Source of the DNA: Candidatus Latescibacterota bacterium
GTDB lineage: Bacteria; Latescibacterota; UBA2968
Assembly (NCBI GenBank): GCA_965198115.1
Contig: OZ240241.1
Span: 7,104,001 to 7,168,000 of the forward strand
Direction: 5' to 3'
Length of the DNA: 64,000 nucleotides
The translations under genes and the position numbers were made by a program. Positions within the stretch are counted from its first letter, which is position 1, and each line of letters starts with the position of its first letter. Below the pieces are notes generated by a model, which saw nothing but the letters and a program-made list of their open reading frames with translations, searched no databases and was not told where the DNA came from. Below, piece by piece: positions 1-64,000 of the stretch.

Positions 1-34
1 ACAGTAGCACCACATAAGGCGAACGTCTTGGCAT
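1..34 (-). CDS. 5' start of a gene running off the window (MPRRSPYVVLL...), probably continuing the biosynthetic operon
   Basis: ATG at 34 (minus strand) preceded by strong AGGAGGAG Shine-Dalgarno; only 11 codons visible. Confidence 0.45.
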   Translation of the reverse strand, partial: MPRRSPYVVLL

Positions 35-60
35 TGTTCTCCTCCTTTTGAAGGAGAACA
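35..60 (-). promoter_or_regulatory. Hairpin overlapping the ribosome-binding site of the gene starting at 34
   Basis: Perfect 9-bp inverted repeat TGTTCTCCT (35-43) / AGGAGAACA (52-60), 8-nt loop; on the minus strand the 3' arm is the SD immediately before ATG. Confidence 0.45.
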
Positions 61-77
61 TAAGCTACAAATAATGT

Positions 78-2613
78 TCAGGACATACCCCTCAGCCCGA
101 GCAGAAATCCATCGATCACGGGGTTGTCTCTGGTCAGCACGAGCCAGCGCTGATCGGACGCTCTACCGGAGCGGGCCTCTTGCGGAGCCCTTCCCCAGTG
201 GAGCGCGAGCCTACTCCCGCAGCCGCCGAAACGTGATCCGCCTCCACCCAATCGTTCCGAACTCGGGATGCCGTAACGCCGACGTTCGAATGGGTAAGTT
301 GGAAGGGAAACACGGCCGATTGTTTCGGGGCGCCGGACATCCAATCGACCTCTACTCCCGCCTCCCACGCCCGACCCAGGGTTTCCTGGTCGTGTTTGTG
401 TTCGCGTGCCCCTTCGGCCAGGGAGGAAAGAATGATCGGGTGGGTCGGCGCTGACGGATGCGTCGCGGCCAGGGCTCCTAGCGACCGGCCTACCCCAATC
501 TCCAGAAGGATCGGATCGTCGAGCGTCCAGACCGTGCGCAGGGGATCGACAGTCGTGTCGGCAGACTCGGGCATCGCGAGCCAACGGGTGGGATCATCTG
601 CAGCGAACTCGAAGGGGTCCGGGCCCCCGGAAAGACCGTGGATCCTGACGGAGGGGGGACGCTGACTGACTTCCGCAAGGAGTCCTGCCAGTGAACTCTC
701 TTCCTGCGGACACCCGGCGAGGGCCCGGCACGCATCTGCCAACGACACGACACCGGCCAAAGCCGCAGCGACGTGGAGACCCACGCCTCGCGAGACGAGC
801 ATTGAGGGCGAAACGCCGCGGTCGATCCACATACGGGCGAGTGAGTAGCCCAGGACAACTGTTGAAACATCGATGAGCGAGTCCGGGATCGGGGTTCGAT
901 CCTCGGGATCGGACGGATAGATTGTCGCCTCCAGATCGAGTCCCAGCGTGGCTTCAGCGCGTCAAACCCGTTCACAGCCTCCTCGCGGAACACCTTCTCA
1001 TAGTCATAAAGCTCTCGTCCCACATTCGCCCGCACCATCCTCTGAGCCGTCAGGAGAAAGACCACGTTTCGTGAGCGTGCGGGGTCGGGGTCCGATCCAG
1101 GGCGCCCGCTCAGACCGACGATGACTTCATCCGTATTCTGACCGACGACGGCTATCCGGTACGGGAACTGATGCCTTCCCACCTGCAGAGTGTGGGCGAC
1201 ATCCTCCAGGCGAACCCCGCTCCCGTCTGCGAGATAGTCACCCAGTGTCCGCGACATCGCTCGCAGTGCCGACGGGGTCCTGGCCGACATCGTGATCAGA
1301 TGCCATGTCCTTTCGGACGTCGGACGTGTGATCGACGGGGCCTCTTCCAGCACGACGTGAGCGTTCGTCCCACCGATGCCGAAAGAACTCACACAAGCAC
1401 GTCGGCAATCTGCCGACCCCCACCGCCGGAGCTCGCGGTTGACGAAAAAGGGGCTGCGGTCGAAGTCGATGTGCGGGTTCGGCTCGCGGAAATGGAGGCT
1501 TGCCGGAATCTGGCCCTTCTGCAGGCAGAGGATCGCTTTGATCATGCCGGCCGCGCCGGCCGCGGTATCCGTGTGACCGATGTTGGACTTGACGGACCCC
1601 AGCGCACAGAACCCGGTCCGGTCCGTCGTCCGGCGGAAGGCGCGCGTCAGGGCCTCGACCTCGATGGGGTCGCCGAGGGTCGTCCCTGTCCCGTGTGCTT
1701 CGACATATCCTATTGTGTCGGCACTGACACCGGCCATCTCAAGCGCATCGACGATCACGTCCGTCTGGCCCTGAGGCGACGGAGCGGAAAAAAGCCGTGC
1801 GGGTGTCACCATCGTTGTTCACAGCCGACCCACGGATGACGGCTTCGATCGCGTCGTTCGATGCCAGCGCATCTTCCAGCCGCTTCAAGGCGAAAACCCC
1901 GAGACCACTCGATGGCACTGTCCCTGCGGCGCCTGCATCGAAAGCACGGCAATGGCCATCCGGAGAAAGGATGCCCCCCTTGGAGAACCAGTAACCCGAG
2001 TCCTGGGGATGGGCGATGGTTATTGCACCGGCCAGAGCAAGATCACACTCGCCGCCGATCAGGCTGCGACACGCCGCGTGTACGGCGACCAGTGCGGTCG
2101 AGCACGCCGTCTGGACGGTGATGGCCGGCCCCCTGAGGCCGAGATGATACGCGACGCGTGTTGTCAGATAGTCTTTTTCGTTTCCCGTGACCACCTTGAA
2201 GGCGCCCACGTTGTCAGCTGCTTGAGACTCGCCTACGCGCCCCCTCCAGAACGCGCTCTCTCCTTGACCGGCATAGATCCGATCCGTTCCCGACAACGGG
2301 CTGGATCGTAGCCCGCCCGCTCCAGGACTTCCCAGGCGGCTTCGAGGAAGCAGCGCTGCTGAGGGTCGACCACGACCGCTTCGTTCGGGGCGTATCCGAA
2401 GAAATCCGCGTCAAACAGCTCGGTATCCTCCAGGACACCACGTGTAGGTACGTAGTGGGTGCCCGCCCGCGGCTTCGGTGACAGTTGCGGCCTTGTCGAA
2501 AAGACCTCCGTGCCCGATTCGAGGATTTCCCAGAACGTCGCCGTGTCGGAGGCCCGCGGATATCTGAGGGCGATGCCGACGACGGCAACTTCCAATCCCG
2601 TCCTGTCAGTCAC
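78..2613 (-). pseudogene. Type I PKS of hybrid NRPS-PKS type: ketosynthase plus degenerate acyltransferase, split by several frameshifts (possibly sequencing errors)
   Basis: Pieces in ORFs 2233-2799, 1739-2296, 490-1812, 134-832 and 78-584. KS motifs [24 protein letters not shown] (Cys), EAHGTGT and NIGHTDTAAG. AT motifs degenerate (VFLLTAQ for VFxFPGQ; SRGVG for GHSxG). GTG start at 2613 overlaps the NRPS stop. Confidence 0.85.
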
Positions 2614-5521
2614 TTTGTCCCCCCACGGAACGGCGATTCTCACCGGCGCCCTGCAACCGTGCCAACCCGGACTGGCGAACGGAAACACCGTCGCCACGGA
2701 CGATCTGGATTTCCGCTGTCTCCTTGAGCCAGTTCGCAAAGCTCCGCACCGTCGGCCGATCGAACATCGCCACGATTGGGAGCTCTCGATCAAGGACATC
2801 CTGCAGACGCGAGTGGAGCTGGAGAAGGCGAACGGAGGTGCCTCCGACGTCGAAGAAGCTGATGGTCACGCCCCCTGGGTCAGCAGGCAGGACGTCTCGC
2901 CAGGCATCCAGTATCTTCCGTTCCAGATCGTTGCGAGGAGGGTCCGCGGATTCGACTGGCGGGACTTCGAGACGATCCCGATCGATCTTCCCGTTCCGCG
3001 TTCGTGGCATTGCCTCGAGTGCAACCAGCCGACTCGGCCGCATGTAGGCAGGGAGGCGAGTCTCCAGGCGTCGCCGCAGCGAGTCAATCGATTCGGAATC
3101 GCTTTCGAGGACCACAAAGCCACAGAGCAGCTGCTGGCCGTCGCCTCGAACAACCATCACGGCGTCTCTGACCGCCGGATCACCCAGGAGCACGTGTTCA
3201 ATCCCTGTCAACTCCACCCGGAATCCAGATAGTTGCACTTGATCGTCCTGCCGCCCGCCGTACTCGATACGTCCGTCCGGCAACCACCGGGCGAGATCGC
3301 CGGTTCGATATAGGCGATCGCCCTGGACGAACGGGTTCCTCACGAATTGGGCCTCCGTGAGTGTTTCCTGGTTCAAATAGCCATCTGCAATGCCACTCCC
3401 CGATAGACATAGCTCGCCAAAGACGCCGATGGGTGTGAGCATGCTTCGAGGGCCCAGGATGTGGGCACGGGTGTTAGGAATGGGTCTTCCGATCGTGACT
3501 CTGGTCTCCGGATCGATCGTCCCGAGTGTGGCGCAGACCGTAGCCTCCGAGGGGCCGTATGCGTTGATCAGTCTCCGATTGCGCCCCCATTTATCTGCGA
3601 TCTCCGAAGTACAGGCTTCGCCAACGGACACGACCGTTTTCAAAGCAGGCAAACCGTCGGAAGAGAGTAGACGGAGCAGAGAGGGGGGCAAAGTCGCGAC
3701 CGAGACTCGGTCCCGTTCCAACCCGGCGAGGAAATCGTCCAGGCAGAGTGGGGGACCTTTGTCCGCAAGGCAGAGCGTCGCGCCGGCAGCGAGGGCACCG
3801 AAGATTTCCGAGACAGATGCATCGAACGCGAGAGAGGCGAATTGCAAGACGCGGCTGCCGGGCTCGATCGGATAGGCTCTTGCGAGCGAGAAGGCGAGGT
3901 TCTGAAGTCCTCTATGCCTGAGAACGACCCCCTTGGGCATGCCGGTTGAACCGGAGGTATAGACGACGTAGGCGGGGTCGTCGAGCGAAACAGGAACGGG
4001 CCCCAACTCGCAGGGATCTTCGGGATCCTCGCCATCCACACAGATTGCCTCCGCACCGTTCCCGACAAGGGCAGCCTGATCGATAGTCGTGACAACCGCC
4101 TTCACGCCGGCGTCTCCCAACACGAACCGGACGCGTTCCGCAGGGTCCGAGACATCGACAGGGACGTAGGCACATCCGGCTTTCAGGATGCCCAGAATCG
4201 CAACGACAGCCTCGATCGAGTTCTGTAGAAGCAGACCGACCCGATCTCCGGGCTCCACCCCGTAAAGCGACAGGCGTTTAGCCGCGTAACTCGACCGGAT
4301 CCTCATCTCCCGGTAAGTCAAGCTCTCACGCCCGCTTCGAACGGCCACACGTGCCGGGTGTGTGGTCGCCAGCCTCTCGATAATCGTGTGGACAGGCTCG
4401 GTCGTCCCCCACGAAAGGGAAGTATCGTTGAAGCGGTTGAGGAGCATCTTCTGCTCAACCTCGGACAGCATGGACAGGTCCGCTAGTGCTACCTGCGGGT
4501 CTTCCATCGCAGAGGCCAGCACGCGCTCGAAGTGGCTGCGGAATCGTTCGGCGGTTGTCTGGTGGAAGAGCGACACCGCATAACGGATTTCGTAGACTGT
4601 ATCGTCAGGGCTGAACACCAGCTCCAGGTCATAGCCGGCCGGGACCCCTTCAGAGCACGATCCACCCACCAGCGCCGATTGGAAAGCCGTGTCGAACCCG
4701 TGGGCACGACTCAAATCCTGCTGACATCCGATATCATCGAGAATACTGTCTAGAGGAAGGGCGTTGTGTTTGACCAGGTGGCATGTGTTTGCGACATCCT
4801 CCACAAACCGAAGGAATGACTTGTCGCCCTGGGCGAGGCAGCGGACGGGTAGGTCTTGGCCAGGTTCGCCAGGCACGGACCGCCACCCCACCACCAGATC
4901 CTCTTGTCCCGCGTATCGCGAGAGTACAACAGCATAGGCCGCCAAAACGAAGGCGCGAGGGTTCACCCCGTACCTCTCACAGACCGAACCCAAGCTGTTC
5001 GACCCCCTCGAATCGAGATGACCGGCGAGAGCCTGTTGTTCGAATGAGACGATCGGCGGTCGAGGGTTGTCGGCCGGAAGGTTCAGGACCGGAATCCCGT
5101 CAGGGAAGCATTTCTCCCAAAACACGTTCTCCGCGGTCGTCGAGACAGCCTTGAAAAGAGGTCGAACTCGATCTATCTCCGCGTGCTGGACATAGTCGGA
5201 CAGGACGGCAGCAGCCAGGGTACCGGCGGAGTATGAAATCTTGTTGGGTACCAGCGTCACCTCTAGCAAGAACGCCCGATCTTCACCGCACGATCTCAGT
5301 GAGACCTCGATCCGACTGTCTTTTGTGGAAGCTCCATCCCTTTCCGAGACGAAGCGGCAAGCCTGCTCTATTTCACCTTCTGGAGTACCCAGACGCTCGA
5401 CCACACGCGCAAAGGACTGTTCGATCGTGGCGCGATCGATCTCTCCCGTCAGCGCATATGCCCGGCGAATCGGCAGCACTGGGATACCGTCTCCGGTCCT
5501 CTGTTCCGGCGAGTTCGTCAT
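2606..5521 (-). CDS. NRPS module: degenerate/partial condensation domain, adenylation domain, PCP
   Basis: A-domain cores YTSGSTGMPKG, FDASV, NAYGPSE, LYRTGDL, NGKIDR; PCP FFDVGGTS; C-domain tail LSRYAGQEDLVVG but no HHxxxDG. Confidence 0.93.
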   Translation of the reverse strand: MTNSPEQRTGDGIPVLPIRRAYALTGEIDRATIEQSFARVVERLGTPEGEIEQACRFVSERDGASTKDSRIEVSLRSCGEDRAFLLEVTLVPNKISYSAGTLAAAVLSDYVQHAEIDRVRPLFKAVSTTAENVFWEKCFPDGIPVLNLPADNPRPPIVSFEQQALAGHLDSRGSNSLGSVCERYGVNPRAFVLAAYAVVLSRYAGQEDLVVGWRSVPGEPGQDLPVRCLAQGDKSFLRFVEDVANTCHLVKHNALPLDSILDDIGCQQDLSRAHGFDTAFQSALVGGSCSEGVPAGYDLELVFSPDDTVYEIRYAVSLFHQTTAERFRSHFERVLASAMEDPQVALADLSMLSEVEQKMLLNRFNDTSLSWGTTEPVHTIIERLATTHPARVAVRSGRESLTYREMRIRSSYAAKRLSLYGVEPGDRVGLLLQNSIEAVVAILGILKAGCAYVPVDVSDPAERVRFVLGDAGVKAVVTTIDQAALVGNGAEAICVDGEDPEDPCELGPVPVSLDDPAYVVYTSGSTGMPKGVVLRHRGLQNLAFSLARAYPIEPGSRVLQFASLAFDASVSEIFGALAAGATLCLADKGPPLCLDDFLAGLERDRVSVATLPPSLLRLLSSDGLPALKTVVSVGEACTSEIADKWGRNRRLINAYGPSEATVCATLGTIDPETRVTIGRPIPNTRAHILGPRSMLTPIGVFGELCLSGSGIADGYLNQETLTEAQFVRNPFVQGDRLYRTGDLARWLPDGRIEYGGRQDDQVQLSGFRVELTGIEHVLLGDPAVRDAVMVVRGDGQQLLCGFVVLESDSESIDSLRRRLETRLPAYMRPSRLVALEAMPRTRNGKIDRDRLEVPPVESADPPRNDLERKILDAWRDVLPADPGGVTISFFDVGGTSVRLLQLHSRLQDVLDRELPIVAMFDRPTVRSFANWLKETAEIQIVRGDGVSVRQSGLARLQGAGENRRSVGGQSD

Positions 5522-7972
5522 TCACGCATCGCCAGTCGTCGCGTCGACGATCTCGTCCTCGATCCGGCATGCTTCAGAGATGATCATGTCGTATAGACCG
5601 CGGACGAACTCAGGGCTCAGATTCTGAGATTCTCCTATCCGGGCGCACTTGGACTTCACGACTTCCACACGATTGGGCTGCATCATCGGGACGTCATTGG
5701 CGCGTTTGAATTGGGCCACGCCCCGGCATATGTCCAGACGTCTTGCAACCAGGCCGACGAGCTCTTCGTCGATGGAGTCCAACTCTTCACGAAATCCTTC
5801 GAGTTCATTCACGATGACCTCCAAACGTTCGGTATGACGATCCGACCCGACGGGGTCCGACCCTTCGATCTCGAACAACCCCTCCTGGAACCTGCCGTAT
5901 ACCGTCACGATAATCGCCCGGATTAGCGCTTCCACTTTGAGAAGCATTTCCTGGTATTCGGACTCGGGATCCGAGAGACTGACGATTGCGCCGCCACATC
6001 CCATCGTGATAAGGTCTCCGTGGAGGACCGCGGTCCGAATCACGATGCTCAAGTCGACGGCTCCGTCGAACCCGAGGTATCCGAGTGCCCCCGAGTATGG
6101 TCCTCTTGGCCTCCGCTCCAGCTGGTCCAGGATCTCCATGGTTCTGAGCTTTGGTGCACCTGTCATCGACCCTCCCGGAAATGCGGCCTTGATGCAGTCG
6201 ACCGGGTGGACATCATGCTTTAGCTGTCCGACAACAGTGCTGACCAGCTGATGGACCGTCTGATACGTTTCCACATCCATCATCTTGGGCACGTCCACAG
6301 ATCCGACCTCACACACACGGCCGAGGTCGTTGCGGAGGAGATCGACGATCATCAGGTTTTCAGCGCGATCTTTCGTGCTCATTCCAAGTGCGAGCCTCAG
6401 GTCCTCATCTTCTTGAGCATCCTGCCCGCGCCTGCTGGTTCCCTTGATCGGTTTGGACTCGACGCAACCGTCGCGGTCGATCTTCAGGAATCGCTCTGGG
6501 GATGAGCTGAGGACCGAATATTCACCGATCTTCAAGTAGCACGCATACGGAGCCGGATTGATACGACGCATAACCTGATAGAGTGCGAGGGGGTCCACGT
6601 CTACTGCGGTCGACACTTCGTTCGTCAGGCAGATTTCGTAGCTCTCTCCCCGATGGATTTCATCGAGGCAGTGCTTGATGTCGGCCAGGTATTCCTTCCG
6701 CGATCTGTTTAGCTTGAACCGGGTTTTCGCGGTCGGATCCGGCACTGCAGATGTCGGCGCCTTCTGGGGGAACGACCTGAGTTCTGCGGTTACCCAGTCG
6801 AACCATCGATTGGCGCAGGCCTCGTCGTCCTCGGCACCCATAGTGACCAGATACACACACGCGTCCTGGTGGTCGAACGCAAGGAAGCGGCCCGCAAGGA
6901 TGAAGGCGGCATCCGGCAGCCGGGACGTGTGGGCCTCTTCGGCCCCGCACACCTTCTTGAGTTCATACCCGAAATAGCCGACAAACCCTCCCGCAAAAGG
7001 AACGGGCAGATCCGGACACGCTACTCGTCGGGCATCCAGCTCATCCCGCAAAAAATCGAAGACATCCCTGTCTAGGTATCTGCGCTCGCCTCCAGCCTCC
7101 GTGACCACGAGTGTGTTTGTGTGTGCTCGATACTCCACTGACATTCCTTGATCGCCGGAATCGTCCCCCATAAAGGAGAAGCGTGAGAGTCCCTCCTCCA
7201 CCCGACTGCTGTCCAGCCAGAAGGACCGCGTGCTGCCGCCGAAGAGATTGGAAAACACCGCATGACCGTCGGGAAGGAAGTCAAGCTTCCTGAACCGAAC
7301 GCACGGCCGCCGGCCAGTTTTGGGCTTTCGAGCACGACCGTTCACGATTCGGAACGATGGATGTTCAACCGAGCCGACACGACGCGTCGAAGACTCGCGT
7401 TCGGTGATTTTCCGGAAGTTTCGTATCAGACGCGCACCGAACTCGGTCCCGATGGACTCCGGATGGAACTGGAGCCCCCAGAGCTTTCTGGCGCGGTGCC
7501 GAAGCCCCATCACGCATCCATCGGTGGTCCAGGCGATCCTTTCGAGGCAATCTGGTAGGCCCTCGGAAACGATCAGAGAGTGATACCTCACGGCAGAGAA
7601 CCCGGGTGGGATCCCTTCAAACAGGTCGGAGCCATCGTGGCAAATCGAACTATGCCGACCGTGCATGACCTCGGGTGCCTGGATCACCCGAGCGCCGTAG
7701 ACTTCACCGAGCCCTTGATGCCCGAGGCAAACACCCAATGTCGGACGGTTGACCTTTCGGAGAACTTCCGCGCACACCCCAAAGTCTCTGTGGTTCTTCG
7801 GTCTACCCGGGCCGGGCGAAATGACCACGTTTTCGAACGACAGCCGGGAGAGTGCTGGCCAGTCCAATGCGTTGTTCGTAACGACGAGGGGTTCCTCACC
7901 GTTCACTTCGGCAAGCACCTGAAAAAGGTTGTAAGTGAACGAGTCGTAGTTGTCGATCAGGAGCGTGCGCAT
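5522..7972 (-). CDS. pabB: Aminodeoxychorismate synthase (PabA+PabB) fused to a C-terminal chorismate-mutase-like domain (PapA-PapB-like fusion)
   Basis: IDNYDSFT, SPGPG, GVCLGHQ and QFHPES (GATase); SSSPERFL, PIKGT, ENLMIVDLLRNDL and GSMTGAPK (chorismate-binding); C-terminal LEGFREELDSIDEELVGLVARRL...K...PMMQPNR (AroQ-type mutase). ATG start at 7972. Confidence 0.92.
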   Translation of the reverse strand: MRTLLIDNYDSFTYNLFQVLAEVNGEEPLVVTNNALDWPALSRLSFENVVISPGPGRPKNHRDFGVCAEVLRKVNRPTLGVCLGHQGLGEVYGARVIQAPEVMHGRHSSICHDGSDLFEGIPPGFSAVRYHSLIVSEGLPDCLERIAWTTDGCVMGLRHRARKLWGLQFHPESIGTEFGARLIRNFRKITERESSTRRVGSVEHPSFRIVNGRARKPKTGRRPCVRFRKLDFLPDGHAVFSNLFGGSTRSFWLDSSRVEEGLSRFSFMGDDSGDQGMSVEYRAHTNTLVVTEAGGERRYLDRDVFDFLRDELDARRVACPDLPVPFAGGFVGYFGYELKKVCGAEEAHTSRLPDAAFILAGRFLAFDHQDACVYLVTMGAEDDEACANRWFDWVTAELRSFPQKAPTSAVPDPTAKTRFKLNRSRKEYLADIKHCLDEIHRGESYEICLTNEVSTAVDVDPLALYQVMRRINPAPYACYLKIGEYSVLSSSPERFLKIDRDGCVESKPIKGTSRRGQDAQEDEDLRLALGMSTKDRAENLMIVDLLRNDLGRVCEVGSVDVPKMMDVETYQTVHQLVSTVVGQLKHDVHPVDCIKAAFPGGSMTGAPKLRTMEILDQLERRPRGPYSGALGYLGFDGAVDLSIVIRTAVLHGDLITMGCGGAIVSLSDPESEYQEMLLKVEALIRAIIVTVYGRFQEGLFEIEGSDPVGSDRHTERLEVIVNELEGFREELDSIDEELVGLVARRLDICRGVAQFKRANDVPMMQPNRVEVVKSKCARIGESQNLSPEFVRGLYDMIISEACRIEDEIVDATTGDA

Positions 7973-8069
7973 GCATTCCTGTCTTGGCGCCTTCGGGTCG
8001 CGGAAGGACAAACTCGACTCTCAATGAGCTGGGTGAGACCGGCGGATTCCGCTCTCATCGGTGCTCGCC

Positions 8070-9995
8070 TCAGTCGTCATCAGCAGATCCCTTGCAAGCG
8101 TCAACGATCAGAGAGGAAACCGACTCTGCAAACGCCCAGGGATCCTCCACACGCTCCCCCTCGACTTGGACGGCCTGCTCGTAGAGCAGCCTGCAACAGT
8201 TCGCCACCCGGGGATCGTCCGGGGCTCGATCGAACAGCGCCTGGACAGCTTGAACGACCGCGTGTTCCAGATTGATTTCCAGGATCTTCCGCGCCCGGAA
8301 CACGGACTGGTTCGCCTCCCGCATCAGGCGTTCCATGTTCAGGCTGTGACCGATCTCTGCGCTCGCCAGGCAAACCGGACTCTGTGTGAGGCGGGTGGAC
8401 GCACGAACGTCGTCCATTTTTTCTCCCAAGCAGGTTTTCATGTATTCCAAGAGGCCTTCCTCGGTGTCCGGCTCGTCGGGAGACTCGTCTTGGTCGTCTT
8501 TCGAGAGGTCGATACTGTTCACACGGGAGATCGACTTCAAGGGCTTCCCTTGATACTCCGTCAGGCTTTGGGTCAGGAACTCGTCGACTTTGTCTACGAA
8601 TAACAGAACCTCGTAGCCTTTCTCCCTTACACCCTCCAGCTGGGGAGACTTCTCGATCGCCTCCCTGCTGGGTCCGGTGGCGAAAAGGATCTCTTCCTGA
8701 TCCTCCGGCATACGTGCCACATACTCTGAGAGCGTCGTGGACTCTGTGCCTGCGCTCAACACCCCGAATACAAGCAGATCCTGAAGCTTCTCGACGTTAT
8801 CGGGATCGCTGAATATCCCCCCCTTGATCGACTTCCCGAACTCCGCCCAAAGCGCCTCATACAGGCCGCGGTCGTTCTTCAAAATCGAACGGAAGGCGCT
8901 CAGAATCTTTCGCTCCGCATATCCTACAATCCGCTTCAACTGTCGTCCGTGTTGAAGTGTCTCTCGGGAAATGTTCAACGGGAGGTCCGGAGAGTCGATG
9001 ACGCCTTGCATAAACGACAGATACTCGGGGAAGCCCTGACAGGACTCCATCACCAGAACCCGGTTCGAGAAAAGCCTGACACCGCTCTCCGTTGCGCTCG
9101 TATACAGGTCATAGGGCGCATGTGACGGGATGAAAAGCAAGCCCGACACCACGACCGTCCCTTCCCCCTTAAAGTGAATCGTCTCCGCGGGCTCGTAGTA
9201 GTCGTTGAAGCTGTCCCGGTAGAACGAGGCGTAATCTTCGTCGGTCAGACCGGAGCTGTCTTCCTCCCAAAGGGGCTTGATCGAGTTGAGCGTCTTCTGT
9301 TCGATGACCGAGAATTCCGCTTCGTCATGGTGACTCCCCTCGGAGGCGGGCTTTTGGGTCTCGAAATCCATTCGAATCGGATACTGGACAAAGTTGCTGT
9401 AGTGCTGTACGTGCTTCTGGATGACGAATTGATCCAGGAAGGTGTCGAAAGATTCGTCTTCCGTGTTCTCTCTGAGTCGAAGGACGATCCGGGTCCCACG
9501 GTCGCACATGGGTATTTCGCTGATCTCGAACGTACCTTCGCCCTCCGATTCCCAGCATACGCCCAGCTCGGCGTGCGGATGTTTCGTGGACACGGACAGT
9601 TGGTCTGCAACCATAAACGCGGAGTAGAACCCGACCCCGAACTGCCCGATCAGAGTCTCATCGGAACCGCCCTCGCGAAGAGACTCCACAAACGCCAGAG
9701 ATCCCGACTTCGCGATCGTTCCGAGGTTCTCCATCACGTCGTCGTACGTCATCCCGATCCCGTTGTCAGAAATCGTCAGTGTGCGGGCCTCCCGGTCGAT
9801 CTCGATGCGGATCGAGAGATCGGTGTCTTGCCCCAGAATGTCCGGTTCCGTCAGCGCCAGGATCCTAAGTCTGTCCAGTGCGTCCGATGCGTTTGCAATC
9901 AGCTCGCGCATAAAAATCTCCTTCTGCGTGTAGAGCGAGTTGACCACAAGCTTGAGCAGCTGTTTGACTTCGGCCTGGAAATCCATCGTTTTCAT
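8070..9995 (-). CDS. htpG: Hsp90-family chaperone HtpG
   Basis: FQAEVKQLL, EIFMRELIANASDA, DNGIGM, NLGTIAKSG, IGQFGVGFYSAF, LPLNISRETLQ; 641 aa. Confidence 0.96.
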   Translation of the reverse strand: MKTMDFQAEVKQLLKLVVNSLYTQKEIFMRELIANASDALDRLRILALTEPDILGQDTDLSIRIEIDREARTLTISDNGIGMTYDDVMENLGTIAKSGSLAFVESLREGGSDETLIGQFGVGFYSAFMVADQLSVSTKHPHAELGVCWESEGEGTFEISEIPMCDRGTRIVLRLRENTEDESFDTFLDQFVIQKHVQHYSNFVQYPIRMDFETQKPASEGSHHDEAEFSVIEQKTLNSIKPLWEEDSSGLTDEDYASFYRDSFNDYYEPAETIHFKGEGTVVVSGLLFIPSHAPYDLYTSATESGVRLFSNRVLVMESCQGFPEYLSFMQGVIDSPDLPLNISRETLQHGRQLKRIVGYAERKILSAFRSILKNDRGLYEALWAEFGKSIKGGIFSDPDNVEKLQDLLVFGVLSAGTESTTLSEYVARMPEDQEEILFATGPSREAIEKSPQLEGVREKGYEVLLFVDKVDEFLTQSLTEYQGKPLKSISRVNSIDLSKDDQDESPDEPDTEEGLLEYMKTCLGEKMDDVRASTRLTQSPVCLASAEIGHSLNMERLMREANQSVFRARKILEINLEHAVVQAVQALFDRAPDDPRVANCCRLLYEQAVQVEGERVEDPWAFAESVSSLIVDACKGSADDD

Positions 9996-10015
9996 AGAGT
10001 TGTCTCCTTCTCCAG

Positions 10016-10681
10016 CTAAGACTCTCGATCAGAACGGCTTCGATGGGGGTGTCTGGCCAACCCCCAAAAACGGATGCCGCTCAATGGCTCCACATCCTCC
10101 GTCTCTACCACAAAACCGTGACGGGAGTAGAAGCTGATGTTTTGGGACTGGTCTGTCTCCAGGTAACAGGGGATGCAGTCCCGGTCGGACCGGTGAAGCA
10201 CCGGCTCGATCAACGCACTCCCGATACCACGCGACTGCGAACTTGGATCGACGCCGAGGATCATCAGATACCAGTGCGGATCCAGAACCTTGCGCTCCCT
10301 CACCGATTGCAGATAGCCGTGGTATCCGAACATCCGATCTGTCGTCTCCGCTCCGAGATCCGATGAAAGACCGGACAGCCCGGACACCTCCCAATACTCC
10401 GGATTGGGCAGATACGACGGGGGCAACCAAAGAGCCACACCGAGTATCTTGCCTGTGGTGGTCCACGCCTCACCTGACAAGAGTATGTATGCCGTAAATG
10501 CTCGGTATGCAGGGATCAGACGCGATTCCCGATCCTCGTCATCTGGCACCAGATACCGACACACCGGAGATGCCGTGAACGACCGGGCCAGGACCGCCGA
10601 AGCACCGTCGATCTGCGACGACAACAGCGGAGTCGGGGAAGCGGAGAGATCGTGCGCTGCTGAATGTATCCGCTCAGTCAC
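10016..10681 (-). CDS. GNAT-family N-acetyltransferase (resembles puromycin-acetyltransferase-like group)
   Basis: HWYLMILGVDPSSQSRGIGSAL acetyl-CoA motif, CYLET, N..FYSRHGF; GTG start at 10681 overlaps the PPTase stop. Confidence 0.88.
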   Translation of the reverse strand: MTERIHSAAHDLSASPTPLLSSQIDGASAVLARSFTASPVCRYLVPDDEDRESRLIPAYRAFTAYILLSGEAWTTTGKILGVALWLPPSYLPNPEYWEVSGLSGLSSDLGAETTDRMFGYHGYLQSVRERKVLDPHWYLMILGVDPSSQSRGIGSALIEPVLHRSDRDCIPCYLETDQSQNISFYSRHGFVVETEDVEPLSGIRFWGLARHPHRSRSDRES

Positions 10682-11471
10682 AAGCTCCCGATTCCTCCCC
10701 GTGCGACAGCCGTTTCCCCATCCAGGCGATCGCATCGGGCGTCCAGTCCCAGAAACGGATGTTCGCGATCGGGCTGTCTGTGACGAGGGCAGCCTTTATC
10801 CCCTGTCCGACGTCAATCTCTCGGAAGTACCAGCCTTCTGCTTCGCCGTGCCCCTCTACACTCGTGGATCGTTCAGACGAGATGGGCACCTCAAAAGACG
10901 AAAGAGGGTGATAGAGCCCTTTACCGATCGCCTTGACATAGGCCTCCTTCAACGTCCACATGCGGAAGAACAGATCATAGCGCCCCTCAGCTGCGTGTTC
11001 CCTGAACCGTTGAGATTCTCCCAGGGCGAAGTAGTGCTCGACAATGGAGCGGACGTCTACGCGGGTATCGACCGTCTCCACGTCGATCCCCAAACGAGTG
11101 CGACGGCTGAAGCCGATGAGGGAGGTCTCACCCGACTGAGTGGCGTTAAACCGCAAATCGCCGTAGTCACCTTGATTCCGGATTTCCGGCTTTCCGAATC
11201 CCCCTGTTTCGAACGCCACGGATTCCGGCCCCAGGCCTGTATAGATCGAAATCGTACACTTCAGAAACGCCCTTGAAAGACGTGACCGTCGACGATGTCG
11301 GTCGAACCGGTACCGCATCGCTCTTGCGATCTCCTCATCTGACAGAATCGAGATGAGGTCGCTCGACGCAGAATCGGGTAGTTGCAGCGGTGCTCTCCAA
11401 ACGTGTACTTCGCCGGGCGACAAGCCCGGGGCCATACGTGGCACCGGGCGCCACGCGTTCGATTTATCCAC
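10674..11471 (-). CDS. Sfp-type 4'-phosphopantetheinyl transferase
   Basis: LSDEEIARA, GKP, FNATQS, LGIDVE, WTLKEAYVKAIGKGL. Confidence 0.93.
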   Translation of the reverse strand: MDKSNAWRPVPRMAPGLSPGEVHVWRAPLQLPDSASSDLISILSDEEIARAMRYRFDRHRRRSRLSRAFLKCTISIYTGLGPESVAFETGGFGKPEIRNQGDYGDLRFNATQSGETSLIGFSRRTRLGIDVETVDTRVDVRSIVEHYFALGESQRFREHAAEGRYDLFFRMWTLKEAYVKAIGKGLYHPLSSFEVPISSERSTSVEGHGEAEGWYFREIDVGQGIKAALVTDSPIANIRFWDWTPDAIAWMGKRLSHGEESGACD

Positions 11472-11492
11472 TTTGCGCCCGTTTTCAGGAGA

Positions 11493-12749
11493 TCACTCCC
11501 GGATGGCTTCGAGAGGCCGATCCCGGACCCCAAGGAATCGACGAAAGTCTGTGTTCACCGACATGCCTGCCGCAAAGATGGCGGCACTCGCGCCACACAC
11601 CGGGTAGATCAATCCGACGTCGTTGTCGACCCAGTCTCCCATAACCCCCGTGACCGCAATGGCGACCGGCGACAAAGCGTTTGATGCTGTCCCCATGAGG
11701 CCGAAGATCCGCCCCCTGATGGCTGACGGGATCGAACGCTGCAACTCGGTGGTCAGGGTGAGGCTGACCATCCCGCCCATCGCCCCCAGAACGGTCAGAC
11801 CGCACAGAGCGGGCAAGGCTCCGCCAACGGTCACTAGAAGACCCATCCCCGTGGCTTGCAGAAACAGCAGGAGAAGGACGACGTTCGCCCTTGCCCCTTC
11901 CGGGACGAACTTCGCACCGGCCACCACATAGCCCACTGTCGCACCCAGACCGTTCGCCGTAACCAAGAATCCATACCACTCGGCCCCCAGTCCCAGGAAG
12001 TCCTCGACGTAAAATGGCAGAAGCATCACAATCGGCCAGACGAAGAAGTTCAGGGAAAGGGCGACGACGATGACTGCTTTCAGACATTTGTCCTCGCGGA
12101 TCATCCTGACACCCTCAAGGCCTTCTCGCCAGAAAACCCGTAGGCGGTCGGACCAACCCTCGAGGCCGTCAGGGAGGGTCTGCTTCGTGCGGATCATCAT
12201 TGCACTCAAGGCAGAGTAGACGTAGCTGATGGCGTTAAGTGCGAAGAGAGTCGTTGCGCCGAGAACACTGAACACGACGCCACCAACGCTCTGACCGGCT
12301 GACTTCGCAACGAACGAAGAGCCCTGATTAAACCCATTGGCTTTTTCGAGACTTTCGTCGGAGACCAGATCCGGCACGATTGCGGCCGTCGCCGCCCCGT
12401 AGAATGCGCCCACGACTGAAATGATGAGTGAGGTAGCGAGCCCCGCGACAATGACCACGTTCCCGGAATCCCCCTGCATGGAAACGATGCCGACGAGCAT
12501 CAGTACGGCAAGAGCTTTGGCCAGATCACCTATCACGATCGTTCGCTTTCGCGAATATCGATCGGCGACGATCCCGCCCAGTGGGCCCAGGATTAGTGAG
12601 GGTAAAGCCGACGACATCATGAACAGCCCCACGATCGTACTGGATTCCGTCGTGTGCTTCGCCCAGAGCACCAGGGCAATCGTGAAAGCATTCGACCCAA
12701 GCCGGCTAATGAATCGACCCTGGAGCAACAGCAGGAAATCACGACTCAT
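11493..12749 (-). CDS. MFS transporter (DHA3/macrolide-efflux-like)
   Basis: About 12 hydrophobic segments; GGIVADRYSRK motif A; IPSAIRGRIFG. Confidence 0.9.
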   Translation of the reverse strand: MSRDFLLLLQGRFISRLGSNAFTIALVLWAKHTTESSTIVGLFMMSSALPSLILGPLGGIVADRYSRKRTIVIGDLAKALAVLMLVGIVSMQGDSGNVVIVAGLATSLIISVVGAFYGAATAAIVPDLVSDESLEKANGFNQGSSFVAKSAGQSVGGVVFSVLGATTLFALNAISYVYSALSAMMIRTKQTLPDGLEGWSDRLRVFWREGLEGVRMIREDKCLKAVIVVALSLNFFVWPIVMLLPFYVEDFLGLGAEWYGFLVTANGLGATVGYVVAGAKFVPEGARANVVLLLLFLQATGMGLLVTVGGALPALCGLTVLGAMGGMVSLTLTTELQRSIPSAIRGRIFGLMGTASNALSPVAIAVTGVMGDWVDNDVGLIYPVCGASAAIFAAGMSVNTDFRRFLGVRDRPLEAIRE

Positions 12750-13615
12750 TGGATCTCGCGACGTGGATCATAAGTCGCCAGCCATGCCAAGACTTCCCTG
12801 CTGTTCTTGTCCACATCCTCGATGTAGCTATCGCTGACACCCGACTTTTCCAAAAACGCATCGAACTCAGTCTTCAGCGCGTCTCTGTCGGACCGGATGC
12901 AGGCCACAACACAACCAAGAAGTGTCCGCTGGACCTCCTGCCCCTTTGGCGAATCGCCCAAACCTCGAATGAGTGTTGCGGACATGCCCGACTCCTGTGT
13001 CACTGTCCGCCAGAAACCCAGGTTGAACAGCTTAAAATTGGCGGTGGCGAACTCGTCAAGAACCGATGGGGCGACGGAGAGCGACCGATAGAGCATTGAA
13101 ACCGAACGGAATACGGTGTGTGGAACCAACTGCAGAAAGCACATGAGCTCGTCGTGGCGGGACAAGCTCTCGAGCATTCGGATCTTCATGCCCGTGTAAA
13201 GACGCCTCGCGAACGCAACGGCTTGTTCGGAGTTGGACCCAATGGGAATAAGTAGGACGTTTTCGTAGTCCCAGGATTGTGGTTGGCAAAGCGGGTTCGA
13301 CGAGCAGACACTCGCACCTGACTCATCCAGATCTGTCAGGTAACCCTCGAGCGGTGCTTTTACGGAGCTGTTTTCCACGATGATCAGAGAACTGGTACGT
13401 TCGTGCCTCAGGACTTCCGCGTAGACGGCGTCAAGAGCTTCTTCCGGGAAGACGCTTATGTAAAGGGCGTCATATACCTCGAGAAGGTCGTTCAACGAGG
13501 CCGAGTTATGACACTCGGGGTCGCTGATCATAATTGAGTCCCCTTGATGCTCGAGGAGACGGCGAACTACGGATCCAATAGCCCCACTCCCCCCCACGAT
13601 CCCTACTCTTGCCAT
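12746..13615 (-). CDS. Prephenate-dehydrogenase-like oxidoreductase (PapC/CmlC-like by context)
   Basis: N-terminal GIVGGSGAIG Rossmann motif, ENSSVK, HDELMCFLQLVPH (TyrA-type HD..M...Q..PH); co-operonic with the ADC synthase-mutase fusion. Confidence 0.75.
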   Translation of the reverse strand: MARVGIVGGSGAIGSVVRRLLEHQGDSIMISDPECHNSASLNDLLEVYDALYISVFPEEALDAVYAEVLRHERTSSLIIVENSSVKAPLEGYLTDLDESGASVCSSNPLCQPQSWDYENVLLIPIGSNSEQAVAFARRLYTGMKIRMLESLSRHDELMCFLQLVPHTVFRSVSMLYRSLSVAPSVLDEFATANFKLFNLGFWRTVTQESGMSATLIRGLGDSPKGQEVQRTLLGCVVACIRSDRDALKTEFDAFLEKSGVSDSYIEDVDKNSREVLAWLATYDPRREIQ

Positions 13616-13878
13616 TCGCAAAACCCCCAACACACGCCCGGGTCAAATTCGAATCACGTGCTGTCCGTCGTCTCGCTCGACAAACTTGAGCTATGACTCG
13701 GCTCGTTGCAACGTTTGCATGTTATCAAAGCCTGCCGTTTGCCCAAACACACCCAATCTAGTTTCCAGTAAGTGCCTTACTATTCGCTCGCGGCGTTGCG
13801 TTGATCTGAAATCTGCTTATTCTAATTTCTGACAGGGGCATTCCACGCCAGCGTCCTTTCGGATGTTCGGCGAGGTAT

Positions 13879-15258
13879 GGAGGTCGAGTCAAGAGGTGTG
13901 TAAATAGATCAGGCGGCCAGCTTCTTCCCGGAGTCGATTGTGGTCATAGTTTGGTTGTGCTGTGCATAAACAACGTGTAACAGATGGGGTGCATTGAGTC
14001 GCCGGAAGCGTTTCTCGGCGACCATCAGTGTTCGCCAGATGAGAGCGCTTGCCGAGACGACCTTCTTGTAGCGTTTGGCGGCGTTGGTTCGTAACCGCAC
14101 GGATGCAAAGGGGCTCTCGACGATGTTGGTCGTTCTCAGGTGGCGCCAGTGTTCTTCTGGGAAATCGAAGAAGGTGAGCATCCTATCCCAATCCCGTTCG
14201 AGTGTTGCCACCGCCTTCGGGAACTCGTTGCGATATCGTGCGACGAACTGCTTGCGCAGCTTCTCCGCATCCTGACGCGTGCTGGCATAGGGAATCTGGA
14301 CGAGCAGTGCACGAGCTTGAGGCTGCTGACGTTTGTGGATCTGGTCCGGGACGTTGAGAATCTTGTGGTTCCAGCACCGCTGCTGACGGGTGTGCGGCCA
14401 GACCTGATCGACGGCAGACCAGATGCCCATATTGCCATCGGCCGCCATCAGAATGGGGTGATCCAAGCCGCGATCCCGTAGGTCTCTAAGGACAGCCAGC
14501 CAGGACTCGGTCGACTCGCGATACCCAGGCACCAGGCCCAGAACCTCTTTGCGGCCGTCACTCATGGCGCCGATCACGACAAGCAGACACGCCTTATCTT
14601 TCTCAAGTCCGGCTTTGACGTAGATCCCATCGGCCCAGGCATACACGAGCTCACGATCGTCCAGGCGTCGTTCCTGCCAGGTCTGGTAATCAACCTCCCA
14701 TTGACCGCGGAGGCGAGCAATCGACGAGGGGGAGAGCGGAGCCCCATCACCGAGAAGCCCTCGCAGGGCCAACTCGAAGTCGCCCTGAGACAGACCGTGG
14801 AGATAGAGCTCCGGGAGCAGTTCCCCCACCTCTCTCGTGCGCCGAGCGAACAACGGCAGAATCCTGCTCTCGAAGCGCTCCTCCAAACCGCGAACACGGG
14901 GCCGCTTGATCTGGATCGTGCCGCAAGAGGTCGACAATCGCCGCAGCTTCCCATAGCCGTTGCGATAACCGGATCCTGCATCTACGGCTTCTTTGCGCTC
15001 ATACCACCCGCGTCCGAGGAACTGGGTCACTTCCTCCTCAACGATGGACTGAATGCGAACCTCGATTTCCTTACGCAACCACCCCTCAAGGGTTTCCCAC
15101 GTCGGCATGGACAACGAGGGGGACTTCGACTTATGTTTTCCCACGGCGATCCTCCTTCCCACCGGGCCTGTGAACCCGGTATTTCGTGGATATTGTTATC
15201 TCACGGGAAGTGTAGGGTCGCCTTTTCTATTTTTCCACACCTATTGATTGTAGCTCTC
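13879..15258 (-). mobile_element. IS256-family insertion sequence
   Basis: Imperfect terminal inverted repeats (TCAAGAGGTGTGTAAA at about 13889-13904 vs TCAATAGGTGTGGAAA on the minus strand at about 15232-15247) around an intact transposase; truncates the Type III mod gene. Confidence 0.85.
13909..15162 (-). CDS. IS256-family transposase
   Basis: YRNGY, LYLHGLS, WADGIY, QRCWNHK, LRTTNIVES; 417 aa. Confidence 0.93.
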   Translation of the reverse strand: MGRRIAVGKHKSKSPSLSMPTWETLEGWLRKEIEVRIQSIVEEEVTQFLGRGWYERKEAVDAGSGYRNGYGKLRRLSTSCGTIQIKRPRVRGLEERFESRILPLFARRTREVGELLPELYLHGLSQGDFELALRGLLGDGAPLSPSSIARLRGQWEVDYQTWQERRLDDRELVYAWADGIYVKAGLEKDKACLLVVIGAMSDGRKEVLGLVPGYRESTESWLAVLRDLRDRGLDHPILMAADGNMGIWSAVDQVWPHTRQQRCWNHKILNVPDQIHKRQQPQARALLVQIPYASTRQDAEKLRKQFVARYRNEFPKAVATLERDWDRMLTFFDFPEEHWRHLRTTNIVESPFASVRLRTNAAKRYKKVVSASALIWRTLMVAEKRFRRLNAPHLLHVVYAQHNQTMTTIDSGKKLAA

Positions 15259-16021
15259 TCCAAAAATCTCATCCATCAATGCCCGAACGCGATGGACGTT
15301 TTCATCACCAATCTGCATGAAGATAGAAGCAGTGTCGGCAAGGAGATCGCGGGCAACTGTTAGGCGGTCTCGAAGATACGTGAGGTAGCTGTGGATACCA
15401 TAACGCCAAGTATCGCGGAAGGCTTTGACCTGCTCCGGTTCTCGGGTGATGTGGTCAACCCGACCGTCTTTCACATCCCGACTAGTGGTCGACCACTGAA
15501 AGTTGCTGTTGAACTTGATCCCGTACGGTGGGTCAACGAAGATACACTGTACCTTTCCCCGCAACCCTTCACGTTCCGCAAGGCTTGCCATAACCTGTAA
15601 CGAATCACCCAGGATCATGCGGTTGGACCAGTTCTGGTCGTGCTGGTAGAACTCGGTTCTGTCAACTCCCTTGGGAATACCGTTGAAGTCGGCGAAGAGG
15701 TTGGCCTGTGCTCCGGGGGGTCTCCGCTTGTGTTTCTTCCGTCTGCCGAAGGAGATCGTCGATCAACACCTTCGGATGAACCTTTTCCTGGATGTAGAGC
15801 GGCGGGGCGTGGACGACGAGGTCGCTCCAGTCCTGCTCATCCTTCCCACGCCAGACGAACTGGGGGTCGAGATCGGTGTTCCGTGGATACTTCACCGGCC
15901 GTGGCTCGGTATCGTCTGGTCGGAGCACGGACTGATGCTCGGCGGAGGGGATGTTCCTCCGCTTGGCCTCGTCGTGCGTGATCGTTTCGACGGTCTTGCG
16001 AGTGCCGCGCCTCTTGGCCAT
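15259..16021 (-). pseudogene. Type III R-M adenine methyltransferase (Mod), frameshifted and 3'-truncated by IS256
   Basis: ORFs 15662-16021 and 15241-15618: [49 protein letters not shown]. Confidence 0.88.
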
Positions 16022-16024
16022 AGC

Positions 16025-18712
16025 CTAGCTGTCCTCAGTCACCGAATGTGCGGTCGCGGTGTCGATTATCTTGTCGAACTTGTCTCCGACCTTCGCCGCA
16101 AAGTCGGTCTCGATCTCGTAGACCTCGGTGAACTCGGCGAAGGCCCAGTGTCCATACGTCTTGAGATTATTCACGCCGTGTACCCAGTAGGTATCCATCG
16201 TGGACTTCTTTCCCTTCGCGTCCTCGCGCCGGTAGCCCTTGATCTCGACGATCAGGCGCAGCAGGTCGTCCGAGCCGTGGCCGTCGTCCACCAAGACGAT
16301 GAAGTCAGGCAGATACTTTCGAACATCGGAGCCGTAGCGATACGGCACTTCGAGACCCAAGTTGTGGTTCTTCGTGTAGGCCACGACCTTCGGATGCGAC
16401 TCGGCGACACGGCAGAACTCGGCTTCCCAGTCGCTGTCGAGCACCACCCAGTTGACGTGGTTCTTGGGCGCTGGACCACTGGTGTCCCAGCGGTCCGCGC
16501 GGGACGTGTTGAATCTGACGTGGGCCGTGGAGCCGGTGGGATTGTAGGGGTCGAGCAGGGCTTTGATGGGGCGGTGGTCTTCCAGCGCGTTGGTGATGCC
16601 GGCGGTGATGCGGGTGCACGCCATATCGGCCAGCTCCTGATACATCAGCTGGGCAGGATAAGTGCCGCCCTTGCAGACGAGACAGGTGTCGAGCCACTGC
16701 TTCGTGATGCGTTTGAGCTGGCCGAACAGATAGAGCTTCGGCTCTTCCCCCGGATCGCGCCATTTCGTGTAGAGCAGGCGCTGGGTGACGTGGAACAGCA
16801 GCGTGGACGGCCGCATGTCTCCTAGATGCTCCAGGTTCAGGTCCACGCCTTCGCCGATGATGCCCGCATTCCGTGTAATGGACGGGCCAACCAGATCGGG
16901 GCTGAGTTCGAGAATGGAATCGGCACTGAAGGTGGCCGTGAGGCGCTCCTCGGGCAGTTCGACGCGGTAGCCTTCGACGCGAGGGAACTGGATTTCGAGG
17001 GCGTCTCGCTCCGGGCGCATGGCTTTGACCTGAACCGTCTCACGCGGCGGCTGCGGCGGGGCGATAACGGGCTTGGCCGTGAAGTCGAAGGGAATGCCGA
17101 AGATGTCTGCGTATTCGACGTTGAAGAGATTTTCGTCATTGAGGTCGTAGGATTGGCGGCGCAGCGCACGTCCGATAACCTGTTCGCAGAGGAGCTGGGT
17201 GCCAAAAGCGCGGATGCCGAGGACGTGGGTGACGGTGTTCGCATCCCAGCCTTCCGTCAGCATGGACACGGAGACGACACAGCGGATGGAGCCGCCGAGT
17301 TGTCCGTGCTTGCCCACGGTGTTCGTGACCTCACGCAGCAACTCCTGATCGCTGATGTTCTCCCCGGCACGGGCATCCCCGGTGCGTTCGATGATCTCGC
17401 GGCGGAAACGTGCAATCTCGTCGGCGGCCATGCCACGAAACTTGTCGTCGAGGGCGTCGCCGGCTTCTAGCTGCTCACTGTCGATCAGCAACGTGTTCGG
17501 ACGAGCGAGCGGATTCCCCGTGGTTTCGTCGAAATTGCGGAAGAGTGCCAGGCGACCGTTTTCCAGTGCGGTGGTCCCGTCGGCGTTCTTGCGTTGAAAA
17601 CCGGAGATGAAATCATAGACGAGCTTCGAGATGGCGGTGTTCTGGCAGACGATGATGAAGCAGGGTGGCACACGAATGCCCCCTGTCTTCCACAGCTTGA
17701 AGGTCTTCTCGTAATGCCCGTAGAGCGCCTCAAGAGCGGTTTGCAGTCGGGGAGGCAGTTTGAGGGGATCAAGCTCTCCGCCCTGGCCGCGCCCCTTCTT
17801 GGGCATCTCCTTGCGGATATTCTCCCAGAGGTTGCGATAAACGGGCATTTCGTCGCCGGGGATGTTCTGAGCCACCGGGACGCGCGGCAGTTTCACGATG
17901 CCGCACTCGATGGCGTCCATCAGCGAGAAGTCGCTCATCGTCCACGGGAAGAGCGTTCCCTCGGCATAGCCGGATCCGCGCAGGAAGAAGGGCGTGGCGG
18001 ACAGATCGATCACACGAGAGCGGCCGAGCTTACGATTCACGGCTTCGAGACCCGAGATCCAGAGGCGCCGCTTCGTTGTTCTTTTCGGCCAATTTTTTGT
18101 CATCGCCCTTCAGATGCGCATCGTCCGGCTCCGGTGGCTTCTCGCGGTAGCAATGGTGCGCCTCGTCGTTGAGCACGAGGATGTTCTTGATACCCATCAG
18201 ATCAGGCATGACACGCTGGAGCATCTGCCCTTCAGTTTCAGTGGTGTTCAGCTCGTCGCCGGTGCGGCCCTTGAGCAACGCGCGTCCGCCGGCAGACAGC
18301 TCGATGCGCTCGCGTAACTTGAAGGCGTGGTAGTTGGTGATGACGATCTTGGCGCGGTTCACGTCGTCGAGCAGGTCGTGCGGCACGAGTTCGCGGCTGG
18401 CGTAGTAGCTGTCCGGGTCGTTCGGCTGGAGGACGCGGAGCCGATTCTTGATGGTCAGGCCTGGAGCGACGACCAGGAAGCCTCGGGTGAAGTGTTTGCT
18501 GGCGGGATGGCGGACCGCGTTGACCGTTTGCCAGGCGATCAGCATGGCCATGACAGTTGTCTTGCCAGCCCCGGTGGCCAGTTTCAGCGCAAGGCGCATC
18601 AATTCGGGATTGGCGTCCTTGTTGGCTCTGGCCAAGTGGTCGAGCAATCGTTTGCCGCCCTTGAAGTGCGGCGCGACCTCGGTCAGCCAAATCGCGCTCT
18701 CGACGGCTTCTA
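16025..18712 (-). pseudogene. Type III restriction endonuclease/helicase (Res), 5'-truncated, one frameshift near 18060
   Basis: LATGAGKT, LNDEAHHCY, DLSATPF, MLTEGWD, EQVIGRALRR, C-terminal YLPDF..VEIKG nuclease; ORFs 18030-18647 and 16025-18103. Confidence 0.88.
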
Positions 18713-19120
18713 CCTACAAAAGAACGGGCGGATGCGGCCCCTTGTTGCAAGGTACTGACGTTCTCCAGTTCGAAATAGCCAGTATCCACCCCCCAGATAT
18801 CGTGCTCCGTTTCGCCTACTACCAAGCGGTCCCGTTCAACTTTGTTGTAACTGAAACGAGCGTTGAGGTTCAGCAATGGCCTGTTTTCAGGGTTCCCAAG
18901 TTCTGTCCTCAACCGAGGTGTCGGCTGGATCGAGATACGCACCGCCGCCGGTGGTCGTGCGAGCCGTGTAATTCTTATCCAAACCAACATAACTCAACTC
19001 GAGGCGCTGGCCGTCGTCAACATTGTAGACGCTTTTTAACAACAAATTAGCGTCTGTCGCCCCGGTCGAGCCCAAAAGTGCCTGCAAGTGATTAGCGACA
19101 ATTAGAACTCCCACCCTCAT
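18713..19120 (-). pseudogene. Possible internal fragment of an outer-membrane beta-barrel (TonB-dependent receptor-like)
   Basis: Alternating beta-strand-like pieces QRLELSY, LLNLNARFSYNKVERDR, FELENVST over two frames. Confidence 0.35.
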
Positions 19121-19609
19121 AGCCTCTCTGTCCTTGATCTTCCCGCCGTCCGAAATCGGTCCCGAGACGTAGATCCCTCTCTCACGTCGATGCGTGTAGA
19201 CCCCTTTCTGGGTGCGATGTTCGTAGTGTGAGACGTTCGGGGTGGTTTGATTATGGGCTCTGAGCGGGCTTAACTTTGCCCTTCTGTGCGGGTTTTCGAG
19301 GACCTCGACGAGGTTCCGAACCCAGAGGACGTCAAGACCGATCCTTGAGCCCGGTCCAGACTGCGGGATACCTCGCAGATCAAGTTACCGACCTCCGCAA
19401 GGAGCGAAGCGTCGCGAGAGCCACTACCTCATCAATTGGGCAATGTGACGCATGCTTTTCATCAGTGATGTCGTCAACAACTGCTGATACGGGGCTTCGG
19501 GAGCTTTTTCCGCATAGAGCCTCCACGGGTCATACTGACCTTGATATACCTAAATAGTACCGTAAATTTAAGAAATAAATTCACTCCTATTGAGTATAAG
19601 GGATATACC

Positions 19610-20188
19610 TATCCTGGAAGTCGACCTCCCACTTCCCTCGAAGACGAGCGATCGAGGTCGGCGAAAGCGGCGCGCCATCACCGAGCAGCGCACGCAAAGA
19701 CAACTCGAAGTCGCCCTGGGAGAGACCGTGGAGATAAAGGTCGGGAAGCAGATCTCCAATGGCCCTGGTTCTCCGGGCGAACAGGGGGAGGATGCGGCTT
19801 TCAAACCGCTCTTCCAGACCACGAACCCGGGGACGCCGGACCTTGATCGTTCCGCAGCTCGTCGAGAGACGCCGGGGCTTGCCGTAGCCGTTCCTGTAGC
19901 CCCTGGAGCTATCGACCTCGGCTCGGCGCTCATACCACGACCGGCCCAAAAACGCGGTCGCCTCCTCCTCCAGAATGGACTGGAACCGGCCCTGGATCTC
20001 TTCACGGATCCAATCGTCAACCGTCTCCCACGTCGGCATGGACTTCAATGGGGCTCTATGCGTATGTTCCTTCACGGCGATCCTCCTTCCCAACCGGGCC
20101 TCTCACCCGGTTTTATGTGAATCAACTATCTCACGGGAAGGGTAGGGTCGCCCTTTCTCTTTTTCCACACCTTTTGATTATAGCTCTC
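19610..20188 (-). mobile_element. Truncated second IS256-family element (left end and 5' part of transposase)
   Basis: Same terminal sequence TTTTCCACACC..TTGATT.TAGCTCTC as at 15231-15258; ORF 19587-20093 closely related to 13909-15162, breaking off after WEVDFQ. Confidence 0.85.
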
Positions 20189-20390
20189 TCAGCTCTTCAA
20201 CTTCCGCATCAGGAAAAACGGTAATGGACAGTGTGAAATCAGACATCAATAACTCGGTAGTCATCGTTGAGCCTCGGTATGTTATGTTTTTAGCCATCTC
20301 GTTCCTCCCGAGCCCGAAATGACCGGGAGGCTTCTATAGGATTGTATATAATCCCCCCCCCAAGAGTCAAATTCATGAAGGAGAGTCCGC

Positions 20391-20591
20391 ATGCAGTGCA
20401 TTTGTCCCGTCAAGGATTGCGGTGCGGTAATCAACGTTTCGCCATCGAACGATCCAGTCGTCACCCGATTGTGTCACAAGTGCGATTCCATTCTCAACAT
20501 CAGGATGGCTAACGGCAGGGCGTCCAGCATCGAGATCGAATTTTCCCCAAGCCAGGATTGGAAATCGGGCATAAGGACCAAGGGGACGTGA
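20391..20591 (+). CDS. Small cysteine-rich hypothetical protein (possible Zn ribbon)
   Basis: 66 aa, CxCxxxxC...CxxC; AAGGAG SD upstream; stop overlaps the next GTG. Confidence 0.5.
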   Translation: MQCICPVKDCGAVINVSPSNDPVVTRLCHKCDSILNIRMANGRASSIEIEFSPSQDWKSGIRTKGT

Positions 20592-20738
20592 AAAGGGCAA
20601 GCCTGCGCGAGGCGGTTCGCCGGTCGGCAGTACCCCCTGCGCCGGATCGAGGTCTTTTACGAAACGCCCCTGGGCAAGATCCTTCACGGCGACGCTCGCT
20701 GCTGGCTCTTCAACGGCGTTCCCGAGAAGTCGGTCGGG
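20588..20738 (+). pseudogene. N-terminal fragment of an N4/N6 DNA methyltransferase
   Basis: Translates (with a frameshift) to ...FYETPLGKILHGDARCWLFNGVPEKSV, a typical beta-class methylase start, then breaks off. Confidence 0.5.
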
Positions 20739-20761
20739 AACGGTGCTGGTAGTGGCAAAGA

Positions 20762-20795
20762 GAACCCCTTTTCTCGTGTGATGAGAGAGGGGTTC
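20762..20795. terminator. Stem-loop, possible intrinsic terminator
   Basis: GAACCCCTTTTCTC ... GAGAGAGGGGTTC inverted repeat. Confidence 0.4.
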
Positions 20796-21214
20796 GTTAT
20801 TGTAGACACTTTGGGATGTAGCTGCCAGGGCCGGCCTGGGGCGGCGTTGGAGCACCGATAACCGTCGTGGTCAGTCAGACTTCATTCTCAGAGATAATGA
20901 AAGAAGGCTCAGGCTGATTGCGTCAGGTCGGGAACGCATCTACGCGAATACGATTCTGGGCGCACGCGCGCCGCCCGCAAGGATCGACGCATCGCTCGGA
21001 AATCCCATCGTCACCTTCGCGATCCTCGGTTTCACGCGACTGGTGATCCGCTCAAAGCTCACGGAAGGAAGGCTCGAAATGACTCCGGTACAGAGTCTAC
21101 GTCACACGATATGGGAAGTAGCAAGCGCGGGGCAAGGAAACAAGCCGATTTGAGCGATCCTGCTCGACGAGAAAACGAAGGACCGAGCAAGTTCCACAGC
21201 GGGAGGTCAGAACG

Positions 21215-22318
21215 ATGAGTCAGTTACAGATTCGCAACGTCATACCGGTTACGATCCGGGCGACCCGAGGATACGAGGAATGGGTGTTGGTCAGGGTGCA
21301 GACCGACGGGGGTATCGAGGGTGTAGGGGAGGGATTCACCTGGAGGGGCGAGGCGAGCGCCGTCCGCAGCCACATCGTAGCGCTTGGCGAGGAGCTGATC
21401 GGCGGGGATCCGCTGGCGATCGAGCCGTTCGTCGGACGCTTCCTCCCGCTTGCCGATGGCCGTGCCGAGTGTGCGGCTGTGTCGGTACTGGAGGTCGCGC
21501 TCTGGGACATCCTCGGACAGGTTGCCGAGCTGCCGGTGCACGCCCTGCTCGGCGGACAGCGGCGACAAGCCATCCCCCTCTACGCGAACCACGGACTCTT
21601 TTATGGATCCGCTGACTGGGACGAGAGGATCGAGCGAATCGTCGCGGCAAAAGAAGCGGGTTTCGAGATGTTCAAGTGGGACCCGTTCAAGGGTAGAGGC
21701 ACGCCCGAACCGCAGGAGTTGGCGCGCCAGATCGCCAGCGTGGAGCAGGTGCGTCGCGCCGTCGGCGACGGTTACCAGATTGCCATCGATGCGCACAACC
21801 GGTTCAGTCTCGAGGGCGCTTTGATGGCCGCAAAGGCCCTGGAGCCTCTGGACATCCTCTTCTTCGAGGCTCCGACTGAAGACGATCCCGATTCGTTGAG
21901 GCGAATCGCCGATGCGACATCCATTCCGCTGGCCACCGGCGAGCTCACGTGTTCCCGGTCTGAAGCGAAGGCGCTGCTCGACAGCGGCGTCCTGACCTAT
22001 TTCCAGCCCGAGGTCGGCACCAACGGGGGCATCCTCGAAAGCTGCAAGACCGCCGCCCTGGCGCAGGTCTACAGCGTCGACATCGCCACGCACAACTGGT
22101 GTGGCCCCGTCGTAACGAGGGCCGCATCGCACGTCTGCGCGACCATACCAAATTTGCTCTATCAGGAGTACGCCGGCGGCGCTCCCGAAAGCGAATGGGA
22201 GAACGATCTGCTCGATCCACCCAGCCGCATCGAAAACGGCCACCTCATCCTACCCGATGGTCCCGGCCTGGGTTTCCGCCTGAACGAGGATCTTGTTACC
22301 GCCAGGTCCGTCGATTAA
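21215..22318 (+). CDS. Mandelate racemase/muconate lactonizing enzyme family (acid-sugar dehydratase-like)
   Basis: EVALWDILG, LLGG, FKWD, IAIDAH, FFEAP, LATGE, QPE. Confidence 0.9.
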   Translation: MSQLQIRNVIPVTIRATRGYEEWVLVRVQTDGGIEGVGEGFTWRGEASAVRSHIVALGEELIGGDPLAIEPFVGRFLPLADGRAECAAVSVLEVALWDILGQVAELPVHALLGGQRRQAIPLYANHGLFYGSADWDERIERIVAAKEAGFEMFKWDPFKGRGTPEPQELARQIASVEQVRRAVGDGYQIAIDAHNRFSLEGALMAAKALEPLDILFFEAPTEDDPDSLRRIADATSIPLATGELTCSRSEAKALLDSGVLTYFQPEVGTNGGILESCKTAALAQVYSVDIATHNWCGPVVTRAASHVCATIPNLLYQEYAGGAPESEWENDLLDPPSRIENGHLILPDGPGLGFRLNEDLVTARSVD

Positions 22319-22611
22319 CTACTGATGCTCCATTCTACGCACATCGCGTAGCTCGTGCACTTCTGCCAGGTGAGTTGTGGCGAGGCGGAAGGACTGGTCA
22401 GCGGAGAGGATTGGTGTGGCGACGCGCCGCCACACTCGCAATCCTGGTGTCAGCGGAAAAGACGTGCCCGTAAGGATCAGTCTGGAATGATGGGTGAGAA
22501 ACGCGCCGTCACACTGAGCGGAGTCGAAGTGTCGGCCCTCGCAAAACCACAATGTTAGGCTTGAATGAAGCGCAGGGGCTTTGAATACAGGTAGGGCAGG
22601 ATCAGGAGACT

Positions 22612-22654
22612 GGTTTCCGGTTCTCGGATCCCGGTTCCCGGTTCCCGGTTCCCG
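22612..22654. repeat. Intergenic heptamer tandem repeat (GGTTCCC, about 6 imperfect units)
   Basis: ggtttcc ggttctc ggatccc ggttccc ggttccc ggttccc directly downstream of the desaturase gene. Confidence 0.75.
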
Positions 22655-22664
22655 ACAGTAGGAA

Positions 22665-23716
22665 TCAAACGCTTGCCGGTGCCTCCCCAGCTCCCTTCGG
22701 CAACCGCCTCTTCACCCGCATCCGTTCGTACGACTCCGGCGTGCCGTCGTGCAGGGTGCCGAACCAGCGGTCCAGCGGTACCGTGACGGTGCCGTAGTTG
22801 CACTCGAAGTAGCGGTGGTGCAGATAGTGGAAGAAGGTGTCGATGCTGATGCCCTCGCTCTCGTCTTTGAGGACGAGCCGGTCGAACCCGGTGTGGCCGA
22901 GGGCCGGGTTGAGGGCGGGGCGCTGCATCACGTAGAACATGTGGATCGGATGCGACGGCACGACGAAGAAGATGATCCAGCGCGTGAAGTAGACCAGGTG
23001 TTCGATCGGGTGCATCGACAGGCCCGACCACGGCCCCACGTTGGTGTTGCGGTGGTGCAGATAGTGGGCGTTGTCGTAGAACCACTTCCAGTGAGACATG
23101 CGGTGGACGACGTAGAAATGCAGGTCCTGCCAGAAGGGCAGGATGAAGGCAAGCACCACGAACCAGACGGGATTGTCCGCGAAGGTCATGAGGGGCGCCC
23201 AGCCGTTGCCATAGGCCCACAGCATAAAGACCTCGTAGAGGGTCCAGATCGTGCCGCCGCTGACCATGGTCCAGAACACGTTGTCCTTGACCTGGTCTTT
23301 GAACAGGAAAGCCTGGCTGTCTGTGCTCGGCCAGCGGGAGTTGTACTTGAAGCGAGTCCCCTGCACGCGGCGCCAGTAGAGGATGCCGTGCAAAGTCGTG
23401 CCGACGATCGCCAGCATCACGTAGTTGCGCACGAACATCGGCCAGATCCATTCGGCGCGAAGCTGACTGAAGGTTGTCGGGTCGTGGGCGCCCGGCTGAA
23501 GGTAGTTCCAGGTCAGGTAGCCCAGCCCGTAGTACAGCGCAGCGCCGAAAGGCCAGAGAAAGCCTGGGAACCCGAGAACCGGGCCAGCTTGCGGAGATCG
23601 ATCGGCCACGCGAAGGGCATGGCCTTGCCCAGGATGCGTGGCGTCCACTCGCCTTTGGCATCGCGGGTCTCGGTGCCGTCGTCGAGGGCTGTGGGTGCTA
23701 ATTCGTCGTTCGCCAT
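22665..23716 (-). CDS. Sterol desaturase / fatty acid hydroxylase family protein (one frameshift near 23580)
   Basis: His boxes HFYVVHRMSH, HYLHHRN, HPIEH, GHTG, FHYLHHRY; N-terminus MANDEL... lies in ORF 23513-23716. Confidence 0.85.
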
Positions 23717-24026
23717 AATCTTTATGGATTCCAGTGACGTGTTCTCGAGAAGGTGGAGGGCCGAACACAGTCAGCCCGCAATCCACACGGACTCCAGTAT
23801 TAGATACGCTAAAGAGAGTTGGGAGTGCAGTCAAGGGTTTTACCGCCCCGGCACGAGCCCCTGACCGCGTAGCCTCGCACCGAGGAAGCTAAAAAGCCCC
23901 TCTACACGGCGATCTCATTCCTTCTGAACGAGCTCCGAAGCACGGCGCATTCTCGAAGCCCCGTACCTGTGGAATCGCGAAGAAACTTACTCAGAACAGT
24001 GACCTCCCCTGCCCCCCTGCCGTTTG

Positions 24027-24413
24027 TCATACCGCCTTGCTCTCCAGCCACTCCTTCGTCACTTCAATCCCGAACCCCGGCGCATCGCTCGGTGTCACGT
24101 AGCCATCTTTAATCACCGGTGTGCCCGGAAGAATGACCATTTCCTCGAGTGGAACTCCTGGTGGCGACACACCTTCCGAACGTTCCCCCCACTGGATCGC
24201 CGGCATCGCACAGGACAGATGTTGGCCATACGGATAGTTCATGCCACCGTGAGCGATCACGGTCAGGCCGTGCGCCTCCGCGATGTGGCAGATTCGGACT
24301 AGCGCGGTAATGCCACCCGCCCACGCAACATCGGGCTGCAGGATATCGACCAGGCCCTGTCCGGCCGCCAGCGCAAAGGGATGGATCGTATACCAGTGTT
24401 CCCCGGTTGCCAC
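24027..24413 (-). pseudogene. C-terminal fragment of an enolase-superfamily dehydratase (L-rhamnonate dehydratase-like)
   Basis: ATGEHWYT, DILQPDVAWAGGIT, PSDAPGFGIE; N-terminal two-thirds absent. Confidence 0.75.
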
Positions 24414-24563
24414 ACATTCAAGAGTTTAGTTCGCGAAATGGGTTTAGGGGAATGCTTCTGGTGACTGGATACGGGGATGGAATTTCCCCTTCCGCCTGAG
24501 CCCATCCACCACAACCCACCCCTTGAATGATCGCGGCTGTGGTCCCGAGCTAATGGAATTTTT

Positions 24564-24585
24564 CGGGGAGTGGCTCAGCCCGGTA
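24564..24585 (+). other. 5' fragment of a tRNA (Pro-like), probable integration scar
   Basis: CGGGGAGTGGCTCAGCCCGGTA matches an acceptor 5' strand plus D-arm start; no anticodon or T arm follows. Confidence 0.55.
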
Positions 24586-24697
24586 TAAACCAAGCAACTC
24601 CTCACATCCCGTCACAACACCTCCCACGATGGCTACCAATAAGCTACCAGACACAAAAAAGCCTACGTCGGACATGACGTAAACCTTTGTTTTTTAA

Positions 24698-24747
24698 TGG
24701 TGGGCGATACCGGATTCGAACCAGTGACTTCCTGCTTGTAAGGCAGG
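24698..24747 (-). other. 3' half of tRNA-Val(TAC), att-site core of an integrative element
   Basis: Minus strand CCTGC-CTTACAA-GCAGG anticodon arm, GGTTCGAATCC T-loop, ends CCA; 5' half missing. Confidence 0.85.
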
Positions 24748-24865
24748 AATTCATAATAGTATTTACAATGAGTTATATAAACGTAACGTCGTATGTAACC
24801 CCATTCGGAGCCAGATCTAACCGGATCACAGCGCTCCACCACGACTTTGCTGGCTGGTCTCAGCC

Positions 24866-25069
24866 TCAGACTGATCTTGGTCTACCCGCCCTCTTCATTC
24901 TTGGATTCGGTTGCCGGTCCTGAAATCGGTCATTCACAACAACGATGTTCTGGTTGCCAATGCGCTCCGCATCGATCTTGCCATTTCTGATCGCATAGTT
25001 CATCGCCTGCCTTGAGCACCCCTTTCGGGCAGCTGCTTCTGTGGCACCTATCCGCTCGAGTCTCGCCAT
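24866..25069 (-). CDS. Small HTH DNA-binding protein (excisionase-like)
   Basis: 67 aa, TEAAARKGCSRQAMNYAIRNGKIDAERIG; GGAG SD; next to the att fragment. Confidence 0.65.
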   Translation of the reverse strand: MARLERIGATEAAARKGCSRQAMNYAIRNGKIDAERIGNQNIVVVNDRFQDRQPNPRMKRAGRPRSV

Positions 25070-25107
25070 AGCTCCAATATAGTAGTTTTCCGTCCGGAAA
25101 ATCCATC

Positions 25108-25257
25108 GCTGGAGCGGTTCAAGGGGTATATCGGGTCCCGCCTGGAGCGATTCGACCTGCCCTGCACGGTGCTGTATCGGGAGCTGGTGGCGCTGGGGTA
25201 TGAGGGGGTCTGACGATCCTTCGGGATTACGTGCGTCCCCTAAGCGGGAGCTGACCC
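25108..25257 (+). repeat. Diverged inverted copy of an internal istA segment (26166-26317)
   Basis: Near-identical reverse complement with scattered substitutions and 1-nt deletions. Confidence 0.85.
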
Positions 25258-25292
25258 TGAGAGTGAGCGACCTCGGGGGACAACGGGGGCAG

Positions 25293-26420
25293 CTACACGA
25301 ACTGTGGCGCTTTCCGCGGGGTTGCCTGTGGACGACCGCGAGTCAGTTTGCAGATGGCATCGAGGTGTTCGGGCAACGTGACATCGCGGCTGCCCCGAGG
25401 AGCTCGCGTGTGCGTCGCCACGAGCCGATCGCCGTGGTGGACGGTCAGCGCCGCCCCCGCGCTCTCGCCCTCCGGACGAACTTCGACGGTTCGTCCCACC
25501 GCGATCGGGTGCACGCTGTAGCGCACGCTGCCAAAGCTGATGTGGCTGTCAGAGGCCACAACACGCAGCTCCACCGGGCGCGTATCGTAGGCCGGCACGC
25601 TCGCAAACGGACAGTGCCGGGGCTTCCTCGGCATAGCGGTCGATCGGACGGGCGCCGGTCGTGCCGTGGATGCGCACGTTGGCGACCGTATCGACCCAGG
25701 CATCGACCTGGTGGTTCAGGTCAGAAAGATCCGTGAACGACCGACCCTCCAGGAAGCTCTTCTTCACGTAACCCACACCTCGCTCCACCTTGCCTTTGGC
25801 CCGGGGCCAGTAGGGCGGACACGCTGCCGGGAGGAATTCGTGGTGCTCTGTGAAGTCCAGGAAGGATCGGTTCCATCGCACCGTGCCGGTGGTCACGTCG
25901 TGCTGATCCACGGCCTGCCGCATGTTGTCCACCAGGATCTCCCGGGGGATGCCGATCCGGCCGAAGGCCTCCTGCAGACACGACATCAGCACGGGCAGCT
26001 TCGAAGAGGTCGTGAAACGAACGAACAGCATCCGGCTGCAGCCCAGCACCATCACGAAGACGTAGAGCTTCCGGCGCTCCCCGTCCACGACCACCGTTCC
26101 GCACTCCCCCCAGTCGATCTGAGCTTGTCGTCCCGGGTCGGTCTCAAACCGTTCGCAGACCCGCCGGGTGAGCTCTCGCTTGAGGGGACGCACGTAATCC
26201 CGAAGGATCGTCAGACCCCCCTCATATCCGAGCGCTACCAGCTCCCGATACAGCACCGTGCAGGGCAGGTCGAACCGCTCCAGGCGGGACCCGATATACC
26301 TCTTGAACCGCTCCAGCTTCGACACCCGTTTTTTCCGAAGCTTCGGAAACGGTTCCTCTCTCTCCAGGTGGTTGTACACGGTCCCCCGGGATACCCCCAA
26401 CTGTCGTGCAATCCGAGCCT
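25293..26420 (-). pseudogene. istA: IS21-family transposase IstA, truncated and frameshifted
   Basis: IARQLGVSRGTV, RFETDPGRQAQIDWG, ILVDNM, AKGKVER, ANVRIHGTTG; Mu-C-terminal-like YSVH piece in ORF 25293-25703; no istB. Confidence 0.88.
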
Positions 26421-26890
26421 TGGGAAAACAGGGACCTATCCCACCGGATGGACCAGTCCCGTCATAGCCGCCCTCAAGAAAGCCGGGATTCCGTGCCGGG
26501 TAATCGACTTGCGGAAGAATGACAAGAAGTCCTACCGGCTGGGGAAGACCACTATGCACCTGAGGGACTACCAGGAGGAGGGATCGGAGGCTGCTCTGGT
26601 CAAGAGCCGGGGCATCATCGCCCACGCCACAGGATCAGGGAAGACGGTGACGGCTGCCGTCGCGATCCAGAAGATCGGCCGGAAGACGATTTACTTTGTG
26701 CCCAACCGCACTCTCTTGGAACAGACGGCCCAGGACCTGGCTGAGGTCATCCCTGCCGAGTGCATCGGGAAGTGTGGAGGGAAGCACTGGGAGCCTTTCA
26801 AGCCTGTCGTGGTCTGCACAGCGCAGATGATCTGGGCGAGGAAGGATACACCAGAAGTTCGGAAACTGCTCTCGGAAGCCGGGTGCATCC
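26420..26890 (+). pseudogene. Fragment of a superfamily 2 (UvsW/XPB-like) helicase
   Basis: LRDYQEE, ATGSGKT, VPNRTLLEQT, VVCTAQ; breaks off before the DExH motif. Confidence 0.75.
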
Positions 26891-27095
26891 GACCCTCTGG
26901 ACGGTCAGTTTGTTCTCGGCCGCTCGATGTTTTACGCTCGGGTGGTAGCTTACGATCAGACAGCTGACCCACTCGCGGTCGAGGCCTTCTCCAACTGCTC
27001 CTTCTTCCTCGACACGAACTTAATAGCCCCCGTGGCGTCGTCGGGCTGCTCTTGTCGAAGGCCACGTTCGCGGCGTGTCGGTTCTCCGCGCTCCT

Positions 27096-28094
27096 TCAGA
27101 AGCTGAACAGCCCCGCGTCCGACTCCGTGACCTGAATGCCACATGCCGCCCCGGCGAGGGTCGACGTGAACCCGGATGGGCTGATCCCCGCCTCTATGTC
27201 CAGATCCATCCGGCAGGACCCGCTCCGACCGTCGTCCGTGGCCCAGCGAACCGTACCGTCCACGGTGCCGCTCACCTCCAGCCCAAAGTCGTCCGTGATG
27301 GACAGCTCCACACCCATTTCCAGGTCGGGCGCGCCGTCCAGGGTGAACGCGATTCCGGTCCCCTCGTGCCTGATCACGCAGTCCGAGTGCACCAGGGTCA
27401 TCGACAGGGACACGGCAACGTCTTCGCTGTCCGGATCTCCCATGAACTCGGACCGTCCGTTAACGGCCACCGTTCCACCCATCGGGCAGCGCGTCGTAAG
27501 CTGTACGGTAGAGCTCCCATCGGTCAGGGTCTTGCTCTCAATCCCTTTCTCCGTGACTTCGAGGCCTTGGCTCATCGACACCTCGACAAGTGCGAGGACC
27601 TCTTCCTGGGTCAGTGAATCTTCGGGCGCCCCGGACAGAAGCGATGAACCCGTCACGCGCGCCTTCCCTCCAACGGCCAGATCGAGCAGCACCTCATACC
27701 CACCGTTGATCGGGATGCTCGACCACCTCCCCAGCAGGTTTCCGTCCTGCCACGCACGCGCCTGGTAGTAACCGGTCGCATTTTCACCAAGCGCCACCCG
27801 CGCCCGGCCCACCTCATCCGTCGTGCCCGACCACGCATACTGGGCCGACCGCCCGGAGATAGATCGTGAGAACTCCACAGCCGCACCGGGCACAGGCATC
27901 CCATCTTCGCGCACCGTCACCACCACCACGGCCTGCGTCACGCCCCTGTCGACAGCCGCCTTGCTCAAGGACCGCCTAACCTGCTCGCCGGCCCCCTGAC
28001 CCCCCTCTGACACCGTCACACGCTCGCTGCCACAACTCCATAACACCCCGCCGGCAAGCACCACCACAATCACACGACGAAAACTTCTCGACAT
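27096..28094 (-). CDS. Hypothetical secreted lipoprotein with Ig-like N-terminal region
   Basis: Signal MSRSFRRVIVVVLAGGVLWS-C lipobox-like; AAGGAGG SD; PVPGAAVEF...TTDEVGRA. Confidence 0.7.
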   Translation of the reverse strand: MSRSFRRVIVVVLAGGVLWSCGSERVTVSEGGQGAGEQVRRSLSKAAVDRGVTQAVVVVTVREDGMPVPGAAVEFSRSISGRSAQYAWSGTTDEVGRARVALGENATGYYQARAWQDGNLLGRWSSIPINGGYEVLLDLAVGGKARVTGSSLLSGAPEDSLTQEEVLALVEVSMSQGLEVTEKGIESKTLTDGSSTVQLTTRCPMGGTVAVNGRSEFMGDPDSEDVAVSLSMTLVHSDCVIRHEGTGIAFTLDGAPDLEMGVELSITDDFGLEVSGTVDGTVRWATDDGRSGSCRMDLDIEAGISPSGFTSTLAGAACGIQVTESDAGLFSF

Positions 28095-28354
28095 AACGAC
28101 CTCCTTACGTTTCCCGAGGACCTGCGGCTCGGTGGCCCCCAAGGGGAAGCCTTTGACGACCTGACAGAGCGTGCACCTGTAGCGCCGAACCAGCTACCTC
28201 CACCCGTCAGTCACCTGGATCGACAGCCTCGGATCGCCCAAGCCTCGGCATCAAGGGTAGGTCCACAGGCTCAACCCGCCTTGCAATTTATGGCCCGCCA
28301 AGAACCGGACAAGCCAGGTAGTGTCCTAATTTGAACGTGATGAAGTAGAATATC

Positions 28355-28735
28355 TCAGGGGGGATGGGTTCGCTCAACGTCGCGCACACGGGGAACGGCC
28401 ACCGGCAGCTTCTGGTCCATCAGATACACGGACCCTTTCTGGCTTCCCCATCGACGATGCGGCTGCTCTGAACCCTTACGCGCATACCGAACGCCTGCGA
28501 GCTGCTCCACCTCCTGCTGGAGCACGTCGGCAACGGCCTCCAGACCCAGCGGAATCAGCGCCCGGATCACCGATAAACGCGTCTCCAAATCCATAACGTC
28601 TGACCCAACCTTGACTTCGCCATCCCCTGCAAATAGCTTCTCCATCGTGGGCTCCTTTCTTACGGGTACACGCTCTCATACGCGTACCCACAACGTAAGT
28701 TTGGAGCCCTTTAAGTTTCAACTACGATAGGCACC
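28355..28735 (-). mobile_element. IS256-family fragment (left end plus first ~95 codons), abutting the divIVA stop
   Basis: LQQEVEQLAGVRY, RWGSQKGSVYL..QKLPV.VPRVRD; terminal sequence shared with the MITE at 40617-40725. Confidence 0.75.
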
Positions 28736-29209
28736 TCAACCTTCATCCACAACGGGTGCGTCTATAAAGGAAAGTTCGGACAGATAGTCGGATTGGGATT
28801 TGATCAAAGCCTGTAGTCGGGAGACGAAGTGGTCTCTCTGATTCTTCAGATCGACGATCTCATTCCGAATGCTCTGGACCTGCTGTCGAGCCTTTTCAAT
28901 CGCCCGGTTGCCTCGAATCTCGGCCTCCTTGACGATCAATCGACCCTCTTTTTTCGAATTGTCGTGGACATCGTCAGCAGCCTTCTGGGCAGTCCTCAGC
29001 GTTTTCTGAAGCGTTTTCTCCAGTTCCCGGTATCGTTCGACGGTCGTCTGGAGCGTTCGGTGCCGTTCGGTCAGCTGGATGTTCTCGCTGCTCAGCCGCT
29101 CGAATTCCTCGGCGATCATTTCCAAAAAGGCCTGGACCTCTTCGGCGTCGATCCCACGAAACTGCTTTTTGAAAGTCTGTTTGCGTATGTCCAGCGGCGT
29201 GATCTTCAC
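28736..29209 (-). CDS. divIVA: DivIVA-domain protein
   Basis: ITPLDIRKQTFKKQFRGIDAEEVQAFL followed by coiled coil; yggS-yggT context. Confidence 0.9.
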   Translation of the reverse strand: MKITPLDIRKQTFKKQFRGIDAEEVQAFLEMIAEEFERLSSENIQLTERHRTLQTTVERYRELEKTLQKTLRTAQKAADDVHDNSKKEGRLIVKEAEIRGNRAIEKARQQVQSIRNEIVDLKNQRDHFVSRLQALIKSQSDYLSELSFIDAPVVDEG

Positions 29210-29276
29210 GACGGAAGTCCTCGCGGTGCGTGCACCCGAAGGGGAATCCGGAGCATCGGTGTGAAGGGGGTCGATT

Positions 29277-29869
29277 TCATTGAAGCAGCAGGCTGCGAAT
29301 GGCGCTCTTGACGAATGACATCAGAAATATCAAAAGAATGGGTGACAGATCGAACATACCGAGCGGGGGAATGATCTGTCTAAAGGGGCCCATGATTGGC
29401 TCGGTCAAACTGTAGATCGCCCACACGACACGATTGTCACGCATGAACGGGATCCACGAGGCCACGATCCGCACGATGATCAACAACAGCAGAATCGAAA
29501 CGCCTGCGTAGAGTACCCCGCCGAGGATCCAGAGCGGCCGCCCCGATGCGATCCCACGCACCAGGATGAACATCGACTCCAGAAGTTCCTGCACCATCTG
29601 CTGCAGGAAGTAAGCGCCGAGCAACGTCACGAGCACCACGATCAGCGGTGCGATGCTCATGGCGTTCGGCATGGGCAACGACTGCGCCAGCGGCCAGACC
29701 ATCGGATCCGTCACCCGACGAACCTGATAGGTCGCCCAACCGAAGGGGCTGACCTTCAGCAACAGCCACCGCAGCAGCATCAGCACGATGACGGTGACCA
29801 CCAATATCTTGATGATCACGTTGACGCCTGGGCGACCTGCTGCAGGACCGGAACGAGGACGGATTCCAC
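29277..29869 (-). CDS. yggT: YggT-family membrane protein (two YggT repeats; probable frameshift near 29828)
   Basis: RRVTDPMVWPL and IVASWIP...LTEPIMGPFRQIIPPLGMFDLSP. Confidence 0.85.
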
Positions 29870-29875
29870 GACTGG

Positions 29876-30585
29876 CTACGCCGCCCGCTGCCCGAAAATC
29901 GCCGTCCCGATCCTCACGATGGTCGCCCCCTCCTCGATCGCCGCCTCGAAATCGCCCGTCATTCCCATCGATAGCTGGAGCGCACTCGACACCGCATCCC
30001 CCACCAATCGATCTCTCAGATCGCGAAGACACCCGAAGCAGCGACGCGTCTCACCCTCGTCGTCACTCAGCGTCGCGATCGTCATCAACCCGTCTACCCG
30101 AAGACCGTCGATCGCTGCGATCTCCGAAACGGCGTCGGCCGTTTCCTCCGGCGACAACCCGGATTTGGACGCTTCGGCCGACGTGTTGACTTGCACGAGA
30201 ATGGGCAAGTCCCCGTCACGATCTTCGACGTGTCTCGATAGGGCGTAGGCAAGCCGCAGACTGTCGACCGACTGGATCACGTCGAACAACTCGACTGCGA
30301 CCTTCGCCTTGTTCCGCTGCAGATGTCCGACGAGATGCCAGATCACATCGCCTTCAACCGCCGGAATCTTGGCCTGCCCTTCTTGAACCCGATTCTCGCC
30401 AAGAACGGATGCGCCGGCTTCCACCGCCGCCTGAACCACCTCGACCGGCCAGGTTTTACTCACCGCGACGACCGTAATGTCCTCACCCGATCGCCCGGAT
30501 CGCTCCGCCGCTGCAGCAACCCGTTCTTCGAGCCTTGCAGATTGTCGCGAATCGATGTGACGCGTTGTTCGAGGTCGAGGGTCAT
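29876..30585 (-). CDS. yggS: YggS/PLP-homeostasis protein (probable 1-nt deletion near 30539)
   Basis: VAVSKT, LGENRVQE, WHLVGHLQRNK, GLMTI, LSMGMTGDF..AIEEGATIVRIGTAIFG; N-terminus MTLDLEQRVTSIRDNL in an adjacent frame. Confidence 0.92.
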
Positions 30586-30838
30586 AGTAGAGCCTGGATC
30601 GGGCCAAGACTCAATAATATAAGCGCTGCGCTAAATCGGGGCAACCGCAAAGACTGAGGGGAAATGCTCACAACCAGTTGATTTTTAAAAACTTGCATTC
30701 CAGAATCCCTGGTCGAGCGGCCTCCGCGAGTCGTTGCACGACGACCGATGATCCCTTATTCTGAACCCGGAAACCTGGCGGGCAGCTCGTCCCACCCTGC
30801 AAGAGGGAAGAAGGCCACCTACGCAGACGCAAACGGCT

Positions 30839-30866
30839 ATTTAACATAATCTTAGTTTCAGTTCAA
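30839..30866 (-). other. dif-like XerCD site with perfect XerD arm and degenerate XerC arm
   Basis: Minus strand TTGAACTGAAA-CTAAGA-TTATGTTAAAT; the right arm equals the canonical XerD arm TTATGTTAAAT. Confidence 0.6.
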
Positions 30867-31084
30867 CGTCAAGAGTGGCCAGATCGCTTTGTTCGGCCCG
30901 CCAGTTTGGTCATCGCCTTGAGTCGTCATTGTCTGGGTCAGGACTCCATCAGAAGTGGTACACCCGCGCCCGTTTCAAAGCGCATAACTCCAGTGCCCAA
31001 TACAACTTAGGTCCTGCAACTGCGCCGGAAGCGTACCGGAAGGCGTACCGGCTTGACGATCCGATCTGATCGAGGAAAGAAATT

Positions 31085-31231
31085 GTGGCCACAAGACTGA
31101 AAGCAGCCAAGCTCGAGGAACGCCGTGACAGGGTGATGATGCTCTATCTGGGAGGTGCTACCATCCGGCAGATAGTGCGTCAGACGGGTATCTCGCACGG
31201 AACAGTGCAGAGAGACCTCGCGGAGCTTGTC
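31085..31231 (+). pseudogene. N-terminal HTH fragment of a phage-type protein
   Basis: RRDRVMMLYLGGATIRQIVRQTGISHGTVQRDL; collides head-on with the truncated primase. Confidence 0.55.
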
Positions 31232-32382
31232 AACCTCGGGCGGCCATCGGTTTCGGCAAGTAAAGATACTGGGAAATCAGGCCGCTTATTTCGTCAAGTA
31301 AAGATGCGCCGCTCACCGCATCCGGCCACGGCTCGACTGTCGGCCATTCGATCCCCGACCCTTGCAGGTCATCGCCGTCCCGGCCGCCCTGAGGTTTCAA
31401 GGCTTCGTCCAACATCGCCATGTAGACGCCCGCTTCCTTCAGCTTCTTGCGGATCCGCGCATAGCCAGCCAGATCATTCCGTTTCATTTCCACCAGACGC
31501 GCCAGCACGTCTGGTTCGAAAGCCGCGCCAAGATCGGTCTTGGCCTTCTCGATCAGATTGTCAAGTGGGTCCGACTCGGGCTCGCCAAGCTCAATGTAGT
31601 CCGCTTCGATGTAATCCGCAACGTCAATGCCTTTCTTGATGGCGTCGGCAACGTCCCATCCCGTTACTTCATCCTCCTTGTTGCGCTCGGGCTCGGGCTT
31701 GATCATCCGCACGGATGCCGCCCTGGCTTCTGCGATCCCCGCCAGTTTGGGCATCGCCTTGAGTCCCGTTTCGTTATCGTCCGCATCCGGCCACAAGGTT
31801 ACGTGACGGCCTTCGAGGCAATGCCAATTGGTCTTGGCGATGGCTCCCGATCCGCCCATCCAGGAGAGCACGTCCCATCTTTGAGCTTGCCGGCCGCCGC
31901 GTCCGCGCACTTTTCGCCTTCGACGATCAGCACCGGTCGGCCGCCGCCGTTCAGCGTCTCGACGCGATACGGAAAGCGATTCTCGGGGATGCGATGTACC
32001 CACGCCTCGCCGTCGCGCCGGTAGGGATCGGCCTTGCGGTCGGGACACGCAACCGGCTTGCGATAAGTCCGCGCGTACTCGTTCCCGCCGGGGTCGCAAT
32101 AGAAGTAGACGGCCTCGAAGTCCGTCGGAGGCTGACCGGCACCGGAGCACCTTCTCCCTGGCTGGAACCTTTCAGGTCCTTCTCCGCCGGTTTCATGCAG
32201 ACGGCCGCGAGAATCGCTTTGTAATCGCAGCCCGCATGACAATGGACCAGGATCTTCCCGTTGTCACACTCGCGGATAGACAGGGACGGGGTCCTGTCAT
32301 CGTGCGCAGGGCATTGAGCCGTCCATTTACGCTCGCCGACCGAGCGGACGCCTCTTAGCCGATCAAGAATCTGAAGGCTCAT
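31230..32382 (-). pseudogene. Phage-satellite-type primase (Zn-binding + TOPRIM + start of DUF3631-like region), frameshifted and 3'-truncated
   Basis: CPAHDDRTPSLSI...LVHCHAGC; VLIVEGEKCADA; LWPDAD; GWDVADA; VEPWPDAVSGASLLDEI, over three frames. Confidence 0.78.
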
Positions 32383-32384
32383 GA

Positions 32385-32606
32385 TCAGGCCGTCCTCCGC
32401 CCGGGCGCGTGCACGTCTCGCGGGTCGGCTTCGGTCTGCTGTGCAATCCAGCGCTCGATGTCTTCTTCCCTCCACGCCACCGCCCGCTTGCCGACGCGGC
32501 ACGGGCGAGGAAACGTCCCCTCGGTCATTTTCTGATAGATCGTGCCTCGGGACAGACCGGTGCGGGCTTCGACCTCGGGACGGCGTAAGAATCGTTGGTT
32601 GATCAT
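32385..32606 (-). CDS. alpA: AlpA-family phage regulatory protein
   Basis: FLRRPEVEARTGLSRGTIY....GTFPRP..VG.RAVAW.E.DI..WI; AGGAGG SD. Confidence 0.92.
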   Translation of the reverse strand: MINQRFLRRPEVEARTGLSRGTIYQKMTEGTFPRPCRVGKRAVAWREEDIERWIAQQTEADPRDVHAPGRRTA

Positions 32607-33019
32607 CTCGGCTTTCCTCCTTCTTTAAGGGTTATTGGTTGTCATGCTCTCTTGGGGGGTTATTGACCACACTCCGATTGCCGTTACCAGTCGCCCTATT
32701 TCTTCTTAACTACTTGTTGTACAGTGAATTATGCGATTCATGCGGCTGGCATCAGGACTGGATAAGCAAGGTGAAGCAGATGGCAAAGTTATTTTGTCTC
32801 CTGCCGAGGGAAGAACTCGTGAGAGGATAGCTGCTTTGAGGTGATCGGAATATATCAGTATATTTATTATGTGAAGGGCCGACAGTACAAGGACGCCGAC
32901 TAGAGACGGCGCCGTAGCAAAGGGGCTCCCCGAATCCACCTTCAGAGATAAGTTCCAGCGCCCCGGGGTTTTCTTGGACACTCCGTTGACCTACAGTAGG
33001 TCGAAAAGGAGGGTCCACC

Positions 33020-33403
33020 ATGAACAAGGCTACTAGGGGATCGGTTGGGGCGGAGCGAGCGAGAGCGAGCGGAGGCCCAGCCGATCCAAGCGCGACTTCG
33101 CAGGGTCGTTTCTCCGTGAAGAAGAAGGCCGAAGCCGTATTACGTGTGATGCGTGGCGAGAGCCTCGACAGCGTCTCTCGCGATCTGGGAGTAACGGCAG
33201 CTAAATTGAGCGAGTGGCGCGATCAGTTCCACTCTGGCGCCCAGGCCGCACTACGCTCTCGTCCGAGCGACGAGCGTGACGAGAGGGTCAAGGACCTCCA
33301 GGCGAAGATTGGCGAGCTCACGATGGACAACGAGCTGCTGCAACAAAGAATCGATCGTCTGGAAGCCCGCCGCCCTTTGGCGCATCGGAGGTCGCGGAAA
33401 TGA
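33020..33403 (+). CDS. IS3-like transposase OrfA (HTH)
   Basis: RFSVKKKAEAVLRVMRGESLDSVSRDLGV...KIGELTMDNELL; ATGA overlap with orfB. Confidence 0.85.
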   Translation: MNKATRGSVGAERARASGGPADPSATSQGRFSVKKKAEAVLRVMRGESLDSVSRDLGVTAAKLSEWRDQFHSGAQAALRSRPSDERDERVKDLQAKIGELTMDNELLQQRIDRLEARRPLAHRRSRK

Positions 33404-34293
33404 GTGAGGTCCTTTCGCCCTCCACGGGGAGACGCTACAGCATTAAACGCGTGTGCAAAGTGTGGCAGATACCCCGTTCCACGGTGCACAGCCAGCTTCG
33501 TCGTTCATCCGTAACCGATCTTCGGCAACCCCGGAAGCGAGGCCCGGTCGGAGCGGGTACCGATGAGGAATTGGTCTCCCTCATTCAGCAGGAGATCGAC
33601 GCGTCACCCTTCCACGGCGAAGGATACTGCAAGATCTGGGCCAGGCTTCGCTTTCACGGTATGCGGACGTCAAAGGATCGGGTCCGCCGGTTGATGCGTG
33701 AAAACGGGCTCCAGGCGCGTCCAGGACGGCGTCGCGAACGACGAGCCCACGATGGCACGATTACGACCGAGAAGCCCGATCAGATGTGGGGCACCGACCT
33801 GACTGTGACGCCCACGGTCGACGAGGGCAGAGCCTCCGTGTTTATCGCGATCGACCACTGCACGTGCGAGTGTGTGGGCATTCACGCCTCCAAGACGGCC
33901 AACCGCTTTGAGGCTCTCGAGCCGATCCGACAGGGCATCCGTGAACACTTCGGGGGCTTCGAAGAAAACATCGCCGAAGGACTGGAGCTCCGACACGATC
34001 ACGGGTCACAATACGTCTCTGACGACTTCCAGAACGAGATCGCATTCCTCGGCGTCCAAACATCGCCGAGTTTCGTGCGTGAGCCAGAAGGCAACGGATG
34101 CGCCGAGCGGTTCATCCGTACCCTCAAAGAAAACCTCCTGTGGGTTAGACACTTCAGTACCATCGAAGACCTGCGCCTCGCACTCCTTGAGTTTCGGGAC
34201 AGATACAACCACAGGTGGATCATCGAACGTCACGGCTACAAGACGCCCGAACAGGCTAGAAACGCACTCACGGCAACTCGAAAGGCCGCCTGA
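33400..34293 (+). CDS. IS3-like transposase OrfB (rve integrase core)
   Basis: PDQMWGTD, RHDHGSQY, NGCAERFIRTLKE. Confidence 0.9.
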   Translation: MSEVLSPSTGRRYSIKRVCKVWQIPRSTVHSQLRRSSVTDLRQPRKRGPVGAGTDEELVSLIQQEIDASPFHGEGYCKIWARLRFHGMRTSKDRVRRLMRENGLQARPGRRRERRAHDGTITTEKPDQMWGTDLTVTPTVDEGRASVFIAIDHCTCECVGIHASKTANRFEALEPIRQGIREHFGGFEENIAEGLELRHDHGSQYVSDDFQNEIAFLGVQTSPSFVREPEGNGCAERFIRTLKENLLWVRHFSTIEDLRLALLEFRDRYNHRWIIERHGYKTPEQARNALTATRKAA

Positions 34294-34730
34294 ATACACT
34301 CACCCGAGTGTCCAGACAACCGCGGGCTTTACACCTTCAGAGATAAGTGCTCCGGAGGACGGTGCAGTAGATCTGCGAGTAGTAAGGCAGAACGGCAAGC
34401 CTCGCACAGCAGATCATTCGGACGACACTGTGAGAGTCAGGGATTTCAATGGTAACGAGGTCCTTGATCTGATCAAGGCTCCGTCATTTGGCACCATCGA
34501 TCTCAAAGAGGAATAGTAACGAACATCAAGATCATCGGCTCTGAGGAGTCGATCGACATGTCTGTGATTTAGGGTAACGAGGATCGGTTTATCCCGCGCC
34601 CGGATTTCAGGTTTGGGGTCCCCAAGACGACCCTTTCCTGGAGTTCGGGCTTTTTGTCTTGAGGGATTGATGAGACCGAGCGTTTTTAGTCAGTTCGCAA
34701 TCTTCGAAACTCAGAGCCCAAGGAGAGACC

Positions 34731-35990
34731 GTGGGAAAGAAGAGGCGGGCCACGTCGGGTCTGTGTGTGGCCGTTTCGGAGGACGTCAGAGCGATCCGCC
34801 AACTGATCGATCGGGTTGTCCGAACGGGCGAGCTTCCCCTTTCCGGCAACGACTCCCCACGTGTCCGGGAGGCTCTGCAGGAACGGGAAGACACTTGGCC
34901 ACGCGGCAGGCGGCGAGAAGAGGTGGGCAGACGTGCCATTGATTGGTGCAGGCGGCTGGTCGTCGCCGAGCTCTTCGCGCGGCCAACCGGCCTGCCGGCG
35001 ATCGCGAGGTCTGTGGAGGCGGATAGCGAGGTCGTGCAGGACGACCTGTCGGTGGTTTCGGCGTACCGGACTCTGGCCTTGGGACTTGGACAGGCCGACG
35101 CTGCACTTTCCAGGACCCGGAGACGAATCGAGAGACTGCAGGTAGACGCCTTCCAAAACTTGGCCGAGGCAGGCGGATTGGAGCCACGGCGGAGAATCAG
35201 GAACGAGATAACCGACCGGGAGGTGAAGCTCTGCGAATTGCTGATGAAGTTGGGGTTCCTCGGACCGATCGGGCGCTCCCTGCGGGAGGGGGAGTCCGAC
35301 GCGGAGCGTGGCGTGAGGGATCCCGCCGGTCCTCCACCAGGTACCGGCAAACCGTATCAAGGACAAGAGTACATCGCAGCGATCAGCCAGCTGACAGAGG
35401 CCGTGGTCTACCCAGATGAACTGCCCGTATACGGCGCCGGCTCCGTGCGCGTCCTGAAGATCCTACAACAGGGCGGGGACAAGTGGACCGCTGGAAGGAA
35501 GGAGCGAGGGTCGGATGAGCACATGGCCGTATGGGCGAGACGGCTGCTGGTCGCCGCACAGTTGGCCGAGGGAGTTGGACCTGCACACATCGCGGCGTCG
35601 GACGTAGACAGATCGGTCGTGTACAACGACATCAGGGCCCTCAACGAGCACGGACTCCTTATGCCTGGTCGCGAGCCGGCGAAGGATGTGATCGCCAAGA
35701 TCCTGATCCGCTTGGAGTACTTGCAGAGGGCTGCTTTCGAGGATCTGATCGATGCGGAGGAGGCAGAAGCTTTGCTACGGCTCAGGATACGGGTCGAGAT
35801 CGAGAAGAGGGAGCTTGCGACATTCGAGATCCTCAAGGAACTCGGGATCTTCGACTCGTTAGGTTGGCACCAAGAAAACCCAAGCGTGCTTCGAGGTCCT
35901 CGATGCTCTGCCGGCCGCACACAAACATTCAAGGTCGGTGCATGCACCTATCGGGTGAATTACATCCCATTCAAGGAGCAAGAAGCCTAG
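34731..35990 (+). CDS. Hypothetical protein with two tandem HTH-plus-helical repeats
   Basis: 419 aa open frame; repeats RRLVVA..IA...VVQDDL...IERLQVDAFQNL...LLMKLG and RRLLVA..IA...VVYNDI...LEYLQRAAFEDL...ILKELG. Confidence 0.65.
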   Translation: MGKKRRATSGLCVAVSEDVRAIRQLIDRVVRTGELPLSGNDSPRVREALQEREDTWPRGRRREEVGRRAIDWCRRLVVAELFARPTGLPAIARSVEADSEVVQDDLSVVSAYRTLALGLGQADAALSRTRRRIERLQVDAFQNLAEAGGLEPRRRIRNEITDREVKLCELLMKLGFLGPIGRSLREGESDAERGVRDPAGPPPGTGKPYQGQEYIAAISQLTEAVVYPDELPVYGAGSVRVLKILQQGGDKWTAGRKERGSDEHMAVWARRLLVAAQLAEGVGPAHIAASDVDRSVVYNDIRALNEHGLLMPGREPAKDVIAKILIRLEYLQRAAFEDLIDAEEAEALLRLRIRVEIEKRELATFEILKELGIFDSLGWHQENPSVLRGPRCSAGRTQTFKVGACTYRVNYIPFKEQEA

Positions 35991-36123
35991 GTCCGGATAG
36001 GGGGGCACCCACCCCCGTACGGAGTTTTCAAGATGTCAACAAAGCATCGGGCTCAGACCCGCAGAGACAAGCGTCCAGCCAAGAAGCGGACAAGACGCAT
36101 CAAGGTTCGAGGTCGGACCTGTC

Positions 36124-36631
36124 GTGGAAGACAGAAGGAAGGCGCTAGGCCTGCCGTCCTTCTTCGAGGACAAGAAGCAGCTCGCCCAGGCGCGGCAGTG
36201 TGATCGAGACACGCGGCGTGAGCAGGCAGCAAGAGCGCAACACACTCTACGCATACCAAGCCTACACGGTGTTGGAGGGAGCGAAGGGAGCGGGACTATA
36301 CCCGAGGTACCGGTTTCTATGGGATGAGCTAGGCGCGGAGCAGACGTCGTGGGCAAAAAAGCCGACGCTGCTGGCAGAATTAGGACGTCTTAGGGACGCC
36401 AAGAAGATTCGGGACGTGGCGAAGGAATTGCTCTGCGAGTATCAGCCCAGCACAACCGTCGCGGTGACCGTCATTCGAGCAGTCCGCGTAGGACGTCGGG
36501 CGTTGTGGTCGCCAACGAGGATCCTCGACCGCGTCGAGCGCGAACTTGAGGGAGCCAGCCTCAAGGGTCAGTCTCGGAAACAGCGGCTTCGGTTCATCGC
36601 GAGTATCCTCGTTGCGAGTCCCGGAGATTGA
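36124..36631 (+). CDS. Hypothetical protein (probable frameshift between ORFs 36124-36327 and 36200-36631)
   Basis: Protein-like composition, co-oriented with 34731-35990; no recognisable family. Confidence 0.4.
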
Positions 36632-37057
36632 GCCACATGGTCTTAAGTTGAGAGCCTCAAAGTCCTTACCGATCAGTAGCCCTGCCACTGACAAGCTTCG
36701 CTCGGTCCCAGAATAGACGCTTGGATTCCGGGAGTTCTGCGTGCCTGATGCTACCTGCATGGTTTGGCGTCGGTTTCGTGCTCTTCGAGCATTCATCGAG
36801 GTCCTATCCCCAACCCACCAGGTACCAGCCATCAGGAGGATCAGTATGGCGGCCAGAACCCCAGCTTCCCGGCCAGAGAGTCGGAATCCCAGGCACCAGG
36901 AATATGACACTGCCCTTCACGATCCATTCGCCCCGTCTATAATCTCTGTTTAAACCTGCAACCACGTCATCGCATACCATAGATTTCTAACCGCTTCGTC
37001 TTCTTAGTCTTCTTGGCCTTCTTCGTGCGCTTCACCGGGTTCGACACGCATAAAAAT

Positions 37058-38477
37058 GGCTCTATCCGGGTTTCTCAACGGTGAAACTATAGAATGACAA
37101 GGTCATAGATCGTTCCCTACGCTTGGTTGTGTGTGTAGGACAATCAAAGCGAAGGGGGTGCGACCTATGACCGGGAGCAGATTACTATCGAAACTGCTGA
37201 GATTCAAGGGGTTCCGTGTTGTCAGCTGGTGGTTTGAGGGGAGAAGCTGTTTCGTCATCGCCGTAAAGCCACATAAGAATGGTTGTTGTTGTCCGGAGTG
37301 CGGCTGTCGAGGTAAAATCGTCCGCACAATGCCCCATCCGCGTCGGTGGCGTGACATTCCGGTGTGCGGGTGGAGGGTCTGGCTTCTCTACCATCCTCGG
37401 GAGATTCGGTGTCCTACCCACGGTCGTGTGGTCGAGGAGATTCCGTGGGCGGAGCGGTTCTCTCGGGTGACGTATCGCTTCGAGTATGCCATGCTGCGCT
37501 ACTGCCAGACCATGACGCAGAAGGCGGCGTCCGAGTTGCTGCGCATCTCTGCCTCGACGCTGTCGGATCTCCTTCACCGATCCATCACGCGGCTTCGTGA
37601 AGGTCATCGTATCCGAGGGCTCAAAACCATCGGGATCGACGAGATCTCCTACGCCAAGCGTCACAGGTACGCCACGCTCGTTTACGATCTGGACCGCTCC
37701 TGCGTGGTGTGGGTTGGCCGCGGCAGGGCGCGTAAAACGATCGATCGGTTCTTCACAGAGGCTCTCAGTCCCTACCGGAGATCCAAGATCGAGTGGGCCT
37801 GCTGCGACATGAGCGAAGCTTACATCGGAGCCATCCAGGAACACTGTCCGAATGCCAAGCTGGTCCTCGATCGCTTTCACATCGTCAAGGCTCTCAATGC
37901 CGCCGTTGACGAGGTCCGTAAGGACCAGTGGCGTAAAGCTGCCCCGGATGAGCGCAAAGCTATGAAGGGCCTCCGATGGCTCCTCTACCGGCACTCAGCG
38001 ACACGCTCCAGAGGGGATACTCGGACACTCAAAGCACTGGAGAAGGCGAACTACCGAATCTATAGAGCCTGGAGACTCAAGGACGAGTTCGAGCAGTTCT
38101 GGGAATACAAAGCGCCCTGGGCTGCCGAACGCTTCCTGAAATGCTGGACGACGTCCGCACTCAGAAGTCGACTTGAACCCCTGCGAAAGTTCGTCAGGAC
38201 CCTGCGACAGCACTTCTTCGGCGTCCTCGCATTCGTGAACACGCGTCTTACCAACGCCATCGCCGAAGGCCTCAACCGAATCGTCCAAATCGTCAAGAAC
38301 CGAGCCAGCGGATTCCGCACACTCGACGCATTCAACGATATGATCTTCCTTACCGTCGGAGACATAAACATCCCTGAGCAGATTCCGAAGAGGTTCCGCA
38401 CACTCTAACCGCGCCCCCATGCCAGGAACCACGGCACCTTCACCCACTTCATCTCGTTGAGAGATCCGGATATAGCC
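37058..38477 (+). mobile_element. ISL3-family element, copy 1
   Basis: IRs GGCTCTATCCGGGTTTCTCAACG / CGTTGAGAGATCCGGATATAGCC; direct repeat TAAAAAT on both flanks. Confidence 0.93.
37131..38408 (+). CDS. ISL3-family transposase
   Basis: CPECG zinc finger, IGIDE, CCDMS, DRFHIV, TNAIAEGLN. Confidence 0.94.
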   Translation: MCRTIKAKGVRPMTGSRLLSKLLRFKGFRVVSWWFEGRSCFVIAVKPHKNGCCCPECGCRGKIVRTMPHPRRWRDIPVCGWRVWLLYHPREIRCPTHGRVVEEIPWAERFSRVTYRFEYAMLRYCQTMTQKAASELLRISASTLSDLLHRSITRLREGHRIRGLKTIGIDEISYAKRHRYATLVYDLDRSCVVWVGRGRARKTIDRFFTEALSPYRRSKIEWACCDMSEAYIGAIQEHCPNAKLVLDRFHIVKALNAAVDEVRKDQWRKAAPDERKAMKGLRWLLYRHSATRSRGDTRTLKALEKANYRIYRAWRLKDEFEQFWEYKAPWAAERFLKCWTTSALRSRLEPLRKFVRTLRQHFFGVLAFVNTRLTNAIAEGLNRIVQIVKNRASGFRTLDAFNDMIFLTVGDINIPEQIPKRFRTL

Positions 38478-38863
38478 TAAAAATAGGTCGCCGGGCTGGC
38501 ACTCGAAGAACCCACACAGACGCTCGAGCGCCTCGACGTCCAGTCGCTTCATCCGGCTGTGGTAGATGTCGGAAATAGTCGCAGGCCGAATCTTTGTGGC
38601 GTCCGCAACTTGCTTCTGATTCAACGGCCCGCCTTCGGCTCCCGCTTCGGGTTGCGGAATCCCCCCAAAACCTCCGAACACCTGGAGCTTGAACTGGCGC
38701 CCGAAAACTACCGGCTCAAGCTGAGTTCGCTGCCCAAGGTCTGCCCCGACAAGAACTTCAAGTTTCGGGTGACCGGACACCGGCATCCGCTCGAACTCGC
38801 CACGTAGCCCCGGTGGCCGTCGGATCGCCGGGACGATCCCCGGAAACCGGCCCGCCTACCGGC

Positions 38864-40126
38864 TCAGGGGCTGTATACGTAGACCACCGGCAGCTTGGAA
38901 ATGTCGGTGACGCTCCTGTCCGTGTGGTGGTAGATGTTCATCCGTCCCGTGCCGCAGTCGCCGAACCGGTCGCAGGATAGCGTCCCGACCAGGCCGCTCA
39001 TAGCGGTTGCCCCCACCTGCTCGCGCAGTGCCGCCCGGTCTATGTGCAGCCTGTCACCGTCCTCCACGGCAACGGCCTCGATGGCCGAGAGGAGGATGGT
39101 GGTCGCATCGTAGGTGTGCGCCCAATAGGGTGACCCGGGGAACCCGCCGTGCCTGGCCTCGAACGCGGCGAGAACCTGCTCCCCGCTCCGTCCTGTCACC
39201 TCGTTGACGTTTGAGCGAAAGTCCGATTCCGGCCCCGCGAAGTAGATCCCCTCCGACTGCGGCGTTTCCAGGAACGCGGAGACCAGCAGCGCGGCCGCTG
39301 AAATCAGGGTCGTCCCTTCAAGCCCGTCGAAGGCCCGGGCCTGCGCGGCAAAGGCCGATCCCTCCGTGATGAACAGCGGGAAGAAGATGGCGTCCGGGCT
39401 GGCGACCGCGAACTGCTCCAGAACCTCCGTCATGTCGGCGTCACCCTTCTCGATTTCTGCCTGGGCCGGCACTTTGCCCCCGAGGGCCGAAAACGCGTCG
39501 GCGAACGCCGCCACAAGGGCGGACGTGTAGGGGTCGCCGTCGTGAACGGTGGCCACGCTCCGCAGCTCCAGCTGGTTGTAGACGAAGTCCGAGAGGGCGC
39601 GTGCCTGGTGGAGGTCGTTGGACGACACGCGAAAGTAACCGGCGTGATAGTCGGGGTTCACGTTGCCGGCTAGGTCGGAGGTGAGCCGCGGCGAGGTGTT
39701 GCTCGGCGAAATCATGACCAGGCCCGCGTCGCTGATGACGGGCGACGCCGCCACGGCCGCGGCCGAGCAGTTTGTTCCGATGACGCCGGCCACCTGCGGG
39801 TCCCCGATGATTCCAAGCGCACCTCCGCGGCCGCCTTCCGGCGAACAACTGGTGTCAACCGGATCGCCCAGGTCGACCTGGCGCCCGTGAACGGGACCCA
39901 TGTCCTCGACGGCGAACTCGGCCCCGTGCCGGGACACGGCCCCCAGCGACGGCGCGACCGTGACCGAAAGCACCATGCGGATCCGCACGGCCTCGCCTGC
40001 CTCCAAAGTGACCGCACCCAGCGGCCCGGGCTCGAATTCCAGCGGTGTGGTTGGACTTTCTTTGCATCCCGGCGTCGCAAGAACGGCGATCAGCGCCGCG
40101 ACGGAAAAAACGATGCGCTTTCGCAT
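38864..40126 (-). CDS. Branched-chain amino acid ABC transporter substrate-binding lipoprotein (orphan, no permease nearby)
   Basis: Lipoprotein signal ...LATPG-C; VIGTNCS, MISPSNTSPRLT, YFRV, DGDPY; start at 40126. Confidence 0.88.
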   Translation of the reverse strand: MRKRIVFSVAALIAVLATPGCKESPTTPLEFEPGPLGAVTLEAGEAVRIRMVLSVTVAPSLGAVSRHGAEFAVEDMGPVHGRQVDLGDPVDTSCSPEGGRGGALGIIGDPQVAGVIGTNCSAAAVAASPVISDAGLVMISPSNTSPRLTSDLAGNVNPDYHAGYFRVSSNDLHQARALSDFVYNQLELRSVATVHDGDPYTSALVAAFADAFSALGGKVPAQAEIEKGDADMTEVLEQFAVASPDAIFFPLFITEGSAFAAQARAFDGLEGTTLISAAALLVSAFLETPQSEGIYFAGPESDFRSNVNEVTGRSGEQVLAAFEARHGGFPGSPYWAHTYDATTILLSAIEAVAVEDGDRLHIDRAALREQVGATAMSGLVGTLSCDRFGDCGTGRMNIYHHTDRSVTDISKLPVVYVYSP

Positions 40127-40206
40127 GAGACCGACTCCTTCTTTTCTGTCATGTGTCGTGGGGTGACGGTCTATCCACCGGCGTGGACAGCCGCGCATCA
40201 CTAACG

Positions 40207-40578
40207 TTAAACCGCCGGTTCGGATCCCACCACTTCCGCCCAGCGAACTTCCCTCATGCCAGGCGTCGAGGGCCGGGCCTGTGCGCGTCTCTGCTGTAGG
40301 CTGCGAAAACCGCTCCGTTTGCGTCGTAGATGCAGGCTGTTGGTAATGTTCGCTTCGACGTTCAGGGACATCAGCAGCTGTTCGGCTGCCTGGTCATCCA
40401 TGAACAGTATCGTCGAAACGCTGTTCTCGCCGATGAGTGCGGCCGTCGAGGAGATCTGCTTGACGAGGTTCGATCGAAACAGTCCGACTTCCTGCTGAAC
40501 GAACACAGCGCTTCCCAACACGAGCACAGTGAAGGCCGTGAAGAGCTGAATCGTGATGAGCTTCTTTCTCATCGTCAT
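40207..40578 (-). pseudogene. N-terminal sensor fragment of a membrane histidine kinase
   Basis: MRKKLITIQL + TM helix + LIGENS..TILFMDDQAAEQLL.SL; degenerates afterwards. Confidence 0.55.
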
Positions 40579-40616
40579 TCCGTGTCTCTGCTGATTCGTC
40601 TACGTGTTCAGGTGAG

Positions 40617-40725
40617 GTCCCTATCCTAGTTGAAACTTAAAGGGCTCCTTTCTTACGGGTATACGCTCCTACACGTCTACCCAACGTAAGTTTGGAGCCC
40701 TTTAAGTTTCAACTAGGATAGGCAC
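40617..40725. mobile_element. 109-bp MITE-like derivative of the IS256-type element seen at 28355-28735
   Basis: 32-bp IRs with one mismatch (GTCCCTATCCTAGTTGAAACTTAAAGGGCTCC / GGAGCCCTTTAAGTTTCAACTAGGATAGGCAC); interior similar to 28649-28734. Confidence 0.85.
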
Positions 40726-41106
40726 AACACCAACCAATGGGTCATATTATATGAGAACGCGATCTGAGCGTCATTGCGGTCGGCCACCTGGTGGTAGATC
40801 TCGACCAACGCGCAATGGAGGTCAGGATTCGTCGGATACCGGAAATAGCTGGTTCCATAGAACGACACATCCGGCTCGTCCTGGGGGTCGGGACAGAGGA
40901 CCAGCTCGGGTTCGGGCCATTGACGAAAGTCATCGGTCCGGGTGAAGCCCGTCGCACGGCGTCCCCCACCTCGCCAATGATCGACCGTTTCTCGGACCGG
41001 GAGGTATCGGCCACTCCCCGCTCCGATCACAATTCGTGAAGACGCTTCTTCAGGCCTGAGGGCTGCGATTCTCATGCTCGCCAAGGCGGCGGGGATGAGT
41101 AACTTG

Positions 41107-41146
41107 TTGACACTGAACTGTACAAGTAACTATACTTTCAGGTGTC
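41107..41146 (+). promoter_or_regulatory. Sigma70-type promoter of the TA operon with overlapping inverted repeat
   Basis: TTGACA (41107) - 18 bp - TATACT (41131); TGACACTGAA...TTCAGGTGTCA imperfect palindrome; ATG only 10 nt after the -10 box. Confidence 0.7.
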
Positions 41147-41410
41147 ATGAAAACTGTCAATGCTTTGGAGCTTCGCCAATCCCTCGGCAAGGTGCTTGAT
41201 CAGCTTGAGCGCGACGGAGCCCCCATTGTTGTGTGCCGTCGCCGGACTCCAGCCGCCGCTCTGGTGAGTCTCAAGGACTACCGAGAACGGTTTGTCGACC
41301 AAGAAGCCGACGAACGTCGGCGCGCCGTGGTCGCCAGGCTCAAGCAGCTCCAGTTCGAGCCCCCCCCCAGCGGCACCACCCTCGACATACTACGCGACTT
41401 GCGGTCGTGA
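41147..41410 (+). CDS. Phd/YefM-family antitoxin
   Basis: MKTVNALELRQSLGKVLDQL...PIVV..R..P.AALV; GTGA overlap with the toxin. Confidence 0.88.
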   Translation: MKTVNALELRQSLGKVLDQLERDGAPIVVCRRRTPAAALVSLKDYRERFVDQEADERRRAVVARLKQLQFEPPPSGTTLDILRDLRS

Positions 41411-41817
41411 TCGTTCTCGATGCCTCGGTCGCGATCAAGTGGTTCGTGAGGGATGAACCGCTGACCGCCGAAGCCGGGCAGGTGCTCGACGCGATCGAAC
41501 TCGATCCGTCACCGTATTCGGTTCCAGACTTCTTCATGAATGAATTGCTCGCCGTGCTGTGCCGCCTTCCCGCCAGCCGGCCGGCACAAGTACAGGAAGC
41601 CTTGGCTCTCGTCGAGGCGCTAGGGATCACACGAGTTGGCAATGGACACGAGTTGCTGGCGCTCGCCGCTGACTTCGCCAGCCGGTGGAAGATCTCGGGC
41701 TACGACGCGGTGTACGTGGCGTTAGCCGCGCTGTCGGATGGCGTCTGGCTCACGGCCGATGCCCGGGCCGCCCGCCGCGTCGGCCGTGAGCATCTGGTGC
41801 GCGTGCTCGGATCATAG
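41407..41817 (+). CDS. vapC: VapC/PIN-domain toxin
   Basis: VIVLDASVAIKWF, YDAVYVALA, LTAD; GTG start at 41407. Confidence 0.9.
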   Translation: MIVLDASVAIKWFVRDEPLTAEAGQVLDAIELDPSPYSVPDFFMNELLAVLCRLPASRPAQVQEALALVEALGITRVGNGHELLALAADFASRWKISGYDAVYVALAALSDGVWLTADARAARRVGREHLVRVLGS

Positions 41818-42309
41818 CCTCACATCAAAGCTGATTCGGCGGCGGCTCGATGGAGTGGACCACGGCAGCGGTTGGGTCGAGTTCGACGGGCAGGCTCACG
41901 GAAAAATGATGGCTCGGGTGAGAACGCTGGCTGTGTACCGCAACCGCCTGATCGGGCTGCTGCTTTCGAAATTGCGAGAGCGCTGGGGCGGTTAGGACTC
42001 CCACCTGAGCAGTCGATCGACGCTGTCTGCGGTGACGGTCGCGCCGCCGCCGAGGAAAACCTCGGGGATCCCGGCACCGAAGTAGCGGACGTTATCCGGC
42101 CTGAAGAGTTCGCGGGCGGCCAGGACGACCTCAGGCAAGCTGCTCATGATTTGGAAATCTTCGGGATAGAGCCATCGACTCTCGTAACCATCTCGCTTGT
42201 CCACTACGCTGCCACGATCTCAGCGGCAAGGGAGTTGAACGTGTGCACGACGAATAGCCGAGCCGTCGCAGGCAACAGTAGTCAATACATCACTATGAGA
42301 TAGGTCAGC

Positions 42310-42577
42310 ATGAAAACCGATCAACATGTCTTATCGCGGCCACCGTTGCCGTCGCGCTTACGGTTCCGGTGCATGCGCAAGTCGATTGCGCGGACTGGAA
42401 TACCAGAACCTTTTTCGACGCTGCAAGAGGGTCTGACGTGACTCGTTGTTTGCAGGCGGGCGCGGACCCGAACGCGCGACCCGAAAACGGCAACACCCCG
42501 CTGCATATGGCGACGTTCGGGGATAGCCGAAATTGTGACGGCACTGCTGGATGCGGGAGTGGACCCGATGACGCGGA
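42310..42577 (+). pseudogene. Secreted ankyrin-repeat protein, frameshifted and truncated
   Basis: Signal-like N-terminus, DCADWNT..FF, CLQAGADPNAR...GNTPLHMA, VTALLDAGVDP. Confidence 0.75.
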
Positions 42578-43060
42578 ATGTTGGCCAAGCGCGACCCGGC
42601 CGATGCGCGACCCGAAGAGGAGTTGGATCATGCCGTCCGCCAGATCGTCTCCCGCGCGGTAGCCTCCGAAGACGTGATCGACATCTTCGCCGCCGCCGGC
42701 TTGGAGAAGCCCGATCTCTCGATCCTGTCCGAGGAGTTCCTTGCCGAGGTGCGGGGTATGCCGCAACGCAACCTGGCCGTCGAGCTGTTGCAAAAGCTCT
42801 TGAAAGGCGAGCTTGCCACCCGCCGCAAGAAAAACGTGGTGCAGGCGCGATCGTTCGCCCAGATGCTGGAGCAGACCCTCCGCCGCTATCAGAACCGCGC
42901 CGTCGAGGAGGTGATCGAGGAACTGATCCAGCTCGCCCGGGAATTGCGGGAGGCGAACGCCCGCGGCGAAAAGCTCAGACTAACGGAGGACGAGCTGGCC
43001 TTCTACGACGCGCTGGAGACCAATGACAGCGCCGTCCAGGTGCTGGGCGACGAAACTCTT
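42578..43060 (+). pseudogene. hsdR: C-terminal fragment of Type I restriction subunit HsdR (DUF3387-like)
   Basis: [46 protein letters not shown]. Confidence 0.85.
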
Positions 43061-43113
43061 CGAGAGAATATCAGTGAAGTAAGCAAATGGAACTCGCCAA
43101 GATTGCAGCGTGA

Positions 43114-43350
43114 ATGCGGAGAACGTATATGGACTCGATGACCGGGGAGGATCGAGAATCGTGGAGGAAGATCATGGTGGTAGTAGATTGCATAGATGAC
43201 CCTGCACCGTGTCCCAAGTGCGAGAAAAAAGCAATCAAGCAAACCTACCCGGTGCGACCAAGGCCCACCGCACCCGAGAACGGCGAAGACGTGTCTGATG
43301 CTTTAGGCCAAGTGTTCTGTGAAAGCTGTAACCAAACGTATAGCCCGTAG
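43114..43350 (+). CDS. Small CxxC...CxxC hypothetical protein
   Basis: CPKC...CESC; followed by a hairpin and T-run at about 43365-43407. Confidence 0.5.
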
Positions 43351-43615
43351 GCGGACGATCGCAGAAAACCCGACTTCAAGTCGGATCAAAAAAGATCGGG
43401 CTTTTTAGATCGAGTTTCTCTATGCGAAGGAAGCAAAAGTTATTCGGAAGGCTTCAAAGAAGCGCTCCAGGCCAGATTGGTCACTGCATTCTGGGAGGTC
43501 AAATGGTCAGCCGAAGTTGGCTAGCGGTCCCCTCGATTGGTTTCACTGTTGCCGAAGGACTTCAAGCCCACCTCAACTCCCAGCTTCGTACGCAAGACAA
43601 AGCTCGGACACAACC

Positions 43616-46600
43616 GTGACGTACCTACACGCAATCCAGCGTCGTTACTATTGCGAAGACCTCGTACGCCTCCGTCGCGCCGACGACCGTCGGCGTCATG
43701 CCGCGTCTCAGCGTCGGGGTCGCATTGACCCGAACCCGCACCAGATCGATGCGGTGATGTTTGCGTTGCGCCGGATCCCCGAGGGTGGGTGCATCCTTGC
43801 CGACGAGGTCGGCCTCGGCAAGACTATCGAAGCCGGCTTGGTTATCGCGCAGCTTCTGGCCGAAGGTGCGATCCGCGTCCTGATCATCGTACCGCGCCCC
43901 CTACTGGGTCAATGGCAGAGCGAGCTTTACACCCTCTTTGGCATTGAGGCAATCGAGGCTGATACGGCCCCCAATGTGGAAGGTGCAGGCGTGTTCATTG
44001 CCGGCCGCGAGTATGCGGGCGGTAACCGAGGTTTCGCGCACCTAAGCACTACGCCTCCGTTCGATCTTTGCCTTATTGACGAAGCGCACGAGGTATTCGC
44101 CGGCATCTACAGGCGTTTCGACCGCTACGGGGCATACGAAGAGGATAGCCGTCACGCGAACACGGCCCATCGTGTAAGAAAAGTGATCGGAGCCTCGCCG
44201 GTCCTACTGCTGACTGCGACGCCAATACAGAACTCGTTAGCGGAGCTATGGGGGTTGGTGCAATACGTCGATCCGACCGGCACGCTACTGGGTTCAAGAT
44301 CGACATTCGAAGAACTTTTTTGCGAGGATAGCAATGGACGCAGTGTCGTCAGTGAGCAAGCAGTTGAGCTGCGTCGCCGATTGTCTAGCGTAGTGCAAAG
44401 GACGCTACGACGACAGGCACAGGAGTTCCTTGATAGGCCGTTCGTCGGCCGCCGTGCCCAGCTTTTCGAATACGGAATGAGTCCTGAAGAGCGTGCCCTC
44501 TATGATGACGTGACGGACTACCTTTTACGGCCTCAGCTGTGTGCGTTTCGGGGTCGGTCACGTCAGCTCTTGCTGCTGGGGTTCCATCGCCGCATGGCCT
44601 CATCTACGGCGGCACTTGCGCAGAGCCTTGAGCGTATTGCCGTACGGCTACGCCGAATGTTGCAGGGAGAATCTGAGACTGTCGCCAACGAGGAGGGCGA
44701 GGCGTTTCTGAGAGATCTCGAAGAAGAAGGAACACCCGAACAAACTGGAGATGCCCAGGCCGAATGGGTCGAGGTTCCGGGCGACGGATCCCCGCCGGAT
44801 CCAGGCGCCATACAGGCGGAGATCGACCTTGTGGAGACGTTCGTGCGCCGTGCGCGGTCCCTTCCCCACGATAGCAAGGCTGAAAGCCTAATTAGGGCCG
44901 TGCGCCTAGTTACCTCCCGTGATGAGGATCGACAAAAAGTCGTCATCTTCACGGAGTCACTCACAACACAAGATTACCTACGCAAACTGCTGGTCGAACA
45001 GGCCCGACTGCAAGACGAGGACATTACCCTTTTCCGCGGCACCAACGAATCACCCCGTGACATGCAAGCACTCTCCCAGTGGCGTGATGAGGTCGAGCGG
45101 GAGATTGCGCCTCATATGCGCCCCAGCTCTGACATCGCTGTCAGACTCGCCCTGGTCCACGAATTCCGTACTCGCACGAAAGTGATGATCTCTTCCGAAG
45201 CCGGCGCTAAGGGACTGAACCTACAATTCTGTGACACCCTGATTAATTACGATCTGCCCTGGAATCCACAGCGAATCGAGCAACGGATTGGACGTTGCCA
45301 CCGATATGGTCAGAGGCGAGATGTTACAGTTATCAACTTCCTCGCAAAAGACAATGAAGCGCAGCGTCTCACATTCGAAATCCTCAGCACCAAGCTCGAT
45401 CTGTTCGGGCAGGTGCTTGACAGCTCAGACGTAGTACTGCAAACGCCCCGCTCGGACTCTTCGGCGAGCTTGGCTTCGGCCCTTGGTCCCAACTTCGAAT
45501 CCGAACTTCGTCGGATTTGGGACCGAGCTCGTTCAGTGCAGGAGGTGGAAGAGGAGCTTCGGCAGCTACGCGACACAATGGAAGACCGCCGAATGGAGCT
45601 TGAACGGGTTCGCGAGCGGACCAATGGGCTGATCGAAACCGGTTTCGACGACTCCGTCAAAGACGTGTTCCGGAATATCCAATCCGAACTCCCGTCAACG
45701 CTTGCCGAACTTGACGGAGATCTCGAACGTGTTTTGACCGGGTATCTCGATGCGGTTGGCGTGTCCTGGGGGGTTGCGGACCGAGACGGGAAACGCATTG
45801 TCCACGTTGGTGCGTCGGCTCAATTTCCGGGTATGATGGCGGACGGCGGGTCGGTCACCCTCGGGCCAGCCCACGACCTAACTGACAATGAGTCGCTCCA
45901 CCCCTCGCACCCATTGATCGAAGCATCCGTGGCAGAAGCACGCGAAACGGGCGCAGGCACGTTCCACGTTCGGTTCCTGCTCAGCAACGATGCACCAGAG
46001 GCCCTGCGCAACCGCCGGGGAGACCGGGGACGGCTCGCATTGACTAAGGTGATGAGCCGTGGTTTCGAGCGGGAGGACCGGCTGATTGTAACGGTTATTT
46101 TCGAAAATGAGGAAGTGCTGCGTCCAGCAGAAGCGGCAGCCGAGTTACTAAAGCAGAGGTGCGAAGACGTCGACGAAATGACTCCGCCAGTAACTATCAG
46201 TCCGATCCACCTGGACGAGGTGGTGGACGAGGAGGTCTTTATAGATCAGTCAGCTGCTGGCGATGCTGAGCAGGAGACCTTCTGCAGAGCAATAGATCAG
46301 CTCGACCAGTACGTCGCCGACAGGGTTTTGGTTCTCAAACGAACACGCGAGAAACATCGCCGACGGTTAGTCGAGGCCGAACAACGCCGAGACGGAGCGC
46401 TTGGCCCGGATCGACGTGAGCGAGAGCAGATGCAAGTCAACTCAATTGAGCGTGTCCTGGATGATCTTGACTTACAAATAGACGCTTTGGAGTCACACCA
46501 GGACGTCGATTACGAGCGCTGGAAAGCTCACACTCTTGCTCGGAGATATACGCCTACACAGATTGAGCGTCTGTTACAGGCGGAGTTTTGCATTGAGTGA
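43616..46600 (+). CDS. SNF2-family helicase/ATPase with extended C-terminal region
   Basis: PHQ, LADEVGLGKT, IDEAH, LTATP, VIFTE, GLNLQ, YDLPWNP.RIEQRIGRCHRYGQ; GTG start at 43616. Confidence 0.93.
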   Translation: MTYLHAIQRRYYCEDLVRLRRADDRRRHAASQRRGRIDPNPHQIDAVMFALRRIPEGGCILADEVGLGKTIEAGLVIAQLLAEGAIRVLIIVPRPLLGQWQSELYTLFGIEAIEADTAPNVEGAGVFIAGREYAGGNRGFAHLSTTPPFDLCLIDEAHEVFAGIYRRFDRYGAYEEDSRHANTAHRVRKVIGASPVLLLTATPIQNSLAELWGLVQYVDPTGTLLGSRSTFEELFCEDSNGRSVVSEQAVELRRRLSSVVQRTLRRQAQEFLDRPFVGRRAQLFEYGMSPEERALYDDVTDYLLRPQLCAFRGRSRQLLLLGFHRRMASSTAALAQSLERIAVRLRRMLQGESETVANEEGEAFLRDLEEEGTPEQTGDAQAEWVEVPGDGSPPDPGAIQAEIDLVETFVRRARSLPHDSKAESLIRAVRLVTSRDEDRQKVVIFTESLTTQDYLRKLLVEQARLQDEDITLFRGTNESPRDMQALSQWRDEVEREIAPHMRPSSDIAVRLALVHEFRTRTKVMISSEAGAKGLNLQFCDTLINYDLPWNPQRIEQRIGRCHRYGQRRDVTVINFLAKDNEAQRLTFEILSTKLDLFGQVLDSSDVVLQTPRSDSSASLASALGPNFESELRRIWDRARSVQEVEEELRQLRDTMEDRRMELERVRERTNGLIETGFDDSVKDVFRNIQSELPSTLAELDGDLERVLTGYLDAVGVSWGVADRDGKRIVHVGASAQFPGMMADGGSVTLGPAHDLTDNESLHPSHPLIEASVAEARETGAGTFHVRFLLSNDAPEALRNRRGDRGRLALTKVMSRGFEREDRLIVTVIFENEEVLRPAEAAAELLKQRCEDVDEMTPPVTISPIHLDEVVDEEVFIDQSAAGDAEQETFCRAIDQLDQYVADRVLVLKRTREKHRRRLVEAEQRRDGALGPDRREREQMQVNSIERVLDDLDLQIDALESHQDVDYERWKAHTLARRYTPTQIERLLQAEFCIE

Positions 46601-46646
46601 CTGTTCAGACCAAGAGCAGCTGGACCGACAACTACAGGACAGCGAA

Positions 46647-47780
46647 ATGGCATTGACAGTTCTACACACTGCGGACTGGCATCTCGGGCGACGCTTCCCG
46701 TCGTTTCGGCCGGAACAAGAATTGCGTCTTACGCGGGCACGGCTAGAAGTTGTTGGACGCATCCTCGATCTCGCGCACAGCCGTAACGTCGATGCAGTTT
46801 TGGCTGCAGGAGACCTGTTCGATGAATCCTCACCACCCAAAGAATGGTGGGGCGGTCTCTTGAAGGAATTCCAGCGACGCGACTGGGCTCGCCCGGTAGT
46901 ACTACTCCCCGGTAACCACGACCCCCTGATGGCGCGCTCTGTTTACCACCCAGACCACCCATTCCGTGCTGGGCTGCCAGAATACGTTCACGTCGTTGAC
47001 GAAGAAGGCTTTACACTCGAGCTCGATGATCGTGCAGTCGTCATCGCGAACCCTTGCCGATCACACGCCGGACAAACCGACATTGCATCATCCCTGCCAG
47101 ACCGCGAACCCAACGAGAGCCGTTTCAGAATCGGACTTGTCCATGGACAGACCTTCGACATCGAGGGCTATCAAACCAACTTTCCCATCGCTAGCGGTAT
47201 CGCCGCAGAGCGAGGTCTCGATTACCTCGCAATCGGTGACACGCATGCCTTTCGGGATGTTGAGCCAGAGGCTACTGCCCCTACGATCTATCCTGGTGCG
47301 CCTGAGGCAACAAATTTCGGAGAGAACGAAACTGGCTCCGTGGCAATCGTATTCTTCCCGCTTGATCGGGCGCGGAGACCGATAGTTCGGCGGGAGCAAG
47401 TCGGAACTTGGGAATGGCGAGAAGTAATCTGCAGATCGATGTCGGATCTTCGTTCGCTCGCTGGGGCTAGCGACCTACGCAAGACAGTACTTCGACTTAA
47501 GCTCGAAATGGTGGTTCCGATGGAAGAATACGACGAGGCGGAACGCATCTTGATCGAGCTCCGCGGTTCCCTCGCTGCTAATCCACGGGTAGGGGTCCTG
47601 TCCGAGGATCGCAACGGGTTACATCTCGCCACGGACACGCCCATCGAGTTCGGTAAAGAGCTGCCAGCGGTACTTCAATCGACGATCTCGCGTCTGCAGG
47701 ATAGAAGCGAATCTAATCCTAAGGTAGCTGAACGAGCTCTGCATCATCTGTACCGCCTAGTCAAGGAAGCAGCGAGTTAA
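46647..47780 (+). CDS. Mre11/SbcD-like metallophosphoesterase nuclease
   Basis: HTADWHLG, AGDLFD, PGNHD, VHG, YLAIGDTH, YPGAPE; alternative TTG start at 46593 overlaps the SNF2 stop. Confidence 0.92.
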   Translation: MALTVLHTADWHLGRRFPSFRPEQELRLTRARLEVVGRILDLAHSRNVDAVLAAGDLFDESSPPKEWWGGLLKEFQRRDWARPVVLLPGNHDPLMARSVYHPDHPFRAGLPEYVHVVDEEGFTLELDDRAVVIANPCRSHAGQTDIASSLPDREPNESRFRIGLVHGQTFDIEGYQTNFPIASGIAAERGLDYLAIGDTHAFRDVEPEATAPTIYPGAPEATNFGENETGSVAIVFFPLDRARRPIVRREQVGTWEWREVICRSMSDLRSLAGASDLRKTVLRLKLEMVVPMEEYDEAERILIELRGSLAANPRVGVLSEDRNGLHLATDTPIEFGKELPAVLQSTISRLQDRSESNPKVAERALHHLYRLVKEAAS

Positions 47781-50700
47781 TGGCAATGTGGATCCAGAAA
47801 ATCGAAGTCACTGATCTTGCTGGTATAGCCAGCGCGAGCATCGACCTCGGGCCGGGCTTGAACATCCTCCACGGGCCAAACGAGATCGGTAAGTCGAACA
47901 TCGTGAAGGCGGTGCGTGCCTCACTGCTTCTGCCAGCGGGTTCAGTCGCAGCTGAATCGCTCCTCGATTGGAACACTGATGCGACGCCAAAGGTGTCTCT
48001 AACCTTTGAACAGGAGCCTCAACGCATTTGGCGCGTCCGGAAGAGCTATGGCAGCGGCCGCGATGCCTGGAGTTACCTCGAATTTTCCCGAGACGGACAC
48101 GACTTCACACAGGACAAAAGGGGCCGGGAGGTCGACGGTGCCCTTCAGGAAATTCTTAGGTGGGGAGTAGAGACACCTGGGGGTCGGGGTCGACGCAGAC
48201 GAGGTCTTCCAGAATCGTTCATAACCAAAGTCTTGATAGCCGATCAGAGCGACGTGGTAGCCATACTTAAGAAGAGCCTATCAGACGACGATGACGAATC
48301 AGGTCGACAGCGACTGACTGAGGCATTGCAGGCGATGGCCGAGGATCCGTTATTCAAGAGAATCATGTCGTCGGCTCAAGAGAAGGTAGACGAGGCGTTT
48401 ACCGGCACAGGTCGCCACAGATCTGGACGCGGGTCTCCTTGGGTCCGCGTACGAGACAAGCTTCAGGCCGCCCAACGACGAGAATCGGAGTTGAGGAGTC
48501 AACTTGAGGAAAGCGAAGGAACGCGACAGCGGGTCGATGAGCTACACCAGGAGCGGCTAACGGCACAAGCGCAAGAAGATAAGTGCAAGCAGGAACTGGA
48601 AGTCGCCGTCCGAGACATCGAGCGCAAGCGTGACCGCGAAGCCGCTATCGATGCACTCTCGGATGCCGAGAAGGAAATGGCTCGTATAGAGTCAGCTATG
48701 GGGGAATGCGAAACCAATGCGGCGGCCGTCGAGACAGCCCGTACCGAATTTACAGAAGCAGTGGAAGAGAGAGCTGAATCAGAGGGTGAGTTGTCCCAGT
48801 TGAAATCGAGCGTGGAAGAGGAGCGGATGCGAGTCTCTGAAATCGAGAGCGACGAGGCAGAGCAAAAGCGACGAATACGCGAGCAGGACGCACAGAACTC
48901 GCTCTTGCGGCTGGATGCAGAACATCAAGAATGTGAGAAGGCACGTCTTCAGGCAGAACGCGTCAAGGAATTAGCTGAGACGGCCGCCGTGCTAAGGGAG
49001 GAGATCGAATCGGAGGAAAAGATATCGGAGGAGACGAAGAAGCTGATCGAACAGACACAAGGCGTCCTCGATGCGGACAAGAAGGAGCTACAAGAATTCG
49101 ATCTGCAGCTAAGGTTCTGCAGATGGTCGGTCTCTGGTAAAAGGGTCGGATCCCTCAGAGGTCAATTCGAAGAATCGGCTGATAGCCACAAACGAGCTGA
49201 CGAGTTCTTGGCGAAAGCAGAGCGGAACCGAGACCAGGCTGACGCTGTGAGTACACCTGATGAGGACGATGTTGCAAAGCTGCGCAACATCGAGGCTGAT
49301 CTACGGGTGGCACAAGAAAGGTTGGCTGTCGGCCTCCTTGTATCGATGACACCTGAGAAGGATCTCCAAGTAAGCATAGAGATCGACGGTGAGTCTGTCG
49401 ACCATCGTCTAGTTGCAAGTGATACAACCGAGTTTGAGGCCGCCCGAGAGCTGCGCGTTGACATACCAGGATTCGGCGAGCTTCGTGTAATGGGGGGTAA
49501 CAAGGCCCTGGCTCGGGAAGTGCAGGAGGCGGAGGATCGGTGGGAGAAGGCCTGGGAGCCTATCATTGTGTCCACGGGTTGCCGAACGATCCCCGATCTC
49601 GAGATGCTCTTGCAGAGATGCAGAGAGCAGCTCTCAGAGGCGCAGGCTTTTGAACAGGAAGCCGCAATGTTGCAGGTCAAAGCAGGAAGCGTGGACGATC
49701 TCGAGCGCCAGGTTACCCTTGCCGAGGAGGAGGAGGCTCGGGCCAAAGATGATCTTGCCGTCGGGATTAAGGAATCGATCATCGATGGGCGTAGCCATCT
49801 GACTGCGGACGAGTACGTGGATAGCCTCAGGGAGAATCCCCCAGACATACGAAACGTTGAGGAAGCGATTGAAACTGTCGAGTCAAAGGTGAGCGAGCAG
49901 GAGCTGCTGTGCCATAAACTCGATTCAGGAATGTCTGGAAAGCGCGCCCGGCTTGAAGCTCAGCGTGAAGAACTCAACGAGAGAGAGAAGGAACTCGACC
50001 GTGAGAAGGGCAAGTTGAGTGGCGAGTGGCAGACCATACTGAGGTCATCCACCGAGGATCTTGAAAGAATCCAGAGAGACCGCATTAAAATCGACGATGA
50101 CCTCAAAGCAATCAACAAGGAAGCTGCCACTGATGTCGAGGAGGCACGTTCGTCGCTAGCAGCAGCTAAAGAGGAAATGACGAAAGCGGAGAAGGCCCTA
50201 TCGGAGGCCAATGAGGAGATCGACCGATGCCGAAGTGAACTTGCGCGACTCGAGGGCGAACTCACCATCCAGCGCAAGGCAGTCGAAACCGAAGATCACG
50301 AAGGTGCGAAGTCCCTTACCGACGAATGTGCGGCTCGCCTGGATTCCCTTCCGGAACCAGAAAACGAAGAGGTCGATGACGCCCTCCGGGTTAAGATGGA
50401 GGAGACCGCCGCACGAGCGTCGCGAAAGACCCAGGAACTCGAGAACGAACTCCGGCGTGTTGAGGGAGCTCTCGAACAGATCGGTGGAAGCTACATTGAG
50501 GAACAGGTGAATCAATCGCAAGAGGCGATCGAGGCCGTAAGACAGCAAGAGCTTGACCTCGAACTCGAATTCGGTGCTTGGCAACTATTGCGGGAGACAT
50601 TGGCTGAGGCCGAGCAGCAGGATTCGGTGCATTTGGGCAACGCTCTCGTTGAACCAGTCAGCGCACGAATGAGCACGCTGACTGGCGGGCGTTACGGGGA

Positions 50701-51034
50701 CATTGCGATCGGACCTCAGATGGACGCAACTGGCATCCACCTCGCAGGAAGCGAGCGTCAATTCGATAGCCTATCAGTCGGGACGCAAGAACAGGTCGCG
50801 CTTATGCTTCGGCTCTCAATTGCCGAAGCACTTGGAACCTTCCTAATCCTCGACGACCAGGCCACCCAGTCCGATCCTCAGCGGATGGAATGGATCCGGG
50901 ATGTGCTCGAGAGAGCTGCAGAAGAGATTCAGGTGGTGGTCATGACGTGTCATCAGGAAGATTATGTGGGTGAAGGACTACCTGTAGACTCACACGTTGT
51001 GGACCTGGCTGACTGTGTGGAGCGGACACCGTAG
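47780..51034 (+). CDS. Rad50/SbcC-like (YhaN-type) coiled-coil ABC ATPase
   Basis: Walker A GPNEIGKS, long coiled coils with a central beta-rich insert, signature LSVGTQEQ, Walker B LILDD, H-loop MTCH; TAATG overlap with the nuclease. Confidence 0.92.
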   Translation: MAMWIQKIEVTDLAGIASASIDLGPGLNILHGPNEIGKSNIVKAVRASLLLPAGSVAAESLLDWNTDATPKVSLTFEQEPQRIWRVRKSYGSGRDAWSYLEFSRDGHDFTQDKRGREVDGALQEILRWGVETPGGRGRRRRGLPESFITKVLIADQSDVVAILKKSLSDDDDESGRQRLTEALQAMAEDPLFKRIMSSAQEKVDEAFTGTGRHRSGRGSPWVRVRDKLQAAQRRESELRSQLEESEGTRQRVDELHQERLTAQAQEDKCKQELEVAVRDIERKRDREAAIDALSDAEKEMARIESAMGECETNAAAVETARTEFTEAVEERAESEGELSQLKSSVEEERMRVSEIESDEAEQKRRIREQDAQNSLLRLDAEHQECEKARLQAERVKELAETAAVLREEIESEEKISEETKKLIEQTQGVLDADKKELQEFDLQLRFCRWSVSGKRVGSLRGQFEESADSHKRADEFLAKAERNRDQADAVSTPDEDDVAKLRNIEADLRVAQERLAVGLLVSMTPEKDLQVSIEIDGESVDHRLVASDTTEFEAARELRVDIPGFGELRVMGGNKALAREVQEAEDRWEKAWEPIIVSTGCRTIPDLEMLLQRCREQLSEAQAFEQEAAMLQVKAGSVDDLERQVTLAEEEEARAKDDLAVGIKESIIDGRSHLTADEYVDSLRENPPDIRNVEEAIETVESKVSEQELLCHKLDSGMSGKRARLEAQREELNEREKELDREKGKLSGEWQTILRSSTEDLERIQRDRIKIDDDLKAINKEAATDVEEARSSLAAAKEEMTKAEKALSEANEEIDRCRSELARLEGELTIQRKAVETEDHEGAKSLTDECAARLDSLPEPENEEVDDALRVKMEETAARASRKTQELENELRRVEGALEQIGGSYIEEQVNQSQEAIEAVRQQELDLELEFGAWQLLRETLAEAEQQDSVHLGNALVEPVSARMSTLTGGRYGDIAIGPQMDATGIHLAGSERQFDSLSVGTQEQVALMLRLSIAEALGTFLILDDQATQSDPQRMEWIRDVLERAAEEIQVVVMTCHQEDYVGEGLPVDSHVVDLADCVERTP

Positions 51035-51068
51035 TGCAGAACGGTAGGCCCTGCCATAACTACCCCGT

Positions 51069-51113
51069 GGTAAGCCCCCGGCTCTGCCGGGGAGACTCCC
51101 AGAGTTTGACAGT
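51069..51113. mobile_element. Hairpin resembling an IS200/IS605 end (no transposase); may double as terminator
   Basis: GTAAGCCCCCGG-CTCTG-CCGGGGAGACTCCCAGAGTTTGACAGTT. Confidence 0.5.
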
Positions 51114-51154
51114 TCGAGAAATATGTAAGAGCGGCGCGTTCTCCGGGCGAATTA

Positions 51155-51355
51155 GTGAAGGGCGAGACATTCGAGGCCGTCCTTCTCGTCCTAAAGAGTA
51201 AGGGTATAGGGCCTTTCTACCGGACGATGTTGGGCGAGGGGAAGAGCGCAGCAGACCACGAAGAACTACGCATTGCATATTTTGGGTTTACTAGGCCCAG
51301 AAAGATCCTGTGCCTAGCTGTTTCTACTGAGGCTGATAGCGAGGGCTTGGGTTGA
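51155..51355 (+). pseudogene. C-terminal fragment of a UvrD-like SF1 helicase
   Basis: KGETFEAVLL (motif V-like) and EELRIAYFGFTRPRK (motif VI-like). Confidence 0.65.
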
Positions 51356-51849
51356 ACGAATGAATCTGGACGCGGCGTACGCCGTCTAGGTCACTCTTGT
51401 AGGGTAGGGGTAATACTGCCTTGGAATACTTCCTTTTGCTGTGGGTCCTTCCCTCCGGAATAGCTGCCTGGATTGCGAATTCGAAAGGGCGCAGCGGGAC
51501 AGGAATCTTCTTCCTGTCGATGGTTGCGACGCCGTTGATCGGTCTCATTGTCGCTGCGGCTCTCAGTCCAGCGGTGGTCGGTGCCCGGGATCATCGACGA
51601 CGCCACCTGGCAAAAGGCACAGCCTGCGGCCAAGGACGGCAAGAAGTCGCAAGGCACCCGCACCGACGCGACCGAGTATCTGTTGGCAAGCTTCTTCGTT
51701 GCGGAGTCTGTCACGAAGAGGACCGAGGATACCGAGGGGGTGGACGGGGGATGTATGGCCAACGGTCGAACCTGATCGATGGCCGGCTCTACTGCAACGC
51801 CAGATTCGATCAGTTCGGAAAGAGGTGCAGCGCGCCCAGCCAAAAAATA

Positions 51850-53269
51850 GGCTATATCCGGATCTCTCAACGAGATGAAGTGGGTGAAGGTGCCGTGGTT
51901 CCTGGCATGGGGGCGCGGTTAGCGTGTGCGGAACCTCTTCGGAATCTGCTCAGGGATGTTTATGTCTCCGACGGTAAGGAAGATCATATCGTTGAATGCG
52001 TCGAGTGTGCGGAATCCGCTGGCTCGGTTCTTGACGATTTGGACGATTCGGTTGAGGCCTTCGGCGATGGCGTTGGTAAGACGCGTGTTCACGAATGCGA
52101 GGACGCCGAAGAAGTGCTGTCGCAGGGTCCTGACGAACTTTCGCAGGGGTTCACGTCGACTTCTGAGTGCGGACGTCGTCCAGCATTTCAGGAAGCGTTC
52201 GGCAGCCCAGGGCGCTTTGTATTCCCAGAACTGCTCGAACTCGTCCTTGAGTCTCCAGGCTCTATAGATTCGGTAGTTCGCCTTCTCCAGTGCTTTGAGT
52301 GTCCGAGTATCCCCTCTGGAGCGTGTCGCTGAGTGCCGGTAGAGGAGCCATCGGAGGCCCTTCATGGCTTTGCGCTCATCCGGGGCAGCTTTACGCCACT
52401 GGTCCTTACGGACCTCGTCAACGGCGGCATTGAGAGCCTTGACGATGTGAAAGCGATCGAGGACCAGCTTGGCATTCGGACAGTGTTCCTGGATGGCTCC
52501 GATGTAAGCTTCGCTCATGTCGCAGCAGGCCCACTCGATCTTGGATCTCTGGTAGGGACTGAGAGCCTCTGTGAAGAACCGATCGATCGTTTTACGCGCC
52601 CTGCCGCGGCCAACCCACACCACGCAGGAGCGGTCCAGATCGTAAACGAGCGTGGCGTACCTGTGACGCTTGGCGTAGGAGATCTCGTCGATCCCGATGG
52701 TTTTGAGCCCTCGGATACGATGACCTTCACGAAGCCGCGTGATGGATCGGTGAAGGAGATCCGACAGCGTCGAGGCAGAGATGCGCAGTAACTCGGACGC
52801 CGCCTTCTGCGTCATGGTCTGGCAGTAGCGCAGCATGGCATACTCGAAGCGATACGTCACCCGAGAGAACCGCTCCGCCCACGGAATCTCCTCGACCACA
52901 CGACCGTGGGTAGGACACCGAATCTCCCGAGGATGGTAGAGAAGCCAGACCCTCCACCCGCACACCGGAATGTCACGCCACCGACGCGGATGGGGCATTG
53001 TGCGGACGATTTTACCTCGACGGCCGCACTCCGGACAACAACAACCATTCTTATGTGGCTTTACGGCGATGACGAAACAGCTTCTCCCCTCAAACCACCA
53101 GCTGACAACACGGAACCCCTTGAATCTCAGCAGTTTCGATAGTAATCTGCTCCCGGTCATAGGTCGCACCCCCTTCGCTTTGATTGTCCTACACACACAA
53201 CCAAGCGTAGGGAACGATCTATGACCTTGTCATTCTATAGTTTCACCGTTGAGAAACCCGGATAGAGCC
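51850..53269 (-). mobile_element. ISL3-family element, copy 2 (near-identical, inverted)
   Basis: Same IRs as copy 1; 8-bp direct repeat AAAAAATA at 51842-51849 and 53270-53277. Confidence 0.93.
51919..53196 (-). CDS. ISL3-family transposase
   Basis: 425 aa, differs from copy 1 at only a few residues. Confidence 0.94.
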   Translation of the reverse strand: MCRTIKAKGVRPMTGSRLLSKLLRFKGFRVVSWWFEGRSCFVIAVKPHKNGCCCPECGRRGKIVRTMPHPRRWRDIPVCGWRVWLLYHPREIRCPTHGRVVEEIPWAERFSRVTYRFEYAMLRYCQTMTQKAASELLRISASTLSDLLHRSITRLREGHRIRGLKTIGIDEISYAKRHRYATLVYDLDRSCVVWVGRGRARKTIDRFFTEALSPYQRSKIEWACCDMSEAYIGAIQEHCPNAKLVLDRFHIVKALNAAVDEVRKDQWRKAAPDERKAMKGLRWLLYRHSATRSRGDTRTLKALEKANYRIYRAWRLKDEFEQFWEYKAPWAAERFLKCWTTSALRSRREPLRKFVRTLRQHFFGVLAFVNTRLTNAIAEGLNRIVQIVKNRASGFRTLDAFNDMIFLTVGDINIPEQIPKRFRTR

Positions 53270-54065
53270 AAAAAATATCGGACGTGAATCAGCGAGTGTC
53301 CGCACAAGTGCATCGGATGCTGATGAAGCCCGAGAAAATCCTGGCGATCTGGCAGGAACAGTTCGATTCAGAAGGCGGAGAAGCGATGGCGCAGCGACTC
53401 GAAAGTCTGAAAAAGAAGAGGGACGGTCTTGCAGGACATGTTGAGCGAGCGGATTTTGCGTACGTATCTGGAACGCTGACGGGAAGCCGGTATCAAAAGC
53501 AAGTGGACAGGATCCAAGCAGAAGGCGTGCACCTGGATCAAGAGATTCATCAGATAACTGCCAAGCTGGATGCGCGCGAGGGGGCCGACGCACTTAAGGA
53601 TGGTCTCGCCCACGCGCTGACGTTTGCGGGCGATGGAATCCTCTCGCTAGTCGATGTCGACGATACGGTTCCATCTTTTCTCGTAAAGAATAGAAGCTAC
53701 TCAGAGGATCAGCTTAAGCAGTTTCGAATGCGCAAGGCCATCATCCACGCCTGTGTCGAGCGGATTCATCTACATCCGGGGGGTGAGATGGTCTTGGATT
53801 ACCGGGTGAATCCACGTAAACTCTCGGCAGCCTTTCTCTCTGTCGATGGGTTTGAACATCCAACTGGTACCAGACACCAAGACACCAAGAGAAGCGCGGA
53901 GGACGGGAGACAGTGGACGTCTCCAGAGCCAAGGCGACCAGTGGCCCGTAGAGGGTTGACGGTTGACAGTAGACGGAGACGGCTTCGCCTTTGTGGATAT
54001 TGACAATGAGGACAGTGACTGCGGCTTCGTCTGTTTGTGGTTCCTTAAGACTGTTTGAGGTTTGA

Positions 54066-55043
54066 ATGTATCGGTTGAGTAAGCCAGAGGGTGCGTATCA
54101 GGTTGTTCTCGAGGATGTGCCGGTTCCGGAGATCGCATCGACCGAGGTACTGATTCGGGCGGAGACGTCGTTGATCAGCAGAGGTTCCGAGATCTGGCGA
54201 CGGTATGTGCGGACCGAGGCGCTCGATCCGAAGGTTATGGGATATTCGATGGTGGGTTCGATCGTTGCGGTGGGGGCCAACGTCGAGGGCGACTATTCGA
54301 TGGGGGATCGGGTCGCATCGCTGTCGCCGCACGCAGAGTACGTCGTGGTAGAAGTCAACGGTGCAAGAAATCAGCCGCCCCTAGTCGTGCTGCCCAACGA
54401 CGTCTCTACTGAGGCGGGTACCTTTTGGCCGCTCGGCACCAGTTCGGTTATGTGGATGGACGAACTGGATGTGTCGGACGATACGGTCGTGTTCATGGGG
54501 CAAGGTTTGGTCGGTAGTGGATGTCTCCAGGCTCTTCGTGCTCGCTCGAAAGCCAGATTGGTCGCCGTGGACGCTATCCCCGCCCGGTGTGAACTGGCCG
54601 GTCGTCTGGGGGCGGACGTCGTGATCGATGTGTCGAAAGAAGATCCGGTTGAAGTGGTGAACGGCCAGACGGACGGAAAGGGTGCCGATTTTTCGATCTA
54701 TGCCGTCGGTGGGCGGTCGGGTCCGAGGGCGTTCGAGCAGGCCCTCGAATTGACGCGGCGCGGGGGGATGGTCCAGGTCATCGGTCTGTATGAGGATGAT
54801 CCGCTGCCGCTGGATTCCGGCAAGATCCAGGGCAAACGGATCCTGGGTGGCTACACGGATTCCTCTCGGCGACCCGAAGCATCCGATCGCTGCATCCAAT
54901 ACCTGGCCGAAGGACGGTTCTCCGTGGAGGAGATGGTCACGCATCGCTTTCCGTACCAGGAGGTAGCTGAAGCTTTCGATCTGCTTTACAATCGTTTGCA
55001 CGAAGCGATGGCCGTGTTGCTGCAGTGGCAGGTTGATCAGTGA
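54066..55043 (+). CDS. Medium-chain (zinc-type) dehydrogenase/reductase
   Basis: SLISRGSE, GYSMVG, GQGLVG, MVTHRFP. Confidence 0.85.
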   Translation: MYRLSKPEGAYQVVLEDVPVPEIASTEVLIRAETSLISRGSEIWRRYVRTEALDPKVMGYSMVGSIVAVGANVEGDYSMGDRVASLSPHAEYVVVEVNGARNQPPLVVLPNDVSTEAGTFWPLGTSSVMWMDELDVSDDTVVFMGQGLVGSGCLQALRARSKARLVAVDAIPARCELAGRLGADVVIDVSKEDPVEVVNGQTDGKGADFSIYAVGGRSGPRAFEQALELTRRGGMVQVIGLYEDDPLPLDSGKIQGKRILGGYTDSSRRPEASDRCIQYLAEGRFSVEEMVTHRFPYQEVAEAFDLLYNRLHEAMAVLLQWQVDQ

Positions 55044-55100
55044 AAAATGCAAAGTGACGAATGAAAATGGGATGCAGGGGACCGTGTTGATGGAGGCTGC

Positions 55101-55976
55101 ATGAGGAATGGGTTCTTCAAGGGGCACGGGTTGGGGAACGATTACATCGTGATGGATCCTCGCGATCTGGATTTCAAGCTGACACCCAAGAACATCCGTC
55201 TAATCTGTGATCGAAACTGGGGGATTGGGAGCGACGGGATTCTCACCCTCGAACGTTCGAAAGCGGCGCATTTTGGCTTTCGGATTTACAATCCCGACGG
55301 GAGTGAAGCGGAAAAATCGGGTAACGGGCTCCGCATCTTCGCGCGCTACCTTCACGCGACTCGGAAGACGAGGAGGAAGACGTTCACCGTGGATACAAAG
55401 GGCGGCCTAGTATCAATCGATCTTCAGGTGGATCGCTACGGTGACGCGAGTGCGGCGACGGTGGAAATGGGGCAGGCGACGTTCGCGCCGAAGGCATTGC
55501 CGTGCTCGTTGAAGGTCGACGAGCTGATCGAACAGCCCATCACTGCTGATAGGCAGAAGCTGACCTTCACGGGGGTGAGCGTGGGGAATCCTCATTGCGT
55601 CGTGTTCCGGCCAAGGGGGAAAAAGTGGTCACGGGAAGAATTGTTCACTCTGGGTCCGGAGCTCGAAAACCACAGGCTCTTTCCGCGACGAACGAACGTG
55701 CAGTTGGCGGTGCCGACGGGACCCCGCGAGATCTACATCCAGATCTGGGAGCGTGGGGCGGGTGAGACCCTGGCGTCGGGCTCGTCGTCGTGCGCGGCCG
55801 CGAGCGCGGCGGTCCGATTAGGACTGGTGAAATCACCCGTTCGAGTCAAAGCGCCGGGTGGCACGCTTAATATCGAGGTTGATGAGGACTACAACCTGAC
55901 GATGCGGGGACCCGTTGCCGAGGTGGGGCGCGGGCACCTGAGTGCGTCGCTCGTGAGGGAGTTGAATAGACGCTAA
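55101..55976 (+). CDS. dapF: Diaminopimelate epimerase family protein
   Basis: KGHGLGNDY, GIGSDG, NPDGSEAEKSGNG, VGNPHCV, WERGAGETLASGS; both catalytic positions read Ser rather than Cys. Confidence 0.88.
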   Translation: MRNGFFKGHGLGNDYIVMDPRDLDFKLTPKNIRLICDRNWGIGSDGILTLERSKAAHFGFRIYNPDGSEAEKSGNGLRIFARYLHATRKTRRKTFTVDTKGGLVSIDLQVDRYGDASAATVEMGQATFAPKALPCSLKVDELIEQPITADRQKLTFTGVSVGNPHCVVFRPRGKKWSREELFTLGPELENHRLFPRRTNVQLAVPTGPREIYIQIWERGAGETLASGSSSCAAASAAVRLGLVKSPVRVKAPGGTLNIEVDEDYNLTMRGPVAEVGRGHLSASLVRELNRR

Positions 55977-56226
55977 CCGCGAAGACTCGAAGATACCAAG
56001 AAAACCACAGCGTCCACGAAGACGCGAAGAATGAAGGGACCTGACCCAGTCGAAGAGGTGTCCACTGAGCGCCGGAAGTCGGCAACTAGAGATCAACCTG
56101 CACCCAGGCGGCTTTAACGAACCTTCGGTTGAGCGAGAGGAAATCGCGGCTGCGCTGCACGAAGCGTGGGTCCGGAAACTGCTCGTTTGGTGGGACCATT
56201 ACAACGAGGCTTACCTCGATAGCGCG

Positions 56227-57192
56227 TTGAGCAGACCGGTGATTGTGCTGTCGGAGGCGACACACACTCTCGGTCACTGGGACCGGTCGCGTCGGTCGAT
56301 TGCAATTTCGAGCACGCACATCGCCTCCCACGCTTGGGAAGACGTGCTCGACACGCTTCGTCACGAGATGGCGCACCAGTATGTGGACGATGTCCTTCGT
56401 CCGGCCGACGAGCCCGCACACGGATCCGCCTTCAGAGAGGCCTGTCACGAGCTCCGGTGTTCGCCTCTCGCATCTACAGATTCGGAGGTGTTGGGACAGC
56501 AGGACGATCGTACGCTGCGTGTTGTGAAGAAGCTTCTGTCGCTGGCGGACAGTCCGAACGAGCACGAGGCGCAGGTGGCCGTTCAGAAGGCGCACAGGTT
56601 GCTCGTGAAATACAACATCGATCTGGTGAATCTGGATGCAGAACGCCGGTTCGAATCGCGCATTCTTGGTGAGGTCAAGGGGCGACATACGTCGGCCGAG
56701 ATCTGGCTGAGTGCGATTCTGAATCGGTTTTTCTTTGTCGAGGCCATATGGTCTCAGAGCTATGACGCTGTTCGGGATCGACAGGGAACGCGTTTACAAA
56801 TCTTCGGTACGCCTCAGAATCTGGATATGGCGGAGTATGTCCACGCCTATCTGATCGGCCTGATGCCACGCCTTTGGGAAAGCTACCGAGAGATGGAAGG
56901 GATTCGGGGCAACCGCGAGCGACAACGCTACTACACTGGCGTGCTGGAGGGTTTCCACTCGAAGCTGACCGAGCAGGAACGCCGGCTAGAGCGTGAACAC
57001 GCGCTGGTCTGGACGGGTGATGCGGCACTAAAACATTACTATCGCTACATCAACCCGAATGTTCATACCAGATACGGTGGGGGTGGACGGCGAAACGATG
57101 TCTATGACGCAGGTGTGGAAGAGGGCCGAAACGTGGACATCCACCGGCCGGTCGGAGAGAAAGGGTCCGGGACGAAGGGGTTGCTGACGTAG
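56227..57192 (+). CDS. SprT-like zinc metalloprotease domain fused to DUF2786-like region (true start probably further upstream)
   Basis: LRHEMAHQY, HG..F, KKLLSLADSPNEHEA..A..KA..L..KYN; frame stays open upstream to about 56035. Confidence 0.82.
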   Translation: MSRPVIVLSEATHTLGHWDRSRRSIAISSTHIASHAWEDVLDTLRHEMAHQYVDDVLRPADEPAHGSAFREACHELRCSPLASTDSEVLGQQDDRTLRVVKKLLSLADSPNEHEAQVAVQKAHRLLVKYNIDLVNLDAERRFESRILGEVKGRHTSAEIWLSAILNRFFFVEAIWSQSYDAVRDRQGTRLQIFGTPQNLDMAEYVHAYLIGLMPRLWESYREMEGIRGNRERQRYYTGVLEGFHSKLTEQERRLEREHALVWTGDAALKHYYRYINPNVHTRYGGGGRRNDVYDAGVEEGRNVDIHRPVGEKGSGTKGLLT

Positions 57193-57255
57193 CAGCTTTG
57201 CGCCACACTCCCAGCAGGCGTCAAGTTCCTTCCCTTTCCGAAGGAGAACCAGGAT

Positions 57256-58368
57256 TCAGGAAACGCTGTACTTTTTGACGGTTTCTTCGTTAATGGTGAT
57301 GCCGAGCCCCGGAGCTTCAGGGACGTGAACGTGGCCATCGACAACCTCGAATACCTCGTTCGTGAGTTCGTGGCGGAGCGGGGATCCGGCCATGCAGAAT
57401 TCGAAAATGCTACCGTTCGGGCAGGCGGAGAGCGCGTGGAGTGAAGCGGCGATGGTGATACCACTCTTGAAGCTGTGGTTGACGACATTTCGGTGGTGGG
57501 CGTGGGCGAAGCGGCCGGCTTCGACAAAGGTGGAGATTCCGCAGCGGCCGGGATCTGGTTGTATCCAGTCGAGACCCCCGTCAGTGACAAGTCGCTGAAA
57601 GTCCTTGAGGCGTGATTCGGCTTCGCCCGTCGCGATGGGGACCGGGCTTTCGGCCGTCAGGTGGCTGTAGCCCTCCACATCCTCGGGATGTAGAGGTTCT
57701 TCGATCCAGAAGGGTCGAAACGGCAGGAACTGCTTCGCCCGCGTGTTCGCCGTCTTCCAGTCCCAGACCTGACCGGCGTCGATCAAGATGTCGACGTCTT
57801 CGCCGGCTCCAGCCCTTGCCTGTTCGACAAGAGCGGTATCGGTTGTCTCGTCTGTCCCCATCGGTCCCCAACCGAACTTGATGGCCGTGAATCCCTGGTC
57901 GGCGTGTCGTGCGGCGAGATCGTATGTCTCTTCGGGTGTGTCTCCGAACAGAATCGAACAATACGCACGGAATTTTGACTGGAGTGGGCCTCCGAGTAGC
58001 CGACTGATCGGTTGACCCACGGCCTTCCCCGCGATGTCCCAGAGGGCGATGTTGATCCCCGCCATGGCGTGGCTCCCCGCTCCGACGCGCCCGTAGTAGT
58101 TGGCGGCCTCATCCATCTTGAGCATACAGGCTTCGATGGCCAGCGGATCTTCTCCGACGAGGGCGTTGGCGAGACCGTTGCAGATCTGGTGAGACAGGGG
58201 AGCCTCGACGACGGCCTTTACGACGGTGGGGCACGAATCGACCTCGCCCCATCCGGTGATTCCTTCATCGGTGTCGATGCGAATCAGGCACGTGTCCTGC
58301 GTGCCGTCGCAGTCGGCGGTGACTTCGGGCAATCGTAGGACGGTGGCGGTGACGGATGTGATTTTCAC
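57256..58368 (-). CDS. Mandelate racemase/muconate lactonizing enzyme family protein
   Basis: GWGE, IALWDIAGK, IKFGW, LIDAG, WIEEP, IATGE, QPD; GTG start at 58368. Confidence 0.9.
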   Translation of the reverse strand: MKITSVTATVLRLPEVTADCDGTQDTCLIRIDTDEGITGWGEVDSCPTVVKAVVEAPLSHQICNGLANALVGEDPLAIEACMLKMDEAANYYGRVGAGSHAMAGINIALWDIAGKAVGQPISRLLGGPLQSKFRAYCSILFGDTPEETYDLAARHADQGFTAIKFGWGPMGTDETTDTALVEQARAGAGEDVDILIDAGQVWDWKTANTRAKQFLPFRPFWIEEPLHPEDVEGYSHLTAESPVPIATGEAESRLKDFQRLVTDGGLDWIQPDPGRCGISTFVEAGRFAHAHHRNVVNHSFKSGITIAASLHALSACPNGSIFEFCMAGSPLRHELTNEVFEVVDGHVHVPEAPGLGITINEETVKKYSVS

Positions 58369-58562
58369 GATTTGGCTCCCGAAGGGGCTCGAACAACCAA
58401 GACTCCAAGATAGGAACGTACGAACGTGTGTGCCATACTGTGGTCGTCGTGTCGAAGGGAAGTTGTAGAACCGGTTTGCCGGGTAGAGGCTGCGAGCACA
58501 TCTTGTTGAGCGCAACAACCCAACCAGAGATCATTGGACGTGCATTGACAGGGGTAGACGCT

Positions 58563-59315
58563 ATGTCTGTGATGGATGACTACAAGGTGAACTACGAACG
58601 GGACGGCGTGTTGCCGAAGGTCGGTGTGTTCAGCCAGGAGGAAATCGATCGTTACCGCGCCGATTTCGATGAGCTAGAGGCGCGGGAGGGCAAAGAGAAC
58701 TGCCAGATCGGTCTCCAGGGCCGGCACACGAGCGAGCGGTTCATCTGGGAGCTCGCGACCGACGATCGGGTTCTGGACGTGATGGAGGCCGTGGTGGGCG
58801 ATGACGTGATGCTGTTGTCGACGCACTTCTTCTGCAAGTACCCCGACAAGGATGCTCGATCCTTCGTGGCCTGGCATCAGGATACCACCTACTGGGGGCT
58901 CGAACCACCAGAAGCCCATACGGCTTGGATCGCGGTCGACGACAGCGATGTCGAAAACGGCTGTATGCGTGTGATTCCGGGTTCGCACGCGGACGGCATC
59001 GTGACCCACGAGAAGTCCGATCGGGACGGTAATCTTTTGAGCATCAATCAAGAGATTCCAGATGAGCTGGTGGACAACAGTTCGGCGCTCGATCTGGAAC
59101 TGAAGGCAGGTCAGATGTCGGTTCACCACGGTCAGATTTTCCACGCCAGTATGCCGAACGGCTCGAACCGCCGTCGCTGCGGGTTGACAGTTCGGTTCGT
59201 GCCGCCCTACGTCCAACAAGCCGAGTTGAACTCCCTGAAACAGAACTGGCAGCCGATCGTGGTTCGGGGGAAGGATTCGTATGGGAACTTCGAGGAGACG
59301 CCAGCACCGTTTTGA
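58563..59315 (+). CDS. Phytanoyl-CoA dioxygenase (PhyH) family 2OG-Fe(II) enzyme
   Basis: WHQD, NGCMRVIPGSH, HASMPN.S.RRR. Confidence 0.9.
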   Translation: MSVMDDYKVNYERDGVLPKVGVFSQEEIDRYRADFDELEAREGKENCQIGLQGRHTSERFIWELATDDRVLDVMEAVVGDDVMLLSTHFFCKYPDKDARSFVAWHQDTTYWGLEPPEAHTAWIAVDDSDVENGCMRVIPGSHADGIVTHEKSDRDGNLLSINQEIPDELVDNSSALDLELKAGQMSVHHGQIFHASMPNGSNRRRCGLTVRFVPPYVQQAELNSLKQNWQPIVVRGKDSYGNFEETPAPF

Positions 59316-59386
59316 GGATCGAACGTCGAGAACCGGGCTTGGAAGTCGAACCACCCATTCCGTTTTAGCTGAGTGAGGGGGGTGCA

Positions 59387-60454
59387 GTGGCGTTCGAGTG
59401 GCAGACGGATGATCCGGAAAACCAAGGCCTCGATCACGATCGATTGGCGGAGATGGAAACGGAGCTGGCCCGCCAGGGGACGAAGGGTTTCGTGGTCGCT
59501 CGGAACGATCGTGTTGTGTGGGAGTACTATGCCGAGGGCCACGGGTCGGATGTGAAGCATTATTCGGCGTCGCTGGCAAAGGCGCTCGTTGGAGGTACGT
59601 CCCTGATGTTCGCGATGGCCGACGGGCTGATCGACCCGGAAGACTGCACGTGTCGTTACGTACCCGAGTGGCAGGGCGATCCCACTCGTGAAGAGATTAC
59701 GATTCGTCACCTCGCGACCCACTCATCGGGTGTGCAGGACGCTGAGATTTATCAGAAGTCACACGAAGATCTGCCCGATTGGATGGGTGCTTTCTGGCGG
59801 CGTGAGCCCGATCCCTTCTCGATTTCGCGTGATCAGGCCCCCACGATCTTTCGTCCGGGAACGGATTACCACTACAGCAATCCGGGTATGGCGATGCTCG
59901 CCTACGCGGTCACGGCCAGTCTGAAGGATCAGCAGCACGGGGACATCCGGTCTCTCCTCCGGGCTCGACTGATGGAACCGCTTGGCATCGAAGACGGGGC
60001 GTGGTCCTGTGGCTACGGGCAGACTTTCGACGTCAACGGTCTTCCTCTGGTGGCGAATTGGGGTGGCGGCGGATTCACCGCACGGGCAGTTGCGTCGGTC
60101 GCGCGGTTGATGTTGCGCAGGGGGGATTGGGACGGAGAACGTGTGGTCGAATCCCGTTGGGTGGAGCGCGTTCTGGCCGATGCGGGTACGCCCGTGCCAC
60201 GACGACCAGACGGCAACTCGGCACCCGTCTGCGGGCTCGGCTGGTACACGAACGCCGACGGCAACTGGGTGAACGTGCCTCGGGATGCTTTTGCGGGCGC
60301 TGGCGCAGGCAATCAGGTCTTGATGGCGTCGCTTGAGTTGAACCTGATCCTGGTACGCAACGGGTCGCCCCTCGAACAGGGACCGGGCCGGGCGATGTCG
60401 TGGCGGAATGTCGAAAGGCATCTGTTCGATCCGCTGATGCAGGCCATTCACTGA
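59387..60454 (+). CDS. Serine hydrolase, beta-lactamase-related family
   Basis: SLAK, ITIRHLATHSSG, YHYSN, GAGAG.Q. Confidence 0.88.
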   Translation: MAFEWQTDDPENQGLDHDRLAEMETELARQGTKGFVVARNDRVVWEYYAEGHGSDVKHYSASLAKALVGGTSLMFAMADGLIDPEDCTCRYVPEWQGDPTREEITIRHLATHSSGVQDAEIYQKSHEDLPDWMGAFWRREPDPFSISRDQAPTIFRPGTDYHYSNPGMAMLAYAVTASLKDQQHGDIRSLLRARLMEPLGIEDGAWSCGYGQTFDVNGLPLVANWGGGGFTARAVASVARLMLRRGDWDGERVVESRWVERVLADAGTPVPRRPDGNSAPVCGLGWYTNADGNWVNVPRDAFAGAGAGNQVLMASLELNLILVRNGSPLEQGPGRAMSWRNVERHLFDPLMQAIH

Positions 60455-60482
60455 TGTCATACCACGTAAGCGGAGAGGACGC

Positions 60483-61414
60483 ATGGCGAAGCTGAGAGTC
60501 GTCGTCACCGGGGCGGCTGGGTATCTTGCCGGCCGCATGCTGCCTACGTTCAGAGAGCGCTACGATCTGACTCTGCTGGACGTGAAGACAACCAACCGCG
60601 AGGGCGAAGAGGTGGAGGGCGTCGTCGTTAGCGATCTGCTCGAGTCCGATCGAGATGCCTATCGATCGGACTTCGCAGGGGCCGATGTCGTGATGCACTG
60701 CGGTTTTACACGAGCCAGGATCGCGGAGGAGCCACCCGCACCAGCTTCCTCGTCGGGCAGTAGCGACATCCGTTTCCAGGGGCGCAGTGCGAATCGGGGG
60801 GGAGACGCGCGGTTCGAGTCCGAGATGGCGAACATCCGGATGACTTACAACGTCTATCAGACATGCGTCGAGGAAGGCGTCAGACGTGCCGTCGTGCTGA
60901 GCTCGAATCACGCGGCCGACTACTACGAGGTCCTCATCTGGAACAAGCAGATGGGGGGGCTCGTCACGCCAGACATGCCTGCGTATTCGGACAACTTCTA
61001 CGGATGGGCGAAAGTGCTTACGAGTCTCTAGGCTTTACCTATGCGACGGGCACGGTGTCGAACGGAAGGCCCCTCGAGGTCGTTCAGTTGCGTATTGGAG
61101 GGCCACGGGAAAGCGATGCAGAGAAATTCTCGCCGGATCGACCCGAGCAGATGCATCGCGGACTGGGGTGCTACCTGAGTCAACGAGATCAGACCCAACT
61201 GGCCGTGAAGAGTATCGAGACCGAAGACATTACGAACGAACTGGGAGTGCCATTCCAGATCTTCTACGGCATCAGCGACAACACACAGAAGTTCTGGGAT
61301 CTGTCGAATGCACGCAGGGTGATCGGATATGAACCGGAGGACGACAGTTCGGTGAAGTTCGGCGACAAGGTCGGTGAGGTATTGGACGCTGGACGAAAGC
61401 AGCGCTATCAGTGA
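60483..61414 (+). CDS. NAD-dependent epimerase/dehydratase (uronate-dehydrogenase-like SDR), frameshift near 61015
   Basis: VTGAAGYLA, SSNHA, YGWAK, then the C-terminus in ORF 60863-61414 parallels the neighbouring paralogue. Confidence 0.85.
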
Positions 61415-61467
61415 ACAGGTCGAGACGGAAAGTGCATAGAGACGGTGGCACGTAAACGGGGATAAGG

Positions 61468-62325
61468 ATGGCGAAGCGGAAAGTGGTCTTAACGGGGGCG
61501 TGTGGGCACGTGGCGGGCAGGATGCTGGATGCGCTGAGGGAGCGCTACGACCTAACGCTGATCGATATCAAGACCACGACGACTGACGGGGTTGAGGTCG
61601 GCGGCGTGGAAGTGGCGGACCTGCTTAATCGGGATCGCGATTCGTATCGAGCGCTGTTCAAGGGAGCCGACGCGGTCGTCCACAGCGGATTCAAAGGTAC
61701 GGTGAACCACCGTCACACGGACTTTTGGAAAGAGCACGACAACGTGATGATGTGCTACAACGTGTATCAGACGTGTCTGGAAGAGGGGGTGCGTCGTGTG
61801 GTGACGATGAGTTCCAATCACGCGGCGGATTTCTACGAGCCGCTGATCTGGGAGGACAGAATCGAGACCGTTCGTACGACCGACTATCCGCTGACAGACA
61901 ATTTTTACGGGTGGGGCAAGATCTCCTACGAGGCACTGGGGTTCGTGTTCGCGACGGGATCGATGAACGAGGGTCGGAGACTCGAGGGCGTGATGATCCG
62001 CATCGGGGCGCCCCGCGACAGCGGTTTCGAAGTTCCGCCGAAGGATCTCAAGAAACTTCATCGTTCACAGGGTGCTTACTTCAGCGCACGCGATCAGGCG
62101 CAGCTCGTGACCAGGAGCATCGAGACGGACGATATTTCGAACGAGCACGGTGTGCCATTTCAGATTTTCTACGGCATCAGCGACAACACGCATCGGTTCT
62201 GGGAGATTGCGAACGCACGGCGCGTCGTCGGGTACGCGCCGGAGGATGACAGCGCGGTGATGTTCGCAGCTCAGGTGGCGTCGGTGATGACGGAGGCGCA
62301 GAAGGCGGAGTATGGTAAGAACTGA
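61468..62325 (+). CDS. NAD-dependent epimerase/dehydratase, tandem paralogue
   Basis: LTGACGHVA, SSNHA, YGWGK, FQIFYGISDN. Confidence 0.88.
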   Translation: MAKRKVVLTGACGHVAGRMLDALRERYDLTLIDIKTTTTDGVEVGGVEVADLLNRDRDSYRALFKGADAVVHSGFKGTVNHRHTDFWKEHDNVMMCYNVYQTCLEEGVRRVVTMSSNHAADFYEPLIWEDRIETVRTTDYPLTDNFYGWGKISYEALGFVFATGSMNEGRRLEGVMIRIGAPRDSGFEVPPKDLKKLHRSQGAYFSARDQAQLVTRSIETDDISNEHGVPFQIFYGISDNTHRFWEIANARRVVGYAPEDDSAVMFAAQVASVMTEAQKAEYGKN

Positions 62326-62527
62326 AAAATCTGGACGGACCACACGGAATACACGGAAGGTGAGGTGGGGTTGAGGATTTGCGGCCCTATTCGGGGATTG
62401 GTTCGGGATGTGGGGAAGTTCGGGGTAGAGGAACGCGAAGACAGGAAGGCGCTAAGACGCGAAGAAAAGACAGCGAGGATACAGGGATGGCGATCCGGGG
62501 CCCCATAGATCTGGACAGGAGAGACGA

Positions 62528-63655
62528 GTGAAGATTACGAAGTTCGAGACGGTGCCGATCGAAGGTCGGGCGATGATTTTGAAGATGCAGACGGACGAGG
62601 GGCTGGTGGGGTTCGGCGAACCGATGAATTACGAACACTGGCGTGTCGTGGCCCAGGCCGTTGAGGACATGGCGGAGTACCTCATCGGGAAGGATCCGTT
62701 CCAGATCGAGGACCATTGGCAGGCGATGTATCGCTCGAGCTACGCCCGCAGCATGCCGATCCTCGTTGGGGCCCTGAGCGGGATCGAGATGGCCATGTGG
62801 GATGTGATGGGGAAGGCGTTGGGCGTTCCGGTCTGGAAGCTGTTCGGTGGATCGGTCCGACGACGGGTTCGGGTCTACACGGGAATCGGGGGTGGCGATT
62901 CACCGGAGTCTATTGCAGAGGTGGCGCGACAAAGGGTGGCCGAGGGGTTCACGGCCCTGAAGATGGGTGGGTCGCCCCGTCCGGTTCGATACGTCGACAA
63001 CGCGAAGACGGTCAAGGAAGTGGTGGGACGCGTGTCGGCCGTCCGGGAGGCCGTGGGGGACGAGGTGGACATTGCGGTCGATCTCCATCGCAGGTTCAGT
63101 CCCGCGATGGCTACGATCGTGGTCCGCGAGCTGGAGCCGTTTCATCTGCTGTTCGCGGAAGAGCCGTGTCATCCCGAGAACGACAAGCCGCTGCGCGACC
63201 TAGCCCGGTCGACGACGGTGCCGATTGCGACGGGTGAGCGCCATCTGACCCGCTGGGGATTCCGAGAAATCGTGGAAACGGAGGCGTGTGCTGTCCTTCA
63301 GCCCGATATTCGCCACTGCGGTGGGATGATGGAACTCAGAAAGATCGCGAATCTCGCGGAGACGCATTACATGGCGATCGCACCGCATAACGCGGCTGGG
63401 CCCGTGGGTGTCGCCGCGTCCGTTCATGTCATGGCCACGGTGCCGAATTTTCTGATCTGCGAGGGGGGTCACAAGCTGGGCCAAGGTCTGTTCAACACGC
63501 CGCTGACGTTCAAGGACGGGTTTATCGAGTTGCCGACGGCGCCGGGGTTGGGTGTTGACATGGAGGATGATGCACTGGAAGCGATGCGTGACGAGACGTA
63601 CCGAACACGCGGGATGTTCTGGCACGAGGATGATGGGTCCTTTGCGGACTTCTAG
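62528..63655 (+). CDS. dgoD: Galactonate dehydratase-like enolase-superfamily enzyme
   Basis: IEDHWQAMYR, SGIEMAMWD, AVDLH, AEEP, IATGER, QPD, IAPHN. Confidence 0.82.
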   Translation: MKITKFETVPIEGRAMILKMQTDEGLVGFGEPMNYEHWRVVAQAVEDMAEYLIGKDPFQIEDHWQAMYRSSYARSMPILVGALSGIEMAMWDVMGKALGVPVWKLFGGSVRRRVRVYTGIGGGDSPESIAEVARQRVAEGFTALKMGGSPRPVRYVDNAKTVKEVVGRVSAVREAVGDEVDIAVDLHRRFSPAMATIVVRELEPFHLLFAEEPCHPENDKPLRDLARSTTVPIATGERHLTRWGFREIVETEACAVLQPDIRHCGGMMELRKIANLAETHYMAIAPHNAAGPVGVAASVHVMATVPNFLICEGGHKLGQGLFNTPLTFKDGFIELPTAPGLGVDMEDDALEAMRDETYRTRGMFWHEDDGSFADF

Positions 63656-63720
63656 TCCGCAAGGAAATGAAAAATGCAGAATGCAAAGTCGTGAAGTACA
63701 TCACTTTTGCGTTGGCTTTA

Positions 63721-64000
63721 ATGGTTCCTCATACGGCGAGCGCAGTGGACGACAGGGCGCTGGCGCTGCGACGGGAGTACAACACGGTGGCGGCGGCGAT
63801 CGACAGCGTGGTTCGGACGATGGGAATGGATGACCGCGCCGCCCTCGACACATCGCGGCTTCCCAGAGAACGAGATGCTTCGGTCGTGCCTCAGGGCAGC
63901 GACGTGGTGATGATCTTTTGGGCGGATGACGAAGCAAAGGTCTGGGTGAACGACTATTTCGTGGGAGAGACTCGGCTGACGCCCGTCGAAGTCGTCGTGC
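63721..64000 (+). CDS. Partial hypothetical gene running off the window (apparently frameshifted)
   Basis: Ends in protein-like VMIFWADDEAKVWVNDYFVGETRLTPVEVV; start uncertain. Confidence 0.35.
   Translation, partial: MVPHTASAVDDRALALRREYNTVAAAIDSVVRTMGMDDRAALDTSRLPRERDASVVPQGSDVVMIFWADDEAKVWVNDYFVGETRLTPVEVVV

Follow-up and report, generated by a model that had tools for sequence, protein, structure and literature searches.

The window analysed here, 64,000 nucleotides in length, opens with a run of eight genes on the minus strand, reading from a dehydrogenase at 12746-13615 through genes for an MFS transporter, a PPTase, a GNAT, HtpG, a PabA-PabB-CM2 fusion and an NRPS down to a PKS that breaks off at position 89 (Table 1). 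The initial annotation had described one co-directional run with overlapping stop and start codons. The coordinates and orientation of all eight genes were confirmed, and such overlaps are seen at the dehydrogenase/MFS, PPTase/GNAT and NRPS/PKS junctions; the 3' end of pabAB-CM abuts the NRPS start (5522/5521). The upstream border is formed by an IS256 element, with 7 genomic copies of at least 99% identity and 140 of at least 70%. A promoter and terminator search of 13560-13960 found none, and no sigma-70-like promoter was found upstream of the run. The type III restriction genes adjoining the run are fragmented.

Table 1. Features at the start of the window
Feature	Position	Strand	Basis or remarks
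Truncated IS630 end	1..88	-	element reaches about -1151; terminal ~30 bases missing
PKS pseudogene: KS, degenerate AT, LPTYPF linker	89..2613	-	GTG start 2613; four frameshifts; cut at 89
NRPS, C*-A-T: vestigial C, A, T domains	2606..5521	-	domain matches; gapless alignment to GrsA 1amu
PabA-PabB-chorismate-mutase-type-II fusion, 816 aa	5522..7972	-	PF00117, PF04715, PF00425, PF01817; TIGR00553 above cut-off
HtpG (Hsp90)	8070..9995	-	NF003555 3.6e-201
GNAT acetyltransferase, puromycin N-acetyltransferase-like	10016..10681	-	PDB 7k09, E 8e-19
Sfp/HetI-like phosphopantetheinyl transferase (PPTase)	10674..11435	-	PF01648; NF042922 2.6e-43
MFS transporter (H+ antiporter, EntS/Mef-like), predicted exporter	11493..12749	-	PF07690, PF05977; TIGR00900 2e-51
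TyrA-family dehydrogenase, 289 aa, without ACT domain	12746..13615	-	NCBIfam PRK08655 2.9e-8; Foldseek TyrA 2pv7
IS256 (Mutator-family) element	13880..15256	-	PF00872; upstream border of run

The PKS is not an intact gene: its KS and AT are spread over five reading-frame pieces, with read-supported shifts near 2280, 1790, 947 and 332. The catalytic C, H and H motifs of the KS are present, the AT is degenerate, with SRGVG in place of GHSLG and an in-frame gap of about 78 residues, and the post-AT LPTYPF linker is retained. The tail past this linker gave no significant domain match, and a KR start considered there is accordingly unsupported. The 2.5-kb PKS contains all four frameshifts, and the remaining 10.8 kb of coding DNA is free of them (p about 0.001; p 0.01 against pabAB-CM plus NRPS alone). 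Assembly error was ruled out as their source: Logan contigs of runs X1 and X2, both from one sample, match 59-7955 and 7930-13906 with neither a difference nor a gap, and run X3, from a second sample of the same study, matches 764-1051, a stretch that contains one of the shifts. Since X1 and X2 may represent the source sample, they provide read support rather than an independent strain.

The further gene that was thought to continue off the edge turned out to encode an IS630 transposase (DDE_3) and is not part of the pathway. All 64 other IS630 copies that reach the point corresponding to position 88 run on into a conserved end; the copy at the locus lacks these last ~30 bases, which marks its boundary with the PKS as a deletion junction. 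Everything in the PKS past the AT linker was lost through this IS630-bounded deletion. Beyond the element lies host backbone with 81% identity to a same-genus genome, and this, together with genome-wide domain searches, ruled out that the cluster continues leftward or has been relocated. As a hybrid NRPS-PKS, the locus has no continuous module with KS and ACP (the four frameshifts and the cut at 89 interrupt it, and the ACP is absent) and no release domain was found, the Pfam thioesterase (PF00975) having 0 matches in the genome. Neither another type I KS nor another condensation domain or NRPS was found there; one other KS match has an ACP and a KR-family SDR gene as neighbours, and two further ACPs are present, with no spare PKS-type ACP found. 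The expectation that the missing parts (thioesterase, tailoring) lay off-window is not supported. Because the PKS is both frameshifted and cut off, the cluster has probably ceased to make the hybrid product. We regard it as extremely improbable that the hybrid line stays active because slippage or frameshifting rescues the PKS and other loci supply its partners. In favour of this, the KS keeps its catalytic motifs and one of the shifts falls in a run of six T; against it, all four shifts would need bypassing, three of which precede the AT, the gene is cut short, and no such partners were found in the genome.

At the other end of the run, the dehydrogenase has a TyrA fold (NAD-binding N-domain plus dimerisation domain) as judged by NCBIfam and by AlphaFold and Foldseek; the model has a mean pLDDT of 71 and its best Foldseek matches are TyrA structures. 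Pfam gave no match at E<=0.01, PDH_C alone coming up at 0.015. Asn107 occupies the column of the TyrA catalytic His (E. coli H197). The available part of PMC1173090 describes the absence of H197 as a strong indicator of PapC specificity, a marker that came from few related sequences. His is found at this column in 151 of 152 aligned homologs of the dehydrogenase, and Asn in 36/36 scorable dehydrogenases from papB-type mutase loci, a set of N-type proteins whose PapC label comes only from gene context. Among 19 columns at least 90% conserved across 58 family members, 18 are kept and H107 is the sole change; S84 and H154-D155 align to Ser179 and His248-Asp249. The predicted ADC synthase and ADC mutase are encoded 4.8 kb away in the same run. 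A housekeeping TyrA-ACT is not what we see, given Asn107 and a length of 289 aa versus 362-370 aa, the protein ending short of ACT at the stop codon that overlaps the MFS start. The gene product is predicted to be a 4-amino-4-deoxyprephenate dehydrogenase of separate origin.

In two trees, both built by a 'quick' method, the dehydrogenase groups within His-type TyrA-ACT proteins (SH-aLRT 99) on a long branch (1.2-1.7), PapC-like proteins form their own clade (support 100), and monophyly of the two is rejected (AU p=1.28e-6). The dehydrogenase therefore does not belong to the PapC clade of xNPMFxP proteins beside papB-type mutases, and it differs at 21 of the 41 columns conserved in PapC-like proteins. 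This nesting and the AU rejection make an independently evolved PapC likely. Closest to it are Chloroflexota His-type TyrA-ACT prephenate/arogenate dehydrogenases (38-41% identity, 18 of the 19 conserved columns in common), present as a single-copy homolog in 8 of 167 genomes of one order. These have His in 8/8 cases, whereas the window protein has Asn, and their full-length members extend into an ACT region of about 70 residues that it does not reach. One His-type relative adjoins prephenate dehydratase. Within this lineage the Asn variant stands alone in the searches run: no second copy was found, relatives in genome contigs numbered 0 of 48 candidates, and alignment against five Chloroflexota genomes gave no match.

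The fusion protein is a predicted ADC synthase plus ADC mutase (PapA-PapB). Its glutaminase and chorismate-binding domains are joined, the glutaminase C/H/E are kept, and the PIKGT lysine, which we take to be diagnostic of PapA/CmlB ADC synthases, is present where host TrpE reads PIAGT. The AroQ-type mutase falls in a clade with pabAB and N-type dehydrogenases, shares the motif PMMQPxRV with pabAB-linked mutases, and is 39-54% identical to those of 80 metagenome loci retrieved with a mutase profile. Across this clade pabAB lies close by in 62/81 loci and a TyrA-like neighbour at 39. Fusion of synthase to mutase recurs in 3/119 top homologs and in 1/80 mutase loci. PabAB has lost 13 of 215 conserved columns, above every homolog listed, mostly close cyanobacterial kin. 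Domain searches found no ADC lyase in the run.

In the NRPS, the C domain is vestigial, without HHxxxDG and with in-frame deletions. Gapless alignment to GrsA (1amu) gave the A-domain pocket DASTVVAVCK, a W239S-type pocket that appears to fit a para-substituted phenylalanine. W239S favours para-substituted Phe but also Tyr, and the pocket matches that of a GrsA W239S variant that preferred Tyr in competition. Pocket-code strings carry what is presumably a Tyr assignment; a search of the literature for them gave no match. The A core motifs and the T serine are present, and in the A8 region two near-invariant residues are changed (K406Q and E416G, query numbering). Overall conserved-residue loss is 6.3%, matched by 26/118 homologs, the best A-T homologs being about 40% identical.

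The p-aminophenylalanine precursor pathway that was originally proposed is supported, beyond what the initial annotation could offer, by the Asn107 marker, the pabAB-linked mutase clade and the W239S-type pocket. The competition result for Tyr, and the fact that the nearest dehydrogenase relatives are TyrA, would also suit genes that supply tyrosine and pABA with an A domain that loads Tyr. We consider this improbable: the His required for a 4-OH substrate is absent, the run has no ADC lyase, and ADC synthase and mutase form one protein, the mutase belonging to the pabAB-linked clade. The host, moreover, carries a tyrA, a chorismate mutase and two PMKGT-type pabB-like genes at other loci, so that the copies in the run are spare.

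Between precursor genes and transporter lie htpG, the GNAT and the PPTase, the last with an alternative GTG start at 11471. The GNAT, whose start overlaps the PPTase stop, matches PDB 7k09 best, near full length (residues 16-216). Puromycin N-acetyltransferase is its best solved match, though the run itself has no nucleoside genes; the enzyme is predicted to acetylate an amine for self-protection or tailoring. The htpG of the run is the genome's single copy, with 0/40 relatives matching at E<=1e-20. HtpG is a predicted chaperone of the NRPS; the available part of a preprint reports that NRPS megaenzyme maintenance needs HtpG (bioRxiv 10.1101/2025.07.01.662645).

The run is likely a horizontally acquired biosynthetic island. 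The dehydrogenase was found in 0/40 relatives and the fusion in none of them. No intact sister cluster was found in the searches run. A fusion query returned 80 loci, mostly generic pabAB/trpE, with a KS in 1 and htpG, PPTase, GNAT or MFS in 0; the 80 metagenome loci from the mutase profile held neither KS nor htpG; and the NRPS-to-KS arrangement, PPTase, GNAT and htpG occurred in 0/81 mutase loci, many of them short.

Because His-to-Asn at 107 is a one-base change and H197A cripples ordinary TyrA, N107 could be decay. The whole island may then be decaying: the ancestor would have recruited a standard His-type TyrA, perhaps able to take the amino substrate, N107 would be a neutral inactivation, nothing would be made today and at most htpG would be kept. 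The dead PKS, the fragmented restriction neighbours and the abundance of IS copies in the 8.4-Mb host genome (66 IS630 and 140 IS256-type) agree with this, as do the A8 changes in the NRPS, the 13 column losses in PabAB and the failure to find an upstream promoter. We nevertheless judge it unlikely, since the single column lost out of 19 is the diagnostic position, where Asn now stands as in PapC (a chance of roughly 1/19 x 1/7 = 0.008), and the seven other genes are free of frameshifts, including 5.4 kb downstream of htpG.

We favour, with some confidence, an imported island in which the intact genes make p-aminophenylalanine through an Asn dehydrogenase convergent with PapC and only the PKS is frameshifted and truncated; the run is likely a papABC variant whose dehydrogenase probably arose by convergence and which sits in an NRPS-PKS island that has been truncated. 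The PabA-PabB-mutase fusion would convert chorismate to 4-amino-4-deoxychorismate and on to 4-amino-4-deoxyprephenate, which the Asn107 dehydrogenase, free of an ACT regulatory domain, would turn into p-aminophenylpyruvate. A host aminotransferase would then yield p-aminophenylalanine; the earlier idea of a borrowed aminotransferase is plausible, as dnacin B1 DinVEF takes its aminotransferase from the host according to the available part of PMC7570522. The W239S-type A domain would load p-aminophenylalanine onto the PPTase-primed T domain, with its amine left free by the vestigial C domain. The KS of the ancestral cluster would have extended this T-bound unit with the help of a trans-acting AT, so that the hand-off to a KS proposed at the outset may hold for the ancestor; it does not hold today, with a frameshifted PKS, a degenerate AT and no release domain found in the genome. 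The GNAT may acetylate the amine for protection, the MFS transporter may export the product and HtpG may stabilise the NRPS. What the run makes today probably goes no further than p-aminophenylalanine or an N-acetyl derivative.

We see even chances for a broader proposal, that PapC arose twice: a Chloroflexota-type TyrA-ACT would have been recruited, lost ACT, gained the His-to-Asn change and been combined with a fused PapA-PapB in an undescribed class of p-aminophenylalanine-primed NRPS-PKS with its own Hsp90, the precursor arm still being selected after PKS loss to make and export p-aminophenylalanine or the N-acetyl form. A second PapC origin and its 40%-identical His-type relatives would form a clean pair for asking whether one residue switches TyrA from a 4-hydroxy to a 4-amino substrate, and mining by PapC homology would overlook some p-aminophenylalanine pathways. 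Microbial production of aromatic amines could draw on both the dehydrogenase and the PapA-PapB fusion as candidate parts. As it stands the cluster cannot give the hybrid product, and it can serve as bait for an intact aminophenylalanine-primed NRPS-PKS with an in-cluster Hsp90.

A literature search of titles and abstract openings, covering few subscription journals and partly crowded by unrelated papers, returned no PapA-PapB fusion, convergent PapC or aminophenylalanine-to-KS line. The run resembles PapABC/CmlBDC and DinVEF, as described in the available parts of PMC1173090 and PMC7570522, in combining ADC synthase, ADC mutase and a TyrA-family dehydrogenase without H197; it differs from them in that synthase and mutase are fused and the dehydrogenase lies outside the PapC-like clade. 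Obafluorin ObaDEF, in the accessible text of PMC5490192, likewise has fused p-aminophenylpyruvate genes inside an NRPS cluster, but ObaF joins mutase to dehydrogenase whereas the fusion here joins synthase to mutase. The N-oxygenase and transaldolase of obafluorin have no counterpart in the run. Albicidin, colibactin, arthrofactin and pyoverdine are made by Hsp90-dependent NRPS/PKS pathways in which htpG lies outside the main cluster, whereas here it lies inside the run and is the sole copy of the host.

The genome under study is a single contig of 8.43 Mb (window at C1:7104001-7168000), and at the left end of the window eight minus-strand genes form a run bounded by two insertion sequences. 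Positions 15241-18647 hold a type III restriction-modification remnant, in which the methylase survives as a fragment truncated at the IS256 copy and res is split over several frames, and 19500-38800 is a degraded mobile region with more transposase-like ORFs and primase-/helicase-like fragments, read from translations alone. This genome also shows a burst of insertion sequences: IS630 is present in 66 near-identical copies, and IS256-type elements number 140 at 70% identity or more. It measures 8.4 Mb versus ~5.6 Mb for a same-genus genome.

Genes of the run and the elements bounding it, in window positions
Feature	Position	Strand
Dehydrogenase	12746-13615	minus
MFS	11493-12749	minus
PPTase	10674-11435	minus
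GNAT	10016-10681	minus
htpG	8070-9995	minus
PabA-PabB-mutase fusion	5522-7972	minus
NRPS	2606-5521	minus
PKS	from 2613	minus
IS256	13880-15256	
IS630	ends at 88	

The overlapping junctions described in the initial annotation were confirmed, with stop/start overlap at three and abutting genes at one. A search of 40 genomes from the same genus, family or order turned up neither the dehydrogenase nor htpG, and for the fusion gave separate trpE/pabB-like matches only, none spanning it; we infer that the run was gained horizontally and recently.

We then considered the dehydrogenase. According to one published account (PMC2954222), the catalytic His of TyrA sits at the 4-OH group, and the other named residues are Ser179, His248-Asp249 and Arg297/Gln301. 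Alignment to H. influenzae TyrA put N107 at the catalytic His and showed that S84 and H154-D155 are retained; from family conservation, R203/Q207 would be the Arg/Gln pair. Absence of this His (E. coli H197) is the published PapC marker (Song et al., PMC1173090). We collected 160 homologs and aligned 159, which carried His (151), Asn (1) or a gap (7) at column 107, the sole Asn homolog (P0365) grouping with PapC-like proteins. Among TyrA-like ORFs at pabAB/mutase loci, 36/39 had Asn and 3/39 a gap (39 ORFs from 86 loci). Homologs P0253-P0300 stand apart as a divergent TyrA subfamily marked by STHP[LM], on a separate branch with good support; the precomputed domains of the closest members do not include Pfam PDH_N.

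The closest relatives of the dehydrogenase are His-type TyrA-ACT proteins (38-41% identity). In a quick-method tree of 59 rows, a subset of 200 for which the careful search was unfinished, the dehydrogenase nested with these proteins (SH-aLRT 99) and 16 PapC-like rows formed a separate branch (support 100). An AU test on a 24-row tree, which carried a long-branch warning, rejected a grouping of the dehydrogenase with PapC (p=1.28e-6). On sequence grounds the dehydrogenase is placed outside the PapC clade. The His-type relatives occur as a single copy in 8 of 167 genomes of one Chloroflexota order, with His in 8/8; one adjoins prephenate dehydratase, and no pabAB or NRPS was seen in six neighbourhoods read by ORF start only. 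An AlphaFold model of the dehydrogenase shows the TyrA fold, with good confidence for the N-domain and poor confidence for the C-domain. Against convergence, the change needs one base only and would inactivate an ordinary TyrA, the Asn variant of this lineage is a singleton, and the N-type PapC references were set by gene context, not by assay. Across 58 family members, 19 columns reach 90% conservation or more, and H107 alone of these is altered; it is again the only one altered of 7 such columns across all 159 homologs. The rough chance of a single random loss landing there and yielding Asn, calculated after the data were seen, is 0.008. The simplest reading is that PapC activity would have arisen convergently, via His-to-Asn and ACT loss.

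The synthase-mutase fusion scores above the pabB cut-off and retains the glutaminase C/H/E and the PIKGT lysine, a motif that reads PIAGT in the host TrpE. A tyrA, a chorismate mutase and two further genes with PMKGT lie at other sites in the host genome. The fusion recurs in 3/119 other top homologs. A mutase-domain profile search of metagenome sequence was used at its best 80 of 164 loci, one of which had the fusion. When locus L009 was added to these best 80, pabAB lay nearby in 62/81 and an NRPS A-T match in 13/81, and KS, htpG, PPTase, GNAT and MFS matches in 0/81, many loci being shorter than 3 kb. By cut-off, motifs and pabAB-linked mutase loci, the ADC synthase and mutase genes proposed initially hold up as a predicted PapA/PapB pairing. 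Other pabAB and papB-type mutase loci adjoin NRPS genes (L138, L140, L161, L163-L165, L009, L120-L123, L146), several with N-type dehydrogenases, and are candidate uncharacterised p-aminophenylalanine peptide clusters. Two pabAB and papB-type mutase loci (L115, L122) had no TyrA-like neighbour by profile; in both, a methyltransferase-like ORF and a shared unknown ORF come after these genes, and aminodeoxyprephenate may be used by another route.

Gapless alignment of the NRPS A pocket gave DASTVVAVCK versus DAWTIAAICK in GrsA. Since W239S in GrsA favours para-substituted Phe, with Tyr the preferred substrate under competition (PMC10467612), p-aminophenylalanine fits and Tyr is also possible. 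The C domain is without HHxxxDG and has in-frame deletions; with this vestigial domain the starter amine would therefore remain free. Two near-invariant A8-region residues are altered, but the total loss over the conserved positions lies within the range of the homologs, being equalled or exceeded by 26/118. The GNAT, whose best match is puromycin N-acetyltransferase, may acetylate an aromatic amino acid amine. HtpG is reported in a preprint to maintain NRPS enzymes (bioRxiv 10.1101/2025.07.01.662645), and the htpG of the run is the sole copy in the host genome. An aminotransferase could be borrowed from elsewhere, by analogy with the dnacin pathway (PMC7570522).

The PKS KS and AT are broken up among five reading-frame pieces, and the shifts that separate them lie near 2280, 1790, 947 and 332. 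These are present in the reads, because two Logan contigs (59-7955 and 7930-13906), both found in runs X1 and X2 of one sample, match with zero mismatched letters and zero gaps. The 2.5 kb PKS contains all four shifts, and the other genes, 10.8 kb in total, are free of them (p ~0.001; p = 0.01 versus pabAB-mutase and NRPS alone), which suggests that the other genes are still conserved or that their use was lost more recently. In the AT, SRGVG replaces the GHSLG of PKS ATs and ~78 residues are missing in frame, probably an older loss that would imply a trans-acting AT. Past an LPTYPF linker, the PKS meets an IS630 copy at 88. A conserved ~30-base IS630 end, kept in 64/64 other copies reaching that point, is absent here, and 88 is therefore a deletion junction. 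Left of IS630, a host gene of unknown family (L003:4086-4848, about -1914 to -1152), present in 12/12 relatives, lacks its first ~13 codons, and the DNA upstream of it in a relative's genome (G001) was not found in G000, the genome under study. Elsewhere G000 has a single KS match, which adjoins an SDR gene and an ACP; it also has two further ACPs and no condensation domains. The cluster thus ends inside the window: the "further gene" once placed off the edge is the IS630 transposase, and missing parts were not off-window, G000 giving no thioesterase match. The hybrid assembly line no longer works, and no product can be predicted for it.

Overall, we read the run as a truncated hybrid island that combines a PapC of likely convergent origin with an uncommon fusion of PapA and PapB, and PapC convergence at a single residue is directly testable. 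A literature search of limited coverage found no listed paper describing such a fusion, dehydrogenase origin or NRPS-to-KS link; comparable architectures may appear in supplementary surveys of clusters, for example Figure S9 of PMC7570522. In obafluorin (PMC5490192) the mutase is fused with the dehydrogenase, whereas here it is fused with the synthase. The run is predicted to work like PapABC, CmlBDC and DinVEF, but differs from them in its synthase-mutase fusion, a dehydrogenase of other origin and a former NRPS-to-KS link.

Follow-up and report, generated by a model that had tools for sequence, protein, structure and literature searches.

A horizontally mobile cassette of a RapA/DrmD-type SNF2 ATPase, an Mre11-like nuclease and a hookless Rad50-like ATPase as a putative end-sensing defence machine

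We describe a cassette of three plus-strand genes, encoding a SNF2 ATPase, an Mre11-like nuclease and a Rad50-like ATPase in this order, at positions 43616-51034 of a window of 64,000 nucleotides (the whole stretch analysed) from a Candidatus Latescibacterota bacterium. The three genes are intact and co-selected and keep a fixed order with no methyltransferase in the unit, and they form a horizontally mobile cassette that was transferred across phyla as exactly three genes. The reading that we favour, with confidence slightly better than even, is that the cassette encodes an anti-phage or anti-plasmid nuclease machine that senses the free, hairpin or protein-capped ends of invading DNA; recognition by DNA ends, and not by sequence or methylation, is a likely part of it.

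Inspection of open reading frames and motifs revealed three stop-free frames: the founding gene of the cassette, for the SNF2/Swi2 ATPase (43616..46600, + strand; GTG start, 994 aa), the Mre11/SbcD-type metallophosphoesterase nuclease (46647..47780, +; 377 aa counted from the ATG) and the Rad50/SbcC-like coiled-coil ABC ATPase (47780..51034, +; 1084 aa). The tight linkage claimed in the original prediction is directly visible in the TAATG overlap of the nuclease and ATPase genes at 47778-47782. The second overlap that it proposed, between an in-frame TTG and the SNF2 stop codon (46593..46600, +), is also present. An in-frame start overlaps the SNF2 stop at 60 of the 76 loci that could be assessed (this one included), which makes SNF2-nuclease coupling plausible. 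The nuclease may plausibly be translated from the TTG at 46593 in coupling to SNF2, with the ATG at 46647 as the alternative. The absence of frameshifts over 7.4 kb was likewise upheld: a 7,641-base contig piece from a run of another study spans 43472-51097 with 55 substitutions and zero indels within the genes. Since independent contigs span the genes, an assembly artefact was ruled out as the source of the trio. A scan for promoters and terminators returned matches at chance level, none of them on the plus strand. None of the sequencing runs listed as holding the sequence is of RNA, which says nothing for or against expression.

The nuclease matches Pfam Metallophos and carries the motifs DWH10, GDLF55, GNHD89 (motif III, aa 89-92, 46911..46922, +), H166 and GDTH197; each of its 20 sequence matches in the PDB is a protein of the Mre11/SbcD type, and it scores 65.3 bits against TIGR00619 (SbcD), below the cut-off of 77.65. 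As had been noted from the sequence, GDTH (aa 197-200, 47235..47246, +) stands at motif V, where alignment to GHIH of PDB 4o24 places Asp instead of the first His of GHxH. The ATPase gave only weak Rad50/SMC profile matches, and its AF2 model, with a split head and long coils, retrieved SMC and Rad50 structures in Foldseek. Its Walker A motif GPNEIGKS (aa 32-39, 47873..47896, +) reads GPNE[LI]GKS in 63/63 homologues and is accompanied by LSVG998 and by the Walker B motif FLILDD (aa 1021-1026, 50840..50857, +). A catalytic Glu is usual in the Walker B of ABC ATPases; here a second Asp occupies its position, and the seven commonest variants (57/63 homologues) read hhhhDD(Q/H), not DE. Catalytic motifs were found in all three genes, but the earlier statement that all are intact has to be qualified for this one. 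The CxxC zinc hook is absent from all 63 ATPase homologues, and at the apex of its coils the AF2 model has a β-domain of seven strands (aa 519-571, 49334..49492, +), in agreement with the hookless, β-rich apex originally proposed; this domain is predicted to stand in for the hook. In the ESM Atlas, the apex matched unnamed clusters at 0.93-0.94, with MksF/DUF3584 below 0.8 and taken as leads only. The window ATPase had no match to AAA_27 (PF13514), which is precomputed on 5 of the 120 homologues listed. Neither the β-apex nor GDTH was accepted as a novelty of the trio, since relatives without SNF2 share the apex in a profile alignment and carry GDWH at motif V.

The SNF2 protein contains GLGKT66 (Walker A, aa 66-70, 43811..43825, +; nearly invariant among 32 homologues), DEAH155 and QRIGR556, and matches Pfam SNF2-rel_dom and Helicase_C. 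Its best library models were DrmD_b (414 bits against a cut-off of 950) and DrmD (215 against 610). With its AF2 model (pLDDT 79.7), the top five Foldseek matches were all E. coli RapA, the best of them N-terminally truncated, and the fold matched RapA over the full length, the RNAP-bound form included (TM 0.50). The N-terminal Tudor region of RapA is absent, since a Walker A motif already at residue 66 leaves no room for it. As judged by these models, the protein is a RapA/DrmD-type SNF2 with a RapA-like fold that lacks the Tudor region. In a FastTree phylogeny of every second sequence (73 rows, long outgroup branches flagged), the cassette SNF2s form a single clade (SH-like 99), and the sister clade (98) precedes type III Mod genes. 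The sister SNF2s are 30-36% identical to those of the cassette, are likewise first in their gene run, and lie upstream of Mod in 46 of the 69 metagenome loci listed.

To establish how constant the trio is, the synteny check that accompanied the original prediction was carried out from both sides, and the order proved conserved. Among the ATPase loci examined (80 of 181 genome loci), SNF2 and nuclease genes lie upstream in 67 of 70 close loci with upstream sequence, from seven phyla, the other three being orphan ATPases; among the SNF2 loci examined (80 of at least 592 metagenome loci), the nuclease and ATPase follow in 11/11 clade loci listed with downstream room. Distances on the three gene trees correlate at rho 0.94-0.96 (63 loci), and dN/dS is 0.06-0.48 across 17 pairs. 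A fourth gene or a methyltransferase was rejected as part of the cassette, since no neighbour family occurs in more than 10 of the 80 loci (of 181), the commonest being housekeeping. Searches centred on the ATPase and SNF2 found no orphan of the clade nuclease in the loci of other genomes. Mre11-type nucleases need an ATPase partner; elsewhere in the window's genome, an intact stand-alone nuclease ORF is accompanied only by a truncated ATPase.

The distribution is that of a mobile and rare unit. The cassette was found in none of 30 genomes of the same family and in 5/120 and 5/100 other genomes of two carrier lineages (about 5% or less). Two Acidobacteriota records share 91% DNA identity over 7.4 kb with one Alphaproteobacteria record, with the similarity ending at the gene limits; 9-10 changes of phylum fall on each of the three gene trees, the upstream neighbours belong to 48 different families in the 58 loci listed, and 5 of 59 assessable copies are broken. 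The cluster names of 10 SNF2 representatives pointed to no cultured organism. In IMG/VR, single-sequence patterns from one ATPase yielded 3 candidates, none confirmed as a close copy; a search of PLSDB plasmids with the nuclease as query gave 331 records, all of them distant matches (the best about 27-34% identical), and no close copy. Three findings had been named in advance as speaking against the prediction: a match to a named system, loss of SNF2 synteny elsewhere, and vertical inheritance outside defence islands with resistance to DNA damage only. None of them was encountered, apart from a stable site after gltX in one Acidobacteriota clade, shared by some ten Thermoanaerobaculia/Multivorans-type copies.

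The broken neighbours reported for the window were partly recovered: an HsdR C-terminal fragment (T1RH-like_C) just upstream, a Phd and PIN pair, and a UvrD_C scrap (E 0.0015, below the cut-off), while 53266-54003, which we take by its appearance to be a serine-recombinase relic, found no support in Pfam. Defence or toxin-antitoxin neighbours accompany 23 of 58 cassette loci, compared with 6 of 26 windows drawn at random from carrier genomes (p = 0.21), and make up 41 of 261 genes near the cassette against 10 of 123 in control windows (p = 0.052), with labels assigned by hand and cassette loci that are not independent of one another. The tally covers 58 of 67 trio loci, 9 with fewer than two neighbour genes having been dropped, and 26 of 30 control windows; each cluster of neighbours entered the scan through a single representative (217 in all). 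Enrichment near defence genes, which the prediction had put forward for scoring, is thus weak, about twofold over the same-genome background and not significant, and a strong defence-island association was rejected. At 32 of the 58 loci, no defence, toxin-antitoxin or mobile gene lies within 2.6 kb. Some copies adjoin Pfam families typical of McrBC, OLD-TOPRIM/UvrD, Sir2-HerA, BrxA and R-M. The relatives without SNF2 sit in housekeeping synteny and had defence-type neighbours in 0/9 cases (versus 23/58 cassette loci, p 0.02).

How such a machine might work can be outlined from its parts. The nuclease and ATPase would assemble as in Mre11-Rad50 (two plus two) and clamp onto a DNA end. The β-apex, and not a zinc hook, would close the coils of the ATPase, and with a DD Walker B the hydrolysis of ATP would be slow and act as a switch. 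The SNF2 motor may move along dsDNA and clear protective proteins or polymerases bound at the end or, alternatively, push the nuclease inward. In a last step, the nuclease would cut into linear DNA of phages or plasmids, or into ends produced by restriction enzymes, and degrade it; the circular host chromosome would offer few such ends. The end-sensing defence nuclease of the original prediction gains from a trio that is conserved, syntenic, horizontally moved and unnamed; its association with islands came out weak, and its mechanism we still infer. The mobility and rarity of the cassette, the type III-linked sister clade, the DrmD models and the repair genes already present in carriers suggest defence. 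Against it stand the weak enrichment, the gltX site, the repair role of SbcEF, the RapA fold and the lack of a close copy among the IMG/VR and PLSDB matches.

The strongest alternative, which we regard as unlikely but of some weight, is an accessory DNA-repair module, in which SNF2 would clear away trapped proteins or a stalled RNA polymerase and an SbcEF-like pair would trim the hairpin or blocked end to ready it for recombination, the mobility reflecting a patchy benefit in IS-rich genomes. The whole-length RapA fold match with its RNAP-bound form is in agreement with it, as are the housekeeping synteny of relatives without SNF2, the purely housekeeping neighbours of over half of the cassette loci listed and the roughly 250 ISL3-like copies in the window's genome. 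According to the accessible text of PMC2811018, SbcE, without CxxC and with a central domain, repairs breaks together with SbcF. The repair genes of the carriers count on both sides. The check for housekeeping sbcCD showed a separate canonical sbcD in the window's genome (score 143.4), but only one of five other carriers has sbcD over the cut-off and 4/5 lack the canonical gene, which would suit a repair role. Carriers, however, retain RecB/AddA-like genes, with RecB over the cut-off in 2 of 5 carriers and long AddA/RecB-like helicases below it in the remaining 3, and a RecBCD/AddAB substitute was rejected on this ground. Rarity among related genomes (about 5% or less), recent transfer between phyla and the link of the SNF2 sister clade to type III R-M also argue against repair, and a RapA-like architecture occurs in BREX-related defence helicases as well, as stated in the accessible part of PMC12839542. 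If repair is nevertheless the function, the cassette would offer a minimal model, in bacteria, for how a SNF2 enzyme clears proteins for Mre11-Rad50.

A third reading, improbable in our view, makes the cassette a helper of restriction, where SNF2 dislodges the enzyme from the end after cleavage and the nuclease destroys the fragments, with little effect of the cassette alone. The sister SNF2s before Mod and the HsdR remnant upstream in the window are compatible with this, and the loci L005, L009 and L026 have methyltransferase genes as insertions between the nuclease and ATPase genes, in one case together with an NgoMIV-family nuclease. However, an R-M gene is never a constant neighbour, a defence gene lies within 2.6 kb at only 15 of the 58 loci listed, and the transferred unit comprises the three genes only. 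The persistence of the stand-alone nuclease ORF and the dependence of such nucleases on their partner make it very improbable that the cassette is an abortive or addiction module, in which the ATPase and SNF2 would restrain the nuclease until the ends of phage DNA, or the loss of one partner, trigger cutting of the host chromosome, even though orphan ATPases occur (3/70 among the loci listed) and orphans of the clade nuclease were not found in the loci of other genomes, SNF2 mutation turned ietHAS toxic (PMC13069673) and Lamassu, in the accessible text of PMC12663957, converts SbcCD-type sensing into cell death.

Returning to end-sensing defence, the compact 7.4-kb unit that moves between phyla is easy to clone and test. 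We tentatively, with somewhat less than even confidence, regard it as the representative of a new immune class in which an intact end-processing machine of the Mre11-Rad50 type joins a dedicated SNF2 from type III loci, strips proteins that protect the ends and destroys linear invader DNA directly, without methylation and without suicide. Whether defence or repair proves to be the function, the result would give the large hookless β-apex Rad50 family its first partner-defined function.

The statement that the trio is not a named system held, with no PADLOC or NCBIfam match above the cut-off. A literature search found no description of the trio; the ABC ATPase classification of Krishnan et al. 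2020 (NAR 48:10045) was outside its scope and may list it. As in SbcCD/Mre11-Rad50, the gene for a coiled-coil ABC ATPase directly follows one for a metallophosphoesterase, and the cassette also shares nuclease motifs I-IV and the head fold; it differs by the hookless β-apex, the GDxH motif V, the DD Walker B, a nuclease that scores below the cut-off for sbcD, a SNF2 partner that is hardly ever missing, and its rarity and mobility. RapA is an RNA-polymerase recycler; the cassette SNF2 has its whole-length fold, but lacks the Tudor region and scores only 136 against the RapA model (cut-off 576). Wadjet (JetABCD) comprises a hinge SMC, a kleisin, a KITE protein and a TOPRIM nuclease, whereas the cassette has only coil-level JetC matches (E 3e-4 or worse) and no conserved fourth gene. 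The SNF2-Mod-Res type III R-M loci, for which we found no name, have the sister SNF2 first in the run, but Mod and Res follow it, and the nuclease or ATPase occurs in 0/67 of the loci listed. DISARM class I provides the best family models for the SNF2 in DrmD, but at scores far under the cut-off; DrmA, DrmB, DrmC and the methyltransferase are no constant neighbours in the loci listed, and none of them is in the window. A DrmD-like SNF2, IetH, was recruited to another defence module, ietHAS, and is required for its anti-phage activity (PMC13069673); there it is paired with a protease and an ATPase, and the likeness to the cassette SNF2 is by description. In SbcEF (YhaN/YhaO, Bacillus subtilis), a nuclease precedes a hookless SMC-like ATPase with coils of about 300 aa and a central domain, so that the hookless architecture is itself already known from a repair protein; the accessible text (PMC2811018) mentions no SNF2 partner, and AAA_27, which is precomputed on a few homologues, does not match the ATPase of the window.

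In Lamassu, the SbcC-derived ATPase is proposed as a DNA-end sensor, and the Walker B of LmuB is altered (accessible parts of PMC12663957 and PMC10586767); the system arose from SbcCD (PMC12663957, accessible text), probably by discarding the Mre11 nuclease. In contrast, the cassette keeps a whole Mre11-type nuclease in place of LmuA/LmuC, has an ATPase of about 1080 aa, and adds SNF2; LmuB models reach about 28 bits at the ATPase N-terminus only, and the nuclease matches no PADLOC model. Keeping the nuclease, dropping the zinc hook and adding a motor that stems from restriction loci, the cassette could represent another path by which break repair gave rise to immunity. If it does form a new immune class, it would complement Lamassu as a "detect-and-destroy" system and resemble, in bacteria, the remodeller-assisted action of MRN on protein-bound ends.

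The stretch 43616-51034 of the window (G000:C1:7104001-7168000; host genome of 8.43 Mb in a single contig, 59.1% GC) is filled by three plus-strand ORFs with no internal stop (994, 377 and 1084 aa; 55-57% GC), which form a real, intact and apparently unnamed three-gene mobile unit. Genes 2 and 3 overlap in a TAATG (47778-47782, +). A TTG in frame with the nuclease overlaps the SNF2 stop (46593, +), with an alternative nuclease start at a downstream ATG (46647, +). Such an overlap of the SNF2 stop with an in-frame start codon recurs at 60 of the 76 assessable loci among the matches listed, so coupling of genes 1 and 2 through this putative start is likely. A contig from another study's run (covering 43472-51097) showed 55 substitutions, and its cassette genes were free of indels; in one from a further run there were three indels of 1 or 2 bases and an insertion of 3 bases, possibly a broken strain copy or an error. 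Among the neighbours originally described, the HsdR fragment was confirmed and the TA pair proved to be Phd-PIN; a UvrD_C scrap is present, although its match is weak, and the serine-recombinase relic had zero Pfam support. Two ISL3 copies in opposite orientation (37131-38408 and 51919-53196) flank the cassette-bearing region, and ISL3 has ~250 matches across the host genome.

Elsewhere in the window, 490-13633 (-) holds a biosynthetic cluster (ketosynthase fragment, NRPS module, Hsp90, GNAT, MFS) with a fused GATase/chorismate-binding/chorismate-mutase gene, a fusion reminiscent of p-aminophenylalanine supply. At 13909-18103 (-), probably a broken R-M locus, an N6/N4 methyltransferase fragment interrupted by an IS256-family element follows a gene of 692 aa that weakly matches a restriction endonuclease. 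The genome also arrays 20 tRNA genes in 2 kb (G000:C1:2870558-2872531).

Searching GTDB genomes with the ATPase alignment gave 181 confirmed relatives, of which 80 were listed; 71 of these were close, and one close locus beginning at a contig edge was left out. Among the matches listed, SNF2 and nuclease genes lay upstream in the same order at 67/70 close loci, 3/70 were orphan ATPases, and nine distant loci had nuclease and ATPase with no SNF2. The orphans (L006, L007, L057) are full-length, with neither partner upstream. The 67 listed trio loci are spread over seven phyla, with 34 in Pseudomonadota, 27 in Acidobacteriota, 2 in Planctomycetota and one in each of the remaining four. When metagenomes were searched with the SNF2 (80 listed of at least 592), 13 listed proteins had 46-60% identity; nuclease and ATPase genes followed all 11 of these with downstream room and, among the matches listed, none of 67 more distant SNF2s. 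The three-gene synteny proposed for checking was thus seen in both searches. Tree distances of the three genes correlated at 0.94-0.96 (63 loci among the matches listed), dN/dS was 0.06-0.48 in 17 pairs, and the SNF2 clade has few members, with 18 representatives (50% identity) scoring above 1000 bits.

The clade SNF2 was found in none of the 30 same-family genomes and 30 further relatives searched; the two best other matches scored below 500 bits in comparison to 1700. In two carrier lineages, the nuclease profile was found in 5/120 and 5/100 other genomes of unstated completeness. A locus from Alphaproteobacteria and two from Acidobacteriota share 91% identity over 7.4 kb, from SNF2 start to ATPase stop, and each gene tree requires 9-10 phylum changes. 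Among the matches listed, the upstream neighbours at 58 loci fell into 48 families and the downstream neighbours at 56 loci into 43. About ten Acidobacteriota copies occupy one common site after gltX. Of the assessable copies, 5/59 were broken. A second copy is present in the host genome as two 99.9%-identical fragments (G000:C1:379625-378282, corresponding to window 45207-46550, and G000:C1:5000384-4998656, to 46543-48271) with a common 8-base junction (GAGATATA), each adjoining the same 1.39-kb IS; this copy is a duplicate, split through insertion and rearrangement. In one run, read depth drops by a step where the duplicated part ends. Another carrier genome has two copies 0.6 Mb apart on one contig (L008 and L038), one intact and the other with a broken SNF2 amid TA and AbiE genes.

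Gene 1 is a SNF2 ATPase by Pfam; its AF2 model (pLDDT 79.7, pTM 0.75) fits E. coli RapA whole-length and the top five Foldseek matches were RapA, with the RapA family model at 136 bits (cut-off 576). Gene 2 is, judged by its sequence, an Mre11/SbcD-type nuclease (20/20 PDB sequence matches). Its motif V is GDTH, in place of GHxH; SNF2-less relatives have GDWH. Gene 3 encodes an ABC ATPase whose head is split and whose coils are long, with Foldseek matches to SMC and Rad50. As anticipated, no CxxC zinc hook was found among its listed homologues (0/63), and the apex is predicted to be a seven-strand β-domain (aa 519-571; pLDDT 79, pTM 0.39). This apex aligns to the same region in SNF2-less relatives, so the β-apex marks a wider family, beyond the cassette. 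The claim that all catalytic motifs are intact held for Walker A (GPNE[LI]GKS in 63/63 homologues among the matches listed), but Walker B is hhhhDD(Q/H), with DD in place of DE. At L060:7187-12727, the ATPase reaches 1846 aa with greatly lengthened coils, against about 850-1200 aa elsewhere.

Neighbours were labelled by hand from Pfam within 2.6 kb of 58 loci among the matches listed: 15/58 had a defence gene, 23/58 a defence or TA gene, and 26/58 any defence, TA or mobile gene. Such neighbours were seen at 0/9 SNF2-less loci (p = 0.02). Examples are McrBC and OLD-TOPRIM (L037), Sir2-HerA (L036) and BrxA (L069). As a control, nine carrier genomes supplied 26 windows chosen beforehand, 6 of which had defence or TA genes. 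The suggested enrichment near defence genes was thus about twofold, but it is unproven (p = 0.21 when loci are compared, p = 0.052 when genes are). A distant nuclease-ATPase pair (L176, NZ_CP053224.2 138331-159403) lies on a conjugative Sphingobium plasmid amid WYL, TM0106 nuclease, N-6 methylase, HNH and two helicase genes, and its SNF2-like gene falls outside the cassette clade.

We lean slightly towards defence against linear invader DNA through end recognition, every biochemical step being drawn from family knowledge. DNA ends would be recognised by a clamp of nuclease and ATPase similar to Mre11-Rad50, and the SNF2 would remove end-bound proteins or push the nuclease inward, so that linear invader DNA would be destroyed and the circular chromosome mostly ignored. 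The cassette has no methyltransferase, which fits structure-based recognition. Accessory repair of protein-blocked breaks is a less probable role, though one to be taken seriously. The host has a distinct sbcD above cut-off, as the check for separate housekeeping sbcCD revealed; among other carriers sbcD is above cut-off in only 1/5, RecB is in 2/5, and the rest have long AddA/RecB-like helicases.

The cassette SNF2s form a single clade (SH-like 99; FastTree, with long outgroup branches flagged) adjoining a clade (98) of 30-36%-identical SNF2s. Among the matches listed, these sister SNF2s are followed by one methyltransferase family at 46/69 loci; it was type III Mod in 4/4 members tested, and the genes downstream are type III Res. 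This linkage suggests that the cassette motor most likely derived from a restriction-linked lineage. The arrangement, a RapA/DrmD-like SNF2 ahead of type III Mod and Res, is widespread (L094-L160, L166), and no paper on it was found in our literature search. A helper to restriction enzymes is improbable as the function of the cassette itself. Methyltransferase genes are lodged between its nuclease and ATPase genes at L005:6063-9921, L009:5986-9917 (with an NgoMIV-family nuclease) and L026:8455-9921. An abortive module is the least credible reading, and we give it very little weight beside end-directed defence.

The trio apparently belongs to no named system, as originally suggested. Gene 2 had zero matches to PADLOC models, and our literature search, which covered the main texts of papers, found no description of the trio. 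Membership of SbcCD, DISARM, Lamassu or Wadjet failed in our tests. Excerpts of the literature describe the origin of Lamassu from SbcCD (PMC12663957), RapA-like BREX-related helicases (PMC12839542), the make-up of DISARM (PMC9142583) and ietHAS (PMC13069673); PMC10586767, PMC10853773, PMC3175470 and PMC7824862 were also consulted. The cassette differs from SbcCD by the missing CxxC and an sbcD score of 65.3 bits, under the cut-off of 77.65. With regard to DISARM, its SNF2 matches DrmD best, far below the cut-offs (414/950 and 215/610 bits; 412 bits for the PADLOC DrmD model). In its mode of action the cassette would resemble Mre11-Rad50/SbcEF; according to the excerpt of PMC2811018, B. subtilis SbcE is likewise without CxxC and has a central domain.
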